The translations under genes were made by a program, and so were the position numbers. The notes under the pieces were generated by a model. The model worked only from the letters and a program-made list of their open reading frames with translations. It did no database searches and was not told the origin of the DNA. This document shows, piece after piece, positions 1-64,000 of a stretch of DNA of 64,000 nucleotides. The stretch's first letter is position 1. Each line of letters starts with the position of its first letter. Source of the stretch: Thermoplasmatota archaeon. GTDB lineage: Archaea; Thermoplasmatota; E2; UBA202; JdFR-43. The stretch covers positions 59,883 to 123,882 of the forward strand of contig JAPDJP010000012.1 of the NCBI GenBank assembly GCA_029259055.1, read 5' to 3'.

Positions 1-273
1 TTTACTGAAAAAATTTTAGAAAAAGCGCTTCCAAAGGATGAAAAAGATGTTGTTTTGGCAAGGATATATGGAAATGATGTTGAAATGGAATTGATGGATT
101 TTCATGATGGTGAGTTTTCAGCAATGCAAAGAACAACGGGATTTTCAACGGCGATAATTGCTAAAATGATTTATGATATAAAGGAGGGAGCTTATCCTCC
201 AGAATTGGTAATAGATTCGGATAAATTTATTAAAGAACTCCAAAAAAGAAATATAAAGTGGAGGAAAAAATGA
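1..273 (+). CDS. 3' end of a gene that begins upstream of the window. The frame is open from nucleotide 1 (FTEKILEKALPKDEKDVVLARIYGNDVEM...). C-terminal region weakly resembles saccharopine dehydrogenase / carboxy(nor)spermidine dehydrogenase C-terminal domains.
   Basis: Frame 1 is open from position 1 to the stop at 271-273; the track ORF 55..273 is only the part after an internal Met. Motif ...SAMQRTTGFSTAIIAKMI...GAYPPE resembles Sacchrp_dh C-terminal regions (recalled, not computed). Confidence 0.35.
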   Translation, partial: FTEKILEKALPKDEKDVVLARIYGNDVEMELMDFHDGEFSAMQRTTGFSTAIIAKMIYDIKEGAYPPELVIDSDKFIKELQKRNIKWRKK

Positions 274-827
274 GGCGTTATCCAGAGCCCCCATGGACAT
301 ACTCACCAAAAGAAGTAAATGAATGGCTTAACGCTGTATACGGAATGCATAAATGCAGAAAATCTAAAGTTGAAAAGGAAAAGAAATGGCTTAAGAACGT
401 TGAAATAGATGTTGACTTGGATGTTGAAAAAGAAATAAAAGAACCAGCAAATCTTATAGTAAAAATTCTTTATGAATTAACAGGAAGGGAAAAAATTGAG
501 GAACATTTTGAATTGTTACCAACCATTGAAATAGTATTAAGAGCTCTGTTTAAAGCAGGATATAAAAAAGCGGGAATAAAAATAGATGGAAAAGAAATAA
601 AAGCGGAAAAAATAAAAAATGCTATAAAAGATTTAGCAAAAATTAAGGGAATAAAAGAAGCAAAAATAATTGCAATAAACGATGGGAAGGCAATAATAAA
701 AATAAGTAGAATACATCCAAAGAAAAGGCATTCCTTGGAAATAAGAATAGATAAAATAAAAGAAAAAAATTTGCAAAAATTTTTGATTTATATAAGAAAG
801 AGGTTAAAGGGGAAGTATTTTGCTTAG
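258..827 (+). CDS. Hypothetical Lys-rich protein
   Basis: 189-aa ORF with start overlapping the upstream stop. K/E/I-rich, no recognisable motif. Confidence 0.4.
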   Translation: MEEKMRRYPEPPWTYSPKEVNEWLNAVYGMHKCRKSKVEKEKKWLKNVEIDVDLDVEKEIKEPANLIVKILYELTGREKIEEHFELLPTIEIVLRALFKAGYKKAGIKIDGKEIKAEKIKNAIKDLAKIKGIKEAKIIAINDGKAIIKISRIHPKKRHSLEIRIDKIKEKNLQKFLIYIRKRLKGKYFA

Positions 828-2176
828 CCCACAGCTTCTTTTATTGCTTCCTCTACCAAATCCATTGCATTATTTAATTGCTCCTCATTTATACATAATG
901 GAGGTATAAATCTAATTGCGGATTGACCACAGCTCAAAAGTAGTATTCCCTTTCTAAATGCTCTTTCTATAATTTCGTCTCTTAATTTTGGCTCTATCTC
1001 CTTGCTTTTTTTATCCTTAACGATTTCTATTGCTTGCATTAGCCCTATACCCCTTGCATCTCCAACGATTTCATATTTTTCTTTCATCTCTTCTAATCTT
1101 TTCTTCATTATTTCTCCCTGTTTTTCCGCATTTTTTATTAGCCCTTCTTCTTCCAAAACTTCAATTGTTGCTAAAGAAGCTGCGCATGCCAAAGGATTTC
1201 CCCCAAATGTTGTCGAATGCGCTCCTTTCACTTTAAAATCATTTTCTGCTGGATAAATGCATGCGGATATAGGTATTCCCGAAGCCATTGCTTTTGCTGT
1301 TGTTATAACATCTGGAACAACATTAAAATGTTCAATTGCCCACATTTTTCCTGTTCTCCCAAAGCCAGCTTGAATCTCATCGTCAATAAATAAAATTCCA
1401 TGTTCTTCAGCCAATTTTTTCAATTCTCCATGAAAATTTTTTGGTGGAACAATGTACCCTCCTTCTCCCTGTATTGGCTCAACAAAAATCGCAGCCACTT
1501 CATCGCTTGGTAAAAAATGATTGAAAGCATATTCAATATAATTTATGACCGCATTTGTTAATTCATATGGCTCCTCATATCCGTCTATTCCAAAAGGATT
1601 ACGATATGGATTTGGATATGGCATATGAATAACGCCTGGCGTCCATGGGAAAAATTTTTGCTTATGGACTGGCTTGCTCGCTGTCAATGCCAGCGCTCCC
1701 ATTGTTCTTCCATGAAAAGCCCCTATAAATGCGATGAAAAATTTTTTTCCAGTACTCCATCTAGCCATTTTTATTGCTGCTTCTATTGCTTCGGCACCAC
1801 TATTTCCATAATAAACTTTTTTATCAAAATTCCCTGGTGTTATCTGACATAACTTTTCCGCTAAATTCGCCTGTACTTCATAATAAAAATCTGTTCCTGC
1901 AAAATGCAGGAATTTTTCTGCCTGCTCTTTTATTGCTTTTGTTACCTTAGGATGACAATGCCCAACATTTACAACCCCAACTCCAGAAGTAAAATCAAAA
2001 AAGATATTTCCATCAACATCTTCAAAAACAATGCCTTTCGCTTCTTTTACAACAGCTGGAGAAGCTTTTGTTGTTGTTGCAATGAATTTTTCGTCTTTTG
2101 AAATTATTTCCTTTGCTTTATCACCAACAACATTTTTAACTAATGGCTTGCTCTCATTTCCTGTAATCATGTGCAT
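824..2176 (-). CDS. Class III PLP-dependent aminotransferase (4-aminobutyrate/acetylornithine aminotransferase family)
   Basis: 450 aa. Motifs GNSGAEAIEAAIKMAR and FIDDEIQAGFGRTGKMWAIEHF are typical of AT-III family enzymes. Confidence 0.85.
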   Translation of the reverse strand: MHMITGNESKPLVKNVVGDKAKEIISKDEKFIATTTKASPAVVKEAKGIVFEDVDGNIFFDFTSGVGVVNVGHCHPKVTKAIKEQAEKFLHFAGTDFYYEVQANLAEKLCQITPGNFDKKVYYGNSGAEAIEAAIKMARWSTGKKFFIAFIGAFHGRTMGALALTASKPVHKQKFFPWTPGVIHMPYPNPYRNPFGIDGYEEPYELTNAVINYIEYAFNHFLPSDEVAAIFVEPIQGEGGYIVPPKNFHGELKKLAEEHGILFIDDEIQAGFGRTGKMWAIEHFNVVPDVITTAKAMASGIPISACIYPAENDFKVKGAHSTTFGGNPLACAASLATIEVLEEEGLIKNAEKQGEIMKKRLEEMKEKYEIVGDARGIGLMQAIEIVKDKKSKEIEPKLRDEIIERAFRKGILLLSCGQSAIRFIPPLCINEEQLNNAMDLVEEAIKEAVG

Positions 2177-2209
2177 GAAATGTTTGTTTAATTTAAAAAA
2201 TTTCTCTCG

Positions 2210-3067
2210 TCAGAATTTCTTCTTCCATATAATGAACACTATAATACCAATTAAAATTATTATCAGGCCAACAGCTATTGCTCCGCCTCCGCCAGCCTTT
2301 GCCTCGCTAAATAGATTCATTTGATATTCCTCGTAATTCTTTTTCTCTTGGTGCCCAACAGGATAATATGTTAGCTTTATTTTTGCATTTGTTTCTCTGA
2401 TTTCTTCCGCTTTTATAGTTACCAAAACAGATTTTTTGGTTTTTGGAGGGATTGAAAAAATTCTTTTATCAAAAGTAAAAGAAAAGCCAGTTGCATTTTC
2501 TGTAGATAATTCAACATTGATATTTGCGTTGCAATTATTCGTTATATTAAGCATAATCGTTTCCTCATCTCCTTTATAAAGATGAACAGCAGATGGAGCT
2601 TCTATAGTTAAACCATTATCTACAAAATCTTCCATAACACTAATTTCTTTTCTCTTTTCACATCCTTTTATAAGAAAGCTTCCATTTGTATATACATGCA
2701 AACTAAAAGAATAAATGCTATAGGCTGTTGTTTCTTTATTCGCTTTGAGCATCATTTTAACTGTTTTGCTAACCTCTCCCCCCATTAATTTTGCTGGAGT
2801 TATGGTGAATTCGGAAGGAGAAAATCTTACAGATAACCATTCTGGCACATTTTCAGCTTCAACATATATTTTTACTGGTAATGGAATAATTGCTCCAAAT
2901 CCCCATGTAAAAGTAACATTTACTTCTGCTGTTATTTCCTTACCTAATGGAATTGGAGAAATTTCTTCAACATTTATTTCTATATCTGAAAAAATGAAAT
3001 GGGCGCTTGAATTATATGGAATAATAAAAATAAGAAATAAGGATATTGCCATAATTTTTACTTTCAT
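2210..3067 (-). CDS. Secreted/surface protein with N-terminal signal peptide and C-terminal Gly-rich linker plus TM anchor
   Basis: N-terminus MKVKIMAISLFLIFIIPYNSSA. C-terminus ...AKAGGGGAIAVGLIIILIGIIVFIIWKKKF (hydrophobic helix then KKK). Confidence 0.5.
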   Translation of the reverse strand: MKVKIMAISLFLIFIIPYNSSAHFIFSDIEINVEEISPIPLGKEITAEVNVTFTWGFGAIIPLPVKIYVEAENVPEWLSVRFSPSEFTITPAKLMGGEVSKTVKMMLKANKETTAYSIYSFSLHVYTNGSFLIKGCEKRKEISVMEDFVDNGLTIEAPSAVHLYKGDEETIMLNITNNCNANINVELSTENATGFSFTFDKRIFSIPPKTKKSVLVTIKAEEIRETNAKIKLTYYPVGHQEKKNYEEYQMNLFSEAKAGGGGAIAVGLIIILIGIIVFIIWKKKF

Positions 3068-3235
3068 AATGGTATATCTGGAAATAATATAAGTTTATTG
3101 CTTTGATATATTTTATAGCATTTGTAAAATTTTTGCAATTTTGGAAAAAAATTTTGAAAAAAATTTTACCAAAATACAGTAATGAATGCAAAAATATGCA
3201 AAAATTAATATATGAATCTTTTATTTTGAAACAAA

Positions 3236-4261
3236 ATGAGATATGTAAAGATTTATAATGAAAAAATGCAGGAATTCTTGGAAAGATTGAAAAATTATGG
3301 TAAGTTATATGCTCCAGTTAAAATATCAGATAAATTTTATGATAGAAAGGAAATTGATGATGTTAAAAAAATTTCTTTTGATTGTCTCCGCACAATAATG
3401 CCAGCAAAAAAATTTTTTATTCCTCCATATGAAGAGTTATTTGAAATTGATATCGAAAATGCTGATTATAAAGAAAAAATTGAGGAAACCGAGCCTTTTG
3501 TTTTATTTGGTTTGCATGCATGTGAAATTGTTGCACTACGTATATTAGATGGAGTATACTTAGATGAATTTCCTGATATATATTATGCAAATAGAAGAAA
3601 AGCGGGTATAATAATTGGATTGAGTTGTTTACCAGATGAATATTGTTTTTGCAATCTGACAAGAACTGACTTCGTTGACATAGGTTTTGAACTTTTCTTA
3701 CACGAATTACCAGATGGCTATTTAATTAGAGTAGGAAGTCCAAAAGGGCATAAAATAGTTGATGAAAATCCAGATTTATTTTCGGAAGTTAAAAAGGAAG
3801 ATATAGATGCTTTTAAAATGTTTGAAGAGAAGAGGCAAAAATTGTTCAAATATTATGGAAGCTTTGATAATATCAGGTATATCTTGGAATTAACAATGAA
3901 GGATAAAATATGGGATGAGGAAGCAGAAAAATGCTTAGGATGCGGAAATTGCACAATGACTTGCCCAACTTGTAGGTGCTATGATGTGCAAGATATTCCA
4001 GATATAGATGGAAAGCATGCAAAAAGAATAAGATTCTGGGACTCATGCCAGTTTAGGAGCCACGGGTTGGTGGCGGGAGGACACAATTTTAGGCCGACAA
4101 AAAAAGATAGGTTCCTAAACAGATATATATGCAAAAACGCGTATTTCTATCCTTTAGGAACTTCCTATTGTGTTGGATGCGGAAACTGTACTTATTTCTG
4201 TCCAGCAAATATTAATTTTCTGGAGAATTTAATCGAAATAAGGAGGGGAATAAATGCATGA
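3236..4261 (+). CDS. hydB: Sulfhydrogenase-type hydrogenase beta subunit (Fe-S subunit, HydB/AsrA-like)
   Basis: 341 aa with two ferredoxin-like clusters, [16 protein letters not shown] and [12 protein letters not shown]. First gene of a four-gene operon; its stop overlaps the next start. Confidence 0.75.
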
Positions 4262-5111
4262 AAATAAAGGGAATGTTTATTCCTTATATAAATGTAGAGT
4301 GCTAAGGGTTTATGATTTAACAGATGATGTAAAATTATTCCTATTTAGATTTGAAGACCCAGATATAGCGGAAAAATGGACATTTATACCGGGACAATTT
4401 GTTCAACTTTCCCTTCCAGGATATGGGGAAGTACCAATTTCTATTTGCTCTTCCCCTATGAGAAGGGGTTTTTTTGAATTATGCATAAAAAAAGCTGGAA
4501 GAGTTACAAGTAAAATTTTTGAATTAAAACCTGGAGATTTTGTTGGAGTGAGAGGACCGTATGGAAATGGTTTTCCAATGCAAGAATTTGAGGGAAATGA
4601 TATGCTATTAATTGCATGCGGAATAGGTATGGCTCCTTTACGTTCAGTTTTTATGTATGCATTAGATAATAGATGGAAATTTGGAAATATTACAGTAATA
4701 AATAGTGCAAAATATGGAAAAAATTTGCTATTTAAAAAGGAGTTAGAAGCCATGCGAGATGTTGCTGAAGCGGAAAACATAAGAATAATACAGACCGTAA
4801 CTCGCGACCCCGATTGGCCTGGAAGAATTGGAAGGGCGCAGGAACATATAAGATATGCGAATACTAGACCGGATAAATCTTATGTTTGTCTTTGTGGCCC
4901 TCCTCAAGCATATCATGATATATTTACGAAGCTTATTGAACATGGATACAATCCAAAAAGAATATATGTTACTTTGGAGAGAAGGATGAAATGCGGTGTC
5001 GGCAAATGCGGGCATTGTATAGCTGGGACATCAACATTCTTAAAGTACATATGTATAGATGGTCCTGTATTTGGGTATTATGATATAATTTCAACACCAG
5101 GGTTAATATGA
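4254..5111 (+). CDS. hydG: Sulfhydrogenase gamma subunit (FAD/NAD(P)H-binding, PyrK/AsrB-like, C-terminal 2Fe-2S)
   Basis: 285 aa. Ferredoxin-reductase-like fold with C-terminal CGVGKCGHC motif. 8-nt overlap with hydB, 4-nt overlap with hydD. Confidence 0.8.
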
Positions 5112-5869
5112 AGAAGCTAAAAATTGGTGTACATGGTCTAACTTCCTGTTATGGCTGTCAGCTAAAAATGGCTAGTCTTAAGCTTGCGGAGAATATTGAA
5201 ATAGTGTATTGGAATATGCTATCAAGTAAGGGAGAAATAGGTAAAGTAGATGTTGCTTTTGTAGAAGGAAGCGTAAGTACGGGAGAAGATGAAGAAGAAT
5301 TAAAAAAGATAAGAGAAAATGCAGACATACTGGTGGCTATGGGAACTTGTGCAACACATGGTGGTGTGCAGGGAGTAATTTTTGGGGAGGATTATAAAAA
5401 ATGTTTTAAAGAAATATATGGGGATAACAATATAGAGTTTGATGGAAGAATAGGAGAACCAATAAAAAAATATGTTAAGGTTGATTATAATTTGCCGGGT
5501 TGTCCTCCAGAAGAGGATGAAATTCTTTATTATTTAGCCACCTTCGCATTGGGGAGCTACCCGGAAGAAAAGGATTATCCAGTTTGTGCTGAATGTAGAA
5601 GGAATGGCTATCCATGTATATTAATAGAAAAAAATAAGCCCTGTTTAGGCCCGTTAACAGTTGCTGGATGTAAAGCAAGATGTTTAAAGTATGGGATAGA
5701 ATGTACAGGATGTAGAGGACCATTGCCACACAATATTGCATGGTTTGATTCTTTAGCCAGAACATTTAAGGAAAGAGGTATGAGCAAAGAATTTATTAAA
5801 TCAAAAATGGAAATATTTGGTAAGCAATATGAAAACATGGAAGAGCTAATAAATAAGGTGTTTGAATGA
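5108..5869 (+). CDS. hydD: [NiFe] hydrogenase small (delta) subunit
   Basis: N-terminus KIGVHGLTSCYGCQL and GTCATHGG, characteristic of group-3 NiFe small subunits / NuoB-like proteins. Distal Cys cluster CAECRRNGYPC...CLGP...GCKARC. Confidence 0.85.
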   Translation: MKKLKIGVHGLTSCYGCQLKMASLKLAENIEIVYWNMLSSKGEIGKVDVAFVEGSVSTGEDEEELKKIRENADILVAMGTCATHGGVQGVIFGEDYKKCFKEIYGDNNIEFDGRIGEPIKKYVKVDYNLPGCPPEEDEILYYLATFALGSYPEEKDYPVCAECRRNGYPCILIEKNKPCLGPLTVAGCKARCLKYGIECTGCRGPLPHNIAWFDSLARTFKERGMSKEFIKSKMEIFGKQYENMEELINKVFE

Positions 5870-7134
5870 AGATTTATAGAGAGATAAAGATTGACCATCT
5901 GGCTAGAATAGAAGGAAAGGCAGGGATAGTTGTGGAAATTGGGGAGGAAGTAAAAGCAAGAGTAAATGTTACAGAAGGACCAAGATTTTTTGAATTGATT
6001 ACGAGAGGAAAAAATTATAATGATGCTGCTTCCATTTGTTCCAGAATTTGCAGTTTTTGTTCCATTCCCCATAAACTAACACCTATTGAAGCAATAGAAA
6101 AAGCTTTGGACATTGAAGTTACAGAGCAAACCAAAATTTTGAGAAAAATCCTCTATTTTGCGAATATAATCGAGAGTCACTCCTTACATCTTTTTCTTTT
6201 TGCTATGCCAGACTATCTCGGTTATCCTGATGCATTTTCTATGGCAAAAAAATATCCAAAGTTAATGAAAACCGGCTTGGAATTGAAAAATTTTGGAGCG
6301 GAGGTTCAAAAAATAATTGGGAGTAGAGAAATTCATCCAGAAAATGCAATTGTTGGTGGATTCGGGAAATTGCCATCTCAAAAGGATATGGAAAAAATAA
6401 GAAAAATGGCAAAAGAAAATTTAGAAAGAGCAATAGCAACTGTAGATTTTTTTGCAGAATATGAATACCCCTCATATACAAAAATGGAAAGAAAGCATTT
6501 ATCAATAGATGGTTATGAAGCCTACGGAAATAAGATAAAAGCAACTGATGGAAACGAATTTTCTATAGAAGCATATAAAGAGAATATTGAGGAAGAGGTT
6601 GTTTCTTATTCATTTGCAAAAAGAGGAAAATATAAAGGGGAGCCTTTTATGACAGGAGCTATCTCAAGAATTGTCAACAATATGGAATTTTTGGAAGGAG
6701 AAGCAAAAGAATTGGTCAAAAAATATGAAGATTTTATTGATTCTAAGAATTGCTTTGCAAATAATTTCGCTCAAGCTATAGAACTTGTTTATTTTACGCA
6801 AAAAATAGGAGAGCTATCTAATATAAAAATAAAAGAAGAAAGAAATGTTGACATTGAAAAGAAAAATGGCAGAGGAATTGCTGTTACTGAAGCTCCTAGA
6901 GGATTGCTTATTTATGAAGTTGAAGTTGAAAATGAGAAAATTAAATATATGAATGTTATAACACCTACCGCTATGTTGCTTCCGATGATGGAAATAGATG
7001 CTATAAACATGGCCAAAGGATTATGGGAAGATGGTTATAAAGATATAGATTTAATAGGAAAAAAGATAGAAATGGTTGTAAGGGCATATGACCCTTGTAT
7101 ATCATGTAGTGTGCATGTAATTAATAAAAAATGA
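5866..7134 (+). CDS. hydA: [NiFe] hydrogenase large (alpha) subunit
   Basis: 422 aa. N-terminal RICSFCSIPH (RxCxxCxxxH-type Ni ligand motif) and C-terminal DPCISCSVHV (DPCxxCxxH), the two NiFe-site motifs. Confidence 0.9.
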   Translation: MKIYREIKIDHLARIEGKAGIVVEIGEEVKARVNVTEGPRFFELITRGKNYNDAASICSRICSFCSIPHKLTPIEAIEKALDIEVTEQTKILRKILYFANIIESHSLHLFLFAMPDYLGYPDAFSMAKKYPKLMKTGLELKNFGAEVQKIIGSREIHPENAIVGGFGKLPSQKDMEKIRKMAKENLERAIATVDFFAEYEYPSYTKMERKHLSIDGYEAYGNKIKATDGNEFSIEAYKENIEEEVVSYSFAKRGKYKGEPFMTGAISRIVNNMEFLEGEAKELVKKYEDFIDSKNCFANNFAQAIELVYFTQKIGELSNIKIKEERNVDIEKKNGRGIAVTEAPRGLLIYEVEVENEKIKYMNVITPTAMLLPMMEIDAINMAKGLWEDGYKDIDLIGKKIEMVVRAYDPCISCSVHVINKK

Positions 7135-7547
7135 AAACACTGGTTGTCTTCTTAGGAAATGAGATTGCTGGAGATGATTCGATAGGTTATGAAATTTATA
7201 GGAAAATAAAAATAAGCAATAAAGTATTCCTTTCCACAGACTTCTTTAAATTGTATGGAATATACAAAAATCAGGAAAGGCTCATTATTGTTGATGCTGT
7301 TTATGGAATAAATGAAATTATTCATTTAAAAAATGAAGAAATATTTGAAATTGATGACAAAAGCATAGGAAATCATTTTATTTCCGCTATAGAATCTTTA
7401 AAAATATTGAAAATTGTAATGAAAAATTTTCCTAAGGAAATTCATTTAATAGGACTACCTGCAAAGGACTTTAATAAAATTACATATAATGATGAAATAA
7501 TTGAAAAAGCAATAAGAAAAATAGAAGAAATAATGAAAAAGTCATAG
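7131..7547 (+). CDS. hycI: Hydrogenase maturation endopeptidase (HycI/HybD family)
   Basis: 138 aa. N-terminus LVVFLGNEIAGDDSIGYEI matches the GNxxxxDDGxG signature. Translationally coupled to hydA. Confidence 0.8.
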   Translation: MKTLVVFLGNEIAGDDSIGYEIYRKIKISNKVFLSTDFFKLYGIYKNQERLIIVDAVYGINEIIHLKNEEIFEIDDKSIGNHFISAIESLKILKIVMKNFPKEIHLIGLPAKDFNKITYNDEIIEKAIRKIEEIMKKS

Positions 7548-8219
7548 TCTTACTGGTATTTCCTTTCCAAAATAAACATTTTTCCCATCAAATTTTATTC
7601 TGCATGCCATTATTTTAACTCCTCTTTCATGCGCCATCTTCAAAGTTTGTGAAAATTTTTCATCTATTTCCCAATTTGGGGAGAAATATCTTGCTTCCCT
7701 CATAACTAAAAATAGAATGGCTACCTTATAATTATTAATGGCATTTATTAATTCCACTACGTGCCTCCTCCCCCTCTCTGTTGGCGCATCTGGAAACATC
7801 GCTATACCATTCTTTTCATAAGTACACCCTTTAACCTCTAACAAACATTTTTTTGAATTTTTTAATAAAAAGTCTATTCTGCTTTTTCCATATTTATATT
7901 CCTTTTTCTCAATCTTATAATTAAAATTTTTTAATAAACCATTTTCTAAGATTTTCTCCGCAAATATTGAATGATAACCAGAATGTATAAAAACCCATTC
8001 CTTTAATTTTATAGCTATTACATCATATTTTGTTTTTCTTTTTCTTCCTTCCTTTTTACAAAGCAAAACTTTTCTTCCTCTCTTTAAGAGTTGATGCAAT
8101 CTTCCTGGGTCGTGCAGATGGCATTTTATTTTCCCTTTCAAATCTACTTCTACTAAAAATTTATTTAATCTTCTAATGAATGTAGCTTCTGTTAATTCAT
8201 CGAAACTATAGATAATCAA
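7542..8219 (-). CDS. sfsA: SfsA-family (sugar fermentation stimulation protein-like, PD-(D/E)XK nuclease fold) protein
   Basis: 225 aa. N-terminus ...ATFIRRLNKFLVEVDLKGKIKCHLHDPGRL resembles the SfsA N-terminal signature. Confidence 0.65.
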   Translation of the reverse strand: MIIYSFDELTEATFIRRLNKFLVEVDLKGKIKCHLHDPGRLHQLLKRGRKVLLCKKEGRKRKTKYDVIAIKLKEWVFIHSGYHSIFAEKILENGLLKNFNYKIEKKEYKYGKSRIDFLLKNSKKCLLEVKGCTYEKNGIAMFPDAPTERGRRHVVELINAINNYKVAILFLVMREARYFSPNWEIDEKFSQTLKMAHERGVKIMACRIKFDGKNVYFGKEIPVRL

Positions 8220-8220
8220 G

Positions 8221-8436
8221 CTAGCAAGAACTATGCTCTATGGCATTATTTGGACATGACTCAACGCAAGCACAACACTCTATGCAATCATCAACATTAT
8301 TAGCTACTGCCTTACCCTCTTTTAATTCATATATATCAACAGGACAAATTTCAACGCATTTGGCGGCGCCCTCGCATTTATCATAATCAATTTTTATCAC
8401 AATATCTCCTGAAGATGATTTAAATTCCATTATCAT
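8221..8436 (-). CDS. 2x[4Fe-4S] ferredoxin
   Basis: 71 aa with two cluster motifs, CEGAAKCVEICP and CIECCACVESCP. Confidence 0.8.
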   Translation of the reverse strand: MIMEFKSSSGDIVIKIDYDKCEGAAKCVEICPVDIYELKEGKAVANNVDDCIECCACVESCPNNAIEHSSC

Positions 8437-8478
8437 GATATGATAAGAAAATTTGCTTTATAAAATTAATGTTATTAT

Positions 8479-10128
8479 TTATAAAATTAAGGAGGCCATG
8501 TATAAACCAATGCAAATCAAGAAAATACCTATTATCAATTTTATATAGGCATAACTTTTTTTCTGCATTTCTCCTATTTCTTTAGCTGAATAGCCATAAT
8601 AAAACAGGGAAAGAATGATTAACAATGGGAGTATAAACATAAAATTATATACCATTAAGTAAAGGAGAGCGGTTAGCTTTAAGGAACTTGTTCCTTGTAT
8701 TACTGCTGTGAGAGTAGGAATATAAACCTGTCCAGTACAAACAAGTTCAATAGCGGAAATTATCGCTCCAGCTGAAAAAGAAATTATCGCCAAAACAATT
8801 ATTTTTTTATCTTCGGTGATTCTCCTTATTATTCTCCCTCTTCTCTTCTTGATAAATGAAGGAAGTTGGAGAATGATTCTCTTTCCTTTTTTCGCAATAA
8901 AAAAATCAATTATACTAATAGAACCAATTATTATTGCAGCTATTCCTATCGTGGTATAAAGGTAGAGAGATGCAATTTCCCTTATCGCATCTAAAAAATG
9001 TAGTAAACCAAGCCCTATCAAAAAATAAGATATATAAACTCCCACAGCAAATGCTAAACCAACAGGAAGAATTGCTTTTTTCCTTTTAACTCTTTCCAAA
9101 TAAGCAATGAAAAATATTAGAGTTGCAAAAGCACAAGGATTTATTCCATCCAAAAGACCGCCAACTATTACTGTAAGTAAAGTCCATTCTTTAAATTCTT
9201 CTTCAATGTTTTCCTTTCCTAATTCTGGACAGCATAATCCAGTGCCAAGCCATTTCCTTATTTCGTTTTCGATTTCTTTAGCTTGGCTTACAGAATAAAA
9301 GAATTTATCTCCTATAAAAATATTAGCTGCTCTCATTCTCGTTATGTTGTATTTTTTATATAAGTAATTCAGCATTTCTGCATTTTCTGGTATTGTCTTA
9401 ACATATTTTCTTATTTCAAGAGGATATTTTTTGCTTAATGAATACAAAAAATCTTTAACTTTTTGGCATGATGGGCAACCCGGTGTATAGAAAAATAATA
9501 TGCATATTTTTTTCTCTTCATAAAAAGATGGGAAAGAAATACCAACTTTTTCATATTTCTTTGCCTCCTTTATTATAGATGAAATATTATTTACATAATA
9601 CAAATTTTCTCCAATAAAAACTGCGGGAGTCTTATCAACTCTTTTCTTTATTTCTTCATTTTCATTGATATTTACTCTATCTATTCTTATATAGCTTATA
9701 TTTTCTTCCAATGAATCCATTAATTTGCTTACATTTTCCTTATCATATACAATAAGGATACAAACTGGTTTAGGATAAATTATTTCTCCATCTTTTATAG
9801 GGATTTCAACATTAAAATTTTTAAATTCTTCCAAATCTTTCAACAATCTCTCTCCTTCGTTTTCTTCTCCTAAATAATACCATTCATTTCCAACAAAAAT
9901 GCTCGGTAAATTTTCTTCTGCATCATATGCTTTTATTAAAGATTTAAATAAGGATTCATTTCCCTCATATTTATACTTATGTATATTGACAAATGTTAAA
10001 TTTTGGAGTTTTTCCATAAAGGATGGAGAGCATTCCTTATTTTCTGAATAAAAATAGACCATATTTACTTCTGCTGCGCTAAGTTTCGCAAATAGGATTA
10101 ACAACATTACAATCAATATTTTTTTCAT
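8479..10128 (-). CDS. Thiol:disulfide interchange membrane protein: N-terminal thioredoxin/glutaredoxin-like domain(s) fused to a DsbD/CcdA-like transmembrane core
   Basis: Probable true start is MKKILIVMLLILFAKLSA (signal peptide) just after the thiC stop. CPSC redox motif, then GINPCAFATLIFFIAYL (CcdA/DsbD TM Cys) and multiple TM helices. Confidence 0.6.
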   Translation of the reverse strand: MKKILIVMLLILFAKLSAAEVNMVYFYSENKECSPSFMEKLQNLTFVNIHKYKYEGNESLFKSLIKAYDAEENLPSIFVGNEWYYLGEENEGERLLKDLEEFKNFNVEIPIKDGEIIYPKPVCILIVYDKENVSKLMDSLEENISYIRIDRVNINENEEIKKRVDKTPAVFIGENLYYVNNISSIIKEAKKYEKVGISFPSFYEEKKICILFFYTPGCPSCQKVKDFLYSLSKKYPLEIRKYVKTIPENAEMLNYLYKKYNITRMRAANIFIGDKFFYSVSQAKEIENEIRKWLGTGLCCPELGKENIEEEFKEWTLLTVIVGGLLDGINPCAFATLIFFIAYLERVKRKKAILPVGLAFAVGVYISYFLIGLGLLHFLDAIREIASLYLYTTIGIAAIIIGSISIIDFFIAKKGKRIILQLPSFIKKRRGRIIRRITEDKKIIVLAIISFSAGAIISAIELVCTGQVYIPTLTAVIQGTSSLKLTALLYLMVYNFMFILPLLIILSLFYYGYSAKEIGEMQKKSYAYIKLIIGIFLICIGLYMASLIL

Positions 10129-11399
10129 TTTCCTTCCAGATATTTTCTGACAATTTCTATTGCACACAACTCACCACACATTGAACATGTTGAGGATTGT
10201 GTCGGTCTTCTTTTTCTATATTCAATAGCTTTTTTGGCATCAATAGCAAGTTCAAACATTTTCTTCCAGTTAAGATTTGCTCTCGCTTCTGAAAATTCTT
10301 TGTCTAATTCCAAATCAATGCCTCTCGCAATGTTTGCAGCATGGGCAGCTATTTTTGTAACAATTACTCCTTCCCTTACATCTTCAACATTTGGTAATGC
10401 AAGATGTTCTGCAGGAGTTACATAGCAAAGAAAATCAGCTCCATAATAACCAGCTAAAGCCCCTCCAATCCCCCCAACAATATGATCATAACCAGGAGCT
10501 ATATCTGTCACAAGGGGACCTAATACAAAATAAGGAGCTTCTCTCGTAACTTTTTTCATTATTCGAATGTTAGCCTCTATATCATTTAATGGCATATGCC
10601 CCGGCCCCTCCACCATGGTTTGGACTCCTTTTTCTCTCGCTTTTTCAACCAACTCCCCAACAATCAATAATTCTTGGAATTTTGCTCGGTCATTTGAATC
10701 ATTTATCGCTCCGCTCCTCATACCATCTCCCAAACTTAAAGTTAAATCATATTCTTTTGCTATCTCCAATAAATAATCAAAGTCTTTGTATAAAGGATTT
10801 TCTTCCTCATGATAAAGAATCCAAGCAATATGGAAAGCCCCTCCTCTCGAAACCATTGGTATAAGCCTTTTTTGTTTTTTTAATCTTTCAACGCTTGTTT
10901 TTGTCACTCCAACGTGAGCAACGGCGAAATCGACACCTTGTTTAGCTTGCTTTTCAAAGGAATTAAACATATCATCGGCGGTCATTTCTACAATTGCGCC
11001 TTTTTTTCTCATTGCTTCTATACCAGCTTGATAAATTGGGACTGTTCCAAAAGGAACATTTACAACTTTTAACAATTCAAGTCTTATTTTATCTAAATCT
11101 CCCCCAGTTGATAAGTCCATAACCGCATCAGCCCCTGCTTCTATTGCTGCCTTTGCTTTTTCAACTTCCTCCTCAATATTGCAGTAATCCATAGAAGTGC
11201 CAATATTTGCATTTACTTTTACTCTTAATCCTTTTCCTATTCCTAAAGGAGAAGGAGAATGGATCGGATTATATGGTATAATTATTTTTCCTTCTGCAAC
11301 CCTTCTCCTAATAATTTCCGCATCAATTTTTTCAGCTTCTGCAACTTTTTTAATCTCTTCTGTTATTATTCCTCTTTTTGCCTCTTCCATTAAAGTCAT
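10125..11399 (-). CDS. thiC: Phosphomethylpyrimidine synthase ThiC
   Basis: 424 aa with strong ThiC family similarity across the protein. C-terminal CSMCGELCAIE Fe-S motif. Confidence 0.9.
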   Translation of the reverse strand: MTLMEEAKRGIITEEIKKVAEAEKIDAEIIRRRVAEGKIIIPYNPIHSPSPLGIGKGLRVKVNANIGTSMDYCNIEEEVEKAKAAIEAGADAVMDLSTGGDLDKIRLELLKVVNVPFGTVPIYQAGIEAMRKKGAIVEMTADDMFNSFEKQAKQGVDFAVAHVGVTKTSVERLKKQKRLIPMVSRGGAFHIAWILYHEEENPLYKDFDYLLEIAKEYDLTLSLGDGMRSGAINDSNDRAKFQELLIVGELVEKAREKGVQTMVEGPGHMPLNDIEANIRIMKKVTREAPYFVLGPLVTDIAPGYDHIVGGIGGALAGYYGADFLCYVTPAEHLALPNVEDVREGVIVTKIAAHAANIARGIDLELDKEFSEARANLNWKKMFELAIDAKKAIEYRKRRPTQSSTCSMCGELCAIEIVRKYLEGK

Positions 11400-11417
11400 T
11401 GTTCGTGATAAGGATAA

Positions 11418-12281
11418 TCACATATTAAATTTTCTAAGCCTATACGCCATTAATAAATAAACAACAATATCTCTCTTATACTTTCCAAATTTTTTAACAA
11501 ATTCTTTTATTACTGTTGGAGGTTGTAACTCATCAAAATAAAAATATGAAATAGCTTTTCTTACTCCTAAATCATCAGTAGGGATTATATTTAGGCCTAT
11601 TGAAGCAGCCATTACAAGCTCTGCAGTCCATTTTCCTATTCCTTTAAATGAGGTTAGTTCATTGAATATTTCTTCTGGTTTTTTATTCCTCAATTTTTCG
11701 GGATCGAAACCATTCAATACTTCTTGCGAAAAATTCTTTATATATTCTGCCTTTCTATAACTCAATCCGCACTTTCTTAATTCTTCTATTTTTGCGCTTG
11801 CAAGTTTATGTGGCAATGGAAAATCATAAACAAGTTCGTTCATATATTTTGTTTTCATTCCATACTTTTTTACAATATTGGATATGATATGGTTTGCAAT
11901 TTTAAGAGATATTTGTTGTTGTACTATAGCCTTTATTATTCCTTCATAAACACTAATAGACATTAAACCTGCTCTTCCAAATCCATGTAATTCTCTTTTT
12001 ATTTTTCTTAATATGCTATCTTTTTCCATAAAATCATATAAATTTTTGGGATTTTTTATTCCGTGATATTTAAAAACCAAATTTTCTATCTCTTTTGTTT
12101 TCTTAGGGGAATAAAAATATAGTAAATTATCTTTCCCCTCAACAATTACTGGGATTCCATTTAACATTCTCATCCATTTATTTCCTTTGATTATACATGG
12201 AGTTGGCTGATTAGGCAAAATAGAAAATTTTAGTTTAAGTTGCCATTTAAAAGGAAAATTCAATTTAATTTTCCATTTCAT
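11418..12281 (-). CDS. HhH-GPD DNA glycosylase (AlkA/Ogg-like: 3-methyladenine or 8-oxoG glycosylase)
   Basis: 287 aa. Helix-hairpin-helix GPD region ...FKGIGKWTAELVMAASIGLNIIPTDDLGVRKA. Confidence 0.65.
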   Translation of the reverse strand: MKWKIKLNFPFKWQLKLKFSILPNQPTPCIIKGNKWMRMLNGIPVIVEGKDNLLYFYSPKKTKEIENLVFKYHGIKNPKNLYDFMEKDSILRKIKRELHGFGRAGLMSISVYEGIIKAIVQQQISLKIANHIISNIVKKYGMKTKYMNELVYDFPLPHKLASAKIEELRKCGLSYRKAEYIKNFSQEVLNGFDPEKLRNKKPEEIFNELTSFKGIGKWTAELVMAASIGLNIIPTDDLGVRKAISYFYFDELQPPTVIKEFVKKFGKYKRDIVVYLLMAYRLRKFNM

Positions 12282-13158
12282 TTTTTCTTTTAGTAGCTAA
12301 AATATGCGCCTGTCTTATTGGTTCAGGAGTGCTATATTTCATAAAATTTTTTGTTATTTGATAAGCTGTTTCAATGCTAATTTTATTTCCAGGGGAAACA
12401 AAAATTTTTCCCAATTTCCTTCCTACTTTTCTTCCATTTATATAAACATATCCATCTCTTATTTTTCCATACAATAATTTTTTGGCTATCCCAATTGTTA
12501 CCATATCATTAATTACTCCAAAATGACAAGCGATTCCAAAAAAACGAGGATGTAACAATCCGTTTCCATCTATCATAACTATACTTGGATTTTCATTTCT
12601 TATAAGTTCATTCAAAATGGGCAACTCTCTATATGCTAAATAAGTTGGAATATATGGAAATTCAATTTTTTTCTCAATAATTTTTTGTTTAATTATATCT
12701 CCTTTTAAATTAAATTCAACATATGCACCATATGCTACATTTTTACCATAAGCAACATCCATACCAGCAATACTATTCAATTCAAAATCATCATTTAATG
12801 AGATTTTCTTTTTTAGATTTTCTTGCTCTTTTCTCAGTTTTTTTAAAGGATAATCCGTGATAAAATCATTAAATAAAAATTTTTTTAAATCAATTTTACC
12901 CTTTATTATTTCAACTCCGTCTCTTTTTAGTAATTCTATTTTCTTTTCTACACCATGAGCATATCCTCCTATACTGCCATCACTTTTCACAACCCTATAA
13001 CATGGAACATCCTTATATGGATTCTCATTTAGCATTTTTCCAACTGCTCTCGAAGCTATTATATCTCCCAAAGCCAATGCTATATGTCCATAAGTAGATA
13101 CTTTTCCTTTTGGAATTTGCTTCACCAACTCGTAGGTTTTTTTGTATAGGTTTATCAT
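12265..13158 (-). CDS. Fusion protein: N-terminal O6-alkylguanine-DNA alkyltransferase (MGMT/Ogt) domain plus C-terminal endonuclease V (Nfi) domain
   Basis: The track ORF begins at TTG (13185); the first ATG gives MINLYKK... at 13158. The N-terminal ~90 aa carry the PCYRVV motif (PCHRVV-type alkyl-acceptor Cys). The remainder (DVAYGK...YIPTYLAYRE...IVMIDGNGLLHPRFFGIACHFG...) matches EndoV. Confidence 0.75.
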   Translation of the reverse strand: MINLYKKTYELVKQIPKGKVSTYGHIALALGDIIASRAVGKMLNENPYKDVPCYRVVKSDGSIGGYAHGVEKKIELLKRDGVEIIKGKIDLKKFLFNDFITDYPLKKLRKEQENLKKKISLNDDFELNSIAGMDVAYGKNVAYGAYVEFNLKGDIIKQKIIEKKIEFPYIPTYLAYRELPILNELIRNENPSIVMIDGNGLLHPRFFGIACHFGVINDMVTIGIAKKLLYGKIRDGYVYINGRKVGRKLGKIFVSPGNKISIETAYQITKNFMKYSTPEPIRQAHILATKRKNEMEN

Positions 13159-13170
13159 GTTGCTCTTGTG

Positions 13171-13222
13171 CCTCCGCCTCGTCAAGGCGATTCATTATTC
13201 CTCGCCTCTCCGCAGGCGGAGG
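13171..13222. promoter_or_regulatory. GC-rich nested inverted repeat (9-bp perfect stem CCTCCGCCT / AGGCGGAGG, inner AGGCGA / TCGCCT) in a divergent promoter region
   Basis: Direct reading shows cctccgcct at 13171-13179 and aggcggagg at 13214-13222. It is an isolated GC island in AT-rich intergenic DNA between the ogt-nfi operon start and dnaG. Confidence 0.4.
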
Positions 13223-13331
13223 CTAATTTTTAAATACAAACTCAAATATAATTTTTCTTTTATGATGAATATAACCGTGATAATGATTACAAAAAGTTTT
13301 AATAATAGTTGGCATTAAAGCTTGTCAGGAG

Positions 13332-14483
<1,152 letters not shown>

Positions 14484-14484
14484 A

Positions 14485-15015
14485 ATGTATTCAAAAAAAG
14501 TTATGGAACATTTCTTAAACCCTCGCAATAAAGGTAAATTAGAAAATGCAGATGCTGTAGGCAGGGTGGGTAATCCAATTTGTGGAGATGTAATGTATAT
14601 TTATATTAAAGTTGAGGATAATAAAATAGTTGATATAGGTTGGGAAACAATGGGATGTGCAGCGGCGATAGCAACTTCTTCAATGGTGAGCGAGCTGGCG
14701 AAAGGGAAGAGTTTAGAAGATGCAATGAAAATAGAGAAAAAAGATATTGCCGATGCTTTAGAAGGATTGCCACCAATAAAAATGCACTGTAGTAATTTGG
14801 CATCGGAAGGATTGCATAAAGCTATTAAAAATTATTTAAATAGGGAAAAAATAATAGAAAAATTTAAGGAAGTTGTTGGGGAGGAAGATGCTAAAGCATT
14901 ATATATGCTTGGCATATCCGATTTAAAAGAGCTAAAAGATGTGACTCTTGAGGAAATTGCTAATATAATAAGCAAAGAAGGCTTGGAAAAATTGAGAAAA
15001 TATTTCAAAAAATGA
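14485..15015 (+). CDS. NifU/IscU-type Fe-S cluster scaffold protein
   Basis: 176 aa. GNPICGDVM, GCAAAIATSS and KMHCSNLASE are the three conserved IscU Cys sites. Confidence 0.8.
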   Translation: MYSKKVMEHFLNPRNKGKLENADAVGRVGNPICGDVMYIYIKVEDNKIVDIGWETMGCAAAIATSSMVSELAKGKSLEDAMKIEKKDIADALEGLPPIKMHCSNLASEGLHKAIKNYLNREKIIEKFKEVVGEEDAKALYMLGISDLKELKDVTLEEIANIISKEGLEKLRKYFKK

Positions 15016-15503
15016 TATTGGTTTTTACGGGAGATGGAAAAGGAAAAACAACATCCGCTTTTGGAATGGCTATAAGGGCAATAGGTCATCAAAAAAAAGT
15101 TATTATCATCCAGTTCTTAAAAAAGGGGAAATACGGAGAAACAAAACTTTTTGAAAAATTAGGAATAGAGATTTATCAATTTGGGAGGAAAGATTTTGTT
15201 CTTGAAGCAACAAAGGAAGACTATGAAATGGCTCAAAAAGCGTTAAAAAAAGCCTATGAAAAACTAAAAGAAAAGCCTTTCCTTCTAATTCTTGATGAAG
15301 TAAATGTCGCCATTGATATGGGATTAATTAAATTAAAGGATGTTATTGATTTACTGAAAAAGGCAGAAGAAACGCATATTATATTAACAGGGAGAAATGC
15401 ACCTCAAGAATTAATAAAATATGCTGATTTAGTTACAGAAATGAAAAAGATTAAGCATTACTATGATATGGGCATAAAAGCTATTGAGGGGCTGGAATAT
15501 TAA
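15012..15503 (+). CDS. ATP:cob(I)alamin adenosyltransferase (CobA/BtuR/CobO family, P-loop)
   Basis: 163 aa. N-terminus ILVFTGDGKGKTTSAFGMAIRA is the P-loop signature of CobA/BtuR. Confidence 0.7.
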   Translation: MILVFTGDGKGKTTSAFGMAIRAIGHQKKVIIIQFLKKGKYGETKLFEKLGIEIYQFGRKDFVLEATKEDYEMAQKALKKAYEKLKEKPFLLILDEVNVAIDMGLIKLKDVIDLLKKAEETHIILTGRNAPQELIKYADLVTEMKKIKHYYDMGIKAIEGLEY

Positions 15504-15508
15504 AATGA

Positions 15509-16366
15509 TTAGCATTTTTTCCTTAACTTACAAAACTTACATATTTTTCCATATGAAGCATAACCGCATTTAATGCATTTATTCAAATTCACTTCTTCTC
15601 TTATTTTTTCTTCGATTCTCCAAAAACTTCTCGCCATATTAAGTAGCATGCCCGGCATTTCCGTCTCCATCTCATGAAGCCATCTTTTTAGTCGCAACGT
15701 TGGAGCATTTTCTGCATGAGGACATTCTTCTTCTGCATACGGCAATTCATTTATCATTGCGTATAGCATGCATTCCTTATCCTTTAAATAATAAATTGGC
15801 TTAACTTTCGCCACCAGCTTATATTCCAAATTTTCTTCCAAAAATGGCTTATTTCCTCTGAAATTTAAAATGTTCCCAGTAATAACATTATTCATTGCAA
15901 AAGTAACTACATCGCTTAAATTATGACCGGTAGCAACATATTTACAATTATTTTCATATGCAAATTTGTTCATTAAGTATCTTTTTGCTGTTCCACAAAT
16001 ACTGCAAGGCTTTTCATATTTTTCTAAATCTATTCCATACTCCTCAAGATAAATAACTTCTAAATCATATCCCAATAAATTGCAAAGTTTCTCAGCCTCT
16101 ACTTGACATTTATTTGAATAATATTTTATTCCCAAATTTATATGAAATGGGAGTAAATCAAATTTAAATTTATTTAATGCGTGAAAGCAAGCGGAAGAAT
16201 CTTTTCCTCCAGATAATGCAACTGCAATTTTTCCTCTTATATTAAACTTATCTATTACACTTCTCACCTTTCCTAAAAAATATTTAATGAAATGTTCTTC
16301 ACAATATGCTTTTCCATATGCTTCTTCTATAGCTTCTTTATTGCAATAGTAGCACTTCATTTCCAA
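15509..16366 (-). CDS. PP-loop tRNA thiolation enzyme (TtuA/Ncs6/TtcA family) with N- and C-terminal zinc fingers
   Basis: 285 aa. SGGKDS PP-loop motif. CxxC...C at the N-terminus and CIKCGY...CKFCK at the C-terminus. Confidence 0.75.
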
Positions 16367-16407
16367 AGATTTATCTATTAGTTATACATTTCTTTTTTGG
16401 TGCTAAA

Positions 16408-16791
16408 ATGAAGGAGATGGCGGAGGTTAGAGAGCTAAAAGCGAATCGATATATAATTATTGATGATGAACCATGTAAAATATTGAGCATAACTACTTCA
16501 AAGCCAGGTAAACATGGAGAAGCGAAAGCAAGGATAGAGGCAATAGGTGTTTTTGATAATCAAAAAAGAAGCGTCATATATCCAGTACGTCATAAAGTAG
16601 CTGTCCCAATCATTGATAAAAGAACTGCTCAAGTAATATCAGTTATGGGAGACAAAGCTCAATTGATGGATTTAGAAACCTATGATACATTTGAAATAGA
16701 AATACCAGAGGAGTTAAAGGATAAAATAGCAGAAGGGAAAGAAGTTGAATATATACAGGCATTGGGCAAAAGAAAAATAACAAGAGCATGA
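16408..16791 (+). CDS. Translation initiation factor 5A (aIF-5A, hypusine-containing)
   Basis: 127 aa. [12 protein letters not shown] hypusination loop. Confidence 0.9.
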
Positions 16792-17585
16792 AATTTGCAG
16801 ATGCCGAGCAGGGTTACGAGGAATCCCATTTTATTATTTTTGGCATACCATATGAAGATGAAGAAATGTCATTTCGTAATGGCACAAAAGAGGCACCAGA
16901 TTTTATAAGATATGTAAGCTGGGACTATGAAAGCTACAATATAACAAACGGCATCGATTTACAAGAAATACCAATACATGATGCAGGAAATCTTGGTATA
17001 GAAGAAGCTACACGATTCATAAGAAGGGTAATAAAGGATGGAAAAATACCAATTGCTATAGGAGGAGCGCATTCCATCACTCCTTTTCTAATTTCTTCTT
17101 TAAAAAATACAATAGATTTTGGCGTCGTCATTTTAGATGCCCATTTAGATTTTAGGGATGAGTATATGGGTGATAAAAAAAGCCATGCTTGCACAGCAAG
17201 AAGAATTTATGAGTTGGTTGGAAAAGAAAAAATTATTTCTTTAGGAGTAAGGTCCGCCTCTAAAGAGGAAATAGAGGATGCAAAAAAGCTTGGATTTATT
17301 TATTATTCCTCATTGAACAGCGATATAAATTTTGATAAAATTTATTTAAGTATCGATATAGATGTATTCGACCCATGTTATGCGCCAGGCGTAAGCAATC
17401 CGGAGCCTATGGGCTTAGGATATGAAGTATTGGATTTTATTAAAAATTTAGCTGGGAAAGTAATTGCATTGGATGTGGTAGAGGTTTGTCCTCCATATGA
17501 TGATGAAAGAGCTTCTTTATTGGCGGCAAAGCTTATAAGAGATTTTATAACATGGAAAGTTAGTTATAAGAAATTTGGAAAGTAA
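16788..17585 (+). CDS. speB: Agmatinase (arginase/ureohydrolase family)
   Basis: 265 aa with arginase-fold Mn-binding segments GGAHSIT, DAHLDF and SIDIDVFDP. Conserved archaeal neighbour of aIF5A. Confidence 0.85.
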
Positions 17586-17946
17586 TGGTTTTTATTGTTT
17601 CGTTATTTCCAGCATTATCTATACTGTAATATTGAAGTATATGCGAACCTTCTTCTGAAATAACTAATTGATTTGTATATTCATTCCAACCCTCATTATC
17701 TAAGTTATATAGAGTTACATTTACACCCGAGTGTTCATCATAAGATTCCAGCGAAATGTAAACGGTTTTTCTATATATCCCTCCTATACCAATCCCACTT
17801 ATTATAACGTTTGTTTGCGGAGACAAGGTATCAACTTTTATTTGGATGGATTTAGTTATTTCTTTATTTCCTGCCCAGTCAATGCTATAAAAATAAATTT
17901 CGTGTATCTCATCTTCTGATAAATAGAAAGGTCCATTATATGTCAT
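17560..17946 (-). pseudogene. Apparently frameshifted 3' portion of the upstream gene, carrying Ig-like YSxDxAGNxE repeat domains. Together with 17993..20410 it would form a single ~930-aa gene.
   Basis: Its reading frame stays open upstream of its ATG to 18015 (..FHFTATDDLTTPTTYYKIDNGQWMTYNGPFY..), overlapping the end of the 805-aa frame. Two copies of the YxSIDxAGNxE motif. The T4 and A4 homopolymer runs lie in the 20-nt overlap. Confidence 0.5.
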
Positions 17947-17992
17947 CCACTGGCCATTATCTATTTTATAGTAGGTGGTAGGAGTTGTTAAA

Positions 17993-20410
17993 TCATCGGT
18001 TGCAGTAAAATGAAATTAAAACATCACTTATATACCATCCGTTATTTCCCATAATACCACCTATATTACATAATGTAGTAGGTGGTGTTGTATCTTCAAC
18101 GAGTGGTAAATAATCTCCTCCATTCATATTTCCATTACAATTGTAAGGAATAAGGGTGTCCCCTATTCCGTCATTATTTGTATCTATACCCATATAATCT
18201 GACCAATAGTTTCCACCTAAATATGGTCCCCCCACTATATTCTTACCGGCTATTTTAGCAATATTCCATATATTTGTTCCACTGGTGCATTCGCAAGCAT
18301 TTATTGTGTTATTGAAATAATTGTTGTATATTAGATTATCTATAGAGGAGGGTAAGCTTATTCCTACATTGTTCTCAAATATGTAATTGCTAATTATTTT
18401 ATTCATACAGCACTGCATTAATAAAATACCCTGGCCATTACAATATATTCTGTTACCAATTATTCTAATATTTGTACAATCTTCTACTAAAATACCAACA
18501 CTATTGTTATATATGGAATTATTTTTGATTAGTGGGAATAAAATACTATTACTCATCCAGCAACTATCCTTTATGTATATACCTTTGTCGTTATTATAGA
18601 TGTTACAATTCTTAACAATTAATCTATGATGTCCTCTTATAAAAATGCCATATAATCCATTTTTAATTGTTAAATTCTTTATTATTGCATCTGCCGAAAT
18701 ATTAAATACTGGTTTTGTGGTGTTTCCGATAATGATGGCATTTTTACTATTCCCGATAATATTTATCTCCTTATTTATTTTGATACTTTCGTTATAGATA
18801 CCACTAAATACGTAAACTGTTCCACCTTCTGCAACTGCATCTATTGCATCCTGTATTTTATCAAAATGATTATATTGCCATCCAGGAGTATAGTAATTGA
18901 AATCATCATCTACGTATACGGTTGTTGGAGGAGAAAAATGCTTTGTTTCAAGACTTAAGGAAGGATCTCCATAGAGAATATAATCGTATAAATTTCTAAG
19001 GCGTTTTATCATTGTTTTATTACTTTCTTGGCTAAAATTATTTTGGGAACAATATCTCAAAGTATAATTATACTTTGCATCATATAATGCCTCTCCCACA
19101 CTTTTACCATCAATTAGTTCTTCGAAGAAATAACATACTAAATCTTGCAAACCGTCTCCTTTCTTTTCCCACCATGGTGTGAAATGGCTGGGACGTGTGG
19201 CTCCAATATATGCAACAGCTCCATTACGGAGAAGACGGACACCTAATGAGCTTATATTTGGAGTTGCGGTCCAGCAAGCAAAAGCAAAAACAATGCTATC
19301 ATTATTTAACATAGAAGTTGAGGCAGTATCAATGAATGGTATATCTTCTAATTCGAAAGATTGTGGTACATGATCTCCACAATAAATAATGGAATATGGG
19401 GGTATTATTTGAGCATGGGGAGTATCATATTTCCAGATATGACGGTATGCTGCCCGCTTGCCGCCATGCGATTGCCAAAAGACAATTCCATAGCCTTTAT
19501 TCCACTCATTAATTACATTTGTATAGTTTAAAGAATAATCGCCTATATAAGTAGAAGGATCTACGCCTTCGGTTTCATACATTGTTGTGACGCTATAATT
19601 TTGTAGGATATTATCTTTCAGATATTCACATAAAGTAGCGCCATCGGTTTTGCAATTAAATATTTTTCCACCTCTATTTTCATTTTTATAAACTAGAATA
19701 GCTCCAAGTAGCAACGCTTTTTTCTTCCATTCTCCGTCATCTTGTTCAAACTTTATGGTTCTATTCAGTATAGATCGTAAGATATCTAACGGATTATTAT
19801 TGGTATTGTTATTGATATTATTGATATTATTATTTATATTACCTATGTTATTAATATTTATCTCAACATTATTTGAATTAATGTGAATGGGTATCCTACC
19901 TACATAAACATCCGGCTTAGGCTCAAAACCAAAATTAACAAAATTTTCGTATGCACCTGGTGGATCTCCCCAATCTATTGTTAAATTTACATAATAATAG
20001 TCAGTTGGTATGTCCCGATAATTTTTTTGGGTTTCATTTGGGTCTACACGGAAAGTTTTCATTGGAATGGTATCGTTATCACCGATTATCAAAACATATT
20101 TTATGCCCCATGGTTGGGAATAATTTTTTAGGAAATTCCTTATCTTCTCCTGCAGATTATCACCAGTAAAGGCATTGTCAATCCAAGAAATATTCACTAT
20201 TTTAACTGAGTGACCAGTTCCCCATTTCCAGACAGAGAAATTTATTATTGCTGGAACGAGTTTATCCACAGTTATTATAACATAATCATATTTTGGAAAA
20301 TTTATGCATGTGCTTATATGTATGGATGGGCTCGTAAAACCTTTGCTAATTGGAGGGATACCTATTAATAGCATACAACAGACTACCACCATCCATTTCT
20401 GCCCTTTCAT
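17993..20410 (-). CDS. Large secreted protein: signal peptide, peptidase C25 (gingipain)-like domain, Asn-rich low-complexity linker, parallel beta-helix repeats. The C-terminal part continues in ORF 17560..17946 after an apparent frameshift.
   Basis: 805 aa. Signal peptide MKGQKWMVVVCCMLLIGIPP. C25-like motifs KYVLIIGDNDTIP, WQSHGG and FAFACWT. Repeated beta-helix-like segments (NCNIYNNDKGIYI..., NNSIYNNSVGILV..., GNRIYCNGQGILL...). Confidence 0.55.
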   Translation of the reverse strand: MKGQKWMVVVCCMLLIGIPPISKGFTSPSIHISTCINFPKYDYVIITVDKLVPAIINFSVWKWGTGHSVKIVNISWIDNAFTGDNLQEKIRNFLKNYSQPWGIKYVLIIGDNDTIPMKTFRVDPNETQKNYRDIPTDYYYVNLTIDWGDPPGAYENFVNFGFEPKPDVYVGRIPIHINSNNVEININNIGNINNNINNINNNTNNNPLDILRSILNRTIKFEQDDGEWKKKALLLGAILVYKNENRGGKIFNCKTDGATLCEYLKDNILQNYSVTTMYETEGVDPSTYIGDYSLNYTNVINEWNKGYGIVFWQSHGGKRAAYRHIWKYDTPHAQIIPPYSIIYCGDHVPQSFELEDIPFIDTASTSMLNNDSIVFAFACWTATPNISSLGVRLLRNGAVAYIGATRPSHFTPWWEKKGDGLQDLVCYFFEELIDGKSVGEALYDAKYNYTLRYCSQNNFSQESNKTMIKRLRNLYDYILYGDPSLSLETKHFSPPTTVYVDDDFNYYTPGWQYNHFDKIQDAIDAVAEGGTVYVFSGIYNESIKINKEINIIGNSKNAIIIGNTTKPVFNISADAIIKNLTIKNGLYGIFIRGHHRLIVKNCNIYNNDKGIYIKDSCWMSNSILFPLIKNNSIYNNSVGILVEDCTNIRIIGNRIYCNGQGILLMQCCMNKIISNYIFENNVGISLPSSIDNLIYNNYFNNTINACECTSGTNIWNIAKIAGKNIVGGPYLGGNYWSDYMGIDTNNDGIGDTLIPYNCNGNMNGGDYLPLVEDTTPPTTLCNIGGIMGNNGWYISDVLISFYCNR

Positions 20411-20628
20411 AAACGGAATTTTTTAAAAAATTTAAAAATTTATTGCATCAATACATCCTATAAAAAATGGCATAAAAAAGTATAGTTAGGAATATAAACA
20501 AAATTATTGAATATTCTATGGCAAATTTTATATTGTAAATAATAAAGGTTGTACATATCGCAAGAGATGTTAAAAATGATAGGAAAAGAGGCATCACTAT
20601 CCTAAATTTTTTTATTAGCATTTTTATA

Positions 20629-21801
20629 TTACATTAGATATTTCTTCGCTAAAACTAATAGAGAAGGTTTCTTTATCAATTTTTTTATGAAAAAGTTAAG
20701 TTTTGCCTGTGTCAAGGCATATATATCTTCTCCCTGTAAAATCTCCGCCAATAATTCAAAATCTTTATCTTCCAACTTTTCCAAAAAAGCTCTAAGTTTC
20801 ATTAACTTCTTCGTTTTTTCTCCGTATTCTTCCTCCCATTTCTTTTCGTATTCCTTTAATCTTTCTTTTGATAAGTCATTTTCTTTTAAAGCTTTATTCG
20901 CGACCTCAGCAGCCATTAATGAGGAATGAATAGCTCTGTAAATACCCCCACCATGGATTGGATTCACAAGTTGAGCAGCGTCCCCAACAAGCATTACACC
21001 ATCTGTAACCATTTCCGTAAAATGGGCAACTGGTACTCCACCCGCATTTATTTCAATTGGCTGTGCATTTCTAAAGATTTCTTCGTGCTCTTCTATAAAT
21101 TTTTTAAGATAGTCATATGCCCTCATTTTTGCTTGTTTTACCAATATTCCAAGGCCAACATTAAAAGAAAAAGCTTTTGGAAAAATCCATGCATAGCCCA
21201 GAGGAGCAACTTCTCTTCCAAAAAATATGTGAATATATTTATTTTCTATGTTCAAACCAGCCATTTCAAATTGTATGCCCGAATGATAATCTGTAATTTT
21301 ATTTGTAGTATTCAAACCAGCCCATCTTCCGACCTTGCTTTCTACCCCATCTGCTCCAACAACAAGTTTTGCTTCAATTTCTTTTATACCTTCTATTGTT
21401 TTAACTTTTAATAGCCAGTTACCATTTTTTCTTTCCATATCTATTGCTTGAGCTTTAACCATATATCTTGCTCCTTCTTTTATTGCCTCTGCTGCCAACC
21501 ATTTTTCAAATATTTTTCTTTCCAATACATATCCTTCCATTTCCTCTCCTTCCATGAGCACTTTTTTGCCAGATGGAGAATAAAGTATTGCTCCCTTTAT
21601 TCTACCAAAAATACATAAAGGATGAATCTTCATTTCTAGCTTATCTAAGCCATGCTTTGTAACTCCTTCAGCACATCTTTTTGGGCAACCAATCTCCTGT
21701 TTTTTCTCAACCACCAAGACATCATAACCATAAGAAGCCATTTCTTTAGCCATTACACTCCCAGCTGGACCAGCTCCAACTATTAAACAATCTACCTTCA
21801 T
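20629..21801 (-). CDS. Geranylgeranyl reductase (digeranylgeranylglycerophospholipid reductase, FAD-dependent)
   Basis: 390 aa. N-terminal dinucleotide-binding motif DCLIVGAGPAGS and the conserved CPKRCAEG-type Cys motif. Length and architecture are typical of archaeal GGR. Confidence 0.85.
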   Translation of the reverse strand: MKVDCLIVGAGPAGSVMAKEMASYGYDVLVVEKKQEIGCPKRCAEGVTKHGLDKLEMKIHPLCIFGRIKGAILYSPSGKKVLMEGEEMEGYVLERKIFEKWLAAEAIKEGARYMVKAQAIDMERKNGNWLLKVKTIEGIKEIEAKLVVGADGVESKVGRWAGLNTTNKITDYHSGIQFEMAGLNIENKYIHIFFGREVAPLGYAWIFPKAFSFNVGLGILVKQAKMRAYDYLKKFIEEHEEIFRNAQPIEINAGGVPVAHFTEMVTDGVMLVGDAAQLVNPIHGGGIYRAIHSSLMAAEVANKALKENDLSKERLKEYEKKWEEEYGEKTKKLMKLRAFLEKLEDKDFELLAEILQGEDIYALTQAKLNFFIKKLIKKPSLLVLAKKYLM

Positions 21802-21802
21802 T

Positions 21803-21967
21803 TTATCCCTCTAATGCTCCAACGGGGCAAAATTCGACACAGGTTCCACAATCAACGCATTTTTCATTTATTTCGATTCTAATCTCATGCAGTGTAATTG
21901 CATCTACTGGACATACGCCAACGCATCCTCCACAATATAGACAGGCATCATAATTTATCTTTACCAT
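21803..21967 (-). CDS. Small 2x[4Fe-4S] ferredoxin immediately upstream of (and co-oriented with) GGR; not in the ORF track
   Basis: Manual translation of the minus strand gives [54 protein letters not shown]. Its stop is 1 nt before the GGR ATG. Confidence 0.75.
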
Positions 21968-22021
21968 CGTTCAAAAAATACAGAAAGTTTTTATATTTTC
22001 CTATCTTCAAAAACTTTATTT

Positions 22022-22798
22022 ATGCATCACCCATATAATCATATGTTGCTTGAAATAGCTATTCTAATTATATTTTTGCTTATAATAATTCTTGCATCAG
22101 CAATAAAAATTGTAAGAGAATATGAAAGAGGTGTAATATTTAGGCTTGGGCGCCTTGTTGGGGCAAAGGGGCCCGGATTATTTTTCATTATACCAATTTT
22201 TGATAAAATGGTGAAGGTCGATCTGAGAGAGCATGTAATGGATGTTCCAGTGCAAGAAGCAATTACTTCAGACAATGTTCCAGTTAGAGTAAATGCTGTT
22301 GTTTATTTCAGAGTAATGAATCCAGAAGATGCTGTAGTAAAAATACAAAATTACATGATAGCAACAAGTCAAATGGCTCAAACAACTTTAAGGAGCATAA
22401 TTGGGCAAGTAGAATTGGATGATTTGCTTAAGGAAAGGGAAAAAATTAATCAACGCTTACAAGCCATACTGGATGAAGCAACAGACGCATGGGGAGTAAA
22501 AGTTACAGCTGTGGAGATAAAAGATGTTGAAATTCCAGAAGGTATGCAACGTGCCATGGCAAGGGCGGCGGAAGCTGAGAGAGAAAGGCGGAGCAGAATA
22601 ATAGCAGCAGAAGGTGAGTTGCAAGCAGCAGAAAAATTAACACAAGCAGCAAAAATTATAGCAAGCGAGCCTGCTGCTATTCAACTTAGAACATTACAAA
22701 CTTTGGCTGAGATATCTGCGGAAGGCACAACAAAGATTTTCTTCCCGTTTCCATTGGAATTAATAAAGCCTTTCTTACAAGAAAAGGAGAAGAAGTAG
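22022..22798 (+). CDS. SPFH/band-7 (stomatin/prohibitin-like) membrane protein
   Basis: N-terminal TM helix, then a PHB domain (...[42 protein letters not shown]...) and a C-terminal coiled-coil with [10 protein letters not shown]. The true start is probably the internal Met (MLLEIAIL..). Confidence 0.85.
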
Positions 22799-22824
22799 GC
22801 TAAAGATTCATAGATTCTAAAGAT

Positions 22825-24936
22825 TCATAGATTTATAATGAATACTTCCCTCTCATCCCACTCACTTTTTCCATTTGTTGCATATGCAACAACCTTTATT
22901 TTATATTCTCCTCTTGCTTTTTCATCCCATTTCCACTCAAAAGGCTCGTTCGAAACAGTTACCTTTAGCTCATCATTTATATAGAAATTAACTTTTTCTA
23001 ATTTTCCTGGTGGATCTGTTTCAACATTTACTTTAATTGTTATGCCACCAAGTATTATTGTCTTATTGATAAAACTGAAAAATGGGCCCCTATCTATTAC
23101 ATACAAACCATTTAATGGTTTAGTGATTTCTAAGCTTATGTTTATTTTTTCTTCAGGTTCTTTTATAGCTACTTGAGGGTCTCCAAATAAGTTTGTTTGA
23201 TAATACGTCCATCTCATTCCATTTTCATTTATTCTCCACACGTTATCTTCCTTAGAAAAATGATTTGCCCTTCCTACTTCTTTTATATCCTCTTCAAATA
23301 ATCCTTTGAAGAAGGATAAATCATATCTCTGGCCAGGAGAATCCGTACTATTTTCTCTTCCTAATCCATAACGAGAATTCATAATACAAGCAAAAGCTCC
23401 GTATTCATCACATGTTAAATGCTCTGCAAAACAGTCATCTTCATAATATCTATCTTCAGGATACCAGTTATCGAAAGAGCCAGCTAAGCAGGTTTGCGAA
23501 TATAAAAAGAAATATTTAGTGTTATGTAAAAGCTTCAAATCACTATTATGAAGTTTCAATGCATAAGTGGTCCATCCGTGCCCATCATGATTTATGATGT
23601 GTACTCCATTATTTATAACATCTGCCAAATTATATTTATCCCAATACATGAGTTTATCATACATTCTAGTTATATTGTATACGGGAGGAATCAATTTCAT
23701 AACTTCATCTTTATGATTTCCTCCCCATTCCGCCTCCCCGCCAAATCCTAAATATTCTCCAAGTAAAAGAACCTGTATTATGTAATTATCAGTAGTTTCT
23801 TCATACGAAATTGTTTTTTGAATAAAATTATTTACCTCCTTTATGTTATCAACGCAAGCTCTCCCGACCCATACTTCTGCGAATAAATCCGCTTCATCGC
23901 CATTTCCTTTGCTATTTTCAGTTGCATTTTCTCCCCATCTTGTATCATGGTCATTATTAAAGCTTCCATCTAAACAGGCATAGTATACATCAGATGGAAT
24001 ATACGCTTCTAAAACATCTTGATTATCTAAAGGCAAACCAACGGATGTTGCATATAAATAGCGGGGTGGTATTATATTACTGCTCTCATTTTTAATATCT
24101 CCATCCCCTCCTAACAAAACATAATCTATTCCCCAATTTAGATAGGCATATCTGATGAAATTTCTTATTTTTGCCTGAGTATCATTAAACATTCTCGTCT
24201 TATTCCAAAAATCTTTATTGTTAACGATTTCTTCAACACTTACAATTTTTGTTTTTATCCCTTTACTTTCTTTATACTCTGCAAGTTGCTGAAAAGCTTC
24301 TTTAAAATCATTAGCTGTTATTATCAAATATTCGTATTCTTCTAAAGCATCTTTAGTTGGGTATGTATCAATTATCCATGGATTATAAACAAATTTTCTA
24401 ATCCATTCTTTATCTTTCTTTAATCCCCTATACAATGGATTTACTTTTCCCTCCTTAAGCTCTATCTCCACTTTTATTTTATCTCTATAAAAAATTTTTC
24501 CATTATCATATGAAATTGGAAATATATTCATAACCAGTATATTATAACCTCTCAGCCCATATATGCCCACTTTTTCGTATAATTTTTCTATTTTGTTTCC
24601 ATGCTTTATTTCTATTTTTCTTCCTTTTATTATGATGGGTTTTTCCTTCTCTAAATTATAATTTCCTATAAATTTCTCTTCACCTTTTACAACTATCTTT
24701 TTTACATCTTTTTTAAAAGGTAATAAAATATAAACCGGCTTAACTGGTATCAACAAACCTTTATAATTATATGGATAACAACCTTCCAATTCTATTCTAT
24801 ATTCATTTCCTATCCGTTTTATTGTTGGTTTATCAAATTTAAATTCTAAAAGTATTTTTTCTTCCTTGGCAAAAGATGGAATAATTGTTGCTAAAAGCAT
24901 TATCATAACCATAAAACAAATTAACTTTTTTGTCAT
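22825..24936 (-). CDS. Secreted peptidase C25 (gingipain)-like protein with C-terminal Ig-like/beta-sandwich domain
   Basis: 703 aa. Signal peptide MTKKLICFMVMIMLLATIIPSFA. C25-like motifs DYVLLGGDGD...IPP, HIINHDGHGW (His) and SQTCLAGSFDNW (Cys). Confidence 0.55.
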   Translation of the reverse strand: MTKKLICFMVMIMLLATIIPSFAKEEKILLEFKFDKPTIKRIGNEYRIELEGCYPYNYKGLLIPVKPVYILLPFKKDVKKIVVKGEEKFIGNYNLEKEKPIIIKGRKIEIKHGNKIEKLYEKVGIYGLRGYNILVMNIFPISYDNGKIFYRDKIKVEIELKEGKVNPLYRGLKKDKEWIRKFVYNPWIIDTYPTKDALEEYEYLIITANDFKEAFQQLAEYKESKGIKTKIVSVEEIVNNKDFWNKTRMFNDTQAKIRNFIRYAYLNWGIDYVLLGGDGDIKNESSNIIPPRYLYATSVGLPLDNQDVLEAYIPSDVYYACLDGSFNNDHDTRWGENATENSKGNGDEADLFAEVWVGRACVDNIKEVNNFIQKTISYEETTDNYIIQVLLLGEYLGFGGEAEWGGNHKDEVMKLIPPVYNITRMYDKLMYWDKYNLADVINNGVHIINHDGHGWTTYALKLHNSDLKLLHNTKYFFLYSQTCLAGSFDNWYPEDRYYEDDCFAEHLTCDEYGAFACIMNSRYGLGRENSTDSPGQRYDLSFFKGLFEEDIKEVGRANHFSKEDNVWRINENGMRWTYYQTNLFGDPQVAIKEPEEKINISLEITKPLNGLYVIDRGPFFSFINKTIILGGITIKVNVETDPPGKLEKVNFYINDELKVTVSNEPFEWKWDEKARGEYKIKVVAYATNGKSEWDEREVFIINL

Positions 24937-25028
24937 GATTTCTTAAATTTTTATGAATATATAAAATTAAGCATCAAATTGATAGCAAGCATACAAAAAT
25001 TTAATTAAGAATTATTTTATCCAAAAAC

Positions 25029-26324
25029 ATGATAATTGACCCATGGGGAAGCCAGAAATATGAATACGAGAAATTATTCGAAAATTTTGGAATAGAAAGA
25101 TTTGAAGAAAGATTATGGAAAGACCTGCCAAATCCTCCTTTTTTCTTTAGGAGGAAAATAGTTTTTGGGCATAGAGGATTTGATATTATAAAAAATGCCA
25201 TTAAAAAGAGGCTACCCTGGACTATTTTAACTGGATTAATGCCATCTGGAAAAATGCATTTTGGACATAAGATAGTAATTGACCAGGTCATTTATTATCA
25301 AAGTATTGGAGCAGATATACATATTGCTGTAGCGGATATAGAAGCCTTTGCAACAAGAGGATATTCATTAAAAGATGCAAAAAAAATTGCAATTGATGAA
25401 TATATTTTGAATTATATTGCATTAGGTTTAAAGCCATGCAGGATATATTTTCAATCTAAAAATGAAGATGTGAAAGATTTGGCATATATAATGGCAAAAA
25501 AATCTAACTTATCTCAAGTATTTGCAATTTATGGATTTAAAGGCTCAACAAATATGGCTCATGTTTTCGCTCCATTTATTCAAGCTGGAGACATCTTGCA
25601 CGTACAAATGGATAAATATGGGGGCCTCCGCCCTACGCTTGTGCCAGTTGGCGTCGACCAAGACCCACATATAAGATTTTGTAGGGACTTGGCAGATGCC
25701 CATCGCCTTTATAGTATTGTTCCACAAAATGAGCGTATTGGTATTTTTGTTAAAGGAGATGAAAATGTTAAGGAATTGCTGGATAATGCGGAAGAAATCG
25801 TTAATAAATATGGAGAGTTAATAGAAAGAAAAGATGATTACAAAGCAATATATGCAAAAATTAACAATTTATTTATTATAGATTATGAACTAGCAAAAAT
25901 TGAAAGAAAATTTGATGGTTTTGGCTTTCTTCTACCATCTTCAACCTATCATCGCTTCATTTCTGGATTGGACGGAAACAAAATGTCTAGTAGTAGACCA
26001 CAGTATGCTATATTTTTAACTGATGAAAATGAGGAAATAAAAAGGAAAATATGGGCGGCAAAAACAGGAGGAGCAGTATCTGCTGAGGAACAAAGGAAAT
26101 ATGGGGGGAAACCTGAAGATTGTATCATATATGAAATTTTTACGTATGGCATAATAGAAGATGACAAAGAGCTTAGCGAGATATATAATGATTGTAAAAG
26201 CGGGAAATTATTGTGCGGGCAATGTAAAAAGCTTGCTTATGAGCTTATTTCCAATTTTGTGCAGGAATTGAAAGAAGGGAGAGAGGAAGCTAAAGAAAAA
26301 ATTAAGGAATATGTAGAATACTAA
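25029..26324 (+). CDS. trpS: Tryptophan--tRNA ligase (archaeal/eukaryotic type)
   Basis: 431 aa. N-terminus DPWG...YEKLFENFGIE...FFFRRKIVFGHRGFD; class I HIGH-like GKMHFGH; KMSSS motif; GGKPEDCIIYEI. This matches euk/archaeal TrpRS patterns. Confidence 0.8.
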   Translation: MIIDPWGSQKYEYEKLFENFGIERFEERLWKDLPNPPFFFRRKIVFGHRGFDIIKNAIKKRLPWTILTGLMPSGKMHFGHKIVIDQVIYYQSIGADIHIAVADIEAFATRGYSLKDAKKIAIDEYILNYIALGLKPCRIYFQSKNEDVKDLAYIMAKKSNLSQVFAIYGFKGSTNMAHVFAPFIQAGDILHVQMDKYGGLRPTLVPVGVDQDPHIRFCRDLADAHRLYSIVPQNERIGIFVKGDENVKELLDNAEEIVNKYGELIERKDDYKAIYAKINNLFIIDYELAKIERKFDGFGFLLPSSTYHRFISGLDGNKMSSSRPQYAIFLTDENEEIKRKIWAAKTGGAVSAEEQRKYGGKPEDCIIYEIFTYGIIEDDKELSEIYNDCKSGKLLCGQCKKLAYELISNFVQELKEGREEAKEKIKEYVEY

Positions 26325-26704
26325 TATTTTTCTGCCTCAATATCCAATATACCATTTCTAAATGTTTTCTTTATTTTTTTCTTAATTTTGTATGGTAATT
26401 CTATTTCTTTTGTTCCCTCAGGAGTTTTTATTTCTATAACATTTTCTTTAACCTTTATCTTAAGGTCTTTTTCGTTTTTAATTTGTGGGAGTTCAACTGT
26501 AACATATAATTTATTTCCATCTACAATTATATCTTCCTCATCAAAATTTTCTACACTTAAGGAAAAACCTTTGACAAATGGTTGCATATTAAAAGCACTT
26601 CTAAATGCTTCTTCTATTATTTTTTCCATTTCCCTAACTATTTTTTCAAATTCTTCCATTTCTTTTTTTCTTCTTTTCTTATCCTTATCATCGTCAAATA
26701 TCAT
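26321..26704 (-). CDS. Small heat-shock protein (Hsp20/alpha-crystallin family), Lys-rich N-terminus
   Basis: 127 aa. C-terminus ...KKTFRNGILDIEAEKY resembles the Hsp20 C-terminal strand. Confidence 0.5.
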   Translation of the reverse strand: MIFDDDKDKKRRKKEMEEFEKIVREMEKIIEEAFRSAFNMQPFVKGFSLSVENFDEEDIIVDGNKLYVTVELPQIKNEKDLKIKVKENVIEIKTPEGTKEIELPYKIKKKIKKTFRNGILDIEAEKY

Positions 26705-26786
26705 TTTAAAAATAAAAGAGAGGCATTATTAAAATATTTTGTTAAATTCGGAAGTAAAATTTACAATGACAGCTTCATAAAAGGAA

Positions 26787-26815
26787 AAAAACAAAAAAAC
26801 AAAAAAAACAGGAAA
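26787..26815 (-). terminator. Oligo-T run (minus strand) immediately 3' of the 1222-aa surface-protein gene; archaeal-type terminator
   Basis: The plus strand reads aaaaaaacaaaaaaacaaaaaaaaca, giving T7-8 runs on the coding (minus) strand directly after the stop. Confidence 0.45.
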
Positions 26816-26828
26816 AGGGAGGATGGGA

Positions 26829-29800
26829 CTATTTATGTTTTCTCCTTACCAAAAATATTGCTAAAGCCATTGCTATTGCAATAGCCAGTAATTCAAATCC
26901 TGGTGTTTCTGGAGCTGATTGCACATCTATTGTCTTTCTTGCTGAATAATACCCTTCTTTTTCTGCTGTTATAGTAATTGTGCCCTCCTTTTCAGGTGTA
27001 TATTTTATCTCTCCATTTGAATCTGTTGTTCCTATTGCCGCTCCATCTACTTTTACAAGAACACCATCAACAGGCTTACCTCCTCTGGTTGTAACTAGTA
27101 TTACTGCTTCCTTTCCTTTAACAAGCTTCTCTACAACGATTTGTAAACCGATCATTACATCTATTTCTCCAACTGCCTCTCCTTCTACTAATATCTTTAT
27201 TTTACCAGTTTGTAATGGTATTATACCAAATATTGCCTTTCCATTTTCGTCTGTTTCTCCTACCTTTATAGCATTTCCTCCACTTGTTGGAGTTATTATT
27301 TCGACATCAAGGCCAGCGCATCCTTCATTTGTTAATGGGTGTGTCACAACAATTGTTATCAGATTTTCTACACCTAAAAATGCTACTTTTTCTTTTGGTT
27401 CTTCAATTGTAACAGCTGGTGTAGTTACCTTTAGCACACCATACGCCTCTGCATATTCTCCTCCATCGGGCTTGAATTCGAAAGTAATATTTCCTACGTT
27501 AACTGCTGTAACATTTGTAATATTTCCTTTTCCATTTACTATATCGATGGTAATATTCTTACCAGCAACATATGCTTCATAACTTGCAACTTCCATTATT
27601 CCATATGCTTTCAGTGTACCATTAACTGGCTCATTCTCCCATGTTACTGTAAATGTTAATGTGATTTCCTTGTCAACATTTTTAACCAATAACCTTGGCT
27701 CAACACTTACACTTGCTTTTGTAACTTCAAATGATGGTTCCTTTCCAGTTTCAATATCATGTTTCCTATCTTTTGTACATACATATAGATAGTATTTTCC
27801 TGGCTCAGTTATTATATAATTTTTGAGTGTATAGTTTCCTTTACTTACCCTCGCAACAAGATCTGTTACATTGATTCCAACATCCTCAACATTTTTGCCT
27901 TCATGGAATTTTGTTAAAGCAGTTTCATTTAATATGTAGAAGTAGAAGTTTCCATCATAGCTCTTATTATCTTTAGTTATATTAATTTCATAATCTTGCT
28001 TGCTTCCAACTAATACTTTATCTGGAGAAAGAATAACTTCCAAATCATGAGCAGCCTCAGACGCAATGCATGCATAAGCGTATTGGACATCTGGCGCTCT
28101 AAATACTGCCATCGCAACAATATTAACTCCTGCTTTATCTGGTGTTATATTGGTAAATACAAATTCTCCTTGAGCATTGTATTCATTTTCTTTTTCTTTA
28201 ATCTTTTCCCATCCCACGGTACTTTCATAATAAGGAGGTATTTCATAGTATAAAATCAGATAATCAACTAAATTGATGGCATTACCTTCTGCTGTTTTTA
28301 CTATTGCTGAAATGTTATAAGTGTTGTCAACAATAACTTCTGTTGGACTAACTGTTAAATCTCCTCCCTTTACAATATTAACTACTTTTCCATCTTCTCC
28401 TTTATCAGGCCATGTAACATTTACATAAATCTTTCCATTTCCTTTTGTTGGAAATACTTTTATTTCCCAAGTACCTGTTGAATTATTAAATTCATATGCT
28501 CCTGGCGGTGGCGAATACAATATATCTCCTTCTATTTTGATAATGTCTGTAATATCTGCCCAATTTGTTAAATTAAAGGCATCTGGTGAACCAATTTCAT
28601 CAATTGACTCTCCATATATTTTAACATATAACACCCAAGTATTATTTGCTAAGTCTCTAACAGAAATATTCTCTGGTGTTACATATACATTGACTTTTGG
28701 AGGAGCAACAACTTCAAATGTTGTTTCTCCCACATACTCATATGTTTCATTGTCAACCATACTATTTCCTTCATAATTCTGTTTAATTCTTAATGTCCAT
28801 GTTCCTTTTTCTGGCCATTTCGCCTCAATTGCTAATTTGTAAGTATCTGTCAAAGATATGTTAAATACTTCTCCCATAACAGTTATTGAAACCGGCCCTT
28901 GTGTCAAATCAACATCTCCTGTGCTGTTTGATTCCTCTCCAAATGCTATTGTAATATTCGTTGGTTTTGACCAATCTATTGATACATTTGTATCATTATA
29001 TTTAACAATAAAGATTTTCTTACTTGGGAATCCCTGTCTTGCTTCGTCAGTAGAAACATCGGAGAATATTAACGTATTTGGCAATATCTTTGCCCATGCA
29101 TATCCTCCAAGCTCTGGAGTTGCATCTCCAGTAGTGTTTTTACTTGCAGTAATATTAAATATACCCACGCCCGGCAATCCCATAACATTTATTGTAAAGT
29201 TTGCTCCTGTTTGGTCTATAATGAGTTGGTCAGCTACGTTGTTATTGCCATTTTCATCAATCCAATATGTTACAATTTGGGCACCTTCTACATATTTTCC
29301 ATCCTTATCTTTAATTGTTACATCAAAATTATATCCCTCTGTTTGGCTCTTCTTTTGTTCAAATATGTAATGGGTTGGTGAAATTTCTATTGTTAGAGGT
29401 GATGGATTAACTTTAAAGAATATCTCCCATCCTTGTCCAACATCCTTTATTATCCAATTTCCTACGGTATCTAACAAAATATTCTCAAAAGTTGCCCTTC
29501 CTTCACTATCCGCTCTTCTTTGGGCAACTCTTTCCGTTTCTCCCGGCTTCCACAACTCTATTGTATCTCCAGGTGTCGCATTATAAATTTCCATAGTTAC
29601 TGTTTCTGTATAGTTAGCGGAAGAAGGTCTAACCTCAAAATTAGGAATAATCGTAAAGTTAAATTCTGCCGATTTATTGGTATTGCCATACATATCTTCT
29701 GCCCATATGTAATAGGTATATAAACCAGTAGTGTTATAAGAAGCATTGTAATAATAGCTTCCCTGATTCATTGTCTTATTTACATGGAATCCCTCTGGTC

Positions 29801-30497
29801 CGCTAATATCAACTTTTACAACCGTAACAGCAGTATTATCAGTTACATTGCAAGTTATATTTACATATTTTGTCGCTTTTTGTTGTTGTGGAGTTGCTTT
29901 TACCTCAGTTATTACTGGCGGGATAATATCCCATACGCTGTTTAACGCTCCTGGTGTTCCTCCTTCTACCAGGCTTTGCTTCCATTCATTATCAACTGTT
30001 CTTTCTGCGCTATAATTTTCAGCATAATTACCTGGATAATGTACAGAGTCCACTAACTCTCCTATTGAATTAGATAAATTTACCCAACCTCCAGTATCTG
30101 CTAATGATGTCCAATTTCCTTGTAAAATAGGGCAAGTAATATCTGGATAGCGACTCTGGAAGGCTGTTATGTTTTTTGCTACTATTAAATATTCGTTTCC
30201 GTCCAATATTCCGCTTAATACTGTATTTCCTCCAATTGTTCCATTTATAACCCATCCTGTTATATTTACTTCCTCTGTTCCGAGATTATAAATTTCTATC
30301 CATTCATAATCATCTGAACCTGCTGGATTATACATTATTTCATTAATTACAACATTTGTAGCTAATGCAACTGTTGCTCTATTTGCTGGAAATATTGCGA
30401 ATGCGCTTGCTATTATAGCTGCTATAATTACCAAACTTCCAACCTTTTTAATTAGCCTTTTTCCATACATTTTATTCCCCCTTCTATAAGTTGGCAT
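26829..30497 (-). CDS. Giant cell-surface protein: N-terminal signal/TM, lamin-tail domain (LTD), multiple Ig-like / carboxypeptidase-regulatory-like domains, C-terminal PGF-CTERM archaeosortase sorting signal
   Basis: 1222 aa. LTD signature VINEIMYNPAGSDDYEWIEIYN. C-terminus ...SAPETPGFELLAIAIAMALAIFLVRRKHK (PGF plus TM helix plus basic tail). CarboxypepD_reg-like ITAEKEGYYSARKTIDV. Confidence 0.75.
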   Translation of the reverse strand: MPTYRRGNKMYGKRLIKKVGSLVIIAAIIASAFAIFPANRATVALATNVVINEIMYNPAGSDDYEWIEIYNLGTEEVNITGWVINGTIGGNTVLSGILDGNEYLIVAKNITAFQSRYPDITCPILQGNWTSLADTGGWVNLSNSIGELVDSVHYPGNYAENYSAERTVDNEWKQSLVEGGTPGALNSVWDIIPPVITEVKATPQQQKATKYVNITCNVTDNTAVTVVKVDISGPEGFHVNKTMNQGSYYYNASYNTTGLYTYYIWAEDMYGNTNKSAEFNFTIIPNFEVRPSSANYTETVTMEIYNATPGDTIELWKPGETERVAQRRADSEGRATFENILLDTVGNWIIKDVGQGWEIFFKVNPSPLTIEISPTHYIFEQKKSQTEGYNFDVTIKDKDGKYVEGAQIVTYWIDENGNNNVADQLIIDQTGANFTINVMGLPGVGIFNITASKNTTGDATPELGGYAWAKILPNTLIFSDVSTDEARQGFPSKKIFIVKYNDTNVSIDWSKPTNITIAFGEESNSTGDVDLTQGPVSITVMGEVFNISLTDTYKLAIEAKWPEKGTWTLRIKQNYEGNSMVDNETYEYVGETTFEVVAPPKVNVYVTPENISVRDLANNTWVLYVKIYGESIDEIGSPDAFNLTNWADITDIIKIEGDILYSPPPGAYEFNNSTGTWEIKVFPTKGNGKIYVNVTWPDKGEDGKVVNIVKGGDLTVSPTEVIVDNTYNISAIVKTAEGNAINLVDYLILYYEIPPYYESTVGWEKIKEKENEYNAQGEFVFTNITPDKAGVNIVAMAVFRAPDVQYAYACIASEAAHDLEVILSPDKVLVGSKQDYEINITKDNKSYDGNFYFYILNETALTKFHEGKNVEDVGINVTDLVARVSKGNYTLKNYIITEPGKYYLYVCTKDRKHDIETGKEPSFEVTKASVSVEPRLLVKNVDKEITLTFTVTWENEPVNGTLKAYGIMEVASYEAYVAGKNITIDIVNGKGNITNVTAVNVGNITFEFKPDGGEYAEAYGVLKVTTPAVTIEEPKEKVAFLGVENLITIVVTHPLTNEGCAGLDVEIITPTSGGNAIKVGETDENGKAIFGIIPLQTGKIKILVEGEAVGEIDVMIGLQIVVEKLVKGKEAVILVTTRGGKPVDGVLVKVDGAAIGTTDSNGEIKYTPEKEGTITITAEKEGYYSARKTIDVQSAPETPGFELLAIAIAMALAIFLVRRKHK

Positions 30498-30674
30498 CTA
30501 AAATACTTATCCTTTTTTAATCTTTTCTTTTTTATTCTCATTTTCGGAACAGATTAGAATTCTATCCCTTTTTATAAACATTTTGTTTTTTTCTGATTTA
30601 TTTTAAGATGCCTTTATAAATAGTTGATTAAAGATAAATAATTAAAATTATATACCAAAAACTGAATCAGCATC

Positions 30675-31097
30675 ATGAAATATGATTATGATGAATTGCT
30701 TAAAAGAGCATTGGATGCATTACCTAAAGATATTGTCGTAAGGGAACGCTTTCAGATGCCAAAGGGAGTAATCTTTCATGAAGGAAATACAACCATCTTA
30801 AAAAATTTGGGGGAAATTGCGGACAAATTGAATAGAGATATAGAGCAAATTTTTTCTTACTTATTAAAGGAGTTGGGAACTGCTGGGGAGATAGATGGGG
30901 AAAGAGCCATTTTTCAAGGTAAAATACCAGAAAATAGATTGCAAGAAAGAATAGAAAAATATGTAAAAAGATATGTTTTGTGCAGGGAATGTGGCAGACC
31001 CGACACTAAATTAATAAGAAGAAATAGGACTTTGATGTTGAAATGCGAGGCTTGCGGAGCTATTCATCCGGTTGGGGGAAAAATAAGGAAGGAATGA
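30675..31097 (+). CDS. Translation initiation factor 2 beta subunit (aIF-2beta)
   Basis: 140 aa. C-terminal C2-C2 zinc ribbon CRECGRPDT...CEACGA. Overall aIF2-beta family pattern. Confidence 0.9.
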   Translation: MKYDYDELLKRALDALPKDIVVRERFQMPKGVIFHEGNTTILKNLGEIADKLNRDIEQIFSYLLKELGTAGEIDGERAIFQGKIPENRLQERIEKYVKRYVLCRECGRPDTKLIRRNRTLMLKCEACGAIHPVGGKIRKE

Positions 31098-31099
31098 CT

Positions 31100-32110
31100 T
31101 TATTCATACCAAGTCCATAAATTATGGGCAAAAAAATTCCATATAAAAGCTACTGATATTCCTACAATATTTGCTTTTAATGGATGTATGCCAATTTTTA
31201 CAAGCATAAGGAGAATGATAACATTTAGGGATAAGCCTACTAAACAGGCGAAATTAAATTTTCCTAGTCTTTTTAAATATTCTTTAAGTTTTTTCTGTCC
31301 CCTGTCTTTGAAAGTCCATAATTCATTCAATAAAAACGTCCACAAAATCGAAGTTTCAACGCTTATAAGACTTGCTAATATAAGAAAAAAATTGTATTTT
31401 AATAATAACCATAAAAGAAACTCATTTAGCAAAACCCCACTGCCTCCAACTATTCCAAATTTAAAAAACCGATGAATCTCCCCTTCTTTCCATGCAATCT
31501 TTAATAGATGGCGAGAATATTTTGAATAACTTTCTTTTGTTTTTATAGCATTTTTTAAATGAATAGGTATTTCTTTTACGTTTTCATATTTTCCTTTATG
31601 AAGGATTTCAAGAAGGATTTTTGAACCTAAGGGACGAATCTTTATATCTTTTATTACCTCTCTTCTAAACATAAAAATTTCTGAAAGAGGGTCATCAACG
31701 ATTCTGCTTTTTGGAAATAGCAAATTAACAAAAATTTTTGCTATCGAAGATTTATTCTTCCTTTTACCTATAACTAAATCGGCTCCATTTTCTATTATTT
31801 CTTTCATTTCTGCTACACATTTTTCAAAATTCTTCAATTCATCATTTAATAAAGCAATATAATCTCCGTTACTTATTTCAAAGCATTTTATAATAGATGA
31901 CGCCAGATCATTTTCCTTAATAAATTTAACATTTCTTATATTATTTTTAATTGACTCATCCACTTTAAATGGTTTACCTATAATAAAAATTTCATGAGCA
32001 TGTTCAGCAACTTTATCAATAATATTGCATAAAATGTTAGGATTTTTTCCATGTAAAATTATTGTAATTTTTTTTACTTCCTTATTTTTATTTATTTCCC
32101 TCGCTCTCAA
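31100..32110 (-). CDS. Glycosyltransferase family-2-like domain fused to a GtrA-like transmembrane domain (dolichyl-phosphate sugar synthase-like architecture)
   Basis: 336 aa. C-terminus FKFGIVGGSGVLLNEFLLWLLLKYN...LWTFKDR is GtrA-like. N-terminal Rossmann-like region with a weak, non-canonical DXD region. Confidence 0.5.
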   Translation of the reverse strand: MRAREINKNKEVKKITIILHGKNPNILCNIIDKVAEHAHEIFIIGKPFKVDESIKNNIRNVKFIKENDLASSIIKCFEISNGDYIALLNDELKNFEKCVAEMKEIIENGADLVIGKRKNKSSIAKIFVNLLFPKSRIVDDPLSEIFMFRREVIKDIKIRPLGSKILLEILHKGKYENVKEIPIHLKNAIKTKESYSKYSRHLLKIAWKEGEIHRFFKFGIVGGSGVLLNEFLLWLLLKYNFFLILASLISVETSILWTFLLNELWTFKDRGQKKLKEYLKRLGKFNFACLVGLSLNVIILLMLVKIGIHPLKANIVGISVAFIWNFFAHNLWTWYE

Positions 32111-33392
32111 CCCTCCTCACCTTTAAAACGAGTCTATTTTGTCCAACCACAATGATTTCCTCCCCTTTGTTTATTTCTTCCTCCGCCTCAGCCTGCCAAA
32201 TTTCTCCTTTTACCTTTACTTGCCCTTTTCTTTTTATATCTGTTATTGCTATTCCTTTTTCTCCAACCAAATCTCCTTCCCCGATTTTCGGTTTCACTTT
32301 TCTTGCTTTTATTGCTTTTGCTAAAGCATAGGAAAAGAAAATCGTTAGAAATATTGCTATAACTAAACTTGCTATTCTGAAAGTTGTAAACCAACTTAAA
32401 GGCATTTCGTGCATTGCTTCCCCAGCTGGAATTAGCATTATTCCAAATATAAGGGTAATGATTGCTGCGGTTGTCCAAAAGCCGAAAGTCGGGGTTAGAG
32501 CTTCTATTATGAAAAAAATGATTGCTAATGAAATCAATAAAATACCAGTAACGTTTATTCCAATATATGATAAACCATATAAAGATAAAATAATGCAAAT
32601 TGCTCCTATTGTTTCAGGTAAATGAAAACCAGGCGTCATAAATCCAAATATCAAGCCAAACAATCCTATTATTAAAAGTAAAGATGCGATTTGTGGGTCT
32701 GATAAATAATTTATGAATTTATCTCTTATTCCCCATTTTATATATTCAATTTTTACATTTTTTATTATAATTTTATTGGAATTGATATATGTCCCATTTA
32801 TTTTTTTAATTAACTCTTCAACATCATTTGCAATATACTCAATTACATTTGCTTCTAAAGCTTCCTTTTCATTTAAAGCTGTATTATTTCTTACAAATTT
32901 TTCAGCCATTGTTGCATTTCTTCCATGAGCTAAAGCTAAAGATTTAATTAAGGCAGCATATGCATTTATTTCCTTTTCATCTGCTTTTTCGGGCAAACCA
33001 GTTGCGGGATTTATTAAACGAGGTTGACAAGCTCCGATAACTGTTGCGTTTGCCATCGCTGCAATATCAGATGCCATTAATATGAAAGTGCCGGCGGAAA
33101 AGGCGTTGGCGCCTGAGGGGGCGACATATATTATAACTGGTACTTTCGCATTTTCAATCTTTTTTATAATGTTTTCCATTGAATTTGCCAATCCTCCATT
33201 TGTATCTAGCATTATAATTAAAGCAATGCCATCTTTTTCGGCGGTGTTTATTGCTTTTTCAAATTGATTTTCTGTTCCTCTACCAATCATTCCCTCTATC
33301 TTCGCTACATATATTTTTTGTGAATTCACAGCATTTACTAAAGTATTTATCGAAAGGAATAAAATCATAAATATTATGAATTTCTTCATCAT
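32088..33392 (-). CDS. NfeD-like membrane-bound ClpP-class serine protease (stomatin operon partner protein family)
   Basis: 434 aa. Signal peptide, ClpP-like domain (...IIMLDTNGGLANSM...APSGANAFSAGTFILMASD...), 4-5 TM helices, C-terminal OB-fold (GEIWQAEAEE...). Confidence 0.75.
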   Translation of the reverse strand: MMKKFIIFMILFLSINTLVNAVNSQKIYVAKIEGMIGRGTENQFEKAINTAEKDGIALIIMLDTNGGLANSMENIIKKIENAKVPVIIYVAPSGANAFSAGTFILMASDIAAMANATVIGACQPRLINPATGLPEKADEKEINAYAALIKSLALAHGRNATMAEKFVRNNTALNEKEALEANVIEYIANDVEELIKKINGTYINSNKIIIKNVKIEYIKWGIRDKFINYLSDPQIASLLLIIGLFGLIFGFMTPGFHLPETIGAICIILSLYGLSYIGINVTGILLISLAIIFFIIEALTPTFGFWTTAAIITLIFGIMLIPAGEAMHEMPLSWFTTFRIASLVIAIFLTIFFSYALAKAIKARKVKPKIGEGDLVGEKGIAITDIKRKGQVKVKGEIWQAEAEEEINKGEEIIVVGQNRLVLKVRRVESEGNK

Positions 33393-33796
33393 GTAATCAT
33401 GTTACTTACTACTCCTAAACAGCTATTAAAGATGATATCAATTTTATCTTTGTATTTTTCAATTATATCTAAGTTTTCTGACCCAGGTTGAAACCATATA
33501 ACTTTTGCCTTTATTTCAATGGCATCTTTTATTATTGGTTCAACATATTCAGGATTTCTAAAAACATCTACAATATCTATTTTTTCTTTTATTTCTTTTA
33601 AGGATGAATAAACATTTTTATTAAGAATTTTTTCTCCAGCATATTTTGGATTGACCAAAAATAAATTATATTTATCTCTTATTTGTTCTGCAATTTTGTA
33701 GCTGGCTCTCTCCGTATTTTTAGAAATACCTACTATAGCAACATTTTTTGCATTGCTTGCTATTTTAATTATTTCCTCTGGTTTGGTAATGAGCAT
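33389..33796 (-). CDS. CoA-binding domain protein (YccU/YneT-like)
   Basis: 135 aa. KNVAIVGISKNTERASYKIA is the typical CoA-binding Rossmann N-terminus. Confidence 0.7.
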   Translation of the reverse strand: MLITKPEEIIKIASNAKNVAIVGISKNTERASYKIAEQIRDKYNLFLVNPKYAGEKILNKNVYSSLKEIKEKIDIVDVFRNPEYVEPIIKDAIEIKAKVIWFQPGSENLDIIEKYKDKIDIIFNSCLGVVSNMIT

Positions 33797-33898
33797 GGTA
33801 TTATATAGTCAATTTATAAGATTTTTTTGATTAGCTAAATATTTTAGCTTTAAAATTTAAAAACAACTTGCCTATTACTTTTAAGCGAGGTGGTATGA

Positions 33899-34480
33899 AT
33901 GAGTAGAATAAGGGTTTTATTTATGATAATTTTATTAATGTCCCTTTCTTTTGCGCCATTAATTGAAAAAGAAAGCTCCGCAAAAAATGACTTAGCATCG
34001 GAAGAAAAAGAACTAAATATAAAAGAATTTTTAAATAAACCACTTGCAAAACCCATTGTATCCTCCTTTCTTCTAGCTCCTATGTGCAGAATAAAAGCCA
34101 TTTTTATAGGAGGAGGCAATTTTAGAGTCGGCTTCCCTATATTTGGGTTATTTAAATTATTAAGTTGGAAGGGCTTTTCTGCAGATATTATAAACGCATG
34201 CTGGGGCGTTTTTGGTATTGTTGAAACGGATGGAACGGTAAGACAACATATTTTGTTTGCGGTACCTTGTTTCATGAGCATAATAGGGTTTGTAGGCACC
34301 CATATAAGAATACCTATGGTATTAGACTATTATGATGGATACGCAGCCCTAACATTTGCTTTAGGATTAGGTTTTCATAGCATTAGTCTTAGCCCTCCAA
34401 CAATGATTTTGCTTGGTCTATTAGGAGGTATAATACTTGGAATAGTATTAGCAACTTTATTTACAGGTGAGCAAACATAA
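33899..34480 (+). CDS. Hypothetical membrane protein
   Basis: 193 aa with a signal-like N-terminus and several hydrophobic helices. Preferred over the overlapping antisense ORF 33850..34299. Confidence 0.35.
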   Translation: MSRIRVLFMIILLMSLSFAPLIEKESSAKNDLASEEKELNIKEFLNKPLAKPIVSSFLLAPMCRIKAIFIGGGNFRVGFPIFGLFKLLSWKGFSADIINACWGVFGIVETDGTVRQHILFAVPCFMSIIGFVGTHIRIPMVLDYYDGYAALTFALGLGFHSISLSPPTMILLGLLGGIILGIVLATLFTGEQT

Positions 34481-34536
34481 AATAGTAACATAAAACAAAT
34501 TCGATACCAATTTAAAGATAATTAATTTACCAATTA

Positions 34537-35724
34537 ATGGATTACGAGATACTGTGGGAAAGAGAATATAAAAATGGATATGCAAATTGTAGGGTAGCGG
34601 TTGATTCAAAGGATAATATATTGGTTTGTGGTATTGATCGAAACTATAGAGGAATGGTTTTAAAATATGATAAAAATGGCAATTTATTATGGGTGGATCA
34701 CACCTTGCCCAGAATATATAAAAAGGATTTATTTAATCATAAAAACTTGAAAAGCTGTATAGCAGGAGAAATAGAAAGTAGTTTTGGAGGATTTTTAGAT
34801 ATAGATATTAATGAAAATGACGAAATAGCAGTCGTTGGCTCGTTTTATAAATCAAGTGGAGAAAAATGCATCGTTTATATAAAAAAATATGATTCCAATG
34901 GAAAAAAATTATGGGATAAGAGATTTTCTTTATTCCAATATAATCAATCAACAGGAATAAAATTTGATAATAGAGGAAACATTTTCATTGTCGGATATGG
35001 TGGCAATTTAAGGCCACCAATTTTAAGAGGATTTATTGCAAAATTTTCTCCTGACGGAAAAATATTATGGTGGAATAAACTGGGAAAAATTGGGAGAATT
35101 TTTACTGGTTATACAACTTTAGATATAGGTAATTATATATACGTTGCTGGAATAACCGCTGGAATAAAAGAATATAATTTAATTTTAGCAAAATTTAGGG
35201 AAAGATGGAAAATAAAAGATAAAATAATAAGTGGGAGAGTTCTTCCTGGAAAATTAATAATGGATAAAGAGGGAAATTTAATTGTTGTTGGTCAAAAGGA
35301 AAATGGAGGATACAGACATTATATTGCAAAATTTAGCCCACAATTTGACATTATATGGGAAAAGGAGGGAATTGACGGCGGATTGTATGATGCATGTATG
35401 ATAAAATATGGAACAGCTACTACTGGTAAAATAATGGAAAATAAATATTATGCTGCCATTTATGGTAATAGAGGGGAAAAATTGCTTGATATTTTTTTAG
35501 GAAATTTAATCAGTAACGGGAAGGATGTAAATGATTGGATGAGAGGAATAGCTGTTGATAGCATGAACAATGTAATTGTTGCGGGAGGTGCGCCTGTGCC
35601 CAAACTTTTTAAGGTTATGATAAAAGAGCATATGGAATATCCTGAGAGGAGGAAAATCGTAAAAAAGCATACTAAATCCTTTTTTGATTTTATTATTAGG
35701 TTTTTAAGGAGGTTATTTGGTTAG
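34537..35724 (+). CDS. Beta-propeller repeat protein (SBBP/PQQ-like repeats), no signal peptide
   Basis: 395 aa with ~6-7 repeats of the pattern D..GN..VVG........I.KY...G..LW. Confidence 0.5.
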   Translation: MDYEILWEREYKNGYANCRVAVDSKDNILVCGIDRNYRGMVLKYDKNGNLLWVDHTLPRIYKKDLFNHKNLKSCIAGEIESSFGGFLDIDINENDEIAVVGSFYKSSGEKCIVYIKKYDSNGKKLWDKRFSLFQYNQSTGIKFDNRGNIFIVGYGGNLRPPILRGFIAKFSPDGKILWWNKLGKIGRIFTGYTTLDIGNYIYVAGITAGIKEYNLILAKFRERWKIKDKIISGRVLPGKLIMDKEGNLIVVGQKENGGYRHYIAKFSPQFDIIWEKEGIDGGLYDACMIKYGTATTGKIMENKYYAAIYGNRGEKLLDIFLGNLISNGKDVNDWMRGIAVDSMNNVIVAGGAPVPKLFKVMIKEHMEYPERRKIVKKHTKSFFDFIIRFLRRLFG

Positions 35725-36764
35725 TTTACATAAATTTTAAGTTTCGGGATTTCTACTCCCTTTCCCTTTTTTACCATACCAACAATTTTTGCTTCTACAT
35801 ATTTATTTAATATATCCAAAGCGGTGTCAACATCTTCTCTTGATAAAATGATTGCCATTCCCATTCCCATATTAAATGTTTGATACATTTCTTTATCACT
35901 TATTTTGCCTAATTTTTGTATTATTTTAAAAATCGGCTGAGGTTGCATTGGCTCCTCTATACAAAAACAAACTTCTTGGTTCACTCTTTTTAATTTTCTT
36001 AATCCTCCTCCAGTTATATGTGCTATTCCTTTTATATCAATTTCATTCCACAAATGCAAAATCTCTTTTACATAGATTCTGGTTGGCTTTAATAACTCAT
36101 TTCCAATTACTCCAATTTCTTCAATTTCGTCTTGAAAAGAATAACCATTTTCCTTAAACACTTTTCTTGCTAAGGTATATCCATTAGAATGTAAGCCATT
36201 ACTTTTTAATCCTATTATAATATCTCCTTCTTTTATCTCATTAAATTTCTTTTCTATGATTCCTAAACAAGTACCAGCTAAATCAAATCCTCTTATTATT
36301 TCTGGCAGGGTGGCTGTTTCTCCTCCTATTATTTCTATTCCTGATTCTTCCGCACCTTTTTTTAATCCTTTTGCAATTTCTTTTGCTTTCTCAACGTCCA
36401 TTTTTTCCATCGCTAGATAATCAACAAAAGCTAAAGGTCTGGCTCCAAGAACAAGACAATCGTTAACATTCATTGCAATGCAGTCTATGCCTATTGTATC
36501 CCATTTTTTCATTTCATTTGCAACTATTACTTTTGAGCCAACGCCATCTGTGCAGAGAACAAATTTCATCCCATTTACTTCTATTCGATTTTTCCTTCCT
36601 AGTATATCCAACACATTTTTAACTACATCTTCTTCTTTATCAATATCAACACCCGCTTTTGCATAAGTAAATTCCATAAATGGTTTAATGCTGGAATTAT
36701 TTTTATATATTACTTTTGTATTGGGTTGCAATGACAACAGCGTATGATGTTCCAGCTGAGCCAT
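35721..36764 (-). CDS. purM: Phosphoribosylformylglycinamidine cyclo-ligase (AIR synthetase) PurM
   Basis: FTYAKAGVDIDKEED matches the PurM N-terminal signature (S/TYKDAGVDID). PurM/AIRS N- and C-domain pattern. The true start is likely MEFTYAKAG (~36677). Confidence 0.85.
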   Translation of the reverse strand: MAQLEHHTLLSLQPNTKVIYKNNSSIKPFMEFTYAKAGVDIDKEEDVVKNVLDILGRKNRIEVNGMKFVLCTDGVGSKVIVANEMKKWDTIGIDCIAMNVNDCLVLGARPLAFVDYLAMEKMDVEKAKEIAKGLKKGAEESGIEIIGGETATLPEIIRGFDLAGTCLGIIEKKFNEIKEGDIIIGLKSNGLHSNGYTLARKVFKENGYSFQDEIEEIGVIGNELLKPTRIYVKEILHLWNEIDIKGIAHITGGGLRKLKRVNQEVCFCIEEPMQPQPIFKIIQKLGKISDKEMYQTFNMGMGMAIILSREDVDTALDILNKYVEAKIVGMVKKGKGVEIPKLKIYVN

Positions 36765-37165
36765 TAATAAGAAAATTAGCAGATAAGTTAAAAAATGAAT
36801 TTAAAATCCAGCCCCCGGAATGGGCTAAATGGGTGAAGACGGGAGCGCATAAAGAGCGCCCTCCGGAGGATCCGGATTGGTGGTATGTGAGGGTTGCATC
36901 GGTTTTGAGGAAGGTGTATATGAGAGGACCAATAGGAGTATCGAGGCTAAGAGGGATGTATGGAGGGAAAAGAGATAGGAGAGTTAAACCTTATAAGCAC
37001 GTTAAAGGGAGTGGTTCAATAGCAAGAAAAGCTTTGCAACAGTTAGAAGAGCTCGGTCTTGTGGAAAAAGTTGAGGGTAAGGGAAGAAGAATTACGCCAA
37101 AAGGTCAATCATTGGTTGATAATACAGCCCATGAGGTAGCTCAGGAAATAGGAAGTTTTATATAG
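36716..37165 (+). CDS. rps19e: 30S ribosomal protein S19e
   Basis: Strong S19e pattern (PEWAKWVKTGAHKERPPEDPDWWYVRVASVLRKVYM...). The true start is probably MTTAYDVP. Confidence 0.9.
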   Translation: MYWVAMTTAYDVPAEPLIRKLADKLKNEFKIQPPEWAKWVKTGAHKERPPEDPDWWYVRVASVLRKVYMRGPIGVSRLRGMYGGKRDRRVKPYKHVKGSGSIARKALQQLEELGLVEKVEGKGRRITPKGQSLVDNTAHEVAQEIGSFI

Positions 37166-37178
37166 TTTAAAAAGTGAT

Positions 37179-37508
37179 ATGAATATGAATGAAGCTGAAG
37201 AAATAAAAAGAAGAATGCTGGAACAAATGCAAAGGCAGATTGAGGAAGAGCAGAGAAAACAAGCTGAAAAGGAGATAATTGAAGCTCAAAAAAGAGCTAT
37301 TTTGCGTGTTATTTTAGATTCAGAAGCTAGAAGTAGATTAGAAAGAATAAGAATGGCTAAGCCAGATGAAGCTGAATTTATTGAAAATCAGTTAATAAGG
37401 CTTTATCAATCTGGAAAAATAAGAAATAAAATAACTGATGAAGCATTAAAGATTTTAATAAAAAATTTATTACCTCAAAAAAGAGATATAAAAATAAGGA
37501 GGATATAA
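37179..37508 (+). CDS. DNA-binding protein, PDCD5/TFAR19 homolog (COG2118)
   Basis: 109 aa. ...[38 protein letters not shown] matches the archaeal PDCD5-like family. Confidence 0.8.
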
Positions 37509-37509
37509 A

Positions 37510-37665
37510 ATGGCGAGGAATAAGCATTTGGCTAGGAAAAAAAGATTATTAAAAGCTATGAAAAGTAACAGGAGAGTACCAGCTTGGATAATTATGAGAA
37601 CTAATAGAAGATTCCTTCAGCATCCTAAAAGGAGGCACTGGAGGAGGAGTAAATTAAAGAGGTGA
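37510..37665 (+). CDS. rpl39e: 50S ribosomal protein L39e (51 aa); not in the ORF track
   Basis: Manual translation gives [57 protein letters not shown]...RRHWRR is the L39e signature. Confidence 0.85.
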
Positions 37666-37669
37666 TTTT

Positions 37670-38125
37670 ATGGAGGAGAGGATATATACTATACCATTAA
37701 TTAAAGCAAAATCAGTTCCGAGAATAAAAAGAGCTAAAAGGGCGATTAAAGAAATAAAAGAATTTTTGGCTAAGCATATGAAGGTTGAAGAAGTTAAAAT
37801 AGATAGTAGCTTGAACGAGCTTGTATGGGAAAGAGGGATCAAAAAAATACCTAGTAAGGTAAGAGTAAAAGCGGTAAAAATGGAAGATGTTGTATGGGCA
37901 TATACTCCGGAGGCTGAAGTTAAATTACCAGAAGAAAAGAAGAAAAAGGTAAAGAAAGAAAAGAAGAAAGAGGAGGAGAAAAAAGAGGAAGAAAAAGAAA
38001 TAAAAGAGGAAAGGGAAGAAATAAAGGAAGAAGAAGGGGAAGAAGAAAAGGAGGAAAAAGAAGAAGAGAAGGAAAAGGAATTAAAAGAGGGGGAAGAAGA
38101 AATAAAGGAGGAAGAGAAAGAATAG
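37670..38125 (+). CDS. rpl31e: 50S ribosomal protein L31e with an unusual ~65-aa K/E-rich C-terminal extension
   Basis: The N-terminal ~85 aa match L31e (IYTIPL...[10 protein letters not shown]). The C-terminus is [28 protein letters not shown]...EEEKE. Confidence 0.85.
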
Positions 38126-38132
38126 TGTTAAT

Positions 38133-38801
38133 ATGCTAAAAAGGTTGGATTTCAATGGAAATCCGCATGTTGGTGTTTATTGTAAAGCTAATAATGAAAT
38201 AGCCTTTGTTGAACCTTCTCTTCCGCAGAAAGATTTGAAGGAAATTGAGAAAGCATTAAAAGTTAAGGTAATAGAATTAACAATAGGAGGAAGTACAATA
38301 GTTGGTTCCTTACTTGCTATAAATTCAAACGGAATTGTTGTTACTGATTTTATTAATGATGAAGAACTTCACATAATTGAGAAAAATTTTAAAGGAGAAA
38401 TTTTAATTATTGATGACAAATTTAATGCAGCTGGAAATAACATATTAGCAAATGATTATGGTGCTATAATCCATCCATCAATTAAAGATGATACAATGAA
38501 AAAAATAAAGGAAACCCTAGGAGTAAATGTAAAAAAGGGAACAATTGCTGAATTAAATACTGTTGGAATGCTAGCCATCGCTACTAATAAAGGCATACTT
38601 TGTCATCCAAAAATTAAGGAAGAGGAAAGGAAATTGTTAGAAGAGGTATTGGGTGTTGAAGCAAAGATTGGTACGGTTAATCACGGAATGCCTTATGTAG
38701 GGGCTGGGGTTGTGGCAAATGAATATGGTGCGATAACGAGTACAAATACCACTGGTATAGAGTTAAGTAGGATAGAAGATGCTCTGGATTTGATAGGGTG
38801 A
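38133..38801 (+). CDS. eif6: Translation initiation factor 6 (aIF-6)
   Basis: 222 aa with the pentameric-repeat eIF6 pattern (LDFNGNPHVGVYCKANNEIAFV...). Confidence 0.9.
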   Translation: MLKRLDFNGNPHVGVYCKANNEIAFVEPSLPQKDLKEIEKALKVKVIELTIGGSTIVGSLLAINSNGIVVTDFINDEELHIIEKNFKGEILIIDDKFNAAGNNILANDYGAIIHPSIKDDTMKKIKETLGVNVKKGTIAELNTVGMLAIATNKGILCHPKIKEEERKLLEEVLGVEAKIGTVNHGMPYVGAGVVANEYGAITSTNTTGIELSRIEDALDLIG

Positions 38802-38805
38802 TAAA

Positions 38806-39036
38806 ATGAAGGCGTATAGGATAGAGGGGAAATTCTTAATGAAGGATGTTTGGCAGCCTTTTAGGAAAGAAATAATTGGAGAAAATGAGGAGGATGCGAA
38901 AGAAAGAATTTTATCAATAATAGGGAGCAGACATAAAGTAAAAAGGAGAATGATTAAAATAGATAATATAGTAGAATTAAAAGAGGAAGAGGTGCAAGAC
39001 CCTCTTGTTAAATATATATTGGAGAAGAGAAAATGA
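38806..39036 (+). CDS. rplX: 50S ribosomal protein LX (L18Ae/L20A family)
   Basis: 76 aa. MKAYRIEGKF...MKDVWQPFRKEI matches the LX family. Confidence 0.8.
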   Translation: MKAYRIEGKFLMKDVWQPFRKEIIGENEEDAKERILSIIGSRHKVKRRMIKIDNIVELKEEEVQDPLVKYILEKRK

Positions 39037-39455
39037 ATGAAAAGGAGAAAATAAAAGAGGAAGAATATAAAAGGCAAATATATCTGCTACAACTATATAG
39101 AGAGCAAATTGAAGAAATATACGCTCAGATGGAACTAATAGAAAGATTTATAGGAGAATACAGTAGAGCCATCGAAACTCTTCAGGAATTGGCGGGAATA
39201 GAGGAGAAAGACGCATTAATGCCTCTGGGCGGTAATTCCTTTGCACATGTTGAAATAAAAGATTTGAAAAAAGTTTTAGTAAATGTTGGAAGAGGAATTT
39301 TTATTGAAAAAACTTTGAATGGAGCTATTGATTTTATGAATAAAAAAATAGAAGATTTAAAAAAGAGTGAGCAAAACCTTGCTAAAACTGCCGAAGAAAT
39401 AAGATTAAAAATGGAAGAATTATCTAGTAAATTAGAAAATGTTCAAGTTTCTTAG
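39033..39455 (+). CDS. pfdA: Prefoldin alpha subunit
   Basis: 140 aa. Coiled coil, beta-hairpin, coiled coil (...[32 protein letters not shown]...). Confidence 0.8.
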
Positions 39456-40356
39456 AAGAAAGCTTAAAGAAATAAAAGAAGCAGAAAAGGAGGAAGAGAA
39501 AGAAGAAGAGATAAAGAAAAGTAGATTTGGAATTAGTGAAAAGAAATTAGAAGAATTGTTATGGAAGCTTGAAATAGACTTGATAGAGGCAAACGTCGCA
39601 TATGAAGTAATAGAAGAGATAAAAAGAGAGATAAAAAGAAAATTAGTCGGTATTTCAAGGAAAGAAGCAAGAGATGCTGTGGAAAAAGCAATTAAAGATG
39701 CAATTTATAATATACTTAAGAAGAGTGAAGGAGATTTTTTTAAAGAAATAGAAAAAATAGAAAAGCCAATCATAGTTTTGTTTGTTGGAGTGAATGGTTC
39801 TGGAAAAACAACAGCCATTGCAAAACTTGCCTATCATTTGAAAAATAAGGGGTATAGTTGTGTTATAGCTGCATGTGATACTTTCAGAGCGGGAGCAATA
39901 GAACAACTTGAAAAACATGCCAACAATTTAGGAATAAAAATGATAAAGCACGATTTTGGCGCCGACCCCGCCGCTGTTGCCTATGATGCGATAGAACATG
40001 CAAAAGCAAAGCATAAGGATTTTGTCCTAATTGATACAGCCGGTAGAATGCAAACAAACATAAATCTAATGGAAGAAATGAAGAAAATAAAAAGAGTTGC
40101 CAAGCCACATCTAACAATATTTGTTGGAGATGCTTTAACAGGTAATGATGCTATTGAACAAGCTAGAAGATTCAATGAATATGTTGGTATTGATGGGATA
40201 ATTTTAACTAAAGTTGATGCTGATGCAAAAGGAGGAGCTTCCATATCTATAGCGTATGCAATAAAGAAACCACTATATTTTATTGGAATAGGACAAGGAT
40301 ATGAAGACCAAATTCCTTTTAAGGCGGAATGGATGATGGAAAAAATATTTGGATAA
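39439..40356 (+). CDS. ftsY: Signal recognition particle receptor FtsY
   Basis: SRP-GTPase NG domain with [21 protein letters not shown] and TKVD motifs. Confidence 0.9.
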
Positions 40357-40914
40357 TTAGATTTCCTCATCTAAATATCTTCTATATAAACTGTGGTTTA
40401 TGTTCAATTGCTCCAAAATTTTCCCAACAATATAATTTACTAAATCTTCAATTTTAATTGGCTTATAATAAAAAGCGGGCATTGCTGGCAACACAATAGC
40501 GCCTGCTCTTTTCAACCTAACCATATTTTCTAAGCTCATTAAATCTAACGGAGTTTCTCTGGGAACAACAATTAACTTTCTTCCTTCCTTCAGACAGCAT
40601 ATTGCTGCCCTAGTTATCAAATTTAAAGCAATTCCATTTGCAATACATGCCATTGTTTTTAAGCTACAAGGACAAATTATCATCGCATCATGAATAAATG
40701 AACCTGATGCAAGTTTGCTATCTATTTCATCTTCTCTATAAAATTCTTTTGCAAATGCTTTCAAATCATTTAAAGAATAATTTGTTTCATATTCAATTAT
40801 TTTCTCCGCATTTTTACTTATTATCAGATAAACTTCCTCATTTTTTATTTCTTCAAGAAGCCTAATTCCGTATATTACTCCAGATGCTCCTGTTATTGCA
40901 AGGATAATTTTCAT
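40357..40914 (-). CDS. ubiX: Flavin prenyltransferase UbiX/Pad1 family
   Basis: 185 aa. N-terminus KIILAITGASGVIYGIRLLE, with a flavoprotein fold pattern throughout. Confidence 0.85.
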   Translation of the reverse strand: MKIILAITGASGVIYGIRLLEEIKNEEVYLIISKNAEKIIEYETNYSLNDLKAFAKEFYREDEIDSKLASGSFIHDAMIICPCSLKTMACIANGIALNLITRAAICCLKEGRKLIVVPRETPLDLMSLENMVRLKRAGAIVLPAMPAFYYKPIKIEDLVNYIVGKILEQLNINHSLYRRYLDEEI

Positions 40915-40944
40915 AGCAGAAAATTATTTGGTAAATTAAAAACA

Positions 40945-41421
40945 TTAGGTTTTCCTTATTCTTTTTAATTTTCCTCCACATATAGGGCATTCTTCATAAT
41001 ATTTATCAAAATCCTTCCCACAAAATTTACATCTAAATTTCCAATAAATTTTTTCCTTTATTCCTTCTTCAACAATGCTTTTAAATTTAATTCCCATCTC
41101 CTTAGCAACATTCTGCATTGAATAATCGTCTGTCAACAAAATAGCATTAAGATAAAAAGCTAGGGCAATAATTTCAATATCAACTTCAGATAGGTTTGCA
41201 TAATCTCCTGTTTTAATCGCGACTTTTTTAACCATTTCAACGACTTCTTTTGGAGGCTCAATTAATTCCATCCCCTTACTTCTCATAAACTCAAACATTC
41301 TCCATGAATGACCTTTCGGTTTTATTTCTTTTAAAACCTTAGGAGATGTTACACTCTTTTTTTCAAAAATTTTTCCTGATAGAATAGCGGATGTATCTAA
41401 AACGTATATATCATTATTCAT
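40945..41421 (-). CDS. nob1: Nob1-type endonuclease (PIN domain plus C-terminal zinc ribbon), 16S rRNA 3'-end maturation
   Basis: 158 aa. PIN N-terminus (YVLDTSAIL...LTDDYSMQN). C-terminal CKFCGK...CPICGG zinc ribbon. Confidence 0.7.
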   Translation of the reverse strand: MNNDIYVLDTSAILSGKIFEKKSVTSPKVLKEIKPKGHSWRMFEFMRSKGMELIEPPKEVVEMVKKVAIKTGDYANLSEVDIEIIALAFYLNAILLTDDYSMQNVAKEMGIKFKSIVEEGIKEKIYWKFRCKFCGKDFDKYYEECPICGGKLKRIRKT

Positions 41422-41481
41422 TTTTACAAAATTATGAAAAATTATTATAAAATATTTTATACTGATGCAACATAAAAATTT

Positions 41482-41964
41482 GTGAAGATAAAAATAGATG
41501 GATGGAAAAGCAACCTGACATTTTCATGCGCCCATTTTTTGCCAGATTATTCAAAATGTTCACGTCTTCATGGCCATACATATGCCATACATGTTTATCT
41601 TGAAGGAGAACCAAAACAAGATATACTTTTTGATTTTAGAGAGATAAAGAAAATTTTGATAGAAATAATAAATGAAATAGACCATAAAGTATTGATTCCC
41701 ACTGAGGGAAAATTACAAATTAAGGAAAATATGGAGGAAATTGAAGTTATACATGAAGATAAAAGATATGTTTTTCCAAAGGATGATTGTGCTTTACTTC
41801 CGATATATTCATCATCTGCGGAAAATTTGGCATCCTTTATATTAAAAAGAGTTGTTGAAAAAATTATTAATTCAGATGATAGAATAAAGGTTATTGAAGT
41901 AGGAGTGGATGAAGGTTATGGACAAGGGGCGTGGGCGAAATGGGAAAAAAAGCGGTATGTTTAA
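41482..41964 (+). CDS. queD: 6-carboxy-5,6,7,8-tetrahydropterin synthase (QueD/PTPS family)
   Basis: 160 aa. FSCAHFLPDYSKCSRLHGHTY carries the CxxxHGH Zn/catalytic motif. Confidence 0.8.
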   Translation: MKIKIDGWKSNLTFSCAHFLPDYSKCSRLHGHTYAIHVYLEGEPKQDILFDFREIKKILIEIINEIDHKVLIPTEGKLQIKENMEEIEVIHEDKRYVFPKDDCALLPIYSSSAENLASFILKRVVEKIINSDDRIKVIEVGVDEGYGQGAWAKWEKKRYV

Positions 41965-42599
41965 TATCTGGAGGAATGGATTCTGCTGTCTCAGCAGCTA
42001 TTGCAAGGGAAGAAGGAAACGAAATATATGCTATTACTTTTGATTATGGGCAGAGAAATAAAAGAGAAGTGGAATCAGCAAAGGAAATTGCTAAGTGGCT
42101 AAATGCAAAGCATAAAATAATAAAAGTTGACCTCCGCCAGATAGGGGGCTCCGCCCTAACGGATAATATTGAAGTGCCGGAAGAAGCTCATGGTATTCCA
42201 GCTACTTATGTGCCAGCAAGAAACACCATTTTCTTATCTTTTGCTTTGGCATATGCAGAAGTTGTAGATGCGGATTACATTTTTATAGGGGTTAATGCTG
42301 TTGACTATTCCGGGTATCCAGATTGTAGGCCTCAATATATCAAGGCTTTCAGAAATTTAGCCAATCTTGCAACAAAAAGGAGCGTGGAAGGAAGGCCAAT
42401 AGAAATAAAAACTCCTCTCTTATATTTAACAAAAGCAGAAATTGTCAAAAAAGGCTATGAACTTGGAGTTCCCTTTGAAAAAACATGGAGTTGTTATAGG
42501 GAGAGAGAAAAACATTGTGGAAGATGTCCCTCTTGCAAATTAAGAAAAAAAGCATTTAAAGAGGCAGGAATAGAAGATCCGACAGAATATGAAAATTAA
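41931..42599 (+). CDS. queC: 7-cyano-7-deazaguanine synthase QueC
   Basis: 222 aa. PP-loop LISGGMDSAV. C-terminal Zn site CGRCPSCKLR. Confidence 0.9.
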   Translation: MGEMGKKAVCLISGGMDSAVSAAIAREEGNEIYAITFDYGQRNKREVESAKEIAKWLNAKHKIIKVDLRQIGGSALTDNIEVPEEAHGIPATYVPARNTIFLSFALAYAEVVDADYIFIGVNAVDYSGYPDCRPQYIKAFRNLANLATKRSVEGRPIEIKTPLLYLTKAEIVKKGYELGVPFEKTWSCYREREKHCGRCPSCKLRKKAFKEAGIEDPTEYEN

Positions 42600-44034
42600 A
42601 TTGATATTTATCATAATAATGGTTGTTCTTATCGTTGGATGTATTGAAAAGAAGGAAGGAAAACCATCATATTTTAAAACCGGAGAATTTAGAATTGGAG
42701 ATAAATTTGAATACGAATTATGGGGAAAAATGATTTATAGGAGAGATGTGGGATACTATACAAAATTTTATACCTACAGTAGTATTGGAAAAGCAACAAT
42801 AGAGATTAAAGAAGCTAAAATTGAAGACGGTTTTGGAAATGAAATTAACGTAATAGATTTTCATATGACTTCTTATGAAACTCCTTACAATAGGACAGGG
42901 GGGGAAGAGAAGGAGGATTTGACGGTTGATTTAGAAAAACATATATATAGAATATATGAAGGGAATGTAATTGGGGGCATAATTAAAAGCATAACAATAC
43001 ATCATGCATGGAATAGAGATAGGCACATTGAAATAAATTGTTATCCAATAAATGATTTCATTGATTTCTTTTTACAAAAAGAATTCAAGGAAGGAATGAA
43101 TGGAAGTTATATATATGAAGGAAAGGAATTTACATGGAAAACAGAGTATGATAAAGATTTGAAAGCATTAAGAATTAACATAAAAAATGAAAATAATATA
43201 ACTTCTATATGGATTAAAAATGGCTATCCATTACCATATAAAATAGTTTATAAAATGGATAATGAAGTTAGAAATAATACTTATTCTTTTATTTTAAAGG
43301 AATATAAGAAGGGTAAGGGAAAAAATTTCAAAATAGGTAGCAATGGTTATAATTCTTCAAGAAATGCATACTATGAAAAATGGAAAAATTTCATGAGCCC
43401 TTTACAAGGCAACAACAGCAGGATGAAAATGAGTTTAAGAGATGCTGTTGCAAAAGCATTGAGCTATGAAGGCCTAAAGGAATTTATGAGAGAAAATGAC
43501 AATGTATATTTAGTGTATGCGGAATATTGGGAAAAAAAGAATGAAGCAGGGTGGATTTTACATTTTGGAAATGAATATTTAAGGAAAGATTATGTGCTAA
43601 ATGTATCAAATGCTAACAAAGAGCCAATACCCTCTTATGAATTATCTCCATATTTAGCTTATAAAGATATACCAAAGAATTTTGAAGAATTAAATGATAA
43701 GTTGATGGTAATATCAGATGCTGAGAGCATCTTCGAAGATTTTATAAATTATGATTTTAAAAATTTCTCTTTTAGACTCTCATATATTGAAATATATTAT
43801 CCTGATACTTTATTTGATATATGGGAAGGAAATAGCAAAGATAAAGAAATAATAGGCGCTGATATTGAGCCGCAACCGAGAAGCGCTTGCTTAATAGACG
43901 GGTTTTATAAATTAACAAGAGATTATGCCTTTGGATATAGACTGGTGGGTTTTTCTCCTCCATTCATCATATTCGATGGCAAATTAAACGGGATGAATGG
44001 TATGGTTACCTATATTTATTATGAGGAATTATAA
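42589..44034 (+). CDS. Hypothetical secreted/lipoprotein-like protein inserted between queC and queE
   Basis: 481 aa. N-terminus MKIKLIFIIIMVVLIVGCIEKKEG (signal peptide with lipobox-like VGC). No recognisable catalytic motif. Confidence 0.45.
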   Translation: MKIKLIFIIIMVVLIVGCIEKKEGKPSYFKTGEFRIGDKFEYELWGKMIYRRDVGYYTKFYTYSSIGKATIEIKEAKIEDGFGNEINVIDFHMTSYETPYNRTGGEEKEDLTVDLEKHIYRIYEGNVIGGIIKSITIHHAWNRDRHIEINCYPINDFIDFFLQKEFKEGMNGSYIYEGKEFTWKTEYDKDLKALRINIKNENNITSIWIKNGYPLPYKIVYKMDNEVRNNTYSFILKEYKKGKGKNFKIGSNGYNSSRNAYYEKWKNFMSPLQGNNSRMKMSLRDAVAKALSYEGLKEFMRENDNVYLVYAEYWEKKNEAGWILHFGNEYLRKDYVLNVSNANKEPIPSYELSPYLAYKDIPKNFEELNDKLMVISDAESIFEDFINYDFKNFSFRLSYIEIYYPDTLFDIWEGNSKDKEIIGADIEPQPRSACLIDGFYKLTRDYAFGYRLVGFSPPFIIFDGKLNGMNGMVTYIYYEEL

Positions 44035-44056
44035 ATAACGATTTTATTTATTTAAT

Positions 44057-44686
44057 ATGCAAATAAATGAAATATTTTATTCAATACAGGGAGAAGGAAC
44101 AGATATGGGACTTCCTACAATTTTTATCCGATTTACCGGTTGTAATTTAAGATGTAAATATTGTGATACCAAATACGCATTTTATGAAGGGAAAAAAATG
44201 AGTATAAAAAATATTTATGAAATAATTAGTAAATGGAGGTGTAATAGAATTTGCATAACAGGAGGAGAACCTTTATTGCAGGATGAAGTATATGATTTAA
44301 TCGATTTTCTTTTGAAAAAAGATTATAAAGTTAGCGTTGAAACAAATGGTTCTATCGATATATCTAATCTTGCAAAAAAAGATGTAATTATTAAAATGGA
44401 CATTAAGCTACCTTCTTCTGGAATGCATGAAAAAATGAAGCTGGAAAATATTTATATGCTAGGAGATAAAGATGAACTAAAATTTGTTATAGGCAGCAAG
44501 GAAGATTACAAATATGCAAAAAAAATAATTGAAGAATATAAACCGAGATGCAACATAATTTTTCAACCTGTATGGAAAAAATTGGATGCAAAAAACCTTG
44601 CGGAATGGATTTTGGAAGATATGCTAAATGTTCGTCTTTCTATCCAGCTTCATAAAATTTTATGGGGGGAGGAAAGAGGAAAATAA
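44057..44686 (+). CDS. queE: 7-carboxy-7-deazaguanine synthase QueE (radical SAM)
   Basis: 209 aa. FIRFTGCNLRCKYCDT is the QueE-type CxxxCxxC motif. Confidence 0.85.
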   Translation: MQINEIFYSIQGEGTDMGLPTIFIRFTGCNLRCKYCDTKYAFYEGKKMSIKNIYEIISKWRCNRICITGGEPLLQDEVYDLIDFLLKKDYKVSVETNGSIDISNLAKKDVIIKMDIKLPSSGMHEKMKLENIYMLGDKDELKFVIGSKEDYKYAKKIIEEYKPRCNIIFQPVWKKLDAKNLAEWILEDMLNVRLSIQLHKILWGEERGK

Positions 44687-44724
44687 TTTAGATAAATTTA
44701 TAAATGATTGCAAATTATTAGCAT

Positions 44725-44844
44725 ATGAGGGGATGGGAGTATATAGATAACTTTGGAGAAAGTTTAAAAATATATGGAAAAGGAAATTTGAGACGGCTAA
44801 TAGATGCCAAAGGAAGAATAGTTATTGAATATAAGGTAAAATAA
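44725..44844 (+). CDS. Small conserved ORF (39 aa), paralog of 60710..60826; not in the ORF track
   Basis: MRGWEYIDNFGESLKIYGKGNLRRLIDAKGRIVIEYKVK. About 50% identical to the second copy, with shared motif LKI..(K/R)GN.RRL...KG..VIEY.V. Confidence 0.4.
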   Translation: MRGWEYIDNFGESLKIYGKGNLRRLIDAKGRIVIEYKVK

Positions 44845-44858
44845 AAAAATAAAAAAAT

Positions 44859-46079
44859 TTATTTCAATATTATTTCGTCTCCATTTTCCGGGATGTATAC
44901 ATTTACGTCTATTTCCTCTGCAATAGCTTCTGGATTATCAGAATGGAAAATAACAACGTTTTCGGGAGAACAATCCTTTATAAATTTGATGAGTTGGCTG
45001 TGGCCTGCGTGGGCGGAAAAATCGTAAAATTTTACTTGGCAATTCACTTTTGTTCTTACCCCATATAAATCTATTTCTCTGTTTTCTAAAAGCATTCTGC
45101 CATTCGTCCCTTCTACTTGATAACCAGTTATTATGACTGCAGATTTTGGGTCATCTTTTATTTTATCCACATACCATAGCACAGGCCCCCCATTCATCAT
45201 TCCACTGGTTGTCAAAACAACGCCTGCTTTTAATGCAAGTTTTTTTCCATGCTCTGAATAAACAATTTTTAATTCCCTAATAGCTTTCTTTAATTTTTCT
45301 GCAGATTTAATGTAATTTCCATGTTTCAAAATAATATCGGATATTTTGTATCCCATTCCATCAAGCCATACTTCGTGCCCGCTTTTATACAAAATCATAG
45401 CAAGTTCTTGCGTTCTTCCAACCGCAAATGCTGGTATTATTACCTTTCCACCTCTATTAACAATATCTTCTATTTCATCTAAAAATTCTTTCTCAAGTTC
45501 TTTTCTATCAGGATGTTCAACTCCTGCATAAGTTCCCTCTATAAACAAATTTTTGCATTTTATTGGCTTTGCTCCTTTTAATAAATGCGTCTCAATAGTA
45601 TTTATATCACAGGCAAAAACCGTTTCAAATTCTTTTATTTCAATTATCACTGAGCCCGGTATGTGACCCGCAGGATGAAACTCAACTTCTAAATCATTTA
45701 TTATATATTTTTTCTTATCATTTATATAAACAAATTTATCTAAACTATTTTCAAGCTCTTCTTCTCCATATGGAAATGGATGACCTTTTGTATCAGCAAT
45801 TTTTAAAGTATCTCTATATAATATTTCAGATATTTCTTTAGTTAAAGCTGTTGTATAAACTTTTGTATTGTATCTATTACAAATCCACGGAATCATGCCA
45901 GAATGATCCAAATGAGCATGACTTAAAATTGCGTAATCAACTGGGGGAGATTCCATAGGATAAATCGGGGGTTCTTCCGGTGTTAAACCATAATCAATAA
46001 GGAGTTTCTTACCATTAAAATTACTTAAAATGCCAACTCTGCCTACTTCTCTCGCTCCGCCGAGGAATTTTGCAATCAT
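44859..46079 (-). CDS. Metallo-beta-lactamase / beta-CASP family ribonuclease (aCPSF2/RNase J-like, COG1236)
   Basis: 406 aa. HAHLDHSG motif II and downstream beta-CASP motifs (...HPAGHIPGS...SAHAG...). Confidence 0.75.
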   Translation of the reverse strand: MIAKFLGGAREVGRVGILSNFNGKKLLIDYGLTPEEPPIYPMESPPVDYAILSHAHLDHSGMIPWICNRYNTKVYTTALTKEISEILYRDTLKIADTKGHPFPYGEEELENSLDKFVYINDKKKYIINDLEVEFHPAGHIPGSVIIEIKEFETVFACDINTIETHLLKGAKPIKCKNLFIEGTYAGVEHPDRKELEKEFLDEIEDIVNRGGKVIIPAFAVGRTQELAMILYKSGHEVWLDGMGYKISDIILKHGNYIKSAEKLKKAIRELKIVYSEHGKKLALKAGVVLTTSGMMNGGPVLWYVDKIKDDPKSAVIITGYQVEGTNGRMLLENREIDLYGVRTKVNCQVKFYDFSAHAGHSQLIKFIKDCSPENVVIFHSDNPEAIAEEIDVNVYIPENGDEIILK

Positions 46080-46116
46080 TTTTAATGTAAAAAATTTTTT
46101 ATATTAATATTTTTGC

Positions 46117-46617
46117 TCACTGCTGTTCATACCTCTCTATTTTCATTCCTCTATATTCAAGTTTCTCTGAACGCTTTACAATACATCTCATTTGAACAGG
46201 AGATAAAGATAACTCTCTTTCAATTTCCCTACTTAATTCTCCTTCCTCACCTACTCTTTCATAAATTTTTTCTTCTATTTCCTTAAATTTTTCATCGTCC
46301 ATTAAAACAATTGAAAAAACATCTCTTATTACATCAATAGATGTCATTACATTTATATGAAAAGCTGTATAAAATGCATGATATTCTTTTTTTGCTTTTC
46401 CATTTTCTGACATTATCCATCTTGTTTCAACCATTTTTACTTTTTCAAAAAACTTCAAAGCTTTTTTCCCATCTTCTCCATATTTTTCTTCTATTTCTTC
46501 CATTGTTTTCCAATCTTTAGAAACTTCATTAAAAACCTGTCTTTTTATATCTGTATCAAAAGCTTTTGATAGCCATGATAAATCTGTAATATCATTTATT
46601 AATTTAGCTTGCATCAT
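46117..46617 (-). CDS. Hypothetical protein (possible winged-helix regulator)
   Basis: 166 aa. Charged, with no clear motif. Confidence 0.35.
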   Translation of the reverse strand: MMQAKLINDITDLSWLSKAFDTDIKRQVFNEVSKDWKTMEEIEEKYGEDGKKALKFFEKVKMVETRWIMSENGKAKKEYHAFYTAFHINVMTSIDVIRDVFSIVLMDDEKFKEIEEKIYERVGEEGELSREIERELSLSPVQMRCIVKRSEKLEYRGMKIERYEQQ

Positions 46618-46660
46618 AAAAATATATGCAATTTTAGCTTAAATTTCTATGCTTTTTGTT

Positions 46661-47503
46661 TTATTCTTTTTGGGCAATCGCTATACCAACTAAGACAACA
46701 AATCCAGCCAAAATCGTTAACAATTTCATTTCTTCTCTTAATAAAATATGAGAAAATATTATTGAAAATATTGGTATTAAATATACAAAAAAAGACAATT
46801 TTGATATTTCCATTTTTTCCATTGCAGAATACCACAATATGTATGCGATAAATGTTGGAAAAACAGCAAGAAATATTATATATTTTAATGCTGTTATTTC
46901 AACCAAAATTTTTTCAGTAAAAATGAAGGGAAAAATAAAGAAAGTTCCTAAAACGGATGAATATGCTATTACTTGTATTGGCTTATAACCTTCATTTAAT
47001 AAATCCTTAGCTATTATCCCTCCAATTGAATAGCATATTGCAGAAAGTAAGATTAAAATATTACCAATTAAATCCCCTCCGCCTGTCGGGCTTGCTATTA
47101 AATATGTTCCAGAAAAAGCCAAGAATATTCCTATAATTTTATTTTTTGTTATTTTTTCATTTAAGAAAATATATGCAAGGATTATTACATAAATTGGCCC
47201 AGTGCTTTGCAAAAATCCAGAAATATATGCTGAAGTATATTTTAATCCAATATTTTGCAATATAACAGGAGAACTTACTCCTATAAATGCTAGTAAGGCA
47301 ATTTTTTTTAATTTTTTTGGCGTTTTAAATATTCTTCTTTCTAAAATTAAAATTAAAAAAAGAAATAAAATAGATGCCAATAAATACCTAAGAAAGGCAA
47401 ATAGAATGGGAGATATGCTACTTAATGCTAACCTTACAACTGGAAAAGAAGAACCCCATATGGAAGCAGATATACATGCAAACGCAATCTCTTTTAATTT
47501 CAT
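46661..47503 (-). CDS. EamA/DMT-family transporter (two EamA repeats, 10 TM)
   Basis: 280 aa with the hydrophobic pattern of two EamA domains. Confidence 0.8.
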   Translation of the reverse strand: MKLKEIAFACISASIWGSSFPVVRLALSSISPILFAFLRYLLASILFLFLILILERRIFKTPKKLKKIALLAFIGVSSPVILQNIGLKYTSAYISGFLQSTGPIYVIILAYIFLNEKITKNKIIGIFLAFSGTYLIASPTGGGDLIGNILILLSAICYSIGGIIAKDLLNEGYKPIQVIAYSSVLGTFFIFPFIFTEKILVEITALKYIIFLAVFPTFIAYILWYSAMEKMEISKLSFFVYLIPIFSIIFSHILLREEMKLLTILAGFVVLVGIAIAQKE

Positions 47504-47958
47504 TATATTATCTGAGAAGAAATATCTTCTGGCTCTCTATCACAATAAAAGCATTTTATCTTTAGTGGATTTCTACTTTTTACTATAAATTTTGGCTGTA
47601 TTGGTTCATTTGTATTTGATATGCAATTTGGATTAGCGCATTTAACAATTCCAATAATCTCATCTGGAATGGTGACTTTCCTTTTTTCAACTACTTCATA
47701 ATTCCTTATTATATTAATTGTGGCATTTGGGGCAATTAATGCGATTTTATTTACTTCTTCTGGATCTAGCTCCCTGTTTTCAATTTTAACAATATCTTTT
47801 TTTCCTCTTTTACCAACAACATTCATTGCTATACTTATTATTGAATCTGGTTGTTTTTCAAGCAATCCTAAAATTTTCAAAACTTTTAATGCATTTCCTG
47901 GTGTAATGTGGTCGATAACTGTTCCGTCTTTAATTGGCTGGACTTTTAATTCCTTCAT
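47503..47958 (-). CDS. pyrI: Aspartate carbamoyltransferase regulatory subunit PyrI
   Basis: 151 aa. N-terminus [16 protein letters not shown]-terminal Zn domain CANPNCISN...CFYCD. Confidence 0.9.
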
Positions 47959-47970
47959 CTATTCACCTCC

Positions 47971-48903
<933 letters not shown>

Positions 48904-48911
48904 TTAAATTC

Positions 48912-50567
48912 TTATACATTATATATTTCTTTGTATATTGGAGAATTTACGATTTCTTCTTTTCTTTCTCTAAATCTTTCCACTCTCTCTTTTGCTTCTA
49001 TAGATTTCTTCATAAGAATTTCTGCTCTTTTGCCAACAACTTTATTTTTCTCTAAAAATTTGTCTCTGTGGATATGAGGAAATACATTATAAGTGCAGAA
49101 AGGGATTAAATGAGGAGGAGCTAAATAATGTATGCTACATCTTTTAGTTCTATTTACATCATAATTGTAATAATCTTGGAAATGCATCATTCCTAAAAAT
49201 AAAAATCTATGATGGAATTTTCCTAAAGCCCTATAGTCTCCTTTTTCTATTACTTCATTTAATATCTCTGATAATTTTTCTCCATTTGGTAACTCATCTT
49301 CTATAATATATTCTGCTAATTTCTTTGCTAAAGCTTTTCTTAAACTTCCATATTTTATTGCGGTTGGCAATAATTTTGCTCCAAAAATTGCTTTTTTAAT
49401 AGCGCTTTTTTGCAATTCGGACACATCTTTTATGAAGCGGTCAACGTCTATGAAATGGGTAATTGGGAGTAATTTCTCACCATCTACATAAGCATATGTT
49501 GCCATACCACATTTCTCACTATTATAAAAATGAACATGTGGTTCTTTTCCTATTATATCTGCAAGAGAGGCAACAGTTGGAACGGGATACCATGCTTCTA
49601 TTCCAAAATTAAAGACTTTTTTCATTTCATAAATAATATCTGATTGAACAACCCTAAGCTTTTCTCTATCTCCTTTTTTAATATGTCCAACTAAGGAAAT
49701 TGGCTGGAAATTTACTCCTCTTATTCCTCTGCTTATATTTCTCATCGCAAATTTAACTATAAATGGCGTTTCCTTTAAATTTAATTGACTCACTGTAGGA
49801 ACAAGAACTATGCTTTTTAATCCTCCCTTTATATATGCTTCTAAAGCAAAAGGAGCTTCGTAATGATTTTTTGGATTGCTATTTTGCTTGGGAGATATTC
49901 CATCAAATGATGTATATACCGTTTTTAAACCAGCCTTAACCCATGAAGCCACTCTTCTTATTGCTTTTTCTGGTTCTTCAAAATATTCTATTCCAATTGA
50001 AACTGAATCAGTATTTAGTTGAACATGCGGGGAGCCCATTTCCCTCATCATTTTTATCATTTCTGCTAAATCGTCTCTTAAAGTTGGCTCTCCTCCAGTG
50101 ATTTGAATTGGTGGCATGTATCCATTGAATTCTTTTGCAATTTCTAATCCTTTTTTAATTTCCTCTAATGTGGGCTCATAAATAAAGCCAGCTTTTTCTT
50201 CATAAAAAAAACAATACCAGCATCTTAAGTCGCATCTATTAGTAGCGACAACATTTAATAAAGCTGTAGTATTTTTATGTTGATTGCATAATCCACAACT
50301 AACTAAATCTTCCTTATGTGTTATATTTGTGTTTATTTTGGCGATTTGGCTTGGTTTATATTTGATTATTTTGTCCCAATATTCTTTTGTTCCTATTCTT
50401 TCTATTGTTCCGTTCTCTTTAACTAAATATACATTATTATTTTTTTCAACATAGGCAGCATTTATTATTTTAATGGCATTTTCCTTTTGCAAAAAAATTT
50501 CATCGATACTTTTTGTTAATTCTAATATTGTAAAACCATTCTGCTTGGCATATTCTTCTATAAGCAT
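48912..50567 (-). CDS. Large radical-SAM protein (551 aa) of unassigned function, adjacent to a GGR-family flavoprotein
   Basis: NRCDLRCWYCFF CxxxCxxC motif after a ~110-aa N-terminal extension containing CGLC. ...QITGGEPTLRDD. Confidence 0.7.
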   Translation of the reverse strand: MLIEEYAKQNGFTILELTKSIDEIFLQKENAIKIINAAYVEKNNNVYLVKENGTIERIGTKEYWDKIIKYKPSQIAKINTNITHKEDLVSCGLCNQHKNTTALLNVVATNRCDLRCWYCFFYEEKAGFIYEPTLEEIKKGLEIAKEFNGYMPPIQITGGEPTLRDDLAEMIKMMREMGSPHVQLNTDSVSIGIEYFEEPEKAIRRVASWVKAGLKTVYTSFDGISPKQNSNPKNHYEAPFALEAYIKGGLKSIVLVPTVSQLNLKETPFIVKFAMRNISRGIRGVNFQPISLVGHIKKGDREKLRVVQSDIIYEMKKVFNFGIEAWYPVPTVASLADIIGKEPHVHFYNSEKCGMATYAYVDGEKLLPITHFIDVDRFIKDVSELQKSAIKKAIFGAKLLPTAIKYGSLRKALAKKLAEYIIEDELPNGEKLSEILNEVIEKGDYRALGKFHHRFLFLGMMHFQDYYNYDVNRTKRCSIHYLAPPHLIPFCTYNVFPHIHRDKFLEKNKVVGKRAEILMKKSIEAKERVERFRERKEEIVNSPIYKEIYNV

Positions 50568-50663
50568 TGGCTATCTATTTCTTTTTTATATATTAAATTT
50601 TCTTTTAGTTTCTTTAAATTTTAAATAAAAATTAAAAAAAATTAAAAAATTAAAATTAATAAA

Positions 50664-51716
50664 TTACCATCCCCATTTTAATGAATGACAAAATGCCTTA
50701 TAAATTTTGTACATTTTAAGAAGCGTAGAGGGATGCCATAATAAATGGAATAAATCCCAAAATTTTATTTCTTTTAATTCTTTACCGTTAATCTTCTTAT
50801 AAAACATTTCCATTTCTTTTTCTTCGGTTTTAAATATTGTTTCCATACCTTTAATTAGCACTGGATTAAGAATAGGATGCTTTTTAATTTCTTTTTCATA
50901 CTTTTCCAAATCATTTATGTTTCGGGCAAGTATTTCAGCAGCATATATTATTGGGGAAAGACCGCCAAGTGAGAAAGGATTTGTTAAGCAAGCTGCATCT
51001 CCAATAAGAGCTACTTTTTTATCTGCTATTCTTTGAACACTACCAACTGGAATGGCTCCGCCGGTTTTTTTAATGATTTTTCCTTTTATATTTTTATATC
51101 TTAAAAATTTATCAAGCATTGAAAATTTCCCAATTAGCCCAACATTTATACTTTTTTCTTTTGGGAAAATCCAAGCATAGTAATGGGAAAATTTTCTATC
51201 TGTATAGAACTCTAAATAATCCATATTTTCTGTATCATATTCTATTTCATATTGGCACCCTATCATATAATTGTATGTATTACCAAAATATTCTTTTATA
51301 ACTGAAAAAGGACCATCTGCCCCTATACATATTTCATATTTCTCTTTTTCTCCATTTATATAAATATATTTGTTATCAATTTTTTCCACTTTTTTTGAAA
51401 ATTCAATTTCTCCCCCTCTTTTTAAAAATTCATGAGCCATTTTTTCTAACCATTTTTGCCTATTTAATACCATGCCATCAACATCTACATAAAAAAACCA
51501 TTTTCCAAAGAACATTTTTATTCCTTTAACTTTTTTTGCTATTGCTTCCTCATAATCAAAAGGCAGTTTTTTTAAAGATTTTTCATCACAACCTTCTCCG
51601 CAAGCTGTGCTTCTTATTTCTCTATTTTTTTCAAAAATTTTCACATCATAACCTCTATCAATCAAAAATAAACCAGTTATTAAACCAGCGGGGCCTGCCC
51701 CAACAATATATATCAC
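50664..51716 (-). CDS. Geranylgeranyl-reductase-family FAD-dependent oxidoreductase (second GGR-like paralog)
   Basis: 350 aa. IYIVGAGPAGL dinucleotide-binding N-terminus and a CGEGC motif. GGR/FixC-like. Confidence 0.7.
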   Translation of the reverse strand: MIYIVGAGPAGLITGLFLIDRGYDVKIFEKNREIRSTACGEGCDEKSLKKLPFDYEEAIAKKVKGIKMFFGKWFFYVDVDGMVLNRQKWLEKMAHEFLKRGGEIEFSKKVEKIDNKYIYINGEKEKYEICIGADGPFSVIKEYFGNTYNYMIGCQYEIEYDTENMDYLEFYTDRKFSHYYAWIFPKEKSINVGLIGKFSMLDKFLRYKNIKGKIIKKTGGAIPVGSVQRIADKKVALIGDAACLTNPFSLGGLSPIIYAAEILARNINDLEKYEKEIKKHPILNPVLIKGMETIFKTEEKEMEMFYKKINGKELKEIKFWDLFHLLWHPSTLLKMYKIYKAFCHSLKWGW

Positions 51717-51759
51717 GATTTTATTATTGCTTTATATATATATTTTTCATTAGGTTCAT

Positions 51760-52962
51760 ATGGATATTATCTGCGGTAGAATTTATATTGGAGAATTAAT
51801 CAATGCATGCATTGGCATAGAAAATGGAAAAATAGTTAAGATTAAAAAAAATTTGGAAGGAAGAAAAATAGATTATGGTAATTTAGTCATTTTCCCAGCT
51901 GGTATAGACGTACATGTTCATTTTAGAGAGCCTGGCTATGAATATAAAGAAGATTTTTTTACTGGAAGTAGAGCGGCTGCGCTGGCGGGCATAACTTGTG
52001 TTCTTGATATGCCCAATAATATGCCGCCAATCATAAATAAGGAAAGATTCAATGAGAAAGTTAAAAAAATTAAAAATAAGGCATGCATAGATTATGGATT
52101 ATATGGCGGGGTAAGAAAAGATGGAAAAATGGAAGATATGGATTGTATTGGATACAAAATTTATTTAACTGAAGTTTCTTGTCCTATTGAAAACGTTTTA
52201 AAGGAGCTAAAGAGGTTTAATAAACCTGTTGCTGTCCATGCAGAATATAATATTAATGAAGACAAAATAAAAAATTTGGAGGAGCATGAAAGAAATAGAG
52301 GGAAAGAATGCGAGCTAACAGCTTTGAAAAGATTAATTGAAGCAAATGAAAAAATAGGTGTAAAGATGCACATATGTCATATTACAACTAGCGATTCGAT
52401 TGATATAATAAAAAATAGAACAAGCTATGGAGTTACTCTTCATCATTTATTGTTTTCTTACGAAAGAAAATTTAAAGTAGAAGCAATGGGAAAAGTCAAT
52501 CCACCTTTGAGGAGCGAGGAAGAAAGAAAAAAACTATATGAAAGATTTATAAAAGGAGATATACCTATTTTAGAATCAGACCATGCTCCTCATTCGTTTG
52601 AAGAAAAGATGAAAATTTGGGATGCCCCATCTGGTATGCCCGGCGTTGATGCCTTATTGCCGATAATGCTTTATAAAGTAAAGAGGGGGCTTAACATTGA
52701 TTTATTATATAAAATGGTGTGTAAGAATCCATCCGATTTTTTTGGTATAAATAAGGGTAGTATTCAAGTTGGGAAGGATGCTGATTTTATAATCATTGAT
52801 TTTAAAAAGGAGAGTAAAATAAAGGCATTATCAAAATGTGGGTGGAGTTGTTATGAAGGAATGAAATGTATATATCCAAAACATGTTTATCTAAGGGGAA
52901 ATAAAATTGTTGAAAATGGTGAATTTGTTGGAGACAAGGGAAAAGGAAAGATGATAAAATGA
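51760..52962 (+). CDS. pyrC: Dihydroorotase PyrC (cyclic amidohydrolase family)
   Basis: 400 aa. DVHVHFREPG metal-binding HxH motif. Adjacent to the pyrBI region. Confidence 0.8.
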   Translation: MDIICGRIYIGELINACIGIENGKIVKIKKNLEGRKIDYGNLVIFPAGIDVHVHFREPGYEYKEDFFTGSRAAALAGITCVLDMPNNMPPIINKERFNEKVKKIKNKACIDYGLYGGVRKDGKMEDMDCIGYKIYLTEVSCPIENVLKELKRFNKPVAVHAEYNINEDKIKNLEEHERNRGKECELTALKRLIEANEKIGVKMHICHITTSDSIDIIKNRTSYGVTLHHLLFSYERKFKVEAMGKVNPPLRSEEERKKLYERFIKGDIPILESDHAPHSFEEKMKIWDAPSGMPGVDALLPIMLYKVKRGLNIDLLYKMVCKNPSDFFGINKGSIQVGKDADFIIIDFKKESKIKALSKCGWSCYEGMKCIYPKHVYLRGNKIVENGEFVGDKGKGKMIK

Positions 52963-53420
52963 ATTTAATAGATTTTTTGTTGATTATTTTATTATCGATG
53001 CTTCCTTTTTGGGAAGCAAGATATACCATCCCGTTTATAATAGCAAAATATAAGGTTAATATTTTTTTGATATCTATAGCAATTTTAGCTAATTTTGTTC
53101 CTGTTCCTTTTATTTTAAAATTTTTAGAACCCATTGAAAAATGGTTAAGGAAATGGAGATTTTGGGATAATTTGCTTAATAAAATTTTTGAACATACTAG
53201 GAAAAAAACAAAAAGAAGTATAGAAAAATGGGAAAGTCTCGCTTTAATCGTTTTTGTTGCTATTCCATTACCTGTAACAGGTGCATGGACTGGGAGTTTG
53301 GCGGCTTACCTTTTTGGATTGGATTTTAAAAAATCTTTGATTTGCATTTTTATTGGCATATGCATTGCCTCAATAATCATATCAATTGCTTCTATTACGG
53401 GGATAAGACTGCTTAAATAA
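52959..53420 (+). CDS. Small multi-TM membrane protein (COG2426-like putative small exporter)
   Basis: 153 aa, four hydrophobic helices. Confidence 0.4.
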   Translation: MNLIDFLLIILLSMLPFWEARYTIPFIIAKYKVNIFLISIAILANFVPVPFILKFLEPIEKWLRKWRFWDNLLNKIFEHTRKKTKRSIEKWESLALIVFVAIPLPVTGAWTGSLAAYLFGLDFKKSLICIFIGICIASIIISIASITGIRLLK

Positions 53421-53490
53421 TTGGCTGAATATATGGAGATATAGAAACCCTTAAATACTGTAAAACCTTTAACCTAAACCATGCGGTTTT

Positions 53491-54552
53491 TTGAAAGTGA
53501 ATAAAATGAAAATAGAAGAAATAATAAATGATAAGGGAGTAATTAGTAAGCTATCTAAAGATGGCATTATTGAAGCAACAAAAGTACAAGAAAAAGCTAT
53601 ACCTATTATAACTAAAGGGAAGGATTCTATTATACAATCCGAAACTGGTTCAGGTAAAACGCTTGTTTTTGTCCTATCTATTGTTGAAAATATTGATAGG
53701 AAGGGACTAAGAGCACTTATTGTTGTGCCAACAAGAGAATTAGCAAAACAGATAACGCATGTATTCCTCAAATATACAAATCTTAAAACAGTAAGTATAT
53801 ATGGTGGTGTCCCAACAAATATGCAAAAATTGGAAGAAGCAAATGTCGCAGTTGGCACCCCCGGAAGATTAATTGATTTGCTAAACAAAGGAAAATTGGT
53901 TCTTAACAACATACAGTTTTTTATTCTTGATGAAGCGGACAGAATGCTTGATATGGGCTTCATTACAGATATAGAAAAAATCATAGAGGCATGCAATAAG
54001 GAAAGGCAGACAGTATTTTTTTCTGCTACTGTATCAAAGGAAGTTTTAAGGATAGGTAATAAATATATGAAGCAACCCGAGAAAGTTTTTATTGAAAGAA
54101 GTATAACAAAAGCAAAACACAAGTATTATGTTGTTTCAGCAAACGAGAAGTTTTCTCTTTTACTTAATCTCCTAAAAAGCAATAATTCTCATTCATTGGT
54201 GTTTTGCGCAACAAAAAAGACAGTTAAAAATGTTGCAAAACAACTCAGAAAAAATGATATAAAAGCTGGTGCAATTCATGGCGATTTAAACCAAAGACAA
54301 AGAGAAAATGTTTTGAATAAATTTAGAAAAAAATGGATAAATGTTCTTGTTGCAACAGATGTAGCGGCCAGGGGTTTAGATATAAAAGGAATAACGCACA
54401 TATATAATTTCGATATACCAAATGGAGTGGATATGTATATTCATAGAGCTGGAAGAACAGCAAGAATGGGAAGCGAAGGAAAAATAATCTCTTTTGTTCG
54501 CCAAAAAGAATATTTAAAGTATATGGAAATTATTCATTCAGTCAGTAAATAA
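53491..54552 (+). CDS. DEAD-box ATP-dependent RNA helicase
   Basis: Motifs SETGSGKT (I), PTRELA (Ia), DEAD, SAT, HRAGRTAR (VI). Confidence 0.9.
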   Translation: MKVNKMKIEEIINDKGVISKLSKDGIIEATKVQEKAIPIITKGKDSIIQSETGSGKTLVFVLSIVENIDRKGLRALIVVPTRELAKQITHVFLKYTNLKTVSIYGGVPTNMQKLEEANVAVGTPGRLIDLLNKGKLVLNNIQFFILDEADRMLDMGFITDIEKIIEACNKERQTVFFSATVSKEVLRIGNKYMKQPEKVFIERSITKAKHKYYVVSANEKFSLLLNLLKSNNSHSLVFCATKKTVKNVAKQLRKNDIKAGAIHGDLNQRQRENVLNKFRKKWINVLVATDVAARGLDIKGITHIYNFDIPNGVDMYIHRAGRTARMGSEGKIISFVRQKEYLKYMEIIHSVSK

Positions 54553-54578
54553 TTTATAATATAACTCCTTATCTCATC

Positions 54579-54794
54579 GTGTGTTTAGCTATACCAGGAA
54601 AAATTATTGAAATAAGGGGAAAGAAAGCAAAAGTGGATTATGGAGGAATATTAAGAGATGTTGATATTTCATTGGTTGATGCAAAAGAAGGAGATTATGT
54701 TATAGTGCATGCTGGCTTTGCGATACAAGTTTTAGATGAAAAGAATGCAATCGAAACATTAAAAATATTTGAAGAAATAGCAAAAAATGCATGA
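54579..54794 (+). CDS. hypC: Hydrogenase maturation factor HypC
   Basis: 71 aa. MCLAIPGKIIEI N-terminus. Confidence 0.8.
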   Translation: MCLAIPGKIIEIRGKKAKVDYGGILRDVDISLVDAKEGDYVIVHAGFAIQVLDEKNAIETLKIFEEIAKNA

Positions 54795-55191
54795 ATTTTC
54801 TACTATGCAACAAATTATTAATACTGTTTTAGAAGAAGCTAAAAAATACAATGCCAAAAAAATTTATAAAATTGTTTTGGAAATAGGAGAACTCACTTTT
54901 CTTGGAGAGGAGCAATTAAAGTTTGCTTTCGATATTTTGAAAGAGGGAACAATTGCTGAGGAGGCGGAGCTTGTAATTAAAAAAATAAAGGCAAGAATAA
55001 AATGTAAATGTGGATATGAAGGATATGTTGAATATGGTATAAAAGATGATTTTCATCTTGTTTTCCCTATAATAAAATGTCCAATTTGCAATAATGAAGT
55101 AGAAATTGTTAGGGGAAGGGAATGCCTAATAAAAAAAATGGAAATGGAGGTTGAAAATGGAAAAAAAGAAAATCGCGGAAAAGATTGTTGA
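54787..55191 (+). CDS. hypA: Hydrogenase nickel-insertion protein HypA
   Basis: N-terminus MHEFS. Zn site CKCGY...CPICN. Confidence 0.8.
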   Translation: MHEFSTMQQIINTVLEEAKKYNAKKIYKIVLEIGELTFLGEEQLKFAFDILKEGTIAEEAELVIKKIKARIKCKCGYEGYVEYGIKDDFHLVFPIIKCPICNNEVEIVRGRECLIKKMEMEVENGKKENRGKDC

Positions 55192-56245
55192 GGGAATTAG
55201 GCAATTAAACTTGAATCTTAAAATAATGCATGTATGCGGGACACATCAAGATACTATAGTGAGGTATGGATTGGGTGATTTATTAAGAAAATGCGGAATA
55301 GAAGTTATTCAAGGACCTGGCTGTCCAGTTTGCGTAACTACCCCATTAGAAATAGAAAAAGGGATTAGATTAGCTGAAAAGGGGATTACTCTCGCAACTT
55401 TTGGGGACATGATAAGGGTTCCTTCTAGAAATAGAACACTTGAAAAAATAAGAGCAAAAGGAGGAAAAGTAAAGATTGTTTATAGTATAAGTGATGCATT
55501 AAAAATTGCTGAAAAAGAAGAAGTAGTTTTCTTTGCTGTTGGTTTTGAAACAACAGCTCCATCAACTGCCGTTACAATATTGAATGAGCCAAAAAATTTT
55601 TATGTACTCAGCTGTCATCGTTACATTCCTCCCGCTTTGGATGCCTTGCTTGGGCTTGGGGAAGTAAGAATAGATGGTATAATTTGTCCGGGACATGTTT
55701 CAACTATAATTGGGATGAAGCCCTATATTCCGATTGCAAAAAAATATAAGATTCCTCATGTAATAGCTGGTTTTGAACCCCTTGATGTGTTATTAGCTGT
55801 GTATATGATCGCTAAGCAGGTTGATGAAGGAAGATATGATGTTGAAAATGAATATATAAGATGTGTTAGATACGATGGAAATGAAAAAGCAAAGAAAATA
55901 TTGAATGAGGTTTTTGAGCCCGTATCAGCAAAATGGAGAGGATTTCCAGAAATAGAAAAATCAAAAATGGAAATTAAAAAAGAATTCGAAGAATATGATG
56001 CAGAGAAAATATATGAGGACCTTTTAGAAGATATTGAGGAGCCGGAAGAGCCGAAAGGCTGTAGATGTGGGGATGTTTTAAGAGGGGTTATTTATCCTCA
56101 GCAATGTCCTTTATTTGGCAAAATATGCAATCCTTCTAATCCTGTAGGGCCATGCATGGTGAGTATTGAAGGAGCATGTAACATTGAATATAAATATGGT
56201 AAAATGTATTTGAATAATGATAGAAATAAAAACTGGAACAATTGA
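55151..56245 (+). CDS. hypD: Hydrogenase maturation factor HypD
   Basis: 364 aa. CGTHQD, GPGCPVC and CPGH motifs, with a C-terminal CxxH...C cluster. Confidence 0.9.
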   Translation: MKMEKKKIAEKIVEGIRQLNLNLKIMHVCGTHQDTIVRYGLGDLLRKCGIEVIQGPGCPVCVTTPLEIEKGIRLAEKGITLATFGDMIRVPSRNRTLEKIRAKGGKVKIVYSISDALKIAEKEEVVFFAVGFETTAPSTAVTILNEPKNFYVLSCHRYIPPALDALLGLGEVRIDGIICPGHVSTIIGMKPYIPIAKKYKIPHVIAGFEPLDVLLAVYMIAKQVDEGRYDVENEYIRCVRYDGNEKAKKILNEVFEPVSAKWRGFPEIEKSKMEIKKEFEEYDAEKIYEDLLEDIEEPEEPKGCRCGDVLRGVIYPQQCPLFGKICNPSNPVGPCMVSIEGACNIEYKYGKMYLNNDRNKNWNN

Positions 56246-56537
56246 AGAAAGGATAATAAAAACTTTGCAAAATAAATATCCAATTACATTAAAGGAATTG
56301 AGCAAGGAATTGGGAATATCTGAAAGTAAATTAAAAGCTGAATTGTTAAAGCTTCAGTCAAAAAATATTTTAATTCTAGAGCCTCTACCAGATAAAATTT
56401 TTATTAGATTAATAAGATTTGATTTCGTTTTTGTTGGTAGAAGAAGGCAGTATAAATTTATAAAGAAAAAGAAAATAAAGGGAGAGGAAGGAGAAAAAGA
56501 GGAAGAAGAAGGAAAAGATGATTTTATGTATGTTTAG
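56217..56537 (+). CDS. Hypothetical small protein with K/E-rich tail
   Basis: 106 aa with a possible wHTH N-terminus. Overlaps the hypD stop. Confidence 0.35.
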   Translation: MIEIKTGTIEERIIKTLQNKYPITLKELSKELGISESKLKAELLKLQSKNILILEPLPDKIFIRLIRFDFVFVGRRRQYKFIKKKKIKGEEGEKEEEEGKDDFMYV

Positions 56538-57262
56538 TCCCTTAACAAATCTAAGGGTTCAATTATCCCCATATATTCATTATTTTTGCAAACAACCGCA
56601 AATCCTTGTTCCTCCATAATATCAATTAATTCTTCTTTTTCGTAGGGGGAGCAAACTTTAACCCCTCTTTCCATAAATCCCTTAATAGGGGCTTCAAGTA
56701 ATGATGTTTTTTCTTGATGATAATCTGTTATTTTTTCATGGGTTGTGATAACTTTTAAAATATCTCTAACACATACTATGCCCAAAAATTTATTTCCATC
56801 TAAAACGGGCAAAAATCTTTCATTCCTCTTTTTCATTAAATTAATTACTTCTCCTATTTCATCATCCTCCCCCACGCCATCTACATACCTCATAAGCATT
56901 TCTGCATTCTTATCTATACCAATTTTCTTGGCAATATCCAAAGCTGTTACATATCCGAGTAATTCTTTATTTGATGTAACAATTATTACATCTACCCCAC
57001 TTTTCACCATTTTCTCTTTTGCTTTTCTAATAGAATAGCTTGCATCAAGCTTTGGAACTCCAACAACAAATCCCTTTACTTTTTCTCTTCCAGATAACTT
57101 TGTTTTTATTAATCTTCTCTCATCTATTATCCCCCACGGTTTTTTTCCATCCATAATAATCGGGAAATCTTTTTCTTCATATAAATACCCGAAAATTTTA
57201 CTCACTTCTTCATTCTTGTCAATTTCCTTAAAATCTTTTCTAACAATATCTCCAAGCATCAA
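56534..57262 (-). CDS. CBS-domain protein (two CBS pairs)
   Basis: 242 aa with repeated CBS-like segments. Confidence 0.7.
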   Translation of the reverse strand: MMLGDIVRKDFKEIDKNEEVSKIFGYLYEEKDFPIIMDGKKPWGIIDERRLIKTKLSGREKVKGFVVGVPKLDASYSIRKAKEKMVKSGVDVIIVTSNKELLGYVTALDIAKKIGIDKNAEMLMRYVDGVGEDDEIGEVINLMKKRNERFLPVLDGNKFLGIVCVRDILKVITTHEKITDYHQEKTSLLEAPIKGFMERGVKVCSPYEKEELIDIMEEQGFAVVCKNNEYMGIIEPLDLLRD

Positions 57263-57293
57263 AATATAAGTAAAAATTTTATAATAAATCTTT

Positions 57294-57830
57294 TTATTCT
57301 AGGGTAGCATGCCTTCTTTTCATACTTTCCTCGCTTTCTCCTTTTTTAGCCATTAATTCTGCTATTAAGCCATCTAAAAAAATCCAAGCAGATGCTTCAA
57401 ATAATGTTCCTAAAGGAGCTAAATCAGCTTTTTTATCTCTTGGCTTTAAAATAACAACCAAATCTGCAAATCTTGCAATGTGGGAATCTGGATTTGCTGT
57501 TATTGATATTATCTTTGCTCCTAATCGACGGGCAATTTCTGCCGTCATTGCAACAGGTATTGTTTCTCCTGAGCCTGAAATTAAAACAACCAGATCTCCT
57601 TTTCTTACTGGCTTTGTTATTGTTTCACCAATAACAAAAGTGGGAAAACCTAAATGAACCAATCTTATTGCAAAAGCTTTTCCAACTAATCCGCTTCTAC
57701 CAGCTCCATAAACAAATATATTTTTTGCTTTGAAAAAATAATCTACAATTTCTTCTATCTTCTCTTTTTCAATTTGGAGAATCTGTTTGATTTCTTTCCA
57801 TATATAATCAATAGCTTCTTCAAACTTCAT
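57294..57830 (-). CDS. SIS-domain sugar-phosphate isomerase (6-phospho-3-hexuloisomerase-like)
   Basis: 178 aa. FVYGAGRSGLVGKAFAIRL...LISGSGET is the SIS signature. Confidence 0.65.
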   Translation of the reverse strand: MKFEEAIDYIWKEIKQILQIEKEKIEEIVDYFFKAKNIFVYGAGRSGLVGKAFAIRLVHLGFPTFVIGETITKPVRKGDLVVLISGSGETIPVAMTAEIARRLGAKIISITANPDSHIARFADLVVILKPRDKKADLAPLGTLFEASAWIFLDGLIAELMAKKGESEESMKRRHATLE

Positions 57831-58648
57831 TTCATCATTTCCATTGCTCTATCAAGCAATATTTGTGCATATACAGCATCATGCTCAACAACTGGTGACT
57901 CGGATATTATTGTAACATCATAGTCATTTTCGAGTATGCATTCCATCAATTTTATGACAGGTATATCTCCTTTTTTTATTGGAACGTGATATAATTCTCC
58001 GCTACTATCATATTTTACTCCTGTCAAATGAATTAAATAATGATTCAGATTTAAATCTTTTAAGGCATCAAAAATTTTTTGAAAATCTTCCTTTTCCTTT
58101 AAACATCCATTACATCTCGCATGTATATGTCCAATATCTATAACTGGGACAGTTCCTCTCACTCTTTTGCATACTTCAATAATTTCTTCCAAGCTACCAA
58201 AGACTTCTTTTTTTCCCATGGTTTCTAAGCCAATAGGAACTTCGATTCCCCTTTTTTTAACTCTATCTCTAATAGCCCTCAAGTTTTTGACAATTCTTTT
58301 CATTGTTTCTTTCTTTGATAAATTGCCATAAAATCCTAAATGCGTTGTCATTATACGAGCTCCCATTAGATGAGCAAGATATAGGGATTTTTCTATTTTT
58401 TCTCTACTCATTTTAACATTTCTTTTATCTCCTGCCAAATTTATATAATAGGGAGCATGAACATATATTGCTATATCACACTTTTTTGCAACTCTTTTTA
58501 TTTCCTTAGCTTCTTCATTACTTATAAAACCTCTAGCAAATCTTATTTCCATTGCAGATAGACCCAAACATCTCGTATATATGATTCCATCTATATTTGT
58601 TCTTTCTTTGCATGATAATGGTATGCCTGCGGGCCCAATTCTTATCAC
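57827..58648 (-). CDS. nfo: Endonuclease IV (Nfo, AP endonuclease family 2 TIM barrel)
   Basis: 273 aa. YVHAPYYINLAG, IDIGHIHARCNG and IHL...GDIP segments parallel the Nfo metal-binding regions. Confidence 0.7.
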   Translation of the reverse strand: MIRIGPAGIPLSCKERTNIDGIIYTRCLGLSAMEIRFARGFISNEEAKEIKRVAKKCDIAIYVHAPYYINLAGDKRNVKMSREKIEKSLYLAHLMGARIMTTHLGFYGNLSKKETMKRIVKNLRAIRDRVKKRGIEVPIGLETMGKKEVFGSLEEIIEVCKRVRGTVPVIDIGHIHARCNGCLKEKEDFQKIFDALKDLNLNHYLIHLTGVKYDSSGELYHVPIKKGDIPVIKLMECILENDYDVTIISESPVVEHDAVYAQILLDRAMEMMK

Positions 58649-58671
58649 AGAATTTTTGAAATAGTTTTGAG

Positions 58672-59310
58672 TTAATATAAATTTCCATTTCTAATGATTT
58701 TTTTTGCCCATTCTAATTTTCTCTTTTTGATTTTCAAATCTTTTCCTTCTTTTTTTCTGGGCTCTTCAAAATTAAAACCGACTAGCTTTATTTTTTTCGC
58801 ATTAAAATGTTTTGCAATGCAATAAGCTCTATCTCCATCCGTAAATCCTCCAAAATTGTGCAATTTGTCAAAAGGTTTGGATTGTGTAGTCAATAAAAAA
58901 TTTTTAAATAATGAGATATGTTTTAAAGATTGTATGTTATCTCCATGAACATGTATAATCAAAATGCTACCTTTTTTATTTGCTTCCAATAAATCCTCAA
59001 TATTTCCATCTAAATCTGTTGTTATAATATGCGGTACAATATTATTCTTTAATAGAATAGATGTGGCCTCATCTGCAGAAATAATTGTTCCTTCTATATT
59101 TTTGAGTTCTTTTTCAAGATTTTTTCCAGCTCCACATATGCTAACGATTCTATTTTCTATAAATTTTTTTAAAACATTCGCTTCTATCTGCTTTTTTGCA
59201 TATTTAAGGGCTAATTTTGAGGCTTCTTTATCTTTTTCTTCATCATATCCAAAATCCTGCAGAATTTTTTTATAAATTGGCTCCCATTCTTCCCATTCCA
59301 TTATTCCCAC
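58672..59310 (-). CDS. MptE-like 6-hydroxymethyl-7,8-dihydropterin pyrophosphokinase (DUF115 family)
   Basis: 212 aa. Recalled family features SICGAGKNL and HVHGDN. Assignment is tentative. Confidence 0.45.
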
Positions 59311-60242
59311 TCTATAGTTGCTGGTGGCTTATTCGAAATATCATATACAACCCTATTTACTTCTCTTATTTCATTTGTTATTCTAGTTGCTATTCTTTCT
59401 AATAAATCATGTGGCAACCTTGAAAAATTGGCTGTCATCGCATCGACGCTATCAACACATCTTACTGCTATAGTATAACCATATGCTCTAACATCCCCTC
59501 TCACTCCAACGCTTTTAACCGGCAGTAAAACAGCAAAATATTGCCATGGCAAATCAATCAGTTTTTCTTTATGCGCCTTTTCAATTTCTTCCTCAACTAT
59601 ACTACAAGCTTCCCTAACAATTCTTAATCTTTCTTCCGTAACTTCGCCAATTATTCTAACAGCCAAGCCCGGCCCCGGAAAAGGTTGCCTCTCCGCCACC
59701 TCCAAGCCAAGAAAACGGGCAACTTTTCTAACCTCGTCTTTATATAAATGTCTGAGTGGCTCAACAATTTTTATTTTCATATCTTTGGGCAAACCACCAA
59801 CATTATGATGGCTTTTGATTGTATCCCTCAACCCCCCTCCACTTTCTATCCAATCGGGTGCTATTGTTCCCTGTATTAAATATTCTGCTTTCTCTTCTCT
59901 TGCTATTCTTTCAAAAATTCTAATAAATTTTTCTCCAATTATTTTTCTTTTCTCTTCTGGATCAACGATTCCTTTTAAAGCTTCTAAAAATTCTTTTTTC
60001 GCATCAACAAATACAAATTTTAAATTCATTTTTCCATATAGATTTTTAACAAAATCGCTTTCTCCTTTTCTCATTAAGCCTGTATCAACATAAACAGCGG
60101 TTAGATTTTTTCCTAAAGCCATGCTTCCCAATTTTGCAGCTACGCTTGAATCAACTCCTCCAGATACAGCTATAATTGCTTTTCCTTTTAGTTTTTTTAG
60201 TTCTTCAATGGCTTCTTTAACGAACTTTTCCACATCAAACAT
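59301..60242 (-). CDS. guaA: GMP synthase subunit B (ATP pyrophosphatase domain; archaeal split GuaA)
   Basis: 313 aa. PP-loop [11 protein letters not shown]-terminus ...PPATIEWE. Confidence 0.9.
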
Positions 60243-60717
60243 CTTTATACCCTTCTCTCATTTTTTTTCTATATTCATCAAGTTTTTGAAATAATTTTTC
60301 ATCTTTTAAAGCCAACATCTGTATAGCAAGTAAGGCAGCATTATCTCCTCTATCCAAACCAACAGCAGCAACTGGTATACCAGGAGGCATTTGAACAATA
60401 GAAAGAATTGCATCTAAATTGAGTTTTCCAGAAACGGGAACCCCTATAACAGGTTTGTTTGTATAGGCTGCTATACTACCAGGCAAGGCTGCCGATAGGC
60501 CAGCTATTGCTATAAAAATGTCTGCATCACTTTGTGCAATTTCCTTTATCTTTTCTGGTGTCCTGTGTGCGGATGCAAATTTAACTTCATATTCAATATC
60601 AAATTTTTCAAGAATATCAATAGCTTTTTTTCCAACATTCTCGTCACTTTTAGATGCCATCACAACCATTACTTTCATAAGCTTAAAATAGAGAAAATTA
60701 AAAAGATTTCTATTCAA
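60235..60717 (-). CDS. purE: N5-carboxyaminoimidazole ribonucleotide mutase PurE
   Basis: VVMASKSD..., [14 protein letters not shown] and QMPPGIPVA match the PurE pattern. The true start is probably MKVMVVM. Confidence 0.9.
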
Positions 60718-60826
60718 CAGTATATTCTATTACAACTTCTCCTTTTTCATTGACTAATCTTCTTTTATTTCCTCTTGCTATTATCTTCAAATTCGCATAT
60801 CTTCCTTTTTCTTCCCATTCATCCAT
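60710..60826 (-). CDS. Small conserved ORF (38 aa), paralog of 44725..44844; not in the ORF track
   Basis: [38 protein letters not shown]. Lies immediately 5' of purE on the same strand. Confidence 0.4.
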
Positions 60827-60925
60827 TGGGTAATAATCTTTTACCCCTTTAAAAATTTTGTCCTTACAAAGCAATTTTGTTTTTATAGAACAACAAAAAT
60901 TTTATAATATGCTATAAATCAAATT

Positions 60926-61975
60926 GTGAAAAAACTCGAAAAGAATTCATTTTACGTTGGAAAGTTAGCAGAAGGCTGTAAAATATGCAGAAAGGGTGCA
61001 AAACTTGTTTTACTTGTAACTGGATTATGTAATGCAAATTGCTTTTATTGTCCATTATCAGAAAAAAAGAAGGGGAAGGATGTCATATATGCAGATGAAA
61101 TGATTGTAAGAAAAAAAGAAGACATTATTGAAGAAGCAGAATTAATAGAAGCGGAAGGAACAGGAATTACTGGAGGGGACCCTCTTATTGTATTGGACAG
61201 GACAATAGAATTTATAAAACTTTTAAAGAATTATTTTGGGGAGGAGCATCATATCCATTTATATACTGCTACTCTTGATTATAAAAAAGCAGAAAAATTA
61301 GGGAAAGCAGGATTAGATGAAATAAGGTTTCATCCAATGCCTACTTTATGGAAAAAAATAGAGAAAACAAAATTTAGAGAAATAGTAAAGAAACTGGAAA
61401 TTGATAAAGGGATGGAAATTCCCTTAGTTCCGCATATGAAAAAGGAAACTTTTCATTTATTAAAAGTAGTGGATGATTATAATTTAGATTTCATTAATTT
61501 AAATGAACTTGAATTTTCAATAACTAATCTTGAAGCATTAGATAAATATGGATATGTTGCAAAAAGCGATGAATCATCTGCTGTTAAAGGTAGTGAAGAA
61601 ATGGCATATGAAATTTTAGATTTAGGATTATCTACTCCTATACATTATTGCTCCTCTTCTTTTAAAGATGCTGTTCAATTAAGAAAAAGAATAGAAAGGA
61701 GAGCAAGGAATGTTGCAAAAATTTATGAAATCATAACAGAAGATGGAACTTTATTGAAAGGCGTTATAATGGCTGATAAAGAAAAAATAAAAGAAATTAT
61801 GGAAGAATTTGAAATAGATGAAAACATGATTTCATGGGATGAAAAAAAGAAAAGGATAGAAACTTCTCCTTTTATTATTGAAGAAATTGCCCAGTATTTA
61901 CCATATAAATGCTATATTATTGAGGAATATCCTACTGCAGATAGGCTTGAGGTTGAAATAACTCCTTTAAACTAA
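60926..61975 (+). CDS. Radical-SAM protein of unknown function (PFL-activase-related, COG2108-like)
   Basis: 349 aa. TGLCNANCFYCP CxxxCxxC motif and GGDPL. Confidence 0.65.
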   Translation: MKKLEKNSFYVGKLAEGCKICRKGAKLVLLVTGLCNANCFYCPLSEKKKGKDVIYADEMIVRKKEDIIEEAELIEAEGTGITGGDPLIVLDRTIEFIKLLKNYFGEEHHIHLYTATLDYKKAEKLGKAGLDEIRFHPMPTLWKKIEKTKFREIVKKLEIDKGMEIPLVPHMKKETFHLLKVVDDYNLDFINLNELEFSITNLEALDKYGYVAKSDESSAVKGSEEMAYEILDLGLSTPIHYCSSSFKDAVQLRKRIERRARNVAKIYEIITEDGTLLKGVIMADKEKIKEIMEEFEIDENMISWDEKKKRIETSPFIIEEIAQYLPYKCYIIEEYPTADRLEVEITPLN

Positions 61976-62003
61976 AGTTTTAAATTAAAAATTCTATAAT
62001 ATT

Positions 62004-64000
62004 ATGAAATGGTTGGCTGTATTTGTTCTTCTATTTCTTGTTGTACCATCGTATAGCATAAACTTTAGTTTTAACAGTGCTTATATTGGGAAATTCGAAA
62101 AAAAGGTTTTAATAAAGGCGGGTGATGATTTCTATATTCATTTTAGTAGCAATGGTATAGAATTTAAAAAACAAATTTTTAATATATCTTACAAGGAAGA
62201 AAAAGCTTTAGCTAAATCTCCTGAATGGATAAGAATAAGATTGGCAAGACAATTTGAATCCTTAGATGATGAATATGCAGATTTGATATTGAACGCAGAG
62301 GATAAATACGTGGATGAAATAGCTTTTTGTATAGCTACCTGTCCAATAAATGGGATGCCTTCTCCTTCTTTACTATATGATAATGCATATTTTATATACA
62401 AGAATGATGAATATTTAGACTATGTGGATGTGATTGATTTTGAAAACGGTTCTTCCACTGTCAAATATAAAATGCCTGATAAAGAAATAATTTGTCCAAT
62501 GCAAATTTATTACTGGTATGTAGTTCATCCTCGCATTACTTTTGAAGATGCAGAATATGTTTATGGGAAATTCTGGAGAGAATATCTATTTTATCATAAT
62601 GATATTGGTTACCCTTTACTTATGGAAAAATTACATGGAATAAAATATTTATGGGACTATCAATCATATCATCCCCCCAGCCACAGAACATGGAACTGGA
62701 GCATGGAAAATCATCCCACAGCTATAGAAGCTATAAATTATTGGATAGGAAAAACAGTAAATCAGCTTGCCATAGGAGATAGACCTGGACAACCAAATGT
62801 TATTGCTCATGAACACAATGGATTTTGCGGAGAATTGCAACAGATAGCTGTAGCTGCTCAAAGGGCTGCTTTGATTCCAAGTGTTGGAATAAATAATCTA
62901 GGAGAAGACCATGTGTGGCGGGAATTTTGGTGCAATGGATGGCATCAGTGCGATAATTGGTGGGCAGATGGTGGAGGGAGCGTTGATAACTATGATGAAT
63001 ATAGGTATAGATGGGGGAAAATTGTTTCCTCCTTTTTTGCGTGGAAAGGAGATAGTAGCATATATGATGTTACTTCTAAATATATTAAGCAAAAAGATAG
63101 AGCAAGGGTAATTGTCGAAGTGAAGGATAGTCTTGGAAATGCTGTAGATGGAGTAAGAGTAATGGTTTTTGGCACATGGAAAGCGAATAATTTTAAAAAT
63201 AAATTATGGAATAAATATGTAGATAGGCTATGGCAAAAATTACCAGAAAAACTTAGAGAAAGATGGGAAAATTTTTATGAAAAATTAGAAAAGTTTTATA
63301 AGGAAAGGGTTCCTGGTCTTATTCCATGGATTATACCAAGCATATGGAATTATACAAATATAGACGGGAAATGTGGATTTGATTTGGGATTAGGGCATAG
63401 CTATTTATTCGTTTTACAAAAAGATGAATTTTTCTATTTTGGACCATATAGCATAGGAAAAAGTAATGCAATTCATTATTGTTTAGCATTAAAAGCTAAT
63501 TCGACAAAAGAAATTAAAATAAGATTTATTTTGCCAGATATAAAGGAGAAAATAAGAAAAAATATAATTCCTAATAAAGGTGATAACTTTACATTCAAGC
63601 TAAATTTCAGATGCAAAGGATATCAATCACAAAGGAATCCCTGGGACTGGAAATATGCATATCATGAAACAGATGCAAAAATAGACTTTTTTGTAGTTGA
63701 TAAAGAAAATTTTGAGAAATATAGAAGAGGAGAAGTTTTTAATTGTTATGAATATTTATATTCAAATAATGGTAGTATTGAATTAAAAGGTAATGAGCTT
63801 TTCTTTGTTTTTAAAAATAGGGCAAAAAGAACAGACATTATACTAAATTTTGAATTAGAAATATATTCCAATAAAAAATCAGATTTTATTCATATAACTA
63901 ATGAGGAAATAAATGGAAAAATTATAGCAAATGCTGGACCCATCAAAATAGAGGGATATTCTACTGGAGAAGGAGAATTAGAGATAGGGAATCAAAAATG
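62004..64000 (+). CDS. Large secreted transglutaminase-like (papain-fold Cys-His-Asp) protein, 5' part; open to the end of the window and not in the ORF track
   Basis: Manual translation from ATG 62004 runs with no stop to 64000 (more than 665 aa). Signal peptide MKWLAVFVLLFLVVPSYS. TGase-core-like GFCGELQQIAVAAQRAALIP (Cys) and EDHVWREFW (His). Confidence 0.6.
   Translation, partial: MKWLAVFVLLFLVVPSYSINFSFNSAYIGKFEKKVLIKAGDDFYIHFSSNGIEFKKQIFNISYKEEKALAKSPEWIRIRLARQFESLDDEYADLILNAEDKYVDEIAFCIATCPINGMPSPSLLYDNAYFIYKNDEYLDYVDVIDFENGSSTVKYKMPDKEIICPMQIYYWYVVHPRITFEDAEYVYGKFWREYLFYHNDIGYPLLMEKLHGIKYLWDYQSYHPPSHRTWNWSMENHPTAIEAINYWIGKTVNQLAIGDRPGQPNVIAHEHNGFCGELQQIAVAAQRAALIPSVGINNLGEDHVWREFWCNGWHQCDNWWADGGGSVDNYDEYRYRWGKIVSSFFAWKGDSSIYDVTSKYIKQKDRARVIVEVKDSLGNAVDGVRVMVFGTWKANNFKNKLWNKYVDRLWQKLPEKLRERWENFYEKLEKFYKERVPGLIPWIIPSIWNYTNIDGKCGFDLGLGHSYLFVLQKDEFFYFGPYSIGKSNAIHYCLALKANSTKEIKIRFILPDIKEKIRKNIIPNKGDNFTFKLNFRCKGYQSQRNPWDWKYAYHETDAKIDFFVVDKENFEKYRRGEVFNCYEYLYSNNGSIELKGNELFFVFKNRAKRTDIILNFELEIYSNKKSDFIHITNEEINGKIIANAGPIKIEGYSTGEGELEIGNQK

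Follow-up and report, generated by a model that had tools for sequence, protein, structure and literature searches.

The AGT-EndoV fusion gene and its endonuclease V half

In the window, i.e. the whole 64-kb stretch of DNA analysed, a minus-strand gene encodes a 297 aa protein in which the C-terminal domain of an O6-alkylguanine-DNA alkyltransferase (AGT) precedes an endonuclease V (EndoV) domain, and the end of this gene overlaps the start of a gene for an AlkA-like DNA glycosylase. The following features were delineated:

12265..13158, minus strand: AGT-EndoV fusion gene (AGTendoV type), 297 aa; from the ORF, two Pfam domains and homology
12913..13149, minus strand: AGT C-terminal catalytic/DNA-binding domain, aa 4-82; PF01035 DNA_binding_1, E 2.8e-25
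12994..13005, minus strand: active-site motif P52-C53-Y54-R55 within VPCYRVV (canonical PCHR); from the sequence and a motif census
12304..12819, minus strand: endonuclease V domain, aa 114-285; PF04493 Endonuclease_5, E 3.5e-46
11418..12281, minus strand: gene for an AfAlkA-type 3-methyladenine DNA glycosylase II, 287 aa; from Pfam and phmmer against the PDB
12265..12281, minus strand: overlap of the fusion stop codon (TAA, 12267..12265) with the AlkA-like start codon (ATG, 12281..12279) in different frames; from the sequence
57827..58648, minus strand: AP_endonuc_2 TIM-barrel protein; Pfam E 5.6e-29

Pfam recovered both halves of the fusion proposed in an earlier note on this DNA and set the domain boundaries as listed. 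The fusion ORF begins at an ATG; a TTG in the same frame at 13185 is unsupported, as the N-termini of homologues begin with MNLY. That two separate genes were joined by misassembly or a frameshift has a negligible chance of being true, and nothing was found to speak for it. The identical 297 aa fusion protein is encoded on contigs of six independent assemblies, which excludes such an artefact, hundreds of homologues share the architecture and the conserved linker, and the AF2 model (pLDDT 97.3, pTM 0.91) is confident through the linker. Linker residues F96, F99, P104, L105 and Q112 are invariant or at least 90% conserved among 131 homologues. The protein thus shows what defines the AGTendoV family, an AGT C-terminal domain placed N-terminally to a complete EndoV in a single polypeptide with a conserved linker.

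EndoV nicks DNA in a Mg2+-dependent manner at the second bond 3’ of deoxyinosine. Aligned to the Thermotoga maritima enzyme (2w35), the domain has all catalytic residues (D134=D43, E178=E89, D197=D110, K226=K139 and H285=H214) as well as the PYIP wedge at aa 168-171, and D134, E178 and K226 do not vary among 131 sequences. Foldseek matched it to 6ozg/6ozf (TMt 0.80, rmsd 2.2). It thereby shares the EndoV fold, the wedge and the D/E/D/K/H catalytic set with Escherichia coli Nfi and T. maritima TM1865, and differs from both by the N-terminal AGT domain. Its score lies below the NCBIfam cut-off for stand-alone EndoV equivalogs (135 vs 230 bits), which is not surprising in a divergent fusion form from an archaeon. 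The C-terminal ~200 residues would thus constitute a complete Mg2+-dependent endonuclease V.

The overlapping glycosylase gene and its neighbourhood

The downstream gene had been described as encoding an HhH-GPD (AlkA-type) glycosylase, and this identity held. Its product combines an AfAlkA-like TBP-like N-domain (PF22394) with an HhH-GPD domain (PF00730, E 1.6e-16), and in a phmmer search of the PDB its aa 3-280 matched residues 2-285 of Archaeoglobus fulgidus AlkA (2JHJ/2JHN; E 1.2e-64). The catalytic Asp237 within PTDD237LG (nt 11573..11571) aligned to Asp240 of AfAlkA, and the HhH motif reads GIGKW218TA. Bifunctional HhH glycosylases have a Lys nucleophile at the position of Trp218. TBP-like N-domain, HhH-GPD domain, catalytic Asp and absence of the Lys nucleophile, the features of the AfAlkA type, were thus all found, and the likeness to AfAlkA, including the HhH Trp, extends over the full length. 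A position count on the alignment placed Leu126 and Leu277 opposite Phe133 and Phe282 of AfAlkA, which presumably line the base-binding pocket of that enzyme; if they do, the substrate ranges of the two proteins may differ. AfAlkA removes 1meA and 3meC (PMC4437013; PMC8307549). The AlkA-like product would act as a monofunctional glycosylase with 3-methyladenine, 7-methylguanine and probably also 1-methyladenine and 3-methylcytosine as targets.

The 17-nt overlap between the 3’ end of the fusion gene and the start of the glycosylase gene, likewise claimed earlier, was confirmed in the sequence (ATGAAATGGAAAATTAA). From this overlap we infer that the two genes are likely to be co-transcribed and translationally coupled. 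The same 17-nt overlap is present in one relative (L009, 3884..3900) whose versions of the two proteins are 72% and 63% identical to those here, suggesting that the junction has persisted for some time.

The pairing was taken in the earlier note for a dedicated repair operon, a view that comparison across related genomes did not support. L009 was the only one of 80 other species in which an HhH-GPD gene adjoins the fusion gene, and adjacency of the two genes is thus not kept across relatives. In a second relative (L008), alkA is lacking; its DNA aligns collinearly with that of L009 (84% nucleotide identity) as far as the stop codon of the fusion gene. Elsewhere, the downstream genes code for histone-deacetylase-domain proteins (8), ketopantoate reductases (8), AsnC/HTH proteins (4) and HD proteins (3), and overlaps of 4-8 nt with such unrelated genes are common. 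In the window, the co-directional run continues into thiC, which begins 18 nt downstream of alkA and is itself overlapped by a membrane-protein gene. The fusion-alkA pairing is therefore a recent, lineage-specific arrangement and no conserved operon. The distribution of neighbours, the loss of collinearity in L008 at the stop codon and the tight spacing around thiC are what would be expected if adjacency and overlap had arisen incidentally in a compact, tightly packed genome and had no function in repair. Against this stand the conservation of the identical junction in L009 and the prediction that both products act on alkylated or deaminated bases, and we give incidental packing slightly less than an even chance.

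Neither a TPP riboswitch nor any other Rfam family reached the gathering score near thiC or the operon in the window, and conservation of a GC-rich hairpin upstream of the fusion gene (13170..13223) was sought in relatives and not found. The AP_endonuc_2 protein at 57.8 kb had been named endonuclease IV and counted as a sign of heavy investment in repair. It is encoded 45 kb away, and its best NCBIfam matches are indeed deoxyribonuclease IV models, with scores far below the cut-offs (NF002196, 57.9 vs 333 bits; TIGR00587 nfo, 44.5 vs 129.65). Identification as Nfo is thus not supported, and neither is that argument.

The AGT domain and its likeness to the Ferroplasma enzyme

An AGT fold of the N-terminal part, also postulated beforehand, was borne out by domain, sequence and fold searches. 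Besides the match to PF01035, the domain scored 64.8 bits with TIGR00589 (ogt; cut-off 46.4), its sequence matches in the PDB are archaeal, bacterial and human AGTs and alkyltransferase-like proteins (ATLs), and Foldseek retrieved Sulfolobus solfataricus OGT (41% identity, rmsd 2.1), human AGT (rmsd 1.8) and ATLs, with rmsd values of 1.7-2.5 across these. The C-terminal fold with its helix-turn-helix is shared with human MGMT, E. coli Ogt and Ada-C, S. solfataricus OGT and Methanocaldococcus jannaschii MGMT. The AGT N-terminal domain (PF02870) is missing, the fusion protein beginning at the catalytic domain. No second AGT motif was found in a search across the 64-kb window.

The residues common to canonical AGTs are largely in place. 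Y23, R37, N46, C53 and R55 correspond to Tyr114, Arg128 (the arginine finger), Asn137 (hinge), Cys145 (acceptor) and Arg147 of human AGT, with N46, like D80 below, being assigned by counting residues from the Cys. The base-flipping set is therefore present as Y23/R37/N46, the acceptor Cys stands in VPC53YRVV as it does in the canonical (I/V)PCHR(V/I)(V/I), and Y23, R37, N46, P52 and C53 each show a conservation of 90% or more across 131 homologues. Canonical AGTs activate the acceptor Cys via a Glu-His-water-Cys relay. Of this relay neither His146 nor Glu172 is retained, their positions being occupied by Tyr54 and by Asp80, which lies just beyond the Pfam boundary. The earlier note had pointed out the His-to-Tyr substitution (PCYR vs PCHR), and Y54 is seen both in the sequence and in the alignment of homologues. 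The domain differs from canonical AGTs in these two residues, in the missing N-terminal domain and in the fused nuclease.

A Ferroplasma acidarmanus AGTendoV was reportedly characterised by Kanugula, Pauly, Moschel and Pegg (PNAS 2005). The F. acidarmanus fusion protein P0251 (AGO61381.1, WP_009887435.1, S0AR14) has the same architecture and is 45% identical over 289 aa, i.e. full length, in agreement with the Ferroplasma precedent invoked by the earlier note. We take P0251 (AGO61381.1/S0AR14) to be the biochemically characterised AGTendoV because it is the F. acidarmanus protein retrieved with this architecture, because one of the two AGTs of this species is a fusion and because the Asp detail agrees. 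In the literature, one of the two F. acidarmanus AGT variants is described as an AGT-EndoV fusion with Asp at the Glu172 position (PMC10779285), which is active in O6-alkylguanine repair and on products of deamination (PMC10779285; PMC3489907). Literature searches on AGTendoV, on AGT His146 mutants and on the motifs PCYK, PCYR and PCFK brought up either no more than the review (PMC10779285) or nothing of relevance.

Both proteins consist of the AGT catalytic half lacking its N-terminal domain, a linker and a full EndoV (297 vs 303 aa), and both have Tyr for the PCHR histidine, Asp for Glu172 and all EndoV catalytic positions conserved. The motif of P0251 is GIPCYKVVH and its Glu172 position falls within RKDG, so that the Tyr/Asp deviation does not in itself preclude activity. 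The two differ in PCYR here vs PCYK there and in DGNG vs DANG after the third catalytic acid. The window belongs to another Thermoplasmatota lineage, has 31% GC, and its nearest named relatives are uncultured Thermoplasmata/Thermoplasmatales metagenome assemblies. Other than in F. acidarmanus, the fusion gene overlaps an AlkA gene.

Family-wide variation and predicted function of the AGT site

Such fusions had been called rare, which the survey contradicts. The GTDB species representatives with a relative number at least 577 and are mostly Thermoplasmatota; both domains were present in all 120 best homologues, and of the best 150 clusters (50% identity) 144 had them as well. The family thus extends well beyond ‘Ferroplasma and relatives’ in both size and diversity. 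Among its members are canonical PCHR forms, others with Tyr or Phe and many ATL-like ones without the Cys, some of them bacterial. Nor is PCYR the oddity it had been taken for, since Tyr or Phe is common at this position in the family and F. acidarmanus has PCYK; the exchange is a clade-wide trait. About 45 of the 144 cluster representatives lack the Cys (PVHR, PLHR, PIHR, PAHR, PWHR, PSYR and others). Conversely, it is kept in 43/43 PCYR homologues and in 250 of about 258 Tyr/Phe-bearing members (~97%), a pattern that points to selection on the acceptor Cys in these members.

Among close relatives, Glu accompanied PCHR in 53/53 sequences and Asp accompanied PC[YF][RK] in 235/250, whereas the cluster representatives with PC[YF][RK] were divided into 19 with Asp and 12 with Glu. 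Positions 146 and 172 thus appear to co-vary as a tendency; strict covariation was rejected on account of the weaker pattern among cluster representatives.

In the proposed mechanism, the AGT half (N-terminal ~85 residues) would bind the minor groove via its helix-turn-helix, Arg37 and Tyr23 would flip out the alkylated base, and the alkyl group would be passed irreversibly to Cys53 in a single-turnover suicide reaction, an Asp80/Tyr54 arrangement replacing the Glu-His-water relay as in the Ferroplasma protein. An alternative would be a catalytically inactive, ATL-like lesion sensor that binds and flips O6-alkylguanine and hands the lesion over to the fused EndoV or to excision repair. The domain shares with S. 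pombe Atl1, E. coli YbaZ and the Vibrio ATL a single-domain AGT-C fold of ~100 aa lacking the N-terminal domain, and the ATLs gave the best target-normalised TM-scores (0.78 for S. pombe, 0.78-0.81 for S. pombe and Vibrio). The replacement of His146 by Tyr would fit a sensor as well, as would the genuinely Cys-less members within the same family and the mention of archaeal ATL-EndoV fusions (PMC10779285). However, ATLs have Trp, Ala or other residues in place of the acceptor Cys, and the true ATL-type members of the family have lost it, whereas it persists in all PCYR members and in nearly all with Tyr/Phe. Moreover, the F. acidarmanus fusion also carries Tyr, and alkyl transfer by AGTendoV has been reported (PMC10779285); most close relatives with Cys and Tyr/Phe have Asp in place of Glu172, which looks like a maintained active site and not decay. 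We therefore hold a mere sensor to be quite improbable.

The preferred reading is that 12265..13158 encodes a bifunctional repair protein of the AGTendoV family, followed by an overlapping gene for an AfAlkA-type glycosylase in a lineage-specific pairing, and we consider this likely. Speaking against it are the missing histidine of the canonical PCHR, an identity of only 45% to the characterised enzyme and the Lys of that enzyme at the position of Arg in the window protein.

Architecture, bifunctionality and the Tyr-for-His exchange have their precedent in the Ferroplasma AGTendoV and leave little for discovery. A more far-reaching, rather unlikely possibility is that the Cys-Tyr/Phe-Asp site seen in much of the Thermoplasmatota AGT-EndoV family constitutes a distinct, co-adapted mode of Cys activation that may differ in substrate range or kinetics and is translationally coupled here to AlkA in a compact alkylation-repair module; it might have arisen more than once, UPGMA on identity being too crude for a reliable count of independent His-to-Tyr events. 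The tendency of 146 and 172 to change jointly offers a natural mutant series for testing thiolate activation in AGTs. In public annotation, the fusion proteins are called either ‘endonuclease V’ or ‘methyltransferase’, which masks the second activity.

Architecture of the fusion protein

The fusion protein combines the DNA-binding/catalytic domain of O6-alkylguanine alkyltransferases (AGT; PF01035, aa 4-82, E 2.8e-25) with an endonuclease V domain (EndoV; Endonuclease_5, PF04493, aa 114-285, E 3.5e-46) according to Pfam. In NCBIfam, the ogt superfamily model exceeded its cut-off, and EndoV equivalogs ranked best, yet under their stand-alone cut-offs. Among solved structures, the N-terminal part matched archaeal, bacterial and human AGTs as well as alkyltransferase-like (ATL) proteins, AGT relatives without the acceptor Cys, while the C-terminal part could be aligned residue by residue with T. 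maritima EndoV, with the complete catalytic set and the PYIP wedge kept. Equivalent residues of the AGT domain were assigned by counting from the acceptor Cys.

Active-site residues of the fusion protein, with equivalents in brackets
EndoV, T. maritima: D134 (D43), E178 (E89), D197 (D110), K226 (K139), H285 (H214)
EndoV, PYIP wedge: aa 168-171 (as in T. maritima EndoV)
AGT, human: Y23 (Y114)
AGT, human: R37 (R128)
AGT, human: N46 (N137)
AGT, human: P52-C53-Y54-R55 (P144-C145-H146-R147)
AGT, human: D80 (E172)

From 131 homologues, AlphaFold2 produced a very confident model (pLDDT 97.3, pTM 0.91). Foldseek searches of the PDB with this model retrieved EndoV structures (TMt ~0.8, rmsd 2.2), S. 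solfataricus OGT (41% identity, rmsd 2.1), human AGT (rmsd 1.8) and S. pombe Atl1 (TMt 0.78); a chain spanning both domains was absent among the 50 matches listed. The possibility raised in the earlier note that the N-terminal part lacks an AGT fold does not hold: Pfam, NCBIfam and structure matches agree that this domain is an AGT catalytic domain.

An assembly or frameshift artefact was likewise dismissed. Contigs encoding the identical 297 aa protein occur in six independent assemblies, two from ENA and four from Logan runs, both Pfam domains were present in all 120 best database homologues, and the interdomain linker is conserved, with F96, F99, P104, L105 and Q112 invariant or conserved to at least 90% among the 131 homologues. 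The fusion gene is thus real, but belongs to a known family. F. acidarmanus encodes a 303 aa protein of the same architecture (AGO61381.1, WP_009887435.1, S0AR14), to which the protein studied here is 45% identical over its whole length. The fusion enzyme AGTendoV is reported to repair O6-alkylguanine and to act on deamination products (PMC10779285; see also PMC3489907).

The AGT acceptor motif and the predicted activities

In the 131 homologues, conservation of Y23, R37, N46, P52 and C53 reaches 90% or more. The His-to-Tyr substitution in the PCYR motif, previously pointed out as an oddity, is real and nonetheless no oddity, since it is common to the Ferroplasma protein and hundreds of relatives. 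The 120 closest homologues carried PCYR (43), PCFK (28), PCHR (21), PCYK (18), PCFR (5) and a few Cys-less motifs; in 80 GTDB species PCHR (35) was followed by PCYR (~12), PCFK (12), PCYK (11) and Cys-less forms. The Ferroplasma protein (GIPCYKVVH) replaces His by Tyr and also Arg by Lys, so that the PCYR protein is the more canonical of the two. RKDG occupies the Glu172 position in Ferroplasma, in agreement with the remark in a 2023 review that Asp replaces the activating Glu in AGTendoV (PMC10779285).

Among close relatives, position 172 was Glu in 53 of 53 PCHR proteins, Asp in 235 of 250 PC[YF][RK] proteins and Glu in Cys-less forms. In a less biased sample of cluster representatives, PC[YF][RK] proteins had Asp in 19 cases and Glu in 12, which makes the 146/172 pairing a tendency only. 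These raw counts ignore kinship, a UPGMA tree being too crude for phylogenetic correction. That Cys-Tyr/Phe-Asp constitutes a distinct co-adapted catalytic solution seems doubtful.

Most probably, the protein is a bifunctional enzyme of the AGTendoV type. The analysis showed its sequence features and their conservation, the predicted fold and the distribution among genomes; from these we infer the following enzymatic steps. The AGT module would flip O6-alkylguanine from the helix (R37, Y23, N46) and transfer the alkyl group irreversibly to C53, in an environment where Tyr54 and Asp80 replace His and Glu, and the EndoV module would nick 3' of deoxyinosine and related lesions. Alternatively, the AGT module might be a non-catalytic, ATL-like sensor. 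The Cys is strictly retained in Tyr-bearing clades, whereas true ATL-like members have lost it, and the Ferroplasma protein itself has a Tyr-bearing motif, which renders a mere sensor rather improbable.

Size and variety of the fusion family

The earlier note had regarded such fusions as rare. Scanning one genome per GTDB species revealed at least 577 loci encoding a relative, and 1.84 billion cluster representatives at 50% identity, searched with a profile, gave 1265 matches (E <= 1e-30), with both domains in 144 of the best 150; the notion of rarity is therefore wrong. The best 80 of the loci from the species scan belong to Thermoplasmatota (Thermoplasmata, DHVE2/Aciduliprofundum, Methanomassiliicoccales, Thermoplasmataceae). 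A few loci occur in bacterial metagenome-assembled genomes (Bipolaricaulota/Acetothermia, Fraserbacteria and one assigned to Campylobacterales). Bacterial-genome fusions (L082, L084, L085 and L086 from Bipolaricaulota/Acetothermia and Fraserbacteria, and L063 and L066) mostly have Ser for the acceptor Cys (PSYR, PSHR, ASHR) and are thus ATL-like; their occurrence points to a fusion passed between domains of life or to contaminated genome bins.

Three kinds of AGT module exist in the family: canonical PCHR, Cys with Tyr/Phe, and Cys-less ATL-like forms, the latter in ~45 of 144 members (PVHR, PLHR, PIHR, PAHR, PWHR, PSYR and others). ATL-EndoV fusions in archaea have been mentioned before (PMC10779285). 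The source names shown for family members were 'endonuclease V', 'deoxyribonuclease V' or 'methylated-DNA--[protein]-cysteine S-methyltransferase', none of them denoting a dual activity; public annotation therefore conceals the bifunctional architecture.

The alkA-like gene and the surrounding locus

Genes of the locus
13332..14483, divergent from the fusion gene: archaeal-type Toprim (DnaG-like) protein
12265..13158, minus strand: fusion ORF, ATG start, 297 aa
11418..12281, minus strand: alkA-like ORF, 287 aa
10125..11399, minus strand, as the alkA-like ORF: ThiC
8479..10167, minus strand: predicted membrane protein, 549-562 aa, overlapping the thiC end

The fusion ORF might start earlier, at an in-frame TTG (13185); homologues begin with MNLY/MDLY, in line with the ATG at 13158. 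The alkA-like protein matched A. fulgidus AlkA (PDB 2JHJ/2JHN) at essentially full length (aa 3-280 versus 2-285, E 1.2e-64), including its TBP-like N-domain (Pfam), and the catalytic Asp240 aligned to D237 (PTDDLG). Its HhH motif, GIGKW218TA, has Trp at the Lys-nucleophile site of bifunctional glycosylases; the enzyme should therefore be monofunctional. A. fulgidus AlkA excises 1-methyladenine and 3-methylcytosine besides classical AlkA substrates (PMC4437013; PMC8307549). The glycosylase encoded here would remove N-alkylated purines and probably also these two bases.

The fusion stop TAA (12267..12265) and the alkA-like ATG (12281..12279) produce a 17 nt overlap in different frames, from which co-transcription of both genes appears likely. 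An 18 nt gap separates the alkA-like stop from thiC, which probably shares a transcript with the repair genes; the membrane protein, a ferredoxin and sfsA follow in the same direction. In Pfam, the membrane protein resembled glutaredoxins only weakly (E 6e-5), and precomputed gene calls assign it no family. Upstream of thiC, neither a TPP riboswitch nor another Rfam family was detected.

A conserved repair operon is not borne out. Among 80 other species examined, only L009, the locus of Thermoplasmata AUK247, shows the pairing, with the identical 17 nt overlap (fusion 72%, AlkA 63% identical); the other 79 lack it, and the same-strand run here continues into thiC. The related Thermoplasmatota genomes L008 and L009 share 84% nt identity in collinear DNA that ends at the fusion stop codon (~3897 in both); beyond it they are unrelated, the breakpoint lying exactly at the gene junction. 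L008 lacks alkA and has opposite-strand genes after this stop. In other species, the fusion gene had 32 downstream neighbours on its own strand: HhH-GPD accounted for one, the others being histone-deacetylase-domain proteins (8), ketopantoate reductases (PanE/ApbA; 8), AsnC/HTH regulators (4), HD proteins (3) and an assorted rest, many overlapping the fusion gene by 4-8 nt. The pair is thus best seen as two genes for alkylation/deamination repair whose adjacency is lineage-specific. In the loci listed for the two recurrent families, histone-deacetylase-domain proteins and ketopantoate reductases (L045, L047, L052, L056, L059, L064, L067, L075; L060, L061, L068, L073, L074, L076, L077, L080), downstream ORFs, mostly with this short overlap, fell into size classes of ~345 aa and ~295-300 aa, which we infer to represent these two families.

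The 'endonuclease IV' at 57.8 kb, earlier counted as repair investment, is 45 kb away and irrelevant to the locus: this ORF (57827..58648, minus strand) encodes an AP_endonuc_2 TIM barrel whose best NCBIfam models, deoxyribonuclease IV, reached 45-58 bits against cut-offs of 130-333. It also weakly matched the cobamide-remodelling CbiR model.

The GC of the window is ~31%. The fusion gene and the divergent dnaG-like gene are separated by 173 intergenic nt. Here, in a genome of 31% GC, lies a GC-rich hairpin (13167..13223, minus strand; dG -38.9 kcal/mol, z -7.7), which relatives were not found to have upstream of their fusion genes. It consists of a 9 bp lower stem (GCCUCCGCC/GGCGGAGGC), internal-loop strands UGCGGAGA and UUGACGA, an upper stem (GGCGA/UCGCC) and the loop AAUAAUGAA. 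The stem is directly followed by ACA (13169..13167), with 9 nt from there to the fusion ATG, and is preceded at a distance of ~26 nt by a TATA-like TTATATTT (13251..13244). The hairpin, which matched the archaeal H/ACA sRNA HgcG/Pab40 weakly and below threshold in Rfam (26.7 bits versus 77, E 1e-4), could represent an H/ACA guide sRNA or a structured 5' leader.

What the first reader, a model, noticed from the sequence alone, without database searches (positions are those of the whole stretch)
17560..20410. Giant secreted peptidase-C25-like / beta-helix protein split by a frameshift in a homopolymer-rich 20-nt window
The 805-aa ORF (signal peptide, gingipain-like domain, Asn-rich linker, parallel beta-helix) ends at a TGA at 17993-17995. 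The downstream 128-aa ORF has a frame that stays open upstream of its ATG to 18015 and encodes domain-like sequence there (..TATDDLTTPTTYYKIDNGQW-MTYNGPFY..) of the same Y-x-S-I-D-x-AGN-x-E Ig-like repeat type. The two frames overlap only in 17996-18015 (minus strand ...tttcattttactgcaaccga...), which contains T4 and A4 runs. The possibilities are a genuine inactivating frameshift (pseudogene), a homopolymer sequencing error, or slippage-based phase variation of a surface protein. Restoring the frame gives a ~930-aa protein.
Basis: seen in the sequence. Interest (0 to 1): 0.5.

Follow-up and report, generated by a model that had tools for sequence, protein, structure and literature searches.

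The report
Frameshift-split archaeal C25 peptidase gene
The two adjacent reading frames are one gene for a 949-residue secreted gingipain-like protease, broken here by a single extra T; near-identical strains carry the gene intact or lack it entirely, so this is an ordinary recent gene-disrupting variant (or, less likely, a one-base assembly error).

Summary
On the minus strand, the 805-aa ORF (17993..20410) and the frame carrying the 128-aa ORF (17560..18015) are one gene. Deleting one T from the TTTT run at 18007-18010 gives a 949-aa protein: signal peptide, C25 peptidase, NosD-like beta-helix and two OmpL47-type barrel domains.

Two independent assemblies of about 99.6-99.7% identical strains encode that 949-aa protein with TTT at the site. 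The break lies inside the first barrel domain, so the 128-aa ORF is not a separate gene.

Across about 56 kb compared with sister strains, this is the only indel in coding sequence. It is also the only indel in the window that no other assembly shares, so the source assembly is not error-prone.

New here: five other assemblies lack the whole gene (17610-20451 replaced by 18 nt), so it is a dispensable, strain-variable gene. The gene-carrying haplotype is also unusually uniform.

My estimates: a genuine, very recent truncating mutation about 0.6; an isolated assembly or consensus error about 0.33; phase variation or programmed frameshifting together under 0.05. Only reads can decide between the first two. 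The finding is ordinary and of low interest.

The parts
17993..20410 (-). Upstream ORF, 805 aa. Residues 1-801 of the true protein plus four out-of-frame residues (YCNR) and a premature TGA.
   Evidence: It is identical to P0124, which a public NCBI record calls as a separate protein.
18007..18010 (-). The lesion: TTTT on the coding strand, where intact alleles have TTT. This is a one-base insertion after codon 801 (Phe, TTT).
   Evidence: It is the only indel against L001 in 12.9 kb, and it is also absent from L002/L017/L018.
17560..18006 (-). The +1 frame continuation, encoding residues 802-949 of the intact protein plus the stop codon.
   Evidence: It matches P0001/P0122 residues 802-949 apart from G849R.
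17560..17946 (-). The called 128-aa ORF. It begins at Met822 of the intact protein, in the middle of a barrel domain, so it is a by-product of ORF calling rather than a gene.
   Evidence: (P0121).
20336..20410 (-). N-terminal hydrophobic signal or anchor segment (MKGQKWMVVVCCMLLIGIPPISKGF).
   Evidence: Read directly from the sequence and modelled as a helix at residues 2-17. No signal-peptide predictor was run.
18950..20284 (-). Peptidase C25 (gingipain-like, clan CD) catalytic domain, residues 43-487. It contains an Asn-rich insert at about residues 177-207. Catalytic His315 lies at 19466-19468 and Cys379 at 19274-19276.
   Evidence: Pfam PF01364, 141 bits. H315 and C379 are invariant in 27 homologues. 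Foldseek top hit RgpB 1cvr, E 1e-13, TM-score 0.62 normalised to the target. Codons checked.
18188..18835 (-). NosD-like right-handed parallel beta-helix, residues 526-741, followed by the GNYWSDY...DGIGD cap motif.
   Evidence: PF05048, 122 bits, and PF13229. PDB 7o0y NosD and 2kzw. pLDDT 80-95.
17824..18055 (-). First OmpL47-type barrel/Ig-like domain, about residues 786-862. The frameshift cuts it after roughly its first 16 residues.
   Evidence: NF047446, two stretches. Internal repeat alignment with domain 2: 36% identity, E 5e-12, spanning the junction.
17572..17763 (-). Second OmpL47-type barrel domain, residues 883-946.
   Evidence: NF047446 best stretch 883-946.
17610..20451 (.). The segment missing from the gene-absent allele of other strains, replaced there by the 18-nt filler TGTACGACAACTGG[C/T]TAG. 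The last 50 nt of the gene (17560-17609) remain as a relic.
   Evidence: L019, L021, L022, L023 and L026 join 17609 to 20452.
17339..21015 (.). A low-diversity tract shared by the gene-carrying strains. Against L002 it holds 2 SNPs plus the indel in 3.7 kb, while the flanks differ at 0.35-0.5%.
   Evidence: Poisson P = 5e-5 to 2e-3 for the gene region.

Best explanation
What it is. The span 17560-20410 (minus strand) is a single gene of an AT-rich archaeon; its closest named homologues are from Thermoplasmata-type MAGs. The gene encodes a 949-aa exported multidomain cysteine peptidase:
- an N-terminal signal or anchor segment;
- a C25 gingipain-like catalytic domain with a His315/Cys379 dyad;
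- a NosD-like parallel beta-helix;
- two C-terminal OmpL47-type beta-barrel (Ig-like) domains.

What happened here. One extra T (TTT to TTTT, 18007-18010) shifts the frame after Phe801. Translation ends four codons later, giving an 805-aa product that keeps the protease and the beta-helix but loses both C-terminal barrel domains. The 128-aa ORF is only the leftover frame, read from an internal Met.

Most likely cause. I infer that this is a genuine and very recent mutation in a gene the population can do without. Other strains of the same species carry the gene intact, or have deleted it while keeping a second, distant C25 paralogue 2.4 kb away. The effect is truncation or loss of function, which is one step of ordinary gene decay or strain-level variation in surface proteins. 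It is not a regulatory device.

Shown versus inferred.
- Shown: gene unity, the exact lesion, the intact and deleted alleles, and the domain content.
- Inferred: that the extra T is in the DNA of the organism rather than introduced during assembly, that the protein is extracellular, and that it is proteolytically active.
For: Intact alleles.
- P0122 (949 aa; NCBI/ENA ERZ25515408 NODE_12, 206 kb contig; coverage 67 taken from that contig's name; Logan SRR24791474) is a second intact allele.
- In the DNA alignment of L001 with the window (12,947 columns, 99.63% identity), the only indel is the extra T. L002 shows the same.

The break is inside a domain.
- NF047446 scores 120-127 bits on the repaired C-terminus.
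- Repeat 1 aligns with repeat 2 across the junction, E 5e-12.
- A distant relative (Thermoplasmatales archaeon HyVt-387, L004) has beta-helix, then DTVPPETTL, then Ig-like domains, all in one frame.

Assembly quality.
- Over window 7560-64000, compared with 13 samples, every other indel is intergenic (26799-26808, 50627-50634, 53429).
- Each of those other indels is shared with at least one other assembly.
- The 20.3 kb comparison with L005 has no indels at all.

Dispensability.
- L019, L021, L022, L023 and L026 (five samples) lack 17610-20451.
- The window's flank haplotype is closest to two gene-absent strains, at 3 and 6 differences in 4 kb. The gene-present strains differ from it by 14-21.
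- The paralogous C25 gene (22825..24936) is kept in a gene-absent strain.

Recency. Apart from the extra T, no difference in the gene is clearly unique to the window. At 17871 it keeps the consensus AGN motif, where both intact alleles have ARN.

Protein identity.
- Pfam C25 at 141 bits.
- H315 and C379 invariant in 27 homologues.
- Foldseek hit to RgpB, E 1e-13.

Literature. C25 peptidases are reported as expressed extracellular peptidases of related sediment archaea (PMC6461988).
Against: - No reads were available, so a one-base consensus or assembly error cannot be excluded.
- The T4 allele appears in only one assembly, and its proteins could not be found in any independently assembled contig.
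- Where gene-present and gene-absent strains coexist in a sample, the region may have lower coverage and a branched assembly graph, which raises the local error risk.
- The lack of any further decay in the gene fits an artefact just as well as a very young mutation.
- The truncated 805-aa protein keeps both the catalytic and beta-helix domains, so 'inactivating' is not established.
Confidence: 0.6

Rival explanations
1. Sequencing, assembly or polishing error. The organism's DNA has TTT and an intact 949-aa gene, and the extra T was introduced when the contig consensus was built.
For: The T4 allele is unique to this record. Two other assemblies have TTT. Apart from the indel, the gene differs from the intact alleles by only 1-2 SNPs, with no secondary decay. 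The locus is a branch point of assembly graphs: contigs end at 17609 and 20506. Local coverage in a mixed-strain sample could therefore be low.
Against: Across 56 kb there is no other indel unique to the window. Every other indel is intergenic and shared with another assembly, and one 20-kb comparison has none. That argues against an indel-prone technology. From general knowledge, a 3-4 nt homopolymer is not a typical short-read error site. The gene is demonstrably dispensable, which makes a real knock-out unsurprising.
Confidence: 0.33
2. Slipped-strand phase variation. The T run switches between T3 (ON, full length) and T4 (OFF or truncated), reversibly changing a surface protein.
For: Both T3 and T4 exist among strains. 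The product is an exported surface-type protein. The locus is otherwise hypervariable, with presence/absence alleles.
Against: From general knowledge, contingency loci use long tracts, with homopolymers typically of 7 or more bases. A T3/T4 run has no elevated slippage rate. Length variation among these strains is seen at real long T tracts (T8 at about 26.8 kb and about 50.6 kb) but not otherwise at short runs. Only one of three gene-carrying assemblies has T4.
Confidence: 0.03
3. Programmed +1 ribosomal frameshifting at UUU_U: tRNA-Phe re-pairs one base downstream, so the full-length protein is made from the T4 allele.
For: The sequence UCA UUU UAC permits perfect re-pairing of a UUU-reading tRNA in the +1 frame, and the required shift is +1 (read directly from the sequence).
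Against: The frameshift is not conserved. Strains about 99.6-99.7% identical encode the protein in a single frame, as does a distant relative. The 0-frame A-site codon is an ordinary Tyr codon, not a stop or an evident hungry codon. No stimulatory element was looked for or is required by the data.
Confidence: 0.01
4. Two genuine separate genes: an 805-aa protease and a 128-aa Ig-domain protein.
For: A public annotation lists both as proteins (P0124 and P0121).
Against: The 128-aa ORF starts mid-domain at Met822 and has no signal peptide. The frame upstream of its ATG encodes the missing N-terminal strands of the same domain. Relatives have one ORF.
Confidence: 0.01

Closest known systems
Gingipains RgpB/Kgp of Porphyromonas gingivalis (MEROPS family C25, clan CD)
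   Same: Pfam PF01364 covers the full model length. The His/Cys dyad is conserved, with H315 in an SHG motif and C379 in an AC motif. The predicted fold matches RgpB 1cvr and Kgp 4rbm. Both are exported and carry Ig-like accessory domains.
   Different: Sequence identity to the solved structures is only about 15%, and a sequence-only PDB search does not find them. The host is archaeal. No T9SS C-terminal sorting domain and no haemagglutinin/adhesin domains were detected. Instead there is a NosD-like beta-helix plus two OmpL47-type barrels, and an Asn-rich insert in the catalytic domain.
Extracellular C25 peptidases of sediment Thermoplasmata-related archaea (for example Thermoprofundales/MBG-D; PMC6461988)
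   Same: Best database hits are C25 proteins from Thermoplasmata/Thermoplasmatales MAGs at 32-41% identity over the catalytic half. These are variable multidomain exported proteins. The family is reported as expressed and predicted to be extracellular.
   Different: No protein outside this species' own 90% cluster covers the whole length; the best are P0020 and P0047, at about 78% coverage and 32% identity. The C-terminal pair of OmpL47-type domains was not seen among the Pfam labels of those hits.
OmpL47-type beta-barrel domain (NCBIfam NF047446; Leptospira surface protein OmpL47)
   Same: Two copies score 120-127 bits against a cut-off of 40. They show the characteristic Y-x-S-I-D-x-A-G-N-x-E motif.
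   Different: This is not an OmpL47 orthologue: the equivalog model NF047441 scores 70-78 bits against a cut-off of 250. Here the domains are C-terminal appendages of a protease.
Ordinary frameshift pseudogenes and strain-specific gene loss in prokaryotic populations
   Same: A single-base indel lies in coding sequence, an intact allele exists in conspecific strains, and the same gene is wholly deleted in others.
   Different: Nothing essential differs. The only extras are the unusually low diversity of the gene-carrying haplotype and the spread of the deletion allele over several flank backgrounds.

Membership tests
Peptidase family C25 (clan CD) | Match to the family profile above the curated threshold | tested here: met
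   PF01364, 141.2 bits against a cut-off of 23, model positions 1-374 of 374.
Peptidase family C25 (clan CD) | Catalytic His and Cys conserved | tested here: met
   H315 and C379 are invariant columns in a 27-sequence alignment. The codons are CAT at 19466-19468 and TGC at 19274-19276.
Peptidase family C25 (clan CD) | Gingipain-like (caspase-like) fold | tested here: met
   AF2 model with pLDDT of about 90 or more over most of the domain. Foldseek hits to RgpB 1cvr (E 9.8e-14, TM-score 0.62 normalised to the target) and Kgp 4rbm/6i9a.
Peptidase family C25 (clan CD) | Proteolytic activity | not testable with these tools
   Needs an enzyme assay.
Bacteroidota gingipains proper (T9SS cargo) | C-terminal T9SS sorting domain (Por_Secre_tail) | tested here: not met
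   No PF18962 or similar hit in Pfam or NCBIfam scans of the full or C-terminal sequence. The host is archaeal.
NosD (nitrous-oxide reductase maturation protein) | Score at or above the NCBIfam subfamily cut-off | tested here: not met
   TIGR04247 scores 86 bits against a cut-off of 300. Only the generic beta-helix domain is shared (PF05048, 122 bits).
OmpL47-type beta-barrel domain (NF047446) | Domain profile above the cut-off | tested here: met
   120-127 bits against a cut-off of 40, in two stretches. The first domain is recovered only after repairing the frame.
Frameshift-disrupted gene (pseudogene or truncation allele) | Intact single-frame version in close relatives, differing by an indel | tested here: met
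   L001/L018 and L002/L017 are 99.6% identical, and TTT versus TTTT is the only coding indel.
Frameshift-disrupted gene (pseudogene or truncation allele) | The indel is present in the organism's DNA (read support) | not testable with these tools
   No reads are available. Exact look-ups of the split products in independent assemblies found nothing.
Phase-variable contingency locus | Hypermutable simple-sequence tract (a long homopolymer or repeat) at the switch site | tested here: not met
   The tract is T3/T4.
Phase-variable contingency locus | Tract-length heterogeneity within or among closely related strains | tested here: inconclusive
   T3 in two assemblies and T4 in one. No within-sample data.
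Programmed ribosomal frameshift | The frameshift is conserved in homologues | tested here: not met
   Conspecific alleles and the distant relative L004 are in a single frame.

The most novel reading that the evidence does not exclude
The locus is a maintained presence/absence/knock-out polymorphism of a surface protease in an uncultured archaeal population. The deletion allele sits on several flank backgrounds and has its own SNP. The gene-carrying haplotype (17339-21015) is almost invariant, as if it had spread recently by homologous recombination. The frameshift would then be an independent, second route to losing the C-terminal surface domains. This pattern is expected under frequency-dependent selection, for example by viruses or predators that recognise the exposed protein.
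Probability: 0.2. Interest if true: 0.4.

Novelty: new member of a known kind. Interest (0 to 1): 0.15.

Why it matters
The main value is for annotation. The 805-aa and 128-aa entries in the public record should be merged and flagged as one frameshifted gene, and the intact 949-aa sequence (P0001 or P0122) is the form to use for family and structure work.

Biologically, it adds one example of strain-level turnover of an exported C25 peptidase in a protein-degrading, Thermoplasmata-like archaeon. Intact, truncated and deleted alleles coexist across samples. That is a modest data point for studies of accessory surface proteins and gene-specific sweeps in uncultured archaea. It opens no new mechanism.

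Tried and rejected
- **Exact look-ups of the split products.** The 805-aa and 128-aa products are not in the positional index. I therefore could not test whether an independent assembly of the source sample reproduces T4.
- **JGI metagenome scan.** A pattern accepting either T3 or T4 gave 0 hits.
- **GTDB genome scan with the protein.** It returned only a distant relative, HyVt-387, at 40% identity over the best segment.
- **Cluster look-ups of conserved neighbours.** These carried no names.
- **Paper search by run and assembly accession.** 0 hits.
- **Sequence-only PDB search.** It missed the gingipains and found only NosD and 2kzw for the beta-helix cap. The fold search was needed.
- **AF2 model of the C-terminus.** Residues 773-949 have pLDDT below 50, because the alignment has no homologues there. 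The model gives no reliable structural support for the junction lying in a beta-strand. The domain argument rests on the HMM and the internal-repeat alignment instead.
- **Mobile-element origin of the 2.84-kb segment.** I saw no flanking direct repeats on reading the junctions, the 18-nt filler matches nothing else in the window, and there is no GC anomaly. Rejected for lack of evidence.
- **L003 as a second independent disruption.** The gene is fused to RAMP genes at 19394. I did not accept this, because the contig has 2.4x coverage and the joined DNA is 37.8% GC against 32%, so it may be a chimera.
- **Rfam and tRNA scans of the window.** Nothing found.
Full report
**1. Observation**

On the minus strand, an 805-aa ORF runs from 20410 to a TGA at 17993-17995 and ends ...GWYISDVLISFYCNR*. 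The +1 frame is open from 18015 (FHFTATDDLTTPTTYYKIDNGQWMTYNGPFY...) to a TAA at 17560-17562. The 128-aa ORF that ORF-finders report starts at an internal ATG at 17946.

The two frames can be joined only between 17996 and 18015. Removing one T from the TTTT run at 18007-18010 yields one 949-aa ORF reading ...VLISF-TATDDL.... The restored length is 949 aa rather than about 930, and the overlap contains T3 and T4 runs on the coding strand.

**2. One gene, shown by intact alleles**

A search with the repaired protein returned P0001: 949 aa, 100% coverage, a single G-to-R difference. It is encoded on ENA ERZ26872903 NODE_17, a 69.7-kb contig at coverage 20.7.

The 90% cluster holds five members:
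- the window's own split pair, P0124 (805 aa) and P0121 (128 aa), both from an NCBI contig of 134,816 bp;
- P0001;
- a second intact 949-aa allele, P0122 (NCBI/ENA ERZ25515408 NODE_12, 206 kb; coverage 67 taken from that contig's name; also Logan SRR24791474);
- a 353-aa fragment, P0123.

L001 aligns with window 7560-20506 over 12,947 columns at 99.63% identity, with 47 mismatches and exactly one gap: the extra T. L002 aligns over 22.85 kb and shows the same gap, plus a 2-nt difference in an intergenic poly-T tract.

**3. The break lies inside a domain**

Only after repair does the C-terminus give two clean OmpL47-type barrel domains (NF047446, 120-127 bits against a cut-off of 40). The repaired first repeat aligns with the second across the junction: 36% identity, E 5e-12, GWYISDVLISFTATDD against GIYRKTVYISLESYDE.

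The 128-aa ORF therefore starts at Met822, in the middle of a domain, and has no export signal. A distant relative (Thermoplasmatales archaeon HyVt-387, L004) also has beta-helix, then 'DTVPPETTL', then Ig-like domains in a single frame.

**4. What the protein is**

- **Catalytic domain.** Pfam finds Peptidase_C25 at residues 43-487, 141 bits. In a 27-sequence alignment, His315 and Cys379 are invariant.
- **Beta-helix.** NosD/Beta_helix covers residues 526-741, 122 bits. It scores far below the NosD subfamily cut-off (86 against 300 bits), so it is a generic passenger-type beta-helix and not a NosD orthologue.
- **Structure.** An AF2 model is confident over most of the protease and beta-helix (pLDDT largely 80-98) but not over residues 773-949 (pLDDT below 50). 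Foldseek places the catalytic part with gingipain R and K (1cvr E 1e-13, TM-score 0.62 normalised to the target).
- **Relatives.** The closest database relatives are C25 proteins of Thermoplasmata/Thermoplasmatales MAGs, 32-41% identical over the catalytic half. Such peptidases are reported as expressed, predicted-extracellular enzymes of related sediment archaea (PMC6461988).

I infer an exported protein-degrading enzyme whose C-terminal barrels act as binding or spacer modules.

**5. Real mutation or error?**

I compared window 7560-64000 with contigs of the same species from 13 samples, at 99.36-99.87% identity.
- Apart from the T at 18007-18010, all indels are intergenic: 26799-26808 (poly-T), 50627-50634 and 53429.
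- Each of those indels is shared with at least one other assembly.
- The 20.3-kb comparison with L005 has none.

The source assembly is therefore not indel-prone, and the frameshift is its only unshared indel in coding sequence. On the other hand, no reads were available. The split products could not be located in an independently assembled contig. Beyond the indel, the gene carries no further difference that is clearly unique to the window; at 17871 it keeps the consensus AGN motif where the intact alleles have ARN. That fits either a very young mutation or an artefact.

**6. New context: the gene is dispensable and strain-variable**

Five assemblies join window 17609 directly to 20452 through an 18-nt filler, TGTACGACAACTGG[C/T]TAG:
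- L019 (ERZ25515786)
- L021 (SRR22064146)
- L022 (SRR22214790)
- L023 (SRR22214801)
- L026 (ERZ25515360)

The whole gene is gone except its last 50 nt. Of those 50 nt, 26 overlap the convergent agmatinase gene and the other 24 are a relic of the coding sequence. This points to deletion rather than to a never-occupied site.

Several contigs end exactly at 17609 or at 20506. That is what an assembly-graph branch at this polymorphism would produce, so both alleles probably coexist in some samples.

In the 4-kb left flank, the window's haplotype is closest to two gene-absent strains (3 and 6 differences). It lies 14-21 differences from the two gene-present strains. The deletion allele occurs on widely different flanks.

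Conversely, the gene-carrying tract 17339-21015 is nearly invariant among the three carriers: 1-2 SNPs where 8.5-15 are expected from flank divergence (Poisson P = 5e-5 to 2e-3). This suggests the alleles move between backgrounds by recombination and that the gene-carrying haplotype spread recently.

A second, distant C25 paralogue (22825..24936, 26% identity) is kept in a gene-absent strain.

**7. Verdict on mechanism**

A gene that the population tolerates losing makes a true truncating mutation the most economical reading. My estimates are:
- genuine recent mutation, about 0.6;
- isolated consensus error, about 0.33;
- phase variation, about 0.03, because T3/T4 is far shorter than known slippage tracts, and length variation among these strains is seen only at T8-type runs;
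- programmed +1 frameshifting at UUU_U, about 0.01. It is stereochemically possible, but it is contradicted by in-frame alleles in near-identical strains, and there is no stall codon;
- two genuine genes, about 0.01, excluded by sections 2 and 3.

The truncated 805-aa product retains the catalytic and beta-helix domains, so the variant may be a truncation rather than a null.

**8. Novelty**

This is an ordinary frameshift in a new member of a known peptidase family. The only mildly interesting aspect is the population pattern of intact, truncated and deleted alleles with a low-diversity gene haplotype. Interest is low.

Noticed in passing
window 17610-20451; L019, L021, L022, L023, L026: There is a whole-gene presence/absence polymorphism. 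Five assemblies replace this 2.84-kb segment with an 18-nt filler, TGTACGACAACTGG[C/T]TAG, which itself carries a C/T SNP. The deletion allele sits on several different flank haplotypes.
   Followed up: yes
window 17339-21015: The gene-carrying haplotype is almost invariant among three strains whose flanks differ by 0.3-0.5% (Poisson P = 5e-5 to 2e-3). This suggests recent spread by recombination.
   Followed up: partly
L003:1-6953 (ENA ERZ25515360 NODE_274, coverage 2.4): The first 1,113 nt match window 20506-19394. The contig then switches to 37.8%-GC DNA carrying two RAMP (type III CRISPR-Cas-like) genes, truncating the peptidase at about residue 339. This is either a real rearrangement or island, or a low-coverage chimera.
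   Followed up: partly
window 22825-24936 (-): A second C25 peptidase paralogue lies here: 703 aa, C25 plus Big_7, only 26% identical to the split gene. It is retained in a strain that lacks the split gene.
   Followed up: partly
window 26829-30497 (-): A 1,222-aa protein with an N-terminal lamin-tail domain (LTD) and weak C-terminal CarboxypepD_reg/Fn3_arc-like hits that fall below the curated cut-offs. With the two C25 genes, it makes this stretch a cluster of large exported or surface-type proteins.
   Followed up: no
window 26000-27000, especially 26799-26808: This is a local SNP hot spot, with 14 differences per kb against L002. A T8-G-T7-G-T7 tract between the LTD gene's stop and the hsp20-like gene's start also varies in length and sequence.
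   Followed up: no
window 50627-50634 and 53429: Intergenic indels (1 nt or 10 nt in an A/T-rich tract, and a 10-nt indel) are polymorphic among strains. The window's versions are shared with other assemblies.
   Followed up: partly
window 17560-17585: The 3' ends of the convergent peptidase and agmatinase (16788..17585) genes overlap by 26 nt. This probably explains why the deletion allele keeps the gene's last 50 nt.
   Followed up: partly
window 19790-19882 (protein residues about 177-207): An Asn-rich low-complexity insert (NSNNVEININNIGNINNNINNINNNTNNN) lies inside the C25 catalytic domain. It is partly modelled at low confidence and has no counterpart in the paralogue alignment.
   Followed up: no
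window 1-64000: No tRNA genes and no Rfam family reached threshold anywhere in the 64 kb.
   Followed up: yes

Follow-up and report, generated by a model that had tools for sequence, protein, structure and literature searches.

Two probably secreted gingipain-family (C25) cysteine endopeptidases encoded by a Thermoplasmatota archaeon

We analyzed a 64,000-nucleotide stretch of DNA (the window) from an uncultured, low-GC (about 31%) Thermoplasmatota lineage and found that two of its proteins, here called P1 and P2, are paralogs that belong to the gingipain-family cysteine endopeptidases (clan CD, family C25). This assignment of family, fold, and catalytic dyad, taken by itself, is nearly certain. 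By analogy with C25 peptidases that Thermoplasmatota of sediments export, the role of both proteins is most likely extracellular protein degradation that supplies peptides. We give the explanation as a whole, with both proteins secreted and a digestive role included, a probability of about 0.6.

An earlier note on this DNA described two C25-like proteins of 805 and 703 amino acids, and these correspond to open reading frames at 17993..20410 (P1) and 22825..24936 (P2), both on the minus strand. Family membership is borne out by the Pfam Peptidase_C25 profile (PF01364; cutoff, 23 bits), which matches both proteins over its full length, with 141 bits for P1 (6.7e-41; model positions 1 to 374 of 374) and 216 bits for P2 (9.9e-64). 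The anticipated gingipain/caspase fold is also recovered, as the top Foldseek neighbors of both AF2 models (pLDDT 86.8 and 83.1) are RgpB and Kgp of Porphyromonas gingivalis (MEROPS C25, clan CD; 1cvr, 4ief, 4rbm, and 5mun). The best match of P1 is RgpB 1cvr (E value, 1.7e-17; TM, 0.55/0.64), followed by the caspase-fold (clan CD-like) proteases SAVED-CHAT, Craspase, MALT1, and caspase-8, and the catalytic domain of P2 matches RgpB 1cvr at 4.4e-21 and Kgp 4rbm at 3.2e-18. P2 matches these same two solved structures by sequence, and the P1-family and P2-family profiles match RgpB with E values of 1.8e-14 and 6.3e-13, respectively. P1 and P2 thus share the Pfam family, the caspase-like alpha/beta fold, and a His-then-Cys dyad with RgpB and Kgp, but structural alignments give only 15 to 17% identity.

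The His and Cys motifs that had been named from the sequence are present and hold the catalytic dyad, with all four codons verified:
19466..19468, minus strand: catalytic His315 of P1, in WQSHGG (from aa 312); alignment and conservation
19274..19276, minus strand: catalytic Cys379 of P1, in FAFACWT (from aa 375); hhalign to P2 C483 and conservation
23578..23580, minus strand: catalytic His453 of P2, in DGHGW (from aa 451); alignment and conservation
23488..23490, minus strand: catalytic Cys483 of P2, in SQTCLAGSF (from aa 480); alignment and conservation

P2 H453/C483 align directly to RgpB H211/C244. P1 H315 aligns directly to the GHG histidine of RgpB, and P1 H315/C379 align to the P2 dyad in a profile-profile comparison (hhalign; probability, 100). 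The matches are therefore significant and the dyad aligned, the two points on which the C25 assignment could have failed. His and Cys are each conserved in 120/120 P2-family homologs; in the P1 family, the counts are 120/120 for His and 119/120 for Cys, the remaining homolog having a gap. The GDxD...IP loop is likewise found in both proteins (GDNDTIP at aa 110 in P1 and GDGDIKNESSNIIP at aa 277 in P2), but it is strictly conserved in the P2 family only, with D278 and D280 in 119/120 and P290 in 118/120 homologs; the proline alone is invariant among 120 P1-family homologs. RgpB D163 and E152, the positions considered for S1 specificity, have no clean counterparts among the conserved residues of P1 or P2.

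The P1 gene is longer than the 805-aa frame, which is real but not the whole gene. A single extra T in the window splits it into that frame and a 128-aa frame (17560..17946). DNA alignment of window positions 17560 to 20410 (minus strand) to an independent assembly, L008 (positions 8001 to 10850), reveals two substitutions and a single indel, the latter at 18007 to 18010. The frameshift is missing in two other assemblies, and the public proteins P0241 and P0377 are intact P1 of 949 aa. Since independent assemblies encode the intact protein, we place the P1 gene at 17560..20410:
17560..20410, minus strand: full P1 gene, 949 aa if intact; open reading frames, public proteins, and DNA comparison with L008
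20339..20410, minus strand: putative Sec signal peptide, aa 1 to 24, MKGQKWMVVVCCMLLIGIPPISKG; sole hydrophobic segment of P1
18950..20284, minus strand: Peptidase_C25 catalytic domain, aa 43 to 487; Pfam PF01364 and Foldseek
19796..19882, minus strand: Asn-rich low-complexity insert in the catalytic domain, aa 177 to 205; AF2 pLDDT, repeats, and profiles
18188..18835, minus strand: right-handed parallel beta-helix module, NosD type, aa 526 to 741; Pfam NosD and Beta_helix, PDB NosD
18007..18010, minus strand: frameshift site, a T4 run in the window versus T3 in L008
17563..18055, minus strand: two OmpL47-type (Ig-like) beta-barrels at the C terminus, the first interrupted by the frameshift; NCBIfam NF047446

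P1 thus consists of a signal peptide, a catalytic domain, a parallel beta-helix, and two OmpL47-type barrels. The catalytic domain starts directly after the signal peptide, and there is no prodomain, which counts against our preferred explanation. The Asn-rich insert is encoded by ATT/GAT tandem repeats, has an AF2 pLDDT below 50 at aa 182 to 203, and is an insertion relative to both the P1-family and P2-family profiles. The beta-helix matches Pfam NosD (2.1e-35), Beta_helix (3e-18), and the PDB structure of NosD (7o0y; 6e-7); it shares its fold with NosD but is not NosD, because its score lies below the NCBIfam family cutoff (86 versus 300 bits). Intact P1 matches NF047446 with 114.9 bits in two stretches (cutoff, 40), and the 128-aa fragment matches the OmpL47-type model with 106.8 bits. 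Among 388 fetched sequences, the C25-beta-helix fusion occurs in seven other proteins, but its combination with two OmpL47-type barrels, which sets P1 apart from other Thermoplasmatota C25 proteins, occurs only in this species. The domain combination of P1 is a lineage-specific variant.

The 1-nucleotide insertion removes both OmpL47-type barrels from the window's copy, and P1 may therefore be truncated or inactive in this strain. Could one or both proteins be pseudo-proteases, with the C25 fold serving solely as a scaffold for binding or adhesion? The frameshift, the lack of a prodomain, the disordered Asn-rich insert, the adhesin-like C-terminal modules, and an insert of roughly 30 residues between His and Cys (spacing of 64 in P1, versus 30 in P2 and 33 in RgpB) would all suit such a role for P1. 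However, the His-to-Cys insert is common to the whole P1-type subfamily rather than degenerate, the frameshift, which two other assemblies lack, lies beyond the catalytic domain and the beta-helix on the downstream side, and the dyad is conserved in the homologs compared for both families. We consider a noncatalytic role highly unlikely.

P2 has the more gingipain-like layout of signal peptide, prodomain, C25 catalytic domain, and Ig/Fn3-like domain:
22825..24936, minus strand: P2 gene, 703 aa; open reading frame, Pfam, AF2 model, and Foldseek
24868..24936, minus strand: putative Sec signal peptide, aa 1 to 23, MTKKLICFMVMIMLLATIIPSFA; sole hydrophobic segment of P2, N-terminal helix in the model
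24442..24858, minus strand: N-terminal beta-sandwich prodomain, gingipain-prodomain-like, approximately aa 27 to 165; Foldseek and profile
23170..24330, minus strand: Peptidase_C25 catalytic domain, aa 203 to 589; Pfam PF01364 and Foldseek
22828..23142, minus strand: C-terminal Ig/Fn3-like beta-sandwich, aa 599 to 703; Pfam Big_7 (3.4e-7) and Foldseek

RgpB and Kgp likewise have a prodomain of the inhibitory type at the N terminus and an Ig-like domain that follows the catalytic domain. The P2 prodomain matches RgpB prodomain chains (4ief_E/C/G/A; 7e-8 to 2e-7; TM, 0.59 to 0.62) and the Kgp prodomain (5mun; 3.5e-6) in Foldseek, the P2-family profile matches 5mun_A by sequence (E value, 3.6e-6), and PF08126 is present in several P2 orthologs. 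With this prodomain, P2 looks like a zymogen. Its C-terminal sandwich resembles the Fn3-like modules of CbhA (3pe9; TM, about 0.8), and the C-terminal modules of P1 and P2 indeed differ, as had been proposed.

P1 and P2 are probably secreted, a reading shared with the earlier note. Each has one N-terminal hydrophobic segment, which is consistent with a signal peptide, and neither has another such segment or a C-terminal anchor; in the P1 model, the segment forms an N-terminal helix, and the linker behind it has low confidence. Cleavage is predicted from hydrophobicity. Unlike gingipains, these archaeal proteins have no haemagglutinin/adhesin domains and no C-terminal sorting domain for type IX secretion, a Bacteroidota system (PMC5445135), and their export would rely on the putative N-terminal signal peptide; T9SS sorting-domain models have no match in either protein.

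The proteins could instead be maturases or sortase-like transpeptidases that cut or rejoin specific endogenous cell-surface or S-layer proteins, like PorU, the T9SS sortase that acts at the cell surface and shares their family and fold. P2 partially matches the PorU model NF033707 (60.7 bits) and, by Foldseek, PorU 6za2 (1.1e-10), P1 has surface-type modules, and a large surface protein is encoded nearby. But the PorU models score far below their cutoffs (60.7 versus 420 and 39.7 versus 450), and RgpB and Kgp are structurally much closer (4.4e-21 versus 1.1e-10). Archaeal PGF-CTERM proteins are processed by archaeosortase A and are not known to be processed by a C25 enzyme. The adjacency of the surface (LTD) protein is seen only in the same-species assemblies L004 and L008, and the large number and diversity of C25 sequences, with several often occurring in the same MAG (expression table of PMC6461988), fit a digestive family better than one dedicated maturase. 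A maturase is thus an unlikely alternative to a digestive endopeptidase, and nothing in our analysis supports the S-layer processing that had been suggested.

The genes around P1 and P2 offer little guidance:
20629..21801, minus strand: geranylgeranyl reductase (GGR), between P1 and P2
21803..21967, minus strand: 2x[4Fe-4S] ferredoxin, 54 aa, between P1 and P2
22022..22798, plus strand: stomatin/SPFH protein, between P1 and P2
26829..30497: large surface protein whose tail resembles PGF-CTERM, about 2 kb from P2
32088..33392: NfeD, the usual stomatin partner, away from the stomatin gene

GGR, ferredoxin, and stomatin are bracketed by the two peptidase genes, but the arrangement is not conserved in orthologs. 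A functional unit, e.g., a protease coupled to a module for membrane lipids or membrane microdomains, would fit the adjacency of all five genes within the species (the window and L008) and of P2, stomatin, ferredoxin, and GGR in L004, which ends before P1. Outside it, only the convergent P2-stomatin pair is kept, and this in a single ortholog of 67% identity (L002 and L003), where unrelated genes replace GGR, ferredoxin, and P1; the stomatin neighbor is also lost in orthologs of 62%, 59%, and 49% identity. P2 and stomatin cannot be cotranscribed because they are convergent, no P1 ortholog above about 47% identity was found outside the species, and NfeD is encoded elsewhere. The nonconserved synteny largely refutes such a unit, which we consider extremely improbable; the flanking is incidental, without conserved or functional meaning. 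Among the window's scanned open reading frames, those next to P1 and P2 include neither a peptide transporter nor another gene for proteolysis, and gene context therefore gives a nutritional role no support.

Such a role has been proposed for exported relatives in sediments. P2 has 658 homologs, essentially all from Thermoplasmatota MAGs where the source is named; the best 120 are roughly 39 to 72% identical and from Thermoplasmatota or Thermoplasmatales where named, and several homologs are annotated as C25 family cysteine peptidases. Thermoprofundales carry C25 genes that are reported to be expressed (PMC6461988), and C25 peptidases are named among the enzymes that degrade protein outside the cell (PMC9585477). 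In estuarine sediment, they account for 41 to 45% of signal-peptide-bearing peptidase genes, and Arg-P1 substrates are hydrolyzed fast alongside this abundance (PMC6752024). These “gingipain-like” proteins of Thermoprofundales/MBG-D, known from MAGs and metatranscriptomes, share phylum, family, and export signal with P1 and P2, and their C-terminal modules likewise vary (Ig, PKD, or beta-helix). The view that archaeal homologs are poorly characterized holds biochemically, as the literature searched contains no purified, characterized archaeal C25 enzyme, but not genomically, given the abundantly documented exported Thermoplasmatota genes.

We envision that P1 and P2 leave the cell by the Sec pathway, P2 as a latent zymogen that would be activated by prodomain removal. 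The Cys thiolate and His imidazole would then hydrolyze peptide bonds of extracellular proteins, while the C-terminal beta-helix and Ig-like modules may tether the enzymes to substrates or the cell surface. Environmental (detrital) protein would thereby yield peptides for uptake and fermentation by the cell. Exported C25 peptidases are already well documented in sedimentary Thermoplasmatota (PMC6461988, PMC6752024, and PMC9585477), and P1 and P2 are ordinary examples of them.

Both large predicted secreted proteins, here called P1 and P2, are correctly identified as members of peptidase family C25 (the gingipain family), as an earlier note made from the sequence alone had claimed. The open reading frames (ORFs) of 805 and 703 aa that it proposed are present, every motif that it quoted was found where expected, and the genes that it named between them, for a geranylgeranyl reductase (GGR), a ferredoxin, and a stomatin, are among the four ORFs that separate P1 from P2, as follows.

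17993..20410, minus strand: P1, 805-aa ORF
18007-18010, minus strand: P1 frameshift, T4 in the window and T3 in L008, an independent assembly of the same species
Between P1 and P2: 57-aa hydrophobic ORF
20629..21801, minus strand: geranylgeranyl reductase (GGR_cat, 1.2e-22)
21803..21967, minus strand: 54-aa ferredoxin with two CxxCxxCxxxCP motifs
22022..22798, plus strand: stomatin/SPFH protein (Band_7, 5.2e-43)
22825..24936, minus strand: P2, 703-aa gene

The Pfam model Peptidase_C25 (PF01364), with a curated cutoff of 23 bits, matches P1 at 141.2 bits (6.7e-41; aa 43-487, model positions 1-374 of 374) and P2 at 216.3 bits (9.9e-64; aa 203-589, model positions 1-372 of 374), and the matches cover the catalytic domains. 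In the PDB, the single sequence of P2 suffices for an alignment to RgpB (1cvr) and Kgp (4rbm), the gingipains of Porphyromonas gingivalis. A phmmer search of the PDB with P1 returned a beta-helix (NosD) match alone and no gingipain, but RgpB was reached by its family profile; the family profiles score 1.8e-14 (P1) and 6.3e-13 (P2) against RgpB. AlphaFold2 models built from 35-sequence alignments have a pLDDT of 86.8 and a pTM of 0.86 for P2 and a pLDDT of 83.1 and a pTM of 0.84 for aa 1-500 of P1, and both adopt a gingipain/caspase-like (clan CD) alpha/beta fold. RgpB and Kgp structures (1cvr, 4ief, 4rbm, and 6i9a) are the best Foldseek matches in the PDB for both models (4.4e-21 for P2 and 1.7e-17 for P1), and P1 further matches the caspase-fold proteases SAVED-CHAT, Craspase, MALT1, and caspase-8.

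The catalytic dyad of P2 aligns directly to that of RgpB: NHDGHGW falls on NYTGHGS and YSQTCLAGSF on FDVACVNGDF, which places H453 on H211 and C483 on C244. For P1, the family-profile search aligned H315 (in WQSHGG) to the histidine of the RgpB GHG motif, and HMMER set the P1-family cysteine against another RgpB cysteine. This cysteine is mis-registered because of an insert of ~30 residues between His and Cys in the P1-type subfamily. The His-to-Cys spacing is 64 residues in P1, 30 in P2, and 33 in RgpB, and the ~30 extra residues are common to the whole P1-type subfamily; a long spacer sets this archaeal C25 subfamily apart from the P2-type one, whose spacer is short. Aligning the P1-family and P2-family alignments with hhalign (probability 100, E 1.3e-46) settles the register, matching H315 to H453 and C379 to C483, and it is from this profile-profile alignment that the equivalence of P1 Cys379 to the RgpB cysteine is taken. 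Among the best 120 homologs of each protein, the dyad is strictly conserved (P1, His in 120/120 and Cys in 119/120, with one gap; P2, His and Cys each in 120/120), which contradicts the view that P1 and P2 are noncatalytic scaffolds. With C25 and caspase-fold matches and an aligned dyad found in both proteins, the interpretation of the earlier note stands. Its GDxD...IP loop is equivalent to GDHKDIP of RgpB, and strict conservation of this loop is confined to the P2 family. Specificity for Arg or Lys is set in the S1 pocket, by Asp163 in RgpB and Asp516 in Kgp. In our sequence alignments, from which no S1 specificity was assigned, RgpB D163 sits in an unaligned insert, and RgpB E152 misses the invariant E394 of P2 by two residues.

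The 805-aa ORF is part of a longer gene. An extra T in a T-run splits the 949-aa P1 gene into the 805-aa ORF and a 128-aa ORF (17560..17946) in the +1 frame, where the OmpL47-type barrel that the first ORF begins carries on (...GWYISDVLISF / TATDDLTTPTTYYKIDNGQW...); removing one T from the T4 run restores the 949-aa protein. An exhaustive HMMER search recovered an intact public 949-aa protein (P0241) that is 100% identical to P1 over aa 1-802. Other assemblies contribute two intact versions of 949 aa to its 90%-identity cluster, which also includes an 805-aa and 128-aa pair from an NCBI contig of 134,816 bp. Gene order in L008 (SRR24791474) agrees with that of the window, and identity is 99.63% over 18.85 kb. 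Given the intact 949-aa versions and the T3 run of L008, we conclude that the real P1 gene spans 17560..20410. The frameshift is an error of assembly or else a truncation at the strain level, one that removes only the two terminal barrels. Neither the 805-aa nor the 128-aa ORF gave an exact-sequence match, and a word-indexed search for homologs of P1 aa 1-500, which scored the 8000 candidates with the most words in common, missed the identical 949-aa protein; an Asn-rich insert in P1 may have crowded its candidate list. In a second independent assembly of the species, L004 (Logan SRR22214790_1676), the contig stops after the GGR gene and before P1, at the equivalent of window position ~20450, which hints that the P1 region is difficult to assemble or strain-variable.

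The two proteins differ in architecture on both sides of the catalytic domain. In P2, the sole hydrophobic segment (aa 1-23) precedes a beta-sandwich (aa ~27-165) whose fold matches the prodomains of RgpB (4ief chains A, C, E, and G; 7e-8 to 2e-7) and Kgp (5mun; 3.5e-6). The P2-family profile also matches 5mun_A (E 3.6e-6), Pfam Propeptide_C25 is present in some P2 orthologs, and a Big_7/Fn3-like sandwich (aa 599-703) follows the catalytic domain. This is the layout of RgpB without the T9SS sorting domain, from which it is natural to infer that P2 is a latent zymogen under the control of its prodomain. At the P2 start (24913..24936, minus strand), other assemblies call a 695-aa protein from Met9; the 703-aa start looks more plausible, since the Met9 start loses the basic MTKK n-region expected in a signal peptide.

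P1 has one N-terminal hydrophobic segment, and its C25 domain begins directly behind it at aa 43, leaving no prodomain. Inside the catalytic domain lies an Asn-rich low-complexity insert of 29 residues (aa 177-205; 19796..19882, minus strand; INSNNVEININNIGNINNNINNINNNTNN), which is encoded by ATT/GAT tandem repeats, predicted to be disordered, and equal in length in L008. A NosD-type parallel beta-helix occupies aa 526-741 (PF05048, 122 bits against a cutoff of 23.6). NosD function itself was rejected, as P1 scores 86-87 bits against the cutoff of 300 for TIGR04247 and matches the generic NosD/beta-helix domain alone, a matter of shared fold. OmpL47-type barrels (NCBIfam NF047446) follow, scoring 114.9 bits over two stretches of the intact protein (cutoff, 40), and the 128-aa fragment scores 106.8 bits. 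A lipobox reading of VVVCC in P1 was rejected by eye, as position -1 lacks a small residue.

Gingipains of the RgpA, RgpB, and Kgp type carry an N-terminal inhibitory prodomain, of which P2 has a predicted counterpart and P1 has none. They end in a T9SS sorting domain and are secreted by the type IX system, whereas the C termini here are OmpL47-type barrels (P1) and Big_7 (P2), and the host is an archaeon; neither protein matches Por_Secre_tail or a T9SS C-terminal domain at E <= 0.1. We also considered whether P1 and P2 are surface-processing enzymes like PorU, the C25-family sortase of the T9SS. The PorU models NF033707 and NF052324 do match P2, but partially, over the C25 core only, and far under their cutoffs (60.7 and 39.7 bits, where 420 and 450 would be needed, respectively); P1 matches neither model. 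The structural match to PorU is also much weaker than those to the gingipains, and both results argue against this role.

C25 is a family already known, annotated, and discussed in Thermoplasmatota. A total of 658 homologs match P2 at E < 1e-5; identity falls from 72% to 39% across the 120 best ones listed, those with a named source come from Thermoplasmata, Thermoplasmatales, or Thermoplasmatota MAGs, and several already bear the name C25 family cysteine peptidase. The C25 domain of P1 reaches at most 40-47% identity beyond its own species, and a representative-genome scan returned one match at 40% identity (HyVt-387 Thermoplasmatales MAG) and no close ortholog. Among 388 sequences fetched, seven other proteins fuse C25 to a beta-helix, and the further addition of OmpL47-type barrels is confined to this species.

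The earlier note had described P1 and P2 as bracketing the GGR-ferredoxin-stomatin block. Same-species assemblies keep the five-gene arrangement, L008 in full and L004 from P2 through stomatin, ferredoxin, and GGR to its contig end before P1. Beyond the species, however, a P2 ortholog at 67% identity retains the convergent stomatin neighbor and nothing else, and orthologs at 62%, 59%, and 49% identity lie in unrelated contexts. Tested against these four orthologous contexts, the idea that GGR, ferredoxin, and stomatin belong to a conserved operon with the C25 genes was rejected, and the lack of conserved synteny contradicts a functional unit of P1 and P2 with the genes they flank. NfeD is the usual operon partner of stomatin, but an NfeD1b-type membrane protease (32088..33392, minus strand) is ~9 kb from the stomatin gene and not adjoining. 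Given the lost synteny, the convergent orientation of P2 and stomatin, and the distant NfeD, we consider the bracketing incidental. The gap between the convergent 3' ends is spanned by a perfect 17-bp direct repeat in two copies (22800..22833; CTAAAGATTCATAGATT), which may serve both genes as a terminator or have arisen by chance.

The 20 window ORFs of at least 150 aa that were scanned are housekeeping and energy genes, and neither they nor the region itself include a further C25 paralog or a peptide transporter. A cluster of four genes at 3236..7134 resembles that for a cytoplasmic [NiFe] hydrogenase of the sulfhydrogenase type (plus strand; Fer4_22 protein, FAD/NAD-binding subunit, and NiFe small and large subunits), and a second, weaker GGR-like flavoprotein paralog lies at 50664..51716 (minus strand; GGR_cat 8.2e-6, under the Pfam cutoff). 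A 1222-aa Lamin-tail-domain surface protein (26829..30497, minus strand) ends in ...APETPGFELLAIAIAMALAIFLVRRKHK. This tail is PGF-CTERM-like, which points to a substrate of an archaeosortase; the only match to this tail is a weak, sub-threshold one to Heimdall-CTERM (E 0.0035). An Rfam scan of both strands of the 64 kb found no family at the gathering threshold, and no tRNA, rRNA, or riboswitch in this way.

Judging from their single N-terminal hydrophobic segments, P1 and P2 would be exported by the Sec route, after which the Cys/His dyad would catalyze endoproteolysis and the C-terminal modules may attach the enzymes to substrate or envelope. The most likely role is the breakdown of environmental protein outside the cell. 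C25 genes have been found in Thermoprofundales MAGs and reported as expressed, predicted extracellular peptidases (PMC6461988), and C25 is cited among extracellular protein-degrading enzymes active in sediments (PMC9585477). In White Oak River sediments, C25 makes up 41-45% of signal-peptide-bearing peptidase genes, and Arg-P1 endopeptidase substrates were hydrolyzed fastest (PMC6752024). The gene neighborhood gives no support to a digestive role. On another reading, which we think quite improbable, P1, with no prodomain, a long His-to-Cys spacer, and a beta-helix of carbohydrate-binding type fused to OmpL47-like barrels, would form an archaeal C25 subtype of its own. It would then act as a surface protease guided by glycans, or as a PorU-like transpeptidase, on glycosylated envelope proteins of its own cell or a neighbor, and archaea would have a C25-based form of surface sorting in place of a bulk digestive enzyme.

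Conceptually, the genomic observation of C25 genes here is nothing new. The useful additions are the corrected P1 gene model, the catalytic dyad mapped explicitly, the gingipain-type prodomain predicted in P2 and absent from P1, and the long- and short-spacer subfamilies; the corrected, frameshifted 949-aa gene also matters for genome annotation. Since the structure models are confident and the catalytic residues defined, P1 and P2 suit heterologous expression, and a first characterization (specificity, activation, and thermostability) would be valuable because our literature searches found no purified, biochemically characterized archaeal C25 enzyme. Exported C25 peptidases are regarded as one of the main means of degrading buried protein for uncultured archaea of sediments, and P1 and P2 provide well-resolved examples of them, one a prodomain-less beta-helix fusion and the other with a predicted zymogen layout.

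Follow-up and report, generated by a model that had tools for sequence, protein, structure and literature searches.

We consider it likely that the large radical-SAM protein encoded in the window (the whole 64-kb stretch of DNA analysed here) is a tetraether synthase (Tes) family enzyme of a subfamily without the rubredoxin site, and that the GGR-fold paralog encoded beside it became its neighbour through a single inversion of ~28.6 kb. The radical-SAM gene (551 aa; 48912..50567, minus strand) follows, in the same orientation and across an AT-rich spacer of 96 bp (50568..50663, minus strand), a gene with a GTG start for a short FAD flavoprotein of 350 aa (50664..51716, minus strand). Downstream of the radical-SAM gene lie pyrB (47971..48897), pyrI (47503..47958) and an EamA transporter gene (46661..47503), all on the minus strand and assigned with Pfam and NCBIfam models. 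Upstream of the flavoprotein gene and divergent from it is pyrC (51760..52962, plus strand; TIGR00857, 318.9 bits against a cutoff of 279), together with a gene for a small membrane protein of the Sm_multidrug_ex type (52959..53420, plus strand; PF06695). This layout, with the co-oriented pair between pyrBI and pyrC, agrees with the preliminary description, as do both open reading frames and the cysteine motifs of the larger one (CGLC at 91-94 and CX3CX2C at C112/C116/C119). A separate canonical GGR near 20.6 kb was likewise recovered (390 aa, digeranylgeranylglycerophospholipid reductase type; 20629..21801, minus strand; TIGR02032, 229.5 bits against a cutoff of 158.8). Directly upstream of it is a gene for a 54-aa 2x[4Fe-4S] ferredoxin (21803..21967, minus strand; two Fer4 domains), which the preliminary description had not mentioned and which is probably co-transcribed with the GGR gene. 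An Rfam scan of the 64-kb window returned zero matches.

The radical-SAM protein matches the Tes model NF045702 end to end (positions 10-483 of 486) with 429 bits, which is below the curated equivalog cutoff of 450. In a phmmer search of the PDB, its sole strong match was MJ0619 (7tol_A; E 2.9e-75, residues 51-507), the runner-up having an E of 4.8e-05. An AF2 model of the protein (pLDDT 91.1, pTM 0.91) superposes on 7TOL in Foldseek with an E of 1.8e-41, a TM score (TMt) of 0.86 and an rmsd of 3.1 A over 518 columns, at 33% identity in the structural alignment, and contains the four-domain GDGT-MAS fold; the next fold is MoaA, with a TMq of only 0.33. These values, obtained with phmmer and Foldseek instead of BLASTP, lie on the Tes side of the homology criterion used in the field (BLASTP E < 1e-50 and >30% identity to a characterised Tes; Zeng 2022). 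Together, the comparisons support the assignment of the protein as a divergent radical-SAM enzyme of the Tes/GDGT-MAS family.

It had initially been left undecided whether the protein is Tes-like, Grs-like or something else. The Tes-like option is borne out by NF045702, 7tol_A and the fold, and the Grs-like option is not. PF04055 (65.8 bits), the radical-SAM domain, was the only domain detected; there was no match to a B12-binding domain, neither Grs nor B12-dependent radical-SAM models occur among the best 25 of 31 NCBIfam matches, and the best fold is GDGT-MAS. A tRNA or cofactor enzyme as the closest homolog, raised earlier as a possible outcome, was not found, as MoaA, NrdG, PqqE, viperin and similar families score at most 55 bits compared with 429 bits for Tes. 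Gms (GMGT synthase) was considered because a review describes it as having no rubredoxin domain; this identity was dropped, because the end-to-end alignment is to Tes/MJ0619 and to no other family.

Conservation across 78 homologs, including canonical Tes, indicates which parts of the catalytic machinery are retained. The radical-SAM cluster motif C112-X3-C116-X2-C119 is invariant in this set, as are C91, C94, C353, C477 and C491, and also M461 and Y481, which align to Met439 and Tyr459 of MJ0619, two residues reported to be fully conserved in 1000 homologs. Besides the cysteines of the N-terminal site and of the radical-SAM motif, exactly three are invariant (C353, C477 and C491). Because of this invariance, and because the described site consists of three cysteines and a methionine, these three residues and M461 are putative ligands of the C-terminal [4Fe-4S] cluster. 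In the SAM-binding loop, Gln268 and Ser271 are conserved as Q288 and S291, and the position of Arg275 is occupied by H295.

The other auxiliary sites are degenerate. All four ligands of the rubredoxin-type iron site (C9-X2-C12-X20-C33-X2-H36) are absent, residues 1-90 hold zero cysteines, and in the alignment the canonical SVCPxC...KxCPEH is replaced by SIDE...K-ENGT. The N-terminal [4Fe-4S] site (C73/C77/C80 plus His) is one cysteine short: the C73 position is D87, and C91, C94 and H97 are kept, leaving a remnant of D87, C91, C94 and H97 accompanied by H84. This third cysteine is missing in 77 of 111 homologs, 58 of which carry a histidine at -7, corresponding to H84. Two of the four metal sites of MJ0619 are missing or incomplete, and the auxiliary-cluster ligands that are fully retained are the putative ones of the C-terminal cluster.

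Proteins without the rubredoxin site form one clade in a neighbour-joining tree. Members score 403-484 bits against the Tes model, compared with 706-739 bits for canonical Tes, and have no PF23545 domain, which is present in the canonical Tes matches. Where NCBI names them, they are called "radical SAM protein" only. Among the cluster-member names there was no cultured carrier, and no previously described rubredoxin-less Tes turned up in the literature consulted. The clade is a discrete Tes subfamily, known from uncultured archaea only. A constant partner of its radical-SAM gene, such as a ferredoxin or flavodoxin, was not apparent, as no neighbour recurs across 32 loci and synteny is limited to sublineages. 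Several features count against reading the protein as a Tes-family enzyme, namely the score of 429 rather than 450 bits, the two missing or incomplete metal sites, the change from Arg275 to His295 and the lack of a cultured clade member.

One explanation for this divergence, which we regard as unlikely though not negligibly so, is that the clade consists of neofunctionalised Tes paralogs that make no GDGTs and instead perform another radical C-C coupling or lipid modification (e.g., macrocyclic archaeol only, or another substrate), with a canonical Tes encoded elsewhere in the genome. The gap of more than 200 bits to canonical Tes in the equivalog model and the loss of two metal sites would fit such a shift, as would the presence of both Tes types inside the same phyla (Bathyarchaeia, L007 vs. 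L064/L065/L069; Iainarchaeum, L009 vs. L055; Aenigmarchaeota, P0078 vs. L051/L060). There is also a precedent in MA_1114, a second homolog in M. acetivorans that yields only trace macrocyclic archaeol (Zeng et al. 2022), so that Tes homologs are not all efficient GDGT synthases. However, all residues implicated in MJ0619 catalysis are kept (radical-SAM motif, three cysteines and methionine of the C-terminal cluster, Tyr459, Gln268 and Ser271), the ancestral position of the gene beside a ferredoxin-GGR operon resembles that of the functional MA_1486 and not that of MA_1114, and there is no second Tes-like gene within the 64-kb window.

For the Tes-family reading, we infer catalytic activity and cofactor content by analogy with MJ0619. 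The radical-SAM cluster would cleave SAM, and the resulting 5'-deoxyadenosyl radical would take a hydrogen from a methyl group at the end of one saturated phytanyl chain. A sulfide of the C-terminal [4Fe-4S] cluster (C353/C477/C491/M461) would then hold the radical formed on the substrate until the other chain is activated by a second SAM and the C-C bond forms, which would convert archaeol-type diethers to GDGT, GTGT or macrocyclic archaeol. With the iron site of the rubredoxin type and the first N-motif cysteine lost, electrons probably arrive by another route. More tentatively, the clade might represent a naturally minimised tetraether synthase that relies on just the radical-SAM and C-terminal clusters, perhaps with a re-ligated N-site (His84/Asp87/Cys91/Cys94/His97), and in which a separate, ancestrally GGR-linked ferredoxin replaces the rubredoxin/[4Fe-4S]N wire; alternatively, cofactor loss could mark a shift to another lipid coupling product in these uncultured hydrothermal Thermoplasmatota, Bathyarchaeia and DPANN. 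We offer this as a conjecture that stands a modest chance of being correct.

The 350-aa protein retains the fold and the catalytic motifs of GGR-family flavoproteins, as first proposed, although it falls below the cutoffs of the curated models (TIGR02032, 127.5 vs. 158.8 bits; PF22578, 26.1 vs. 27; DGGGPL reductase equivalogs, 70 vs. 580 and 45 vs. 780). Its motifs comprise GAGPAG at residues 6-11, ACGE (C38), YAWIFP at 179-184 and GDAA at 239, and these are invariant or nearly so in 81 family members. In the motif PxxYxWxFP, named in PMC10821996, the first proline is a serine in this protein. The AF2 model (pLDDT 95) matches 3OZ2 in Foldseek with a TMq of 0.83. The protein shares 31% identity with the canonical GGR of the window, of which it is a paralog; it belongs to a separate subfamily of short proteins and is predicted to reduce the prenyl chain of an isoprenoid substrate. 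The role of the cysteine in the CGE motif is reportedly covered in the paper on the Ta0516 structure. The contexts of bacterial orthologs vary, with SQS_PSY in L121, a radical-SAM/SPASM protein in L122 and nothing lipid-related in L120; therefore, we make no substrate call for the flavoprotein.

The preliminary description had combined the two genes into a candidate module for membrane-lipid tailoring, a proposal that would depend on the pairing being conserved. This is not supported, because the pairing is absent from related loci of either gene: the 350-aa paralog lies beside the Tes-like gene at 0 of 43 clade loci, and a Tes gene adjoins the flavoprotein ortholog at 0 of 6 archaeal ortholog loci. 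The constant neighbour of the flavoprotein gene is pyrC, and the arrangement with pyrC and Sm_multidrug_ex is repeated in L084, L086, L087, L088 and L089; the order GGR-like gene, Band_7, C25 peptidase and tRNA synthetase is seen in L085, L087 and L088. Relatives of the Tes-like gene show a different setting. In L001 and L090 (89%), a GGR gene and a ferredoxin gene, in that order, point away from the radical-SAM gene, which is followed by pyrB, pyrI and the EamA gene, the latter block having the same order as in the window at 75-97% amino acid identity. The GGR-ferredoxin pair is likewise divergent from the radical-SAM gene in L010 and L114 (78-79%), and the 54-aa ferredoxin is conserved at all four loci. 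The canonical GGR of the window shares 84% (L001) and 82% (L010) amino acid identity with the genes directly upstream of the radical-SAM gene there. Ancestrally, the Tes-like gene therefore adjoined, in divergent orientation, the operon of ferredoxin and canonical GGR. An association of Tes with GGR holds as a general link, but the ancestral partner in this case is the canonical GGR with its ferredoxin and not the 350-aa paralog.

The present adjacency is due to one recent inversion of ~29 kb. In the closest sequenced MAG (CAZDCH01), the radical-SAM and flavoprotein genes lie on separate contigs (L001 and L084), and these form four collinear blocks with the window, giving two breakpoints as expected for a single inversion. 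The first (about 22013-22034, ~22.02 kb) separates the promoter region of the ferredoxin-GGR operon from a Band_7/SPFH gene (22022..22798, plus strand; Pfam), beyond which lies a C25 peptidase gene (22825..24936, minus strand; Pfam); here window positions 20633..22012 correspond to 1273..2654 of L001 and positions 22035..22195 to 7946..8106 of L084. The second (about 50615-50664, ~50.64 kb) falls into the 96-bp spacer, where blastn collinearity stops at 50614 with L001 and at 50665 with L084. A single ~28.6-kb inversion thus explains both junctions in the window. It parted the Tes-like gene from the ferredoxin and canonical GGR genes and put it behind the pyrC-linked GGR paralog. A search for repeats that might have promoted the inversion found AT-rich matches of 7-9 bp only, which is at chance level.

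A junction inside a very AT-rich 96-bp stretch, together with the location of the two genes on different contigs in the closest MAG, could also point to an assembly chimera of two unrelated regions joined at low-complexity sequence. We give this practically no credence, since an independent assembly (L081, Logan SRR22214787) spans the junction with the order pyrC, GGR-like gene, radical-SAM gene and pyrB at 99.5% identity over 10.2 kb, and since the window also contains the reciprocal junction (~22.02 kb) that would be expected of a genuine inversion.

Another reading is a new functional operon, in which the GGR paralog came to lie upstream of Tes through the inversion and both genes are now co-transcribed and cooperate, e.g., in tuning the saturation of Tes substrates or products. 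The shared orientation, the gap of 96 bp, the tight pairs of Tes and GGR-family genes in other lineages (L013 and L024) and the presence of the arrangement in both the window and L081 speak for such an operon, which we nevertheless consider improbable. The pairing is missing from all 43 related loci, the conserved partner of the flavoprotein is pyrC, and the Tes-adjacent reductases of L013 and L024 are of another subfamily (24-26% identity). Furthermore, long T-tracts in the spacer directly follow the flavoprotein stop codon, and ~47 bp of the native sequence upstream of the radical-SAM gene are preserved, including a TATA-like box at ~-30 to -15 before the ATG that is common to L001. We read these as a candidate terminator and a candidate promoter, suggesting that the flavoprotein and Tes-like genes are transcribed separately; given their common orientation and the distance of 96 bp after the inversion, some read-through may occur. 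A scan of the locus with sigma-70 promoter and terminator models, which are not apt for archaea, gave no enrichment over shuffled sequences.

The presence of Tes is used to infer GDGT production in uncultured archaea, and GDGTs are the lipids behind TEX86-type proxies. As the clade straddles the annotation cutoff and its NCBI-named members are only called "radical SAM protein", the capacity for GDGT production may be under-called in hydrothermal Thermoplasmatota, in some of the Bathyarchaeia and in DPANN. A Tes that naturally has neither the rubredoxin site nor a complete N-cluster would also offer a direct test of surface cofactors as dispensable electron-transfer accessories. More generally, genes of lipid families can lie side by side by the accident of a single inversion; the informative link, that of Tes with a ferredoxin and GGR, is visible only in relatives and not in the arrangement of the window.

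Compared with GDGT-MAS/Tes of Methanocaldococcus jannaschii (MJ0619, PDB 7TOL/7TOM; Lloyd et al. 2022, PMC9433317), the radical-SAM protein shares the overall fold, CX3CX2C, the three C-terminal cysteines with the labile methionine, the tyrosine, and the glutamine and serine of the SAM-binding loop. It differs in having lost the rubredoxin ligands C9, C12, C33 and H36 while the small N-terminal beta domain is still there, in its N-cluster motif (D87...C91-X2-C94...H97 instead of C73-X3-C77-X2-C80...His), in the histidine in place of Arg275, and in an additional C-terminal helical tail of ~45 residues, common to crenarchaeal Tes. The M. acetivorans lipid cluster of MA_1484 (GGR), MA_1485 (ferredoxin) and MA_1486 (Tes) (Zeng et al. 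2022, PMC8941075, where Isobe et al. 2014 is cited for it) resembles L001/L090 and L010/L114, in which GGR, ferredoxin and Tes-like genes are adjacent, except that the Tes partner in these relatives belongs to the rubredoxin-less subfamily. In the window, by contrast, the trio is split between 20.6-22.0 kb (ferredoxin-GGR) and 48.9-50.6 kb (Tes-like gene). Like MA_1114, the Tes-like gene encodes a homolog distinct from the mainstream functional Tes, and the outputs of such homologs can differ; MA_1114, however, has no GGR linkage, whereas the gene studied here was ancestrally GGR-linked. The 350-aa protein shares its fold with the digeranylgeranylglycerophospholipid reductase Ta0516 of Thermoplasma acidophilum (3OZ2; TMq 0.83) and the S. 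acidocaldarius GGR (3ATQ/4OPT; TMq 0.78), as well as the FAD motif GxGxxG, the CGE cysteine, YxWxFP and GDAA. It is ~40-100 residues shorter than these enzymes, with 23% identity to 3OZ2, and its gene has no adjacent ferredoxin and has pyrC as conserved neighbour. Co-oriented Tes genes beside GGR-family flavoprotein genes, as in the window, are found in a Thermoproteota MAG (L013) and in Ca. Methanodesulfokora washburnensis (L024), with 6 bp and 0 bp between the genes and with GGR_cat above cutoff. There, however, Tes is canonical, with the rubredoxin cysteines present, and the reductase of the different GGR subfamily follows Tes rather than preceding it.

The radical-SAM gene (48912..50567, minus strand; 551 aa, CGLC at residues 91-94 and CX3CX2C at C112/C116/C119) and the gene for a flavoprotein resembling geranylgeranyl reductase (GGR; 50664..51716, minus strand; 350 aa, GTG start, GAGPAG at residues 6-11) are co-oriented across a 96-bp spacer, with pyrB and pyrI downstream of the former and a divergent pyrC upstream of the latter. 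The canonical GGR gene lies at 20629..21801 (minus strand, 390 aa). ORF reading agrees with the preliminary description of the two genes, and the junction between the two genes recurs in the independent public assembly L081 (Logan SRR22214787; 99.5% identical over 10.2 kb) and is therefore not an assembly artefact. G+C content is ~31%, and hydrothermal-site MAGs assigned to Thermoplasmata and Thermoplasmatales are the closest relatives of the window. A sulfhydrogenase-type NiFe hydrogenase (3236..7134; HydB-like 3236..4261, HydA-like 5866..7134) and the maturation genes hypA and hypD (within 54787..56245) suggest an anaerobic, H2-metabolizing lifestyle resembling that of Thermococcales. Other radical-SAM genes of the window encode a QueE-like protein bearing no relation to lipid genes (44057..44686, plus strand; 209 aa, PF04055 and Fer4_12) and a 349-aa protein without NCBIfam assignment (60926..61975, plus strand; CNANCFYC at residue 35, PF04055 and Fer4_12).

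The 551-aa protein scores 429 bits against the NCBIfam equivalog for tetraether lipid synthase Tes (NF045702, HMM positions 10-483 of 486), just below the curated cutoff of 450 bits; MoaA and the other unrelated models that come next reach at most 55 bits. Its sole strong PDB match is the tetraether synthase MJ0619 (GDGT-MAS, 7tol_A, E 2.9e-75), followed by viperin at 4.8e-05. An AlphaFold2 model from a 78-sequence alignment (pLDDT 91.1, pTM 0.91) aligns structurally with 7TOL across 518 columns (E 1.8e-41, target-normalized TM 0.86, 33% identity), with MoaA as the second-best fold (TMq 0.33). These matches support the earlier suggestion of a Tes-like enzyme. Identity with the GDGT ring synthases (Grs) was ruled out, as no B12-binding domain was detected by Pfam or among the best 25 of 31 NCBIfam matches. 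The 64-kb window contains no second Tes copy.

MJ0619 holds four metal sites, i.e., a rubredoxin Fe (C9, C12, C33, H36), [4Fe-4S]N (C73, C77, C80 and a His), the radical-SAM cluster, and [4Fe-4S]C (three Cys and Met439), and Tyr459 is fully conserved too (PMC9433317; PMC13459092). Residues were mapped by alignment to 7tol_A, the crystallized chain being numbered as native plus 20. Met439, Tyr459, Gln268 and Ser271 correspond to M461, Y481, Q288 and S291 of the window protein, Arg275 to H295, C77/C80/H83 to C91/C94/H97, and C73 to D87. Across 78 homologs, canonical Tes included, C91, C94, C112, C116, C119, C353, C477 and C491 are invariant, which leaves C353, C477 and C491 for the C-terminal cluster, as expected of a 3Cys+Met site. 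Residues 1-90 lack any Cys, and the canonical knuckles SVCPxC...KxCPEH correspond to SIDE...K-ENGT; the small beta domain around the lost knuckles is still predicted with high confidence (AlphaFold2). By residue conservation and mapping, the protein thus retains an intact catalytic core, has lost the rubredoxin site, and is short of one Cys at the N-cluster site. The auxiliary ligands sought for a Tes-like protein are kept in part (M461 and the probable Cys ligands C353/C477/C491), with the rubredoxin ligands and one N-site Cys absent.

This reduced set recurs among the 111 homologs carrying CG[LIVM]CxxH. Only 21 of them combine the canonical N-cluster CX3C with the rubredoxin CxxC; the latter is absent from 4 with CX3C, 9 with CX2C, and 77 in which the third N-cluster Cys is missing. 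Those 77 frequently carry His at -7 (58/77; H84 in the window protein) and Asp at -4 (52/77; D87), within residues 84-97 (about 50277..50318, minus strand), whereas His at -7 occurs in 0/34 homologs retaining the third Cys. Judging from this pattern, which is confounded by shared ancestry, these residues may be replacement ligands. The rubredoxin-less proteins group into a single clade of a midpoint-rooted NJ tree, and the basal position of P0090 and P0093, which keep the N-cluster intact, suggests a stepwise loss. NF045702 scores are 706-739 bits for canonical Tes and 403-484 bits for the clade, spanning the cutoff, and NCBI names the named relatives simply 'radical SAM protein'. Carriers are MAGs of Thermoplasmatota, Bathyarchaeota, Iainarchaeota/Diapherotrites and Aenigmarchaeota, with no cultured carrier among the named homologs, and none of the papers searched describes a Tes without rubredoxin. 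The case is otherwise mostly ordinary, its moderately notable point being a Tes subfamily that combines a reduced set of cofactors with scores close to the curated annotation cutoff.

Residue conservation and fold are established for the radical-SAM protein; we infer its activity and substrate by analogy, with a mechanism modelled on MJ0619 (PMC9433317). SAM would be reductively cleaved at the C112/C116/C119 cluster, and the 5'-deoxyadenosyl radical would take H from a saturated phytanyl chain at a terminal methyl group. A sulfide of the C-terminal cluster (C353/C477/C491, M461 being labile) would then trap the resulting radical. Once a second SAM has activated the other chain, the two would be joined by C-C coupling into a biphytanyl chain. 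With the surface rubredoxin/[4Fe-4S]N pair missing or altered, the route of electron supply is likewise proposed by inference.

For the 350-aa protein, motifs and fold support the proposed GGR-family membership, although its scores fall just under both family models (TIGR02032, 127.5 against a cutoff of 158.8; PF22578, 26.1 against 27). It retains GAGPAG, the Cys of ACGE (C38), YAWIFP and GDAA, invariant or nearly so across 81 family members, and its model (pLDDT 95.4) best matches the Ta0516 GGR (3OZ2, TMq 0.83) and, in second place, that of S. acidocaldarius; identity to the window's canonical GGR is 31%. Members of the ~350-aa family are found in both Thermoplasmata and Chloroflexota/Dehalococcoidales, and their gene contexts beyond this lineage differ, with a radical-SAM/SPASM gene in L122 and no lipid-related gene around the homolog in L120. 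In a Chloroflexota MAG (L121, 162..2190), an ortholog (46% identity) immediately follows a squalene/phytoene synthase (SQS_PSY) gene, which hints that some members reduce C30/C40 isoprenoid hydrocarbons.

The proposal that the two genes form a lipid-tailoring module did not hold up in relatives. The 350-aa paralog stands beside the radical-SAM gene in 0/43 loci carrying clade members (11 species-representative genomes, 2 look-ups and 30 metagenomes, some duplicates), and clustering of flanking ORFs revealed no recurrent neighbour beyond narrow sublineages. Flavoprotein orthologs (58-68% identity; L084-L089) always lie divergent beside pyrC and Sm_multidrug_ex, followed by Band_7 or beta-helix genes and never by Tes. 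The closest relative (89%), MAG GCA_964503915.1, carries the flavoprotein gene on contig L084 and the radical-SAM gene on L001. Near the pyrC/GGR-like block of L086 and L087 lies a gene that resembles 60926..61975 in size and domains and has DUF8061 in addition. The window itself encodes several large secreted-type proteins (17993..20410, 22825..24936 and 26829..30497, all minus strand), among them two peptidases of the C25 family, one of which carries fused NosD/beta-helix repeats, and a lamin-tail-domain protein of 1222 aa; comparable C25 and beta-helix genes repeatedly occur near the GGR-like gene in relatives.

Four collinear blastn blocks link the window to L001 and L084: 50614..44853 to L001 2679..8423 (83%; radical-SAM, pyrB, pyrI, EamA and beyond), 53406..50665 to L084 5162..7912 (74%; Sm_multidrug_ex, pyrC, GGR-like), 20633..22012 to L001 1273..2654 (81%; canonical GGR and its upstream region), and 22035..22195 to L084 7946..8106 (82%; Band_7). 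Relatives show the orders [GGR <- Fdx | rSAM -> pyrB -> pyrI -> EamA] and [pyrC <- | GGR-like -> Band_7 ...]. The window instead carries two recombinant junctions: at 20.6-25 kb [GGR <- Fdx | Band_7 -> <- C25 peptidase], and at 47.5-53 kb [pyrC | GGR-like, rSAM, pyrB, pyrI]. Being common to lineages at 89% and 78-79% identity on the radical-SAM side and 58-68% on the flavoprotein side, the order of the relatives is ancestral. A single ~28.6-kb inversion with breakpoints in 22013..22034 and 50615..50664 accounts for both junctions, more parsimoniously than the possible alternative of two independent translocations. The breakpoints of the inferred inversion fall in promoter-type intergenic DNA adjoining the two GGR-family genes and show no significant flanking repeats, just 8-9-bp AT-rich matches. 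In a 74%-identical relative (L082, 1625..2530), a gene for an rve-family integrase/transposase directly precedes the Tes-like gene, consistent with frequent rearrangement around the latter. The adjacency is a by-product of a lineage-specific inversion, which leaves the module unsupported. T runs directly follow the flavoprotein stop codon and open the spacer. Of the DNA originally upstream of the radical-SAM gene, ~47 bp remain, and these contain a TATA-like TTTAATATATAAAAAAG, located around -30 to -15 and also present in L001; independent transcription of the gene is therefore likely.

The region upstream of the canonical GGR, earlier taken as intergenic, instead encodes an overlooked 54-aa 2x[4Fe-4S] ferredoxin (21803..21967, minus strand) ending 1 bp before the GGR start codon and kept in L001, L010, L090 and L114. 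By analogy with MA_1485 of M. acetivorans, it is probably the electron donor of GGR. A GGR-family gene lies within 10 kb of canonical Tes in ~9/69 loci. It follows Tes after 6 bp in a Thermoproteota MAG (L013, 2224..5208; 411 aa) and after 0 bp in Ca. Methanodesulfokora washburnensis (L024, 3210..6077; 381 aa), and these lineages may possess a true Tes-GGR operon; both loci also carry a homologous 364/381-aa gene on the opposite strand. Their Tes-adjacent genes, with GGR_cat above cutoff, belong to a different subfamily than the window's flavoprotein. The ancestral GGR <- ferredoxin | Tes-like arrangement of the relatives is the same trio as MA_1484 (GGR), MA_1485 (ferredoxin) and MA_1486 (Tes) of M. 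acetivorans, which led Zeng et al. to Tes (PMC8941075). There, the GGR-linked Tes is the active copy, and the unlinked MA_1114 yielded just trace macrocyclic archaeol. By analogy, this ancestral linkage supports a core lipid role for the window's Tes-like gene.
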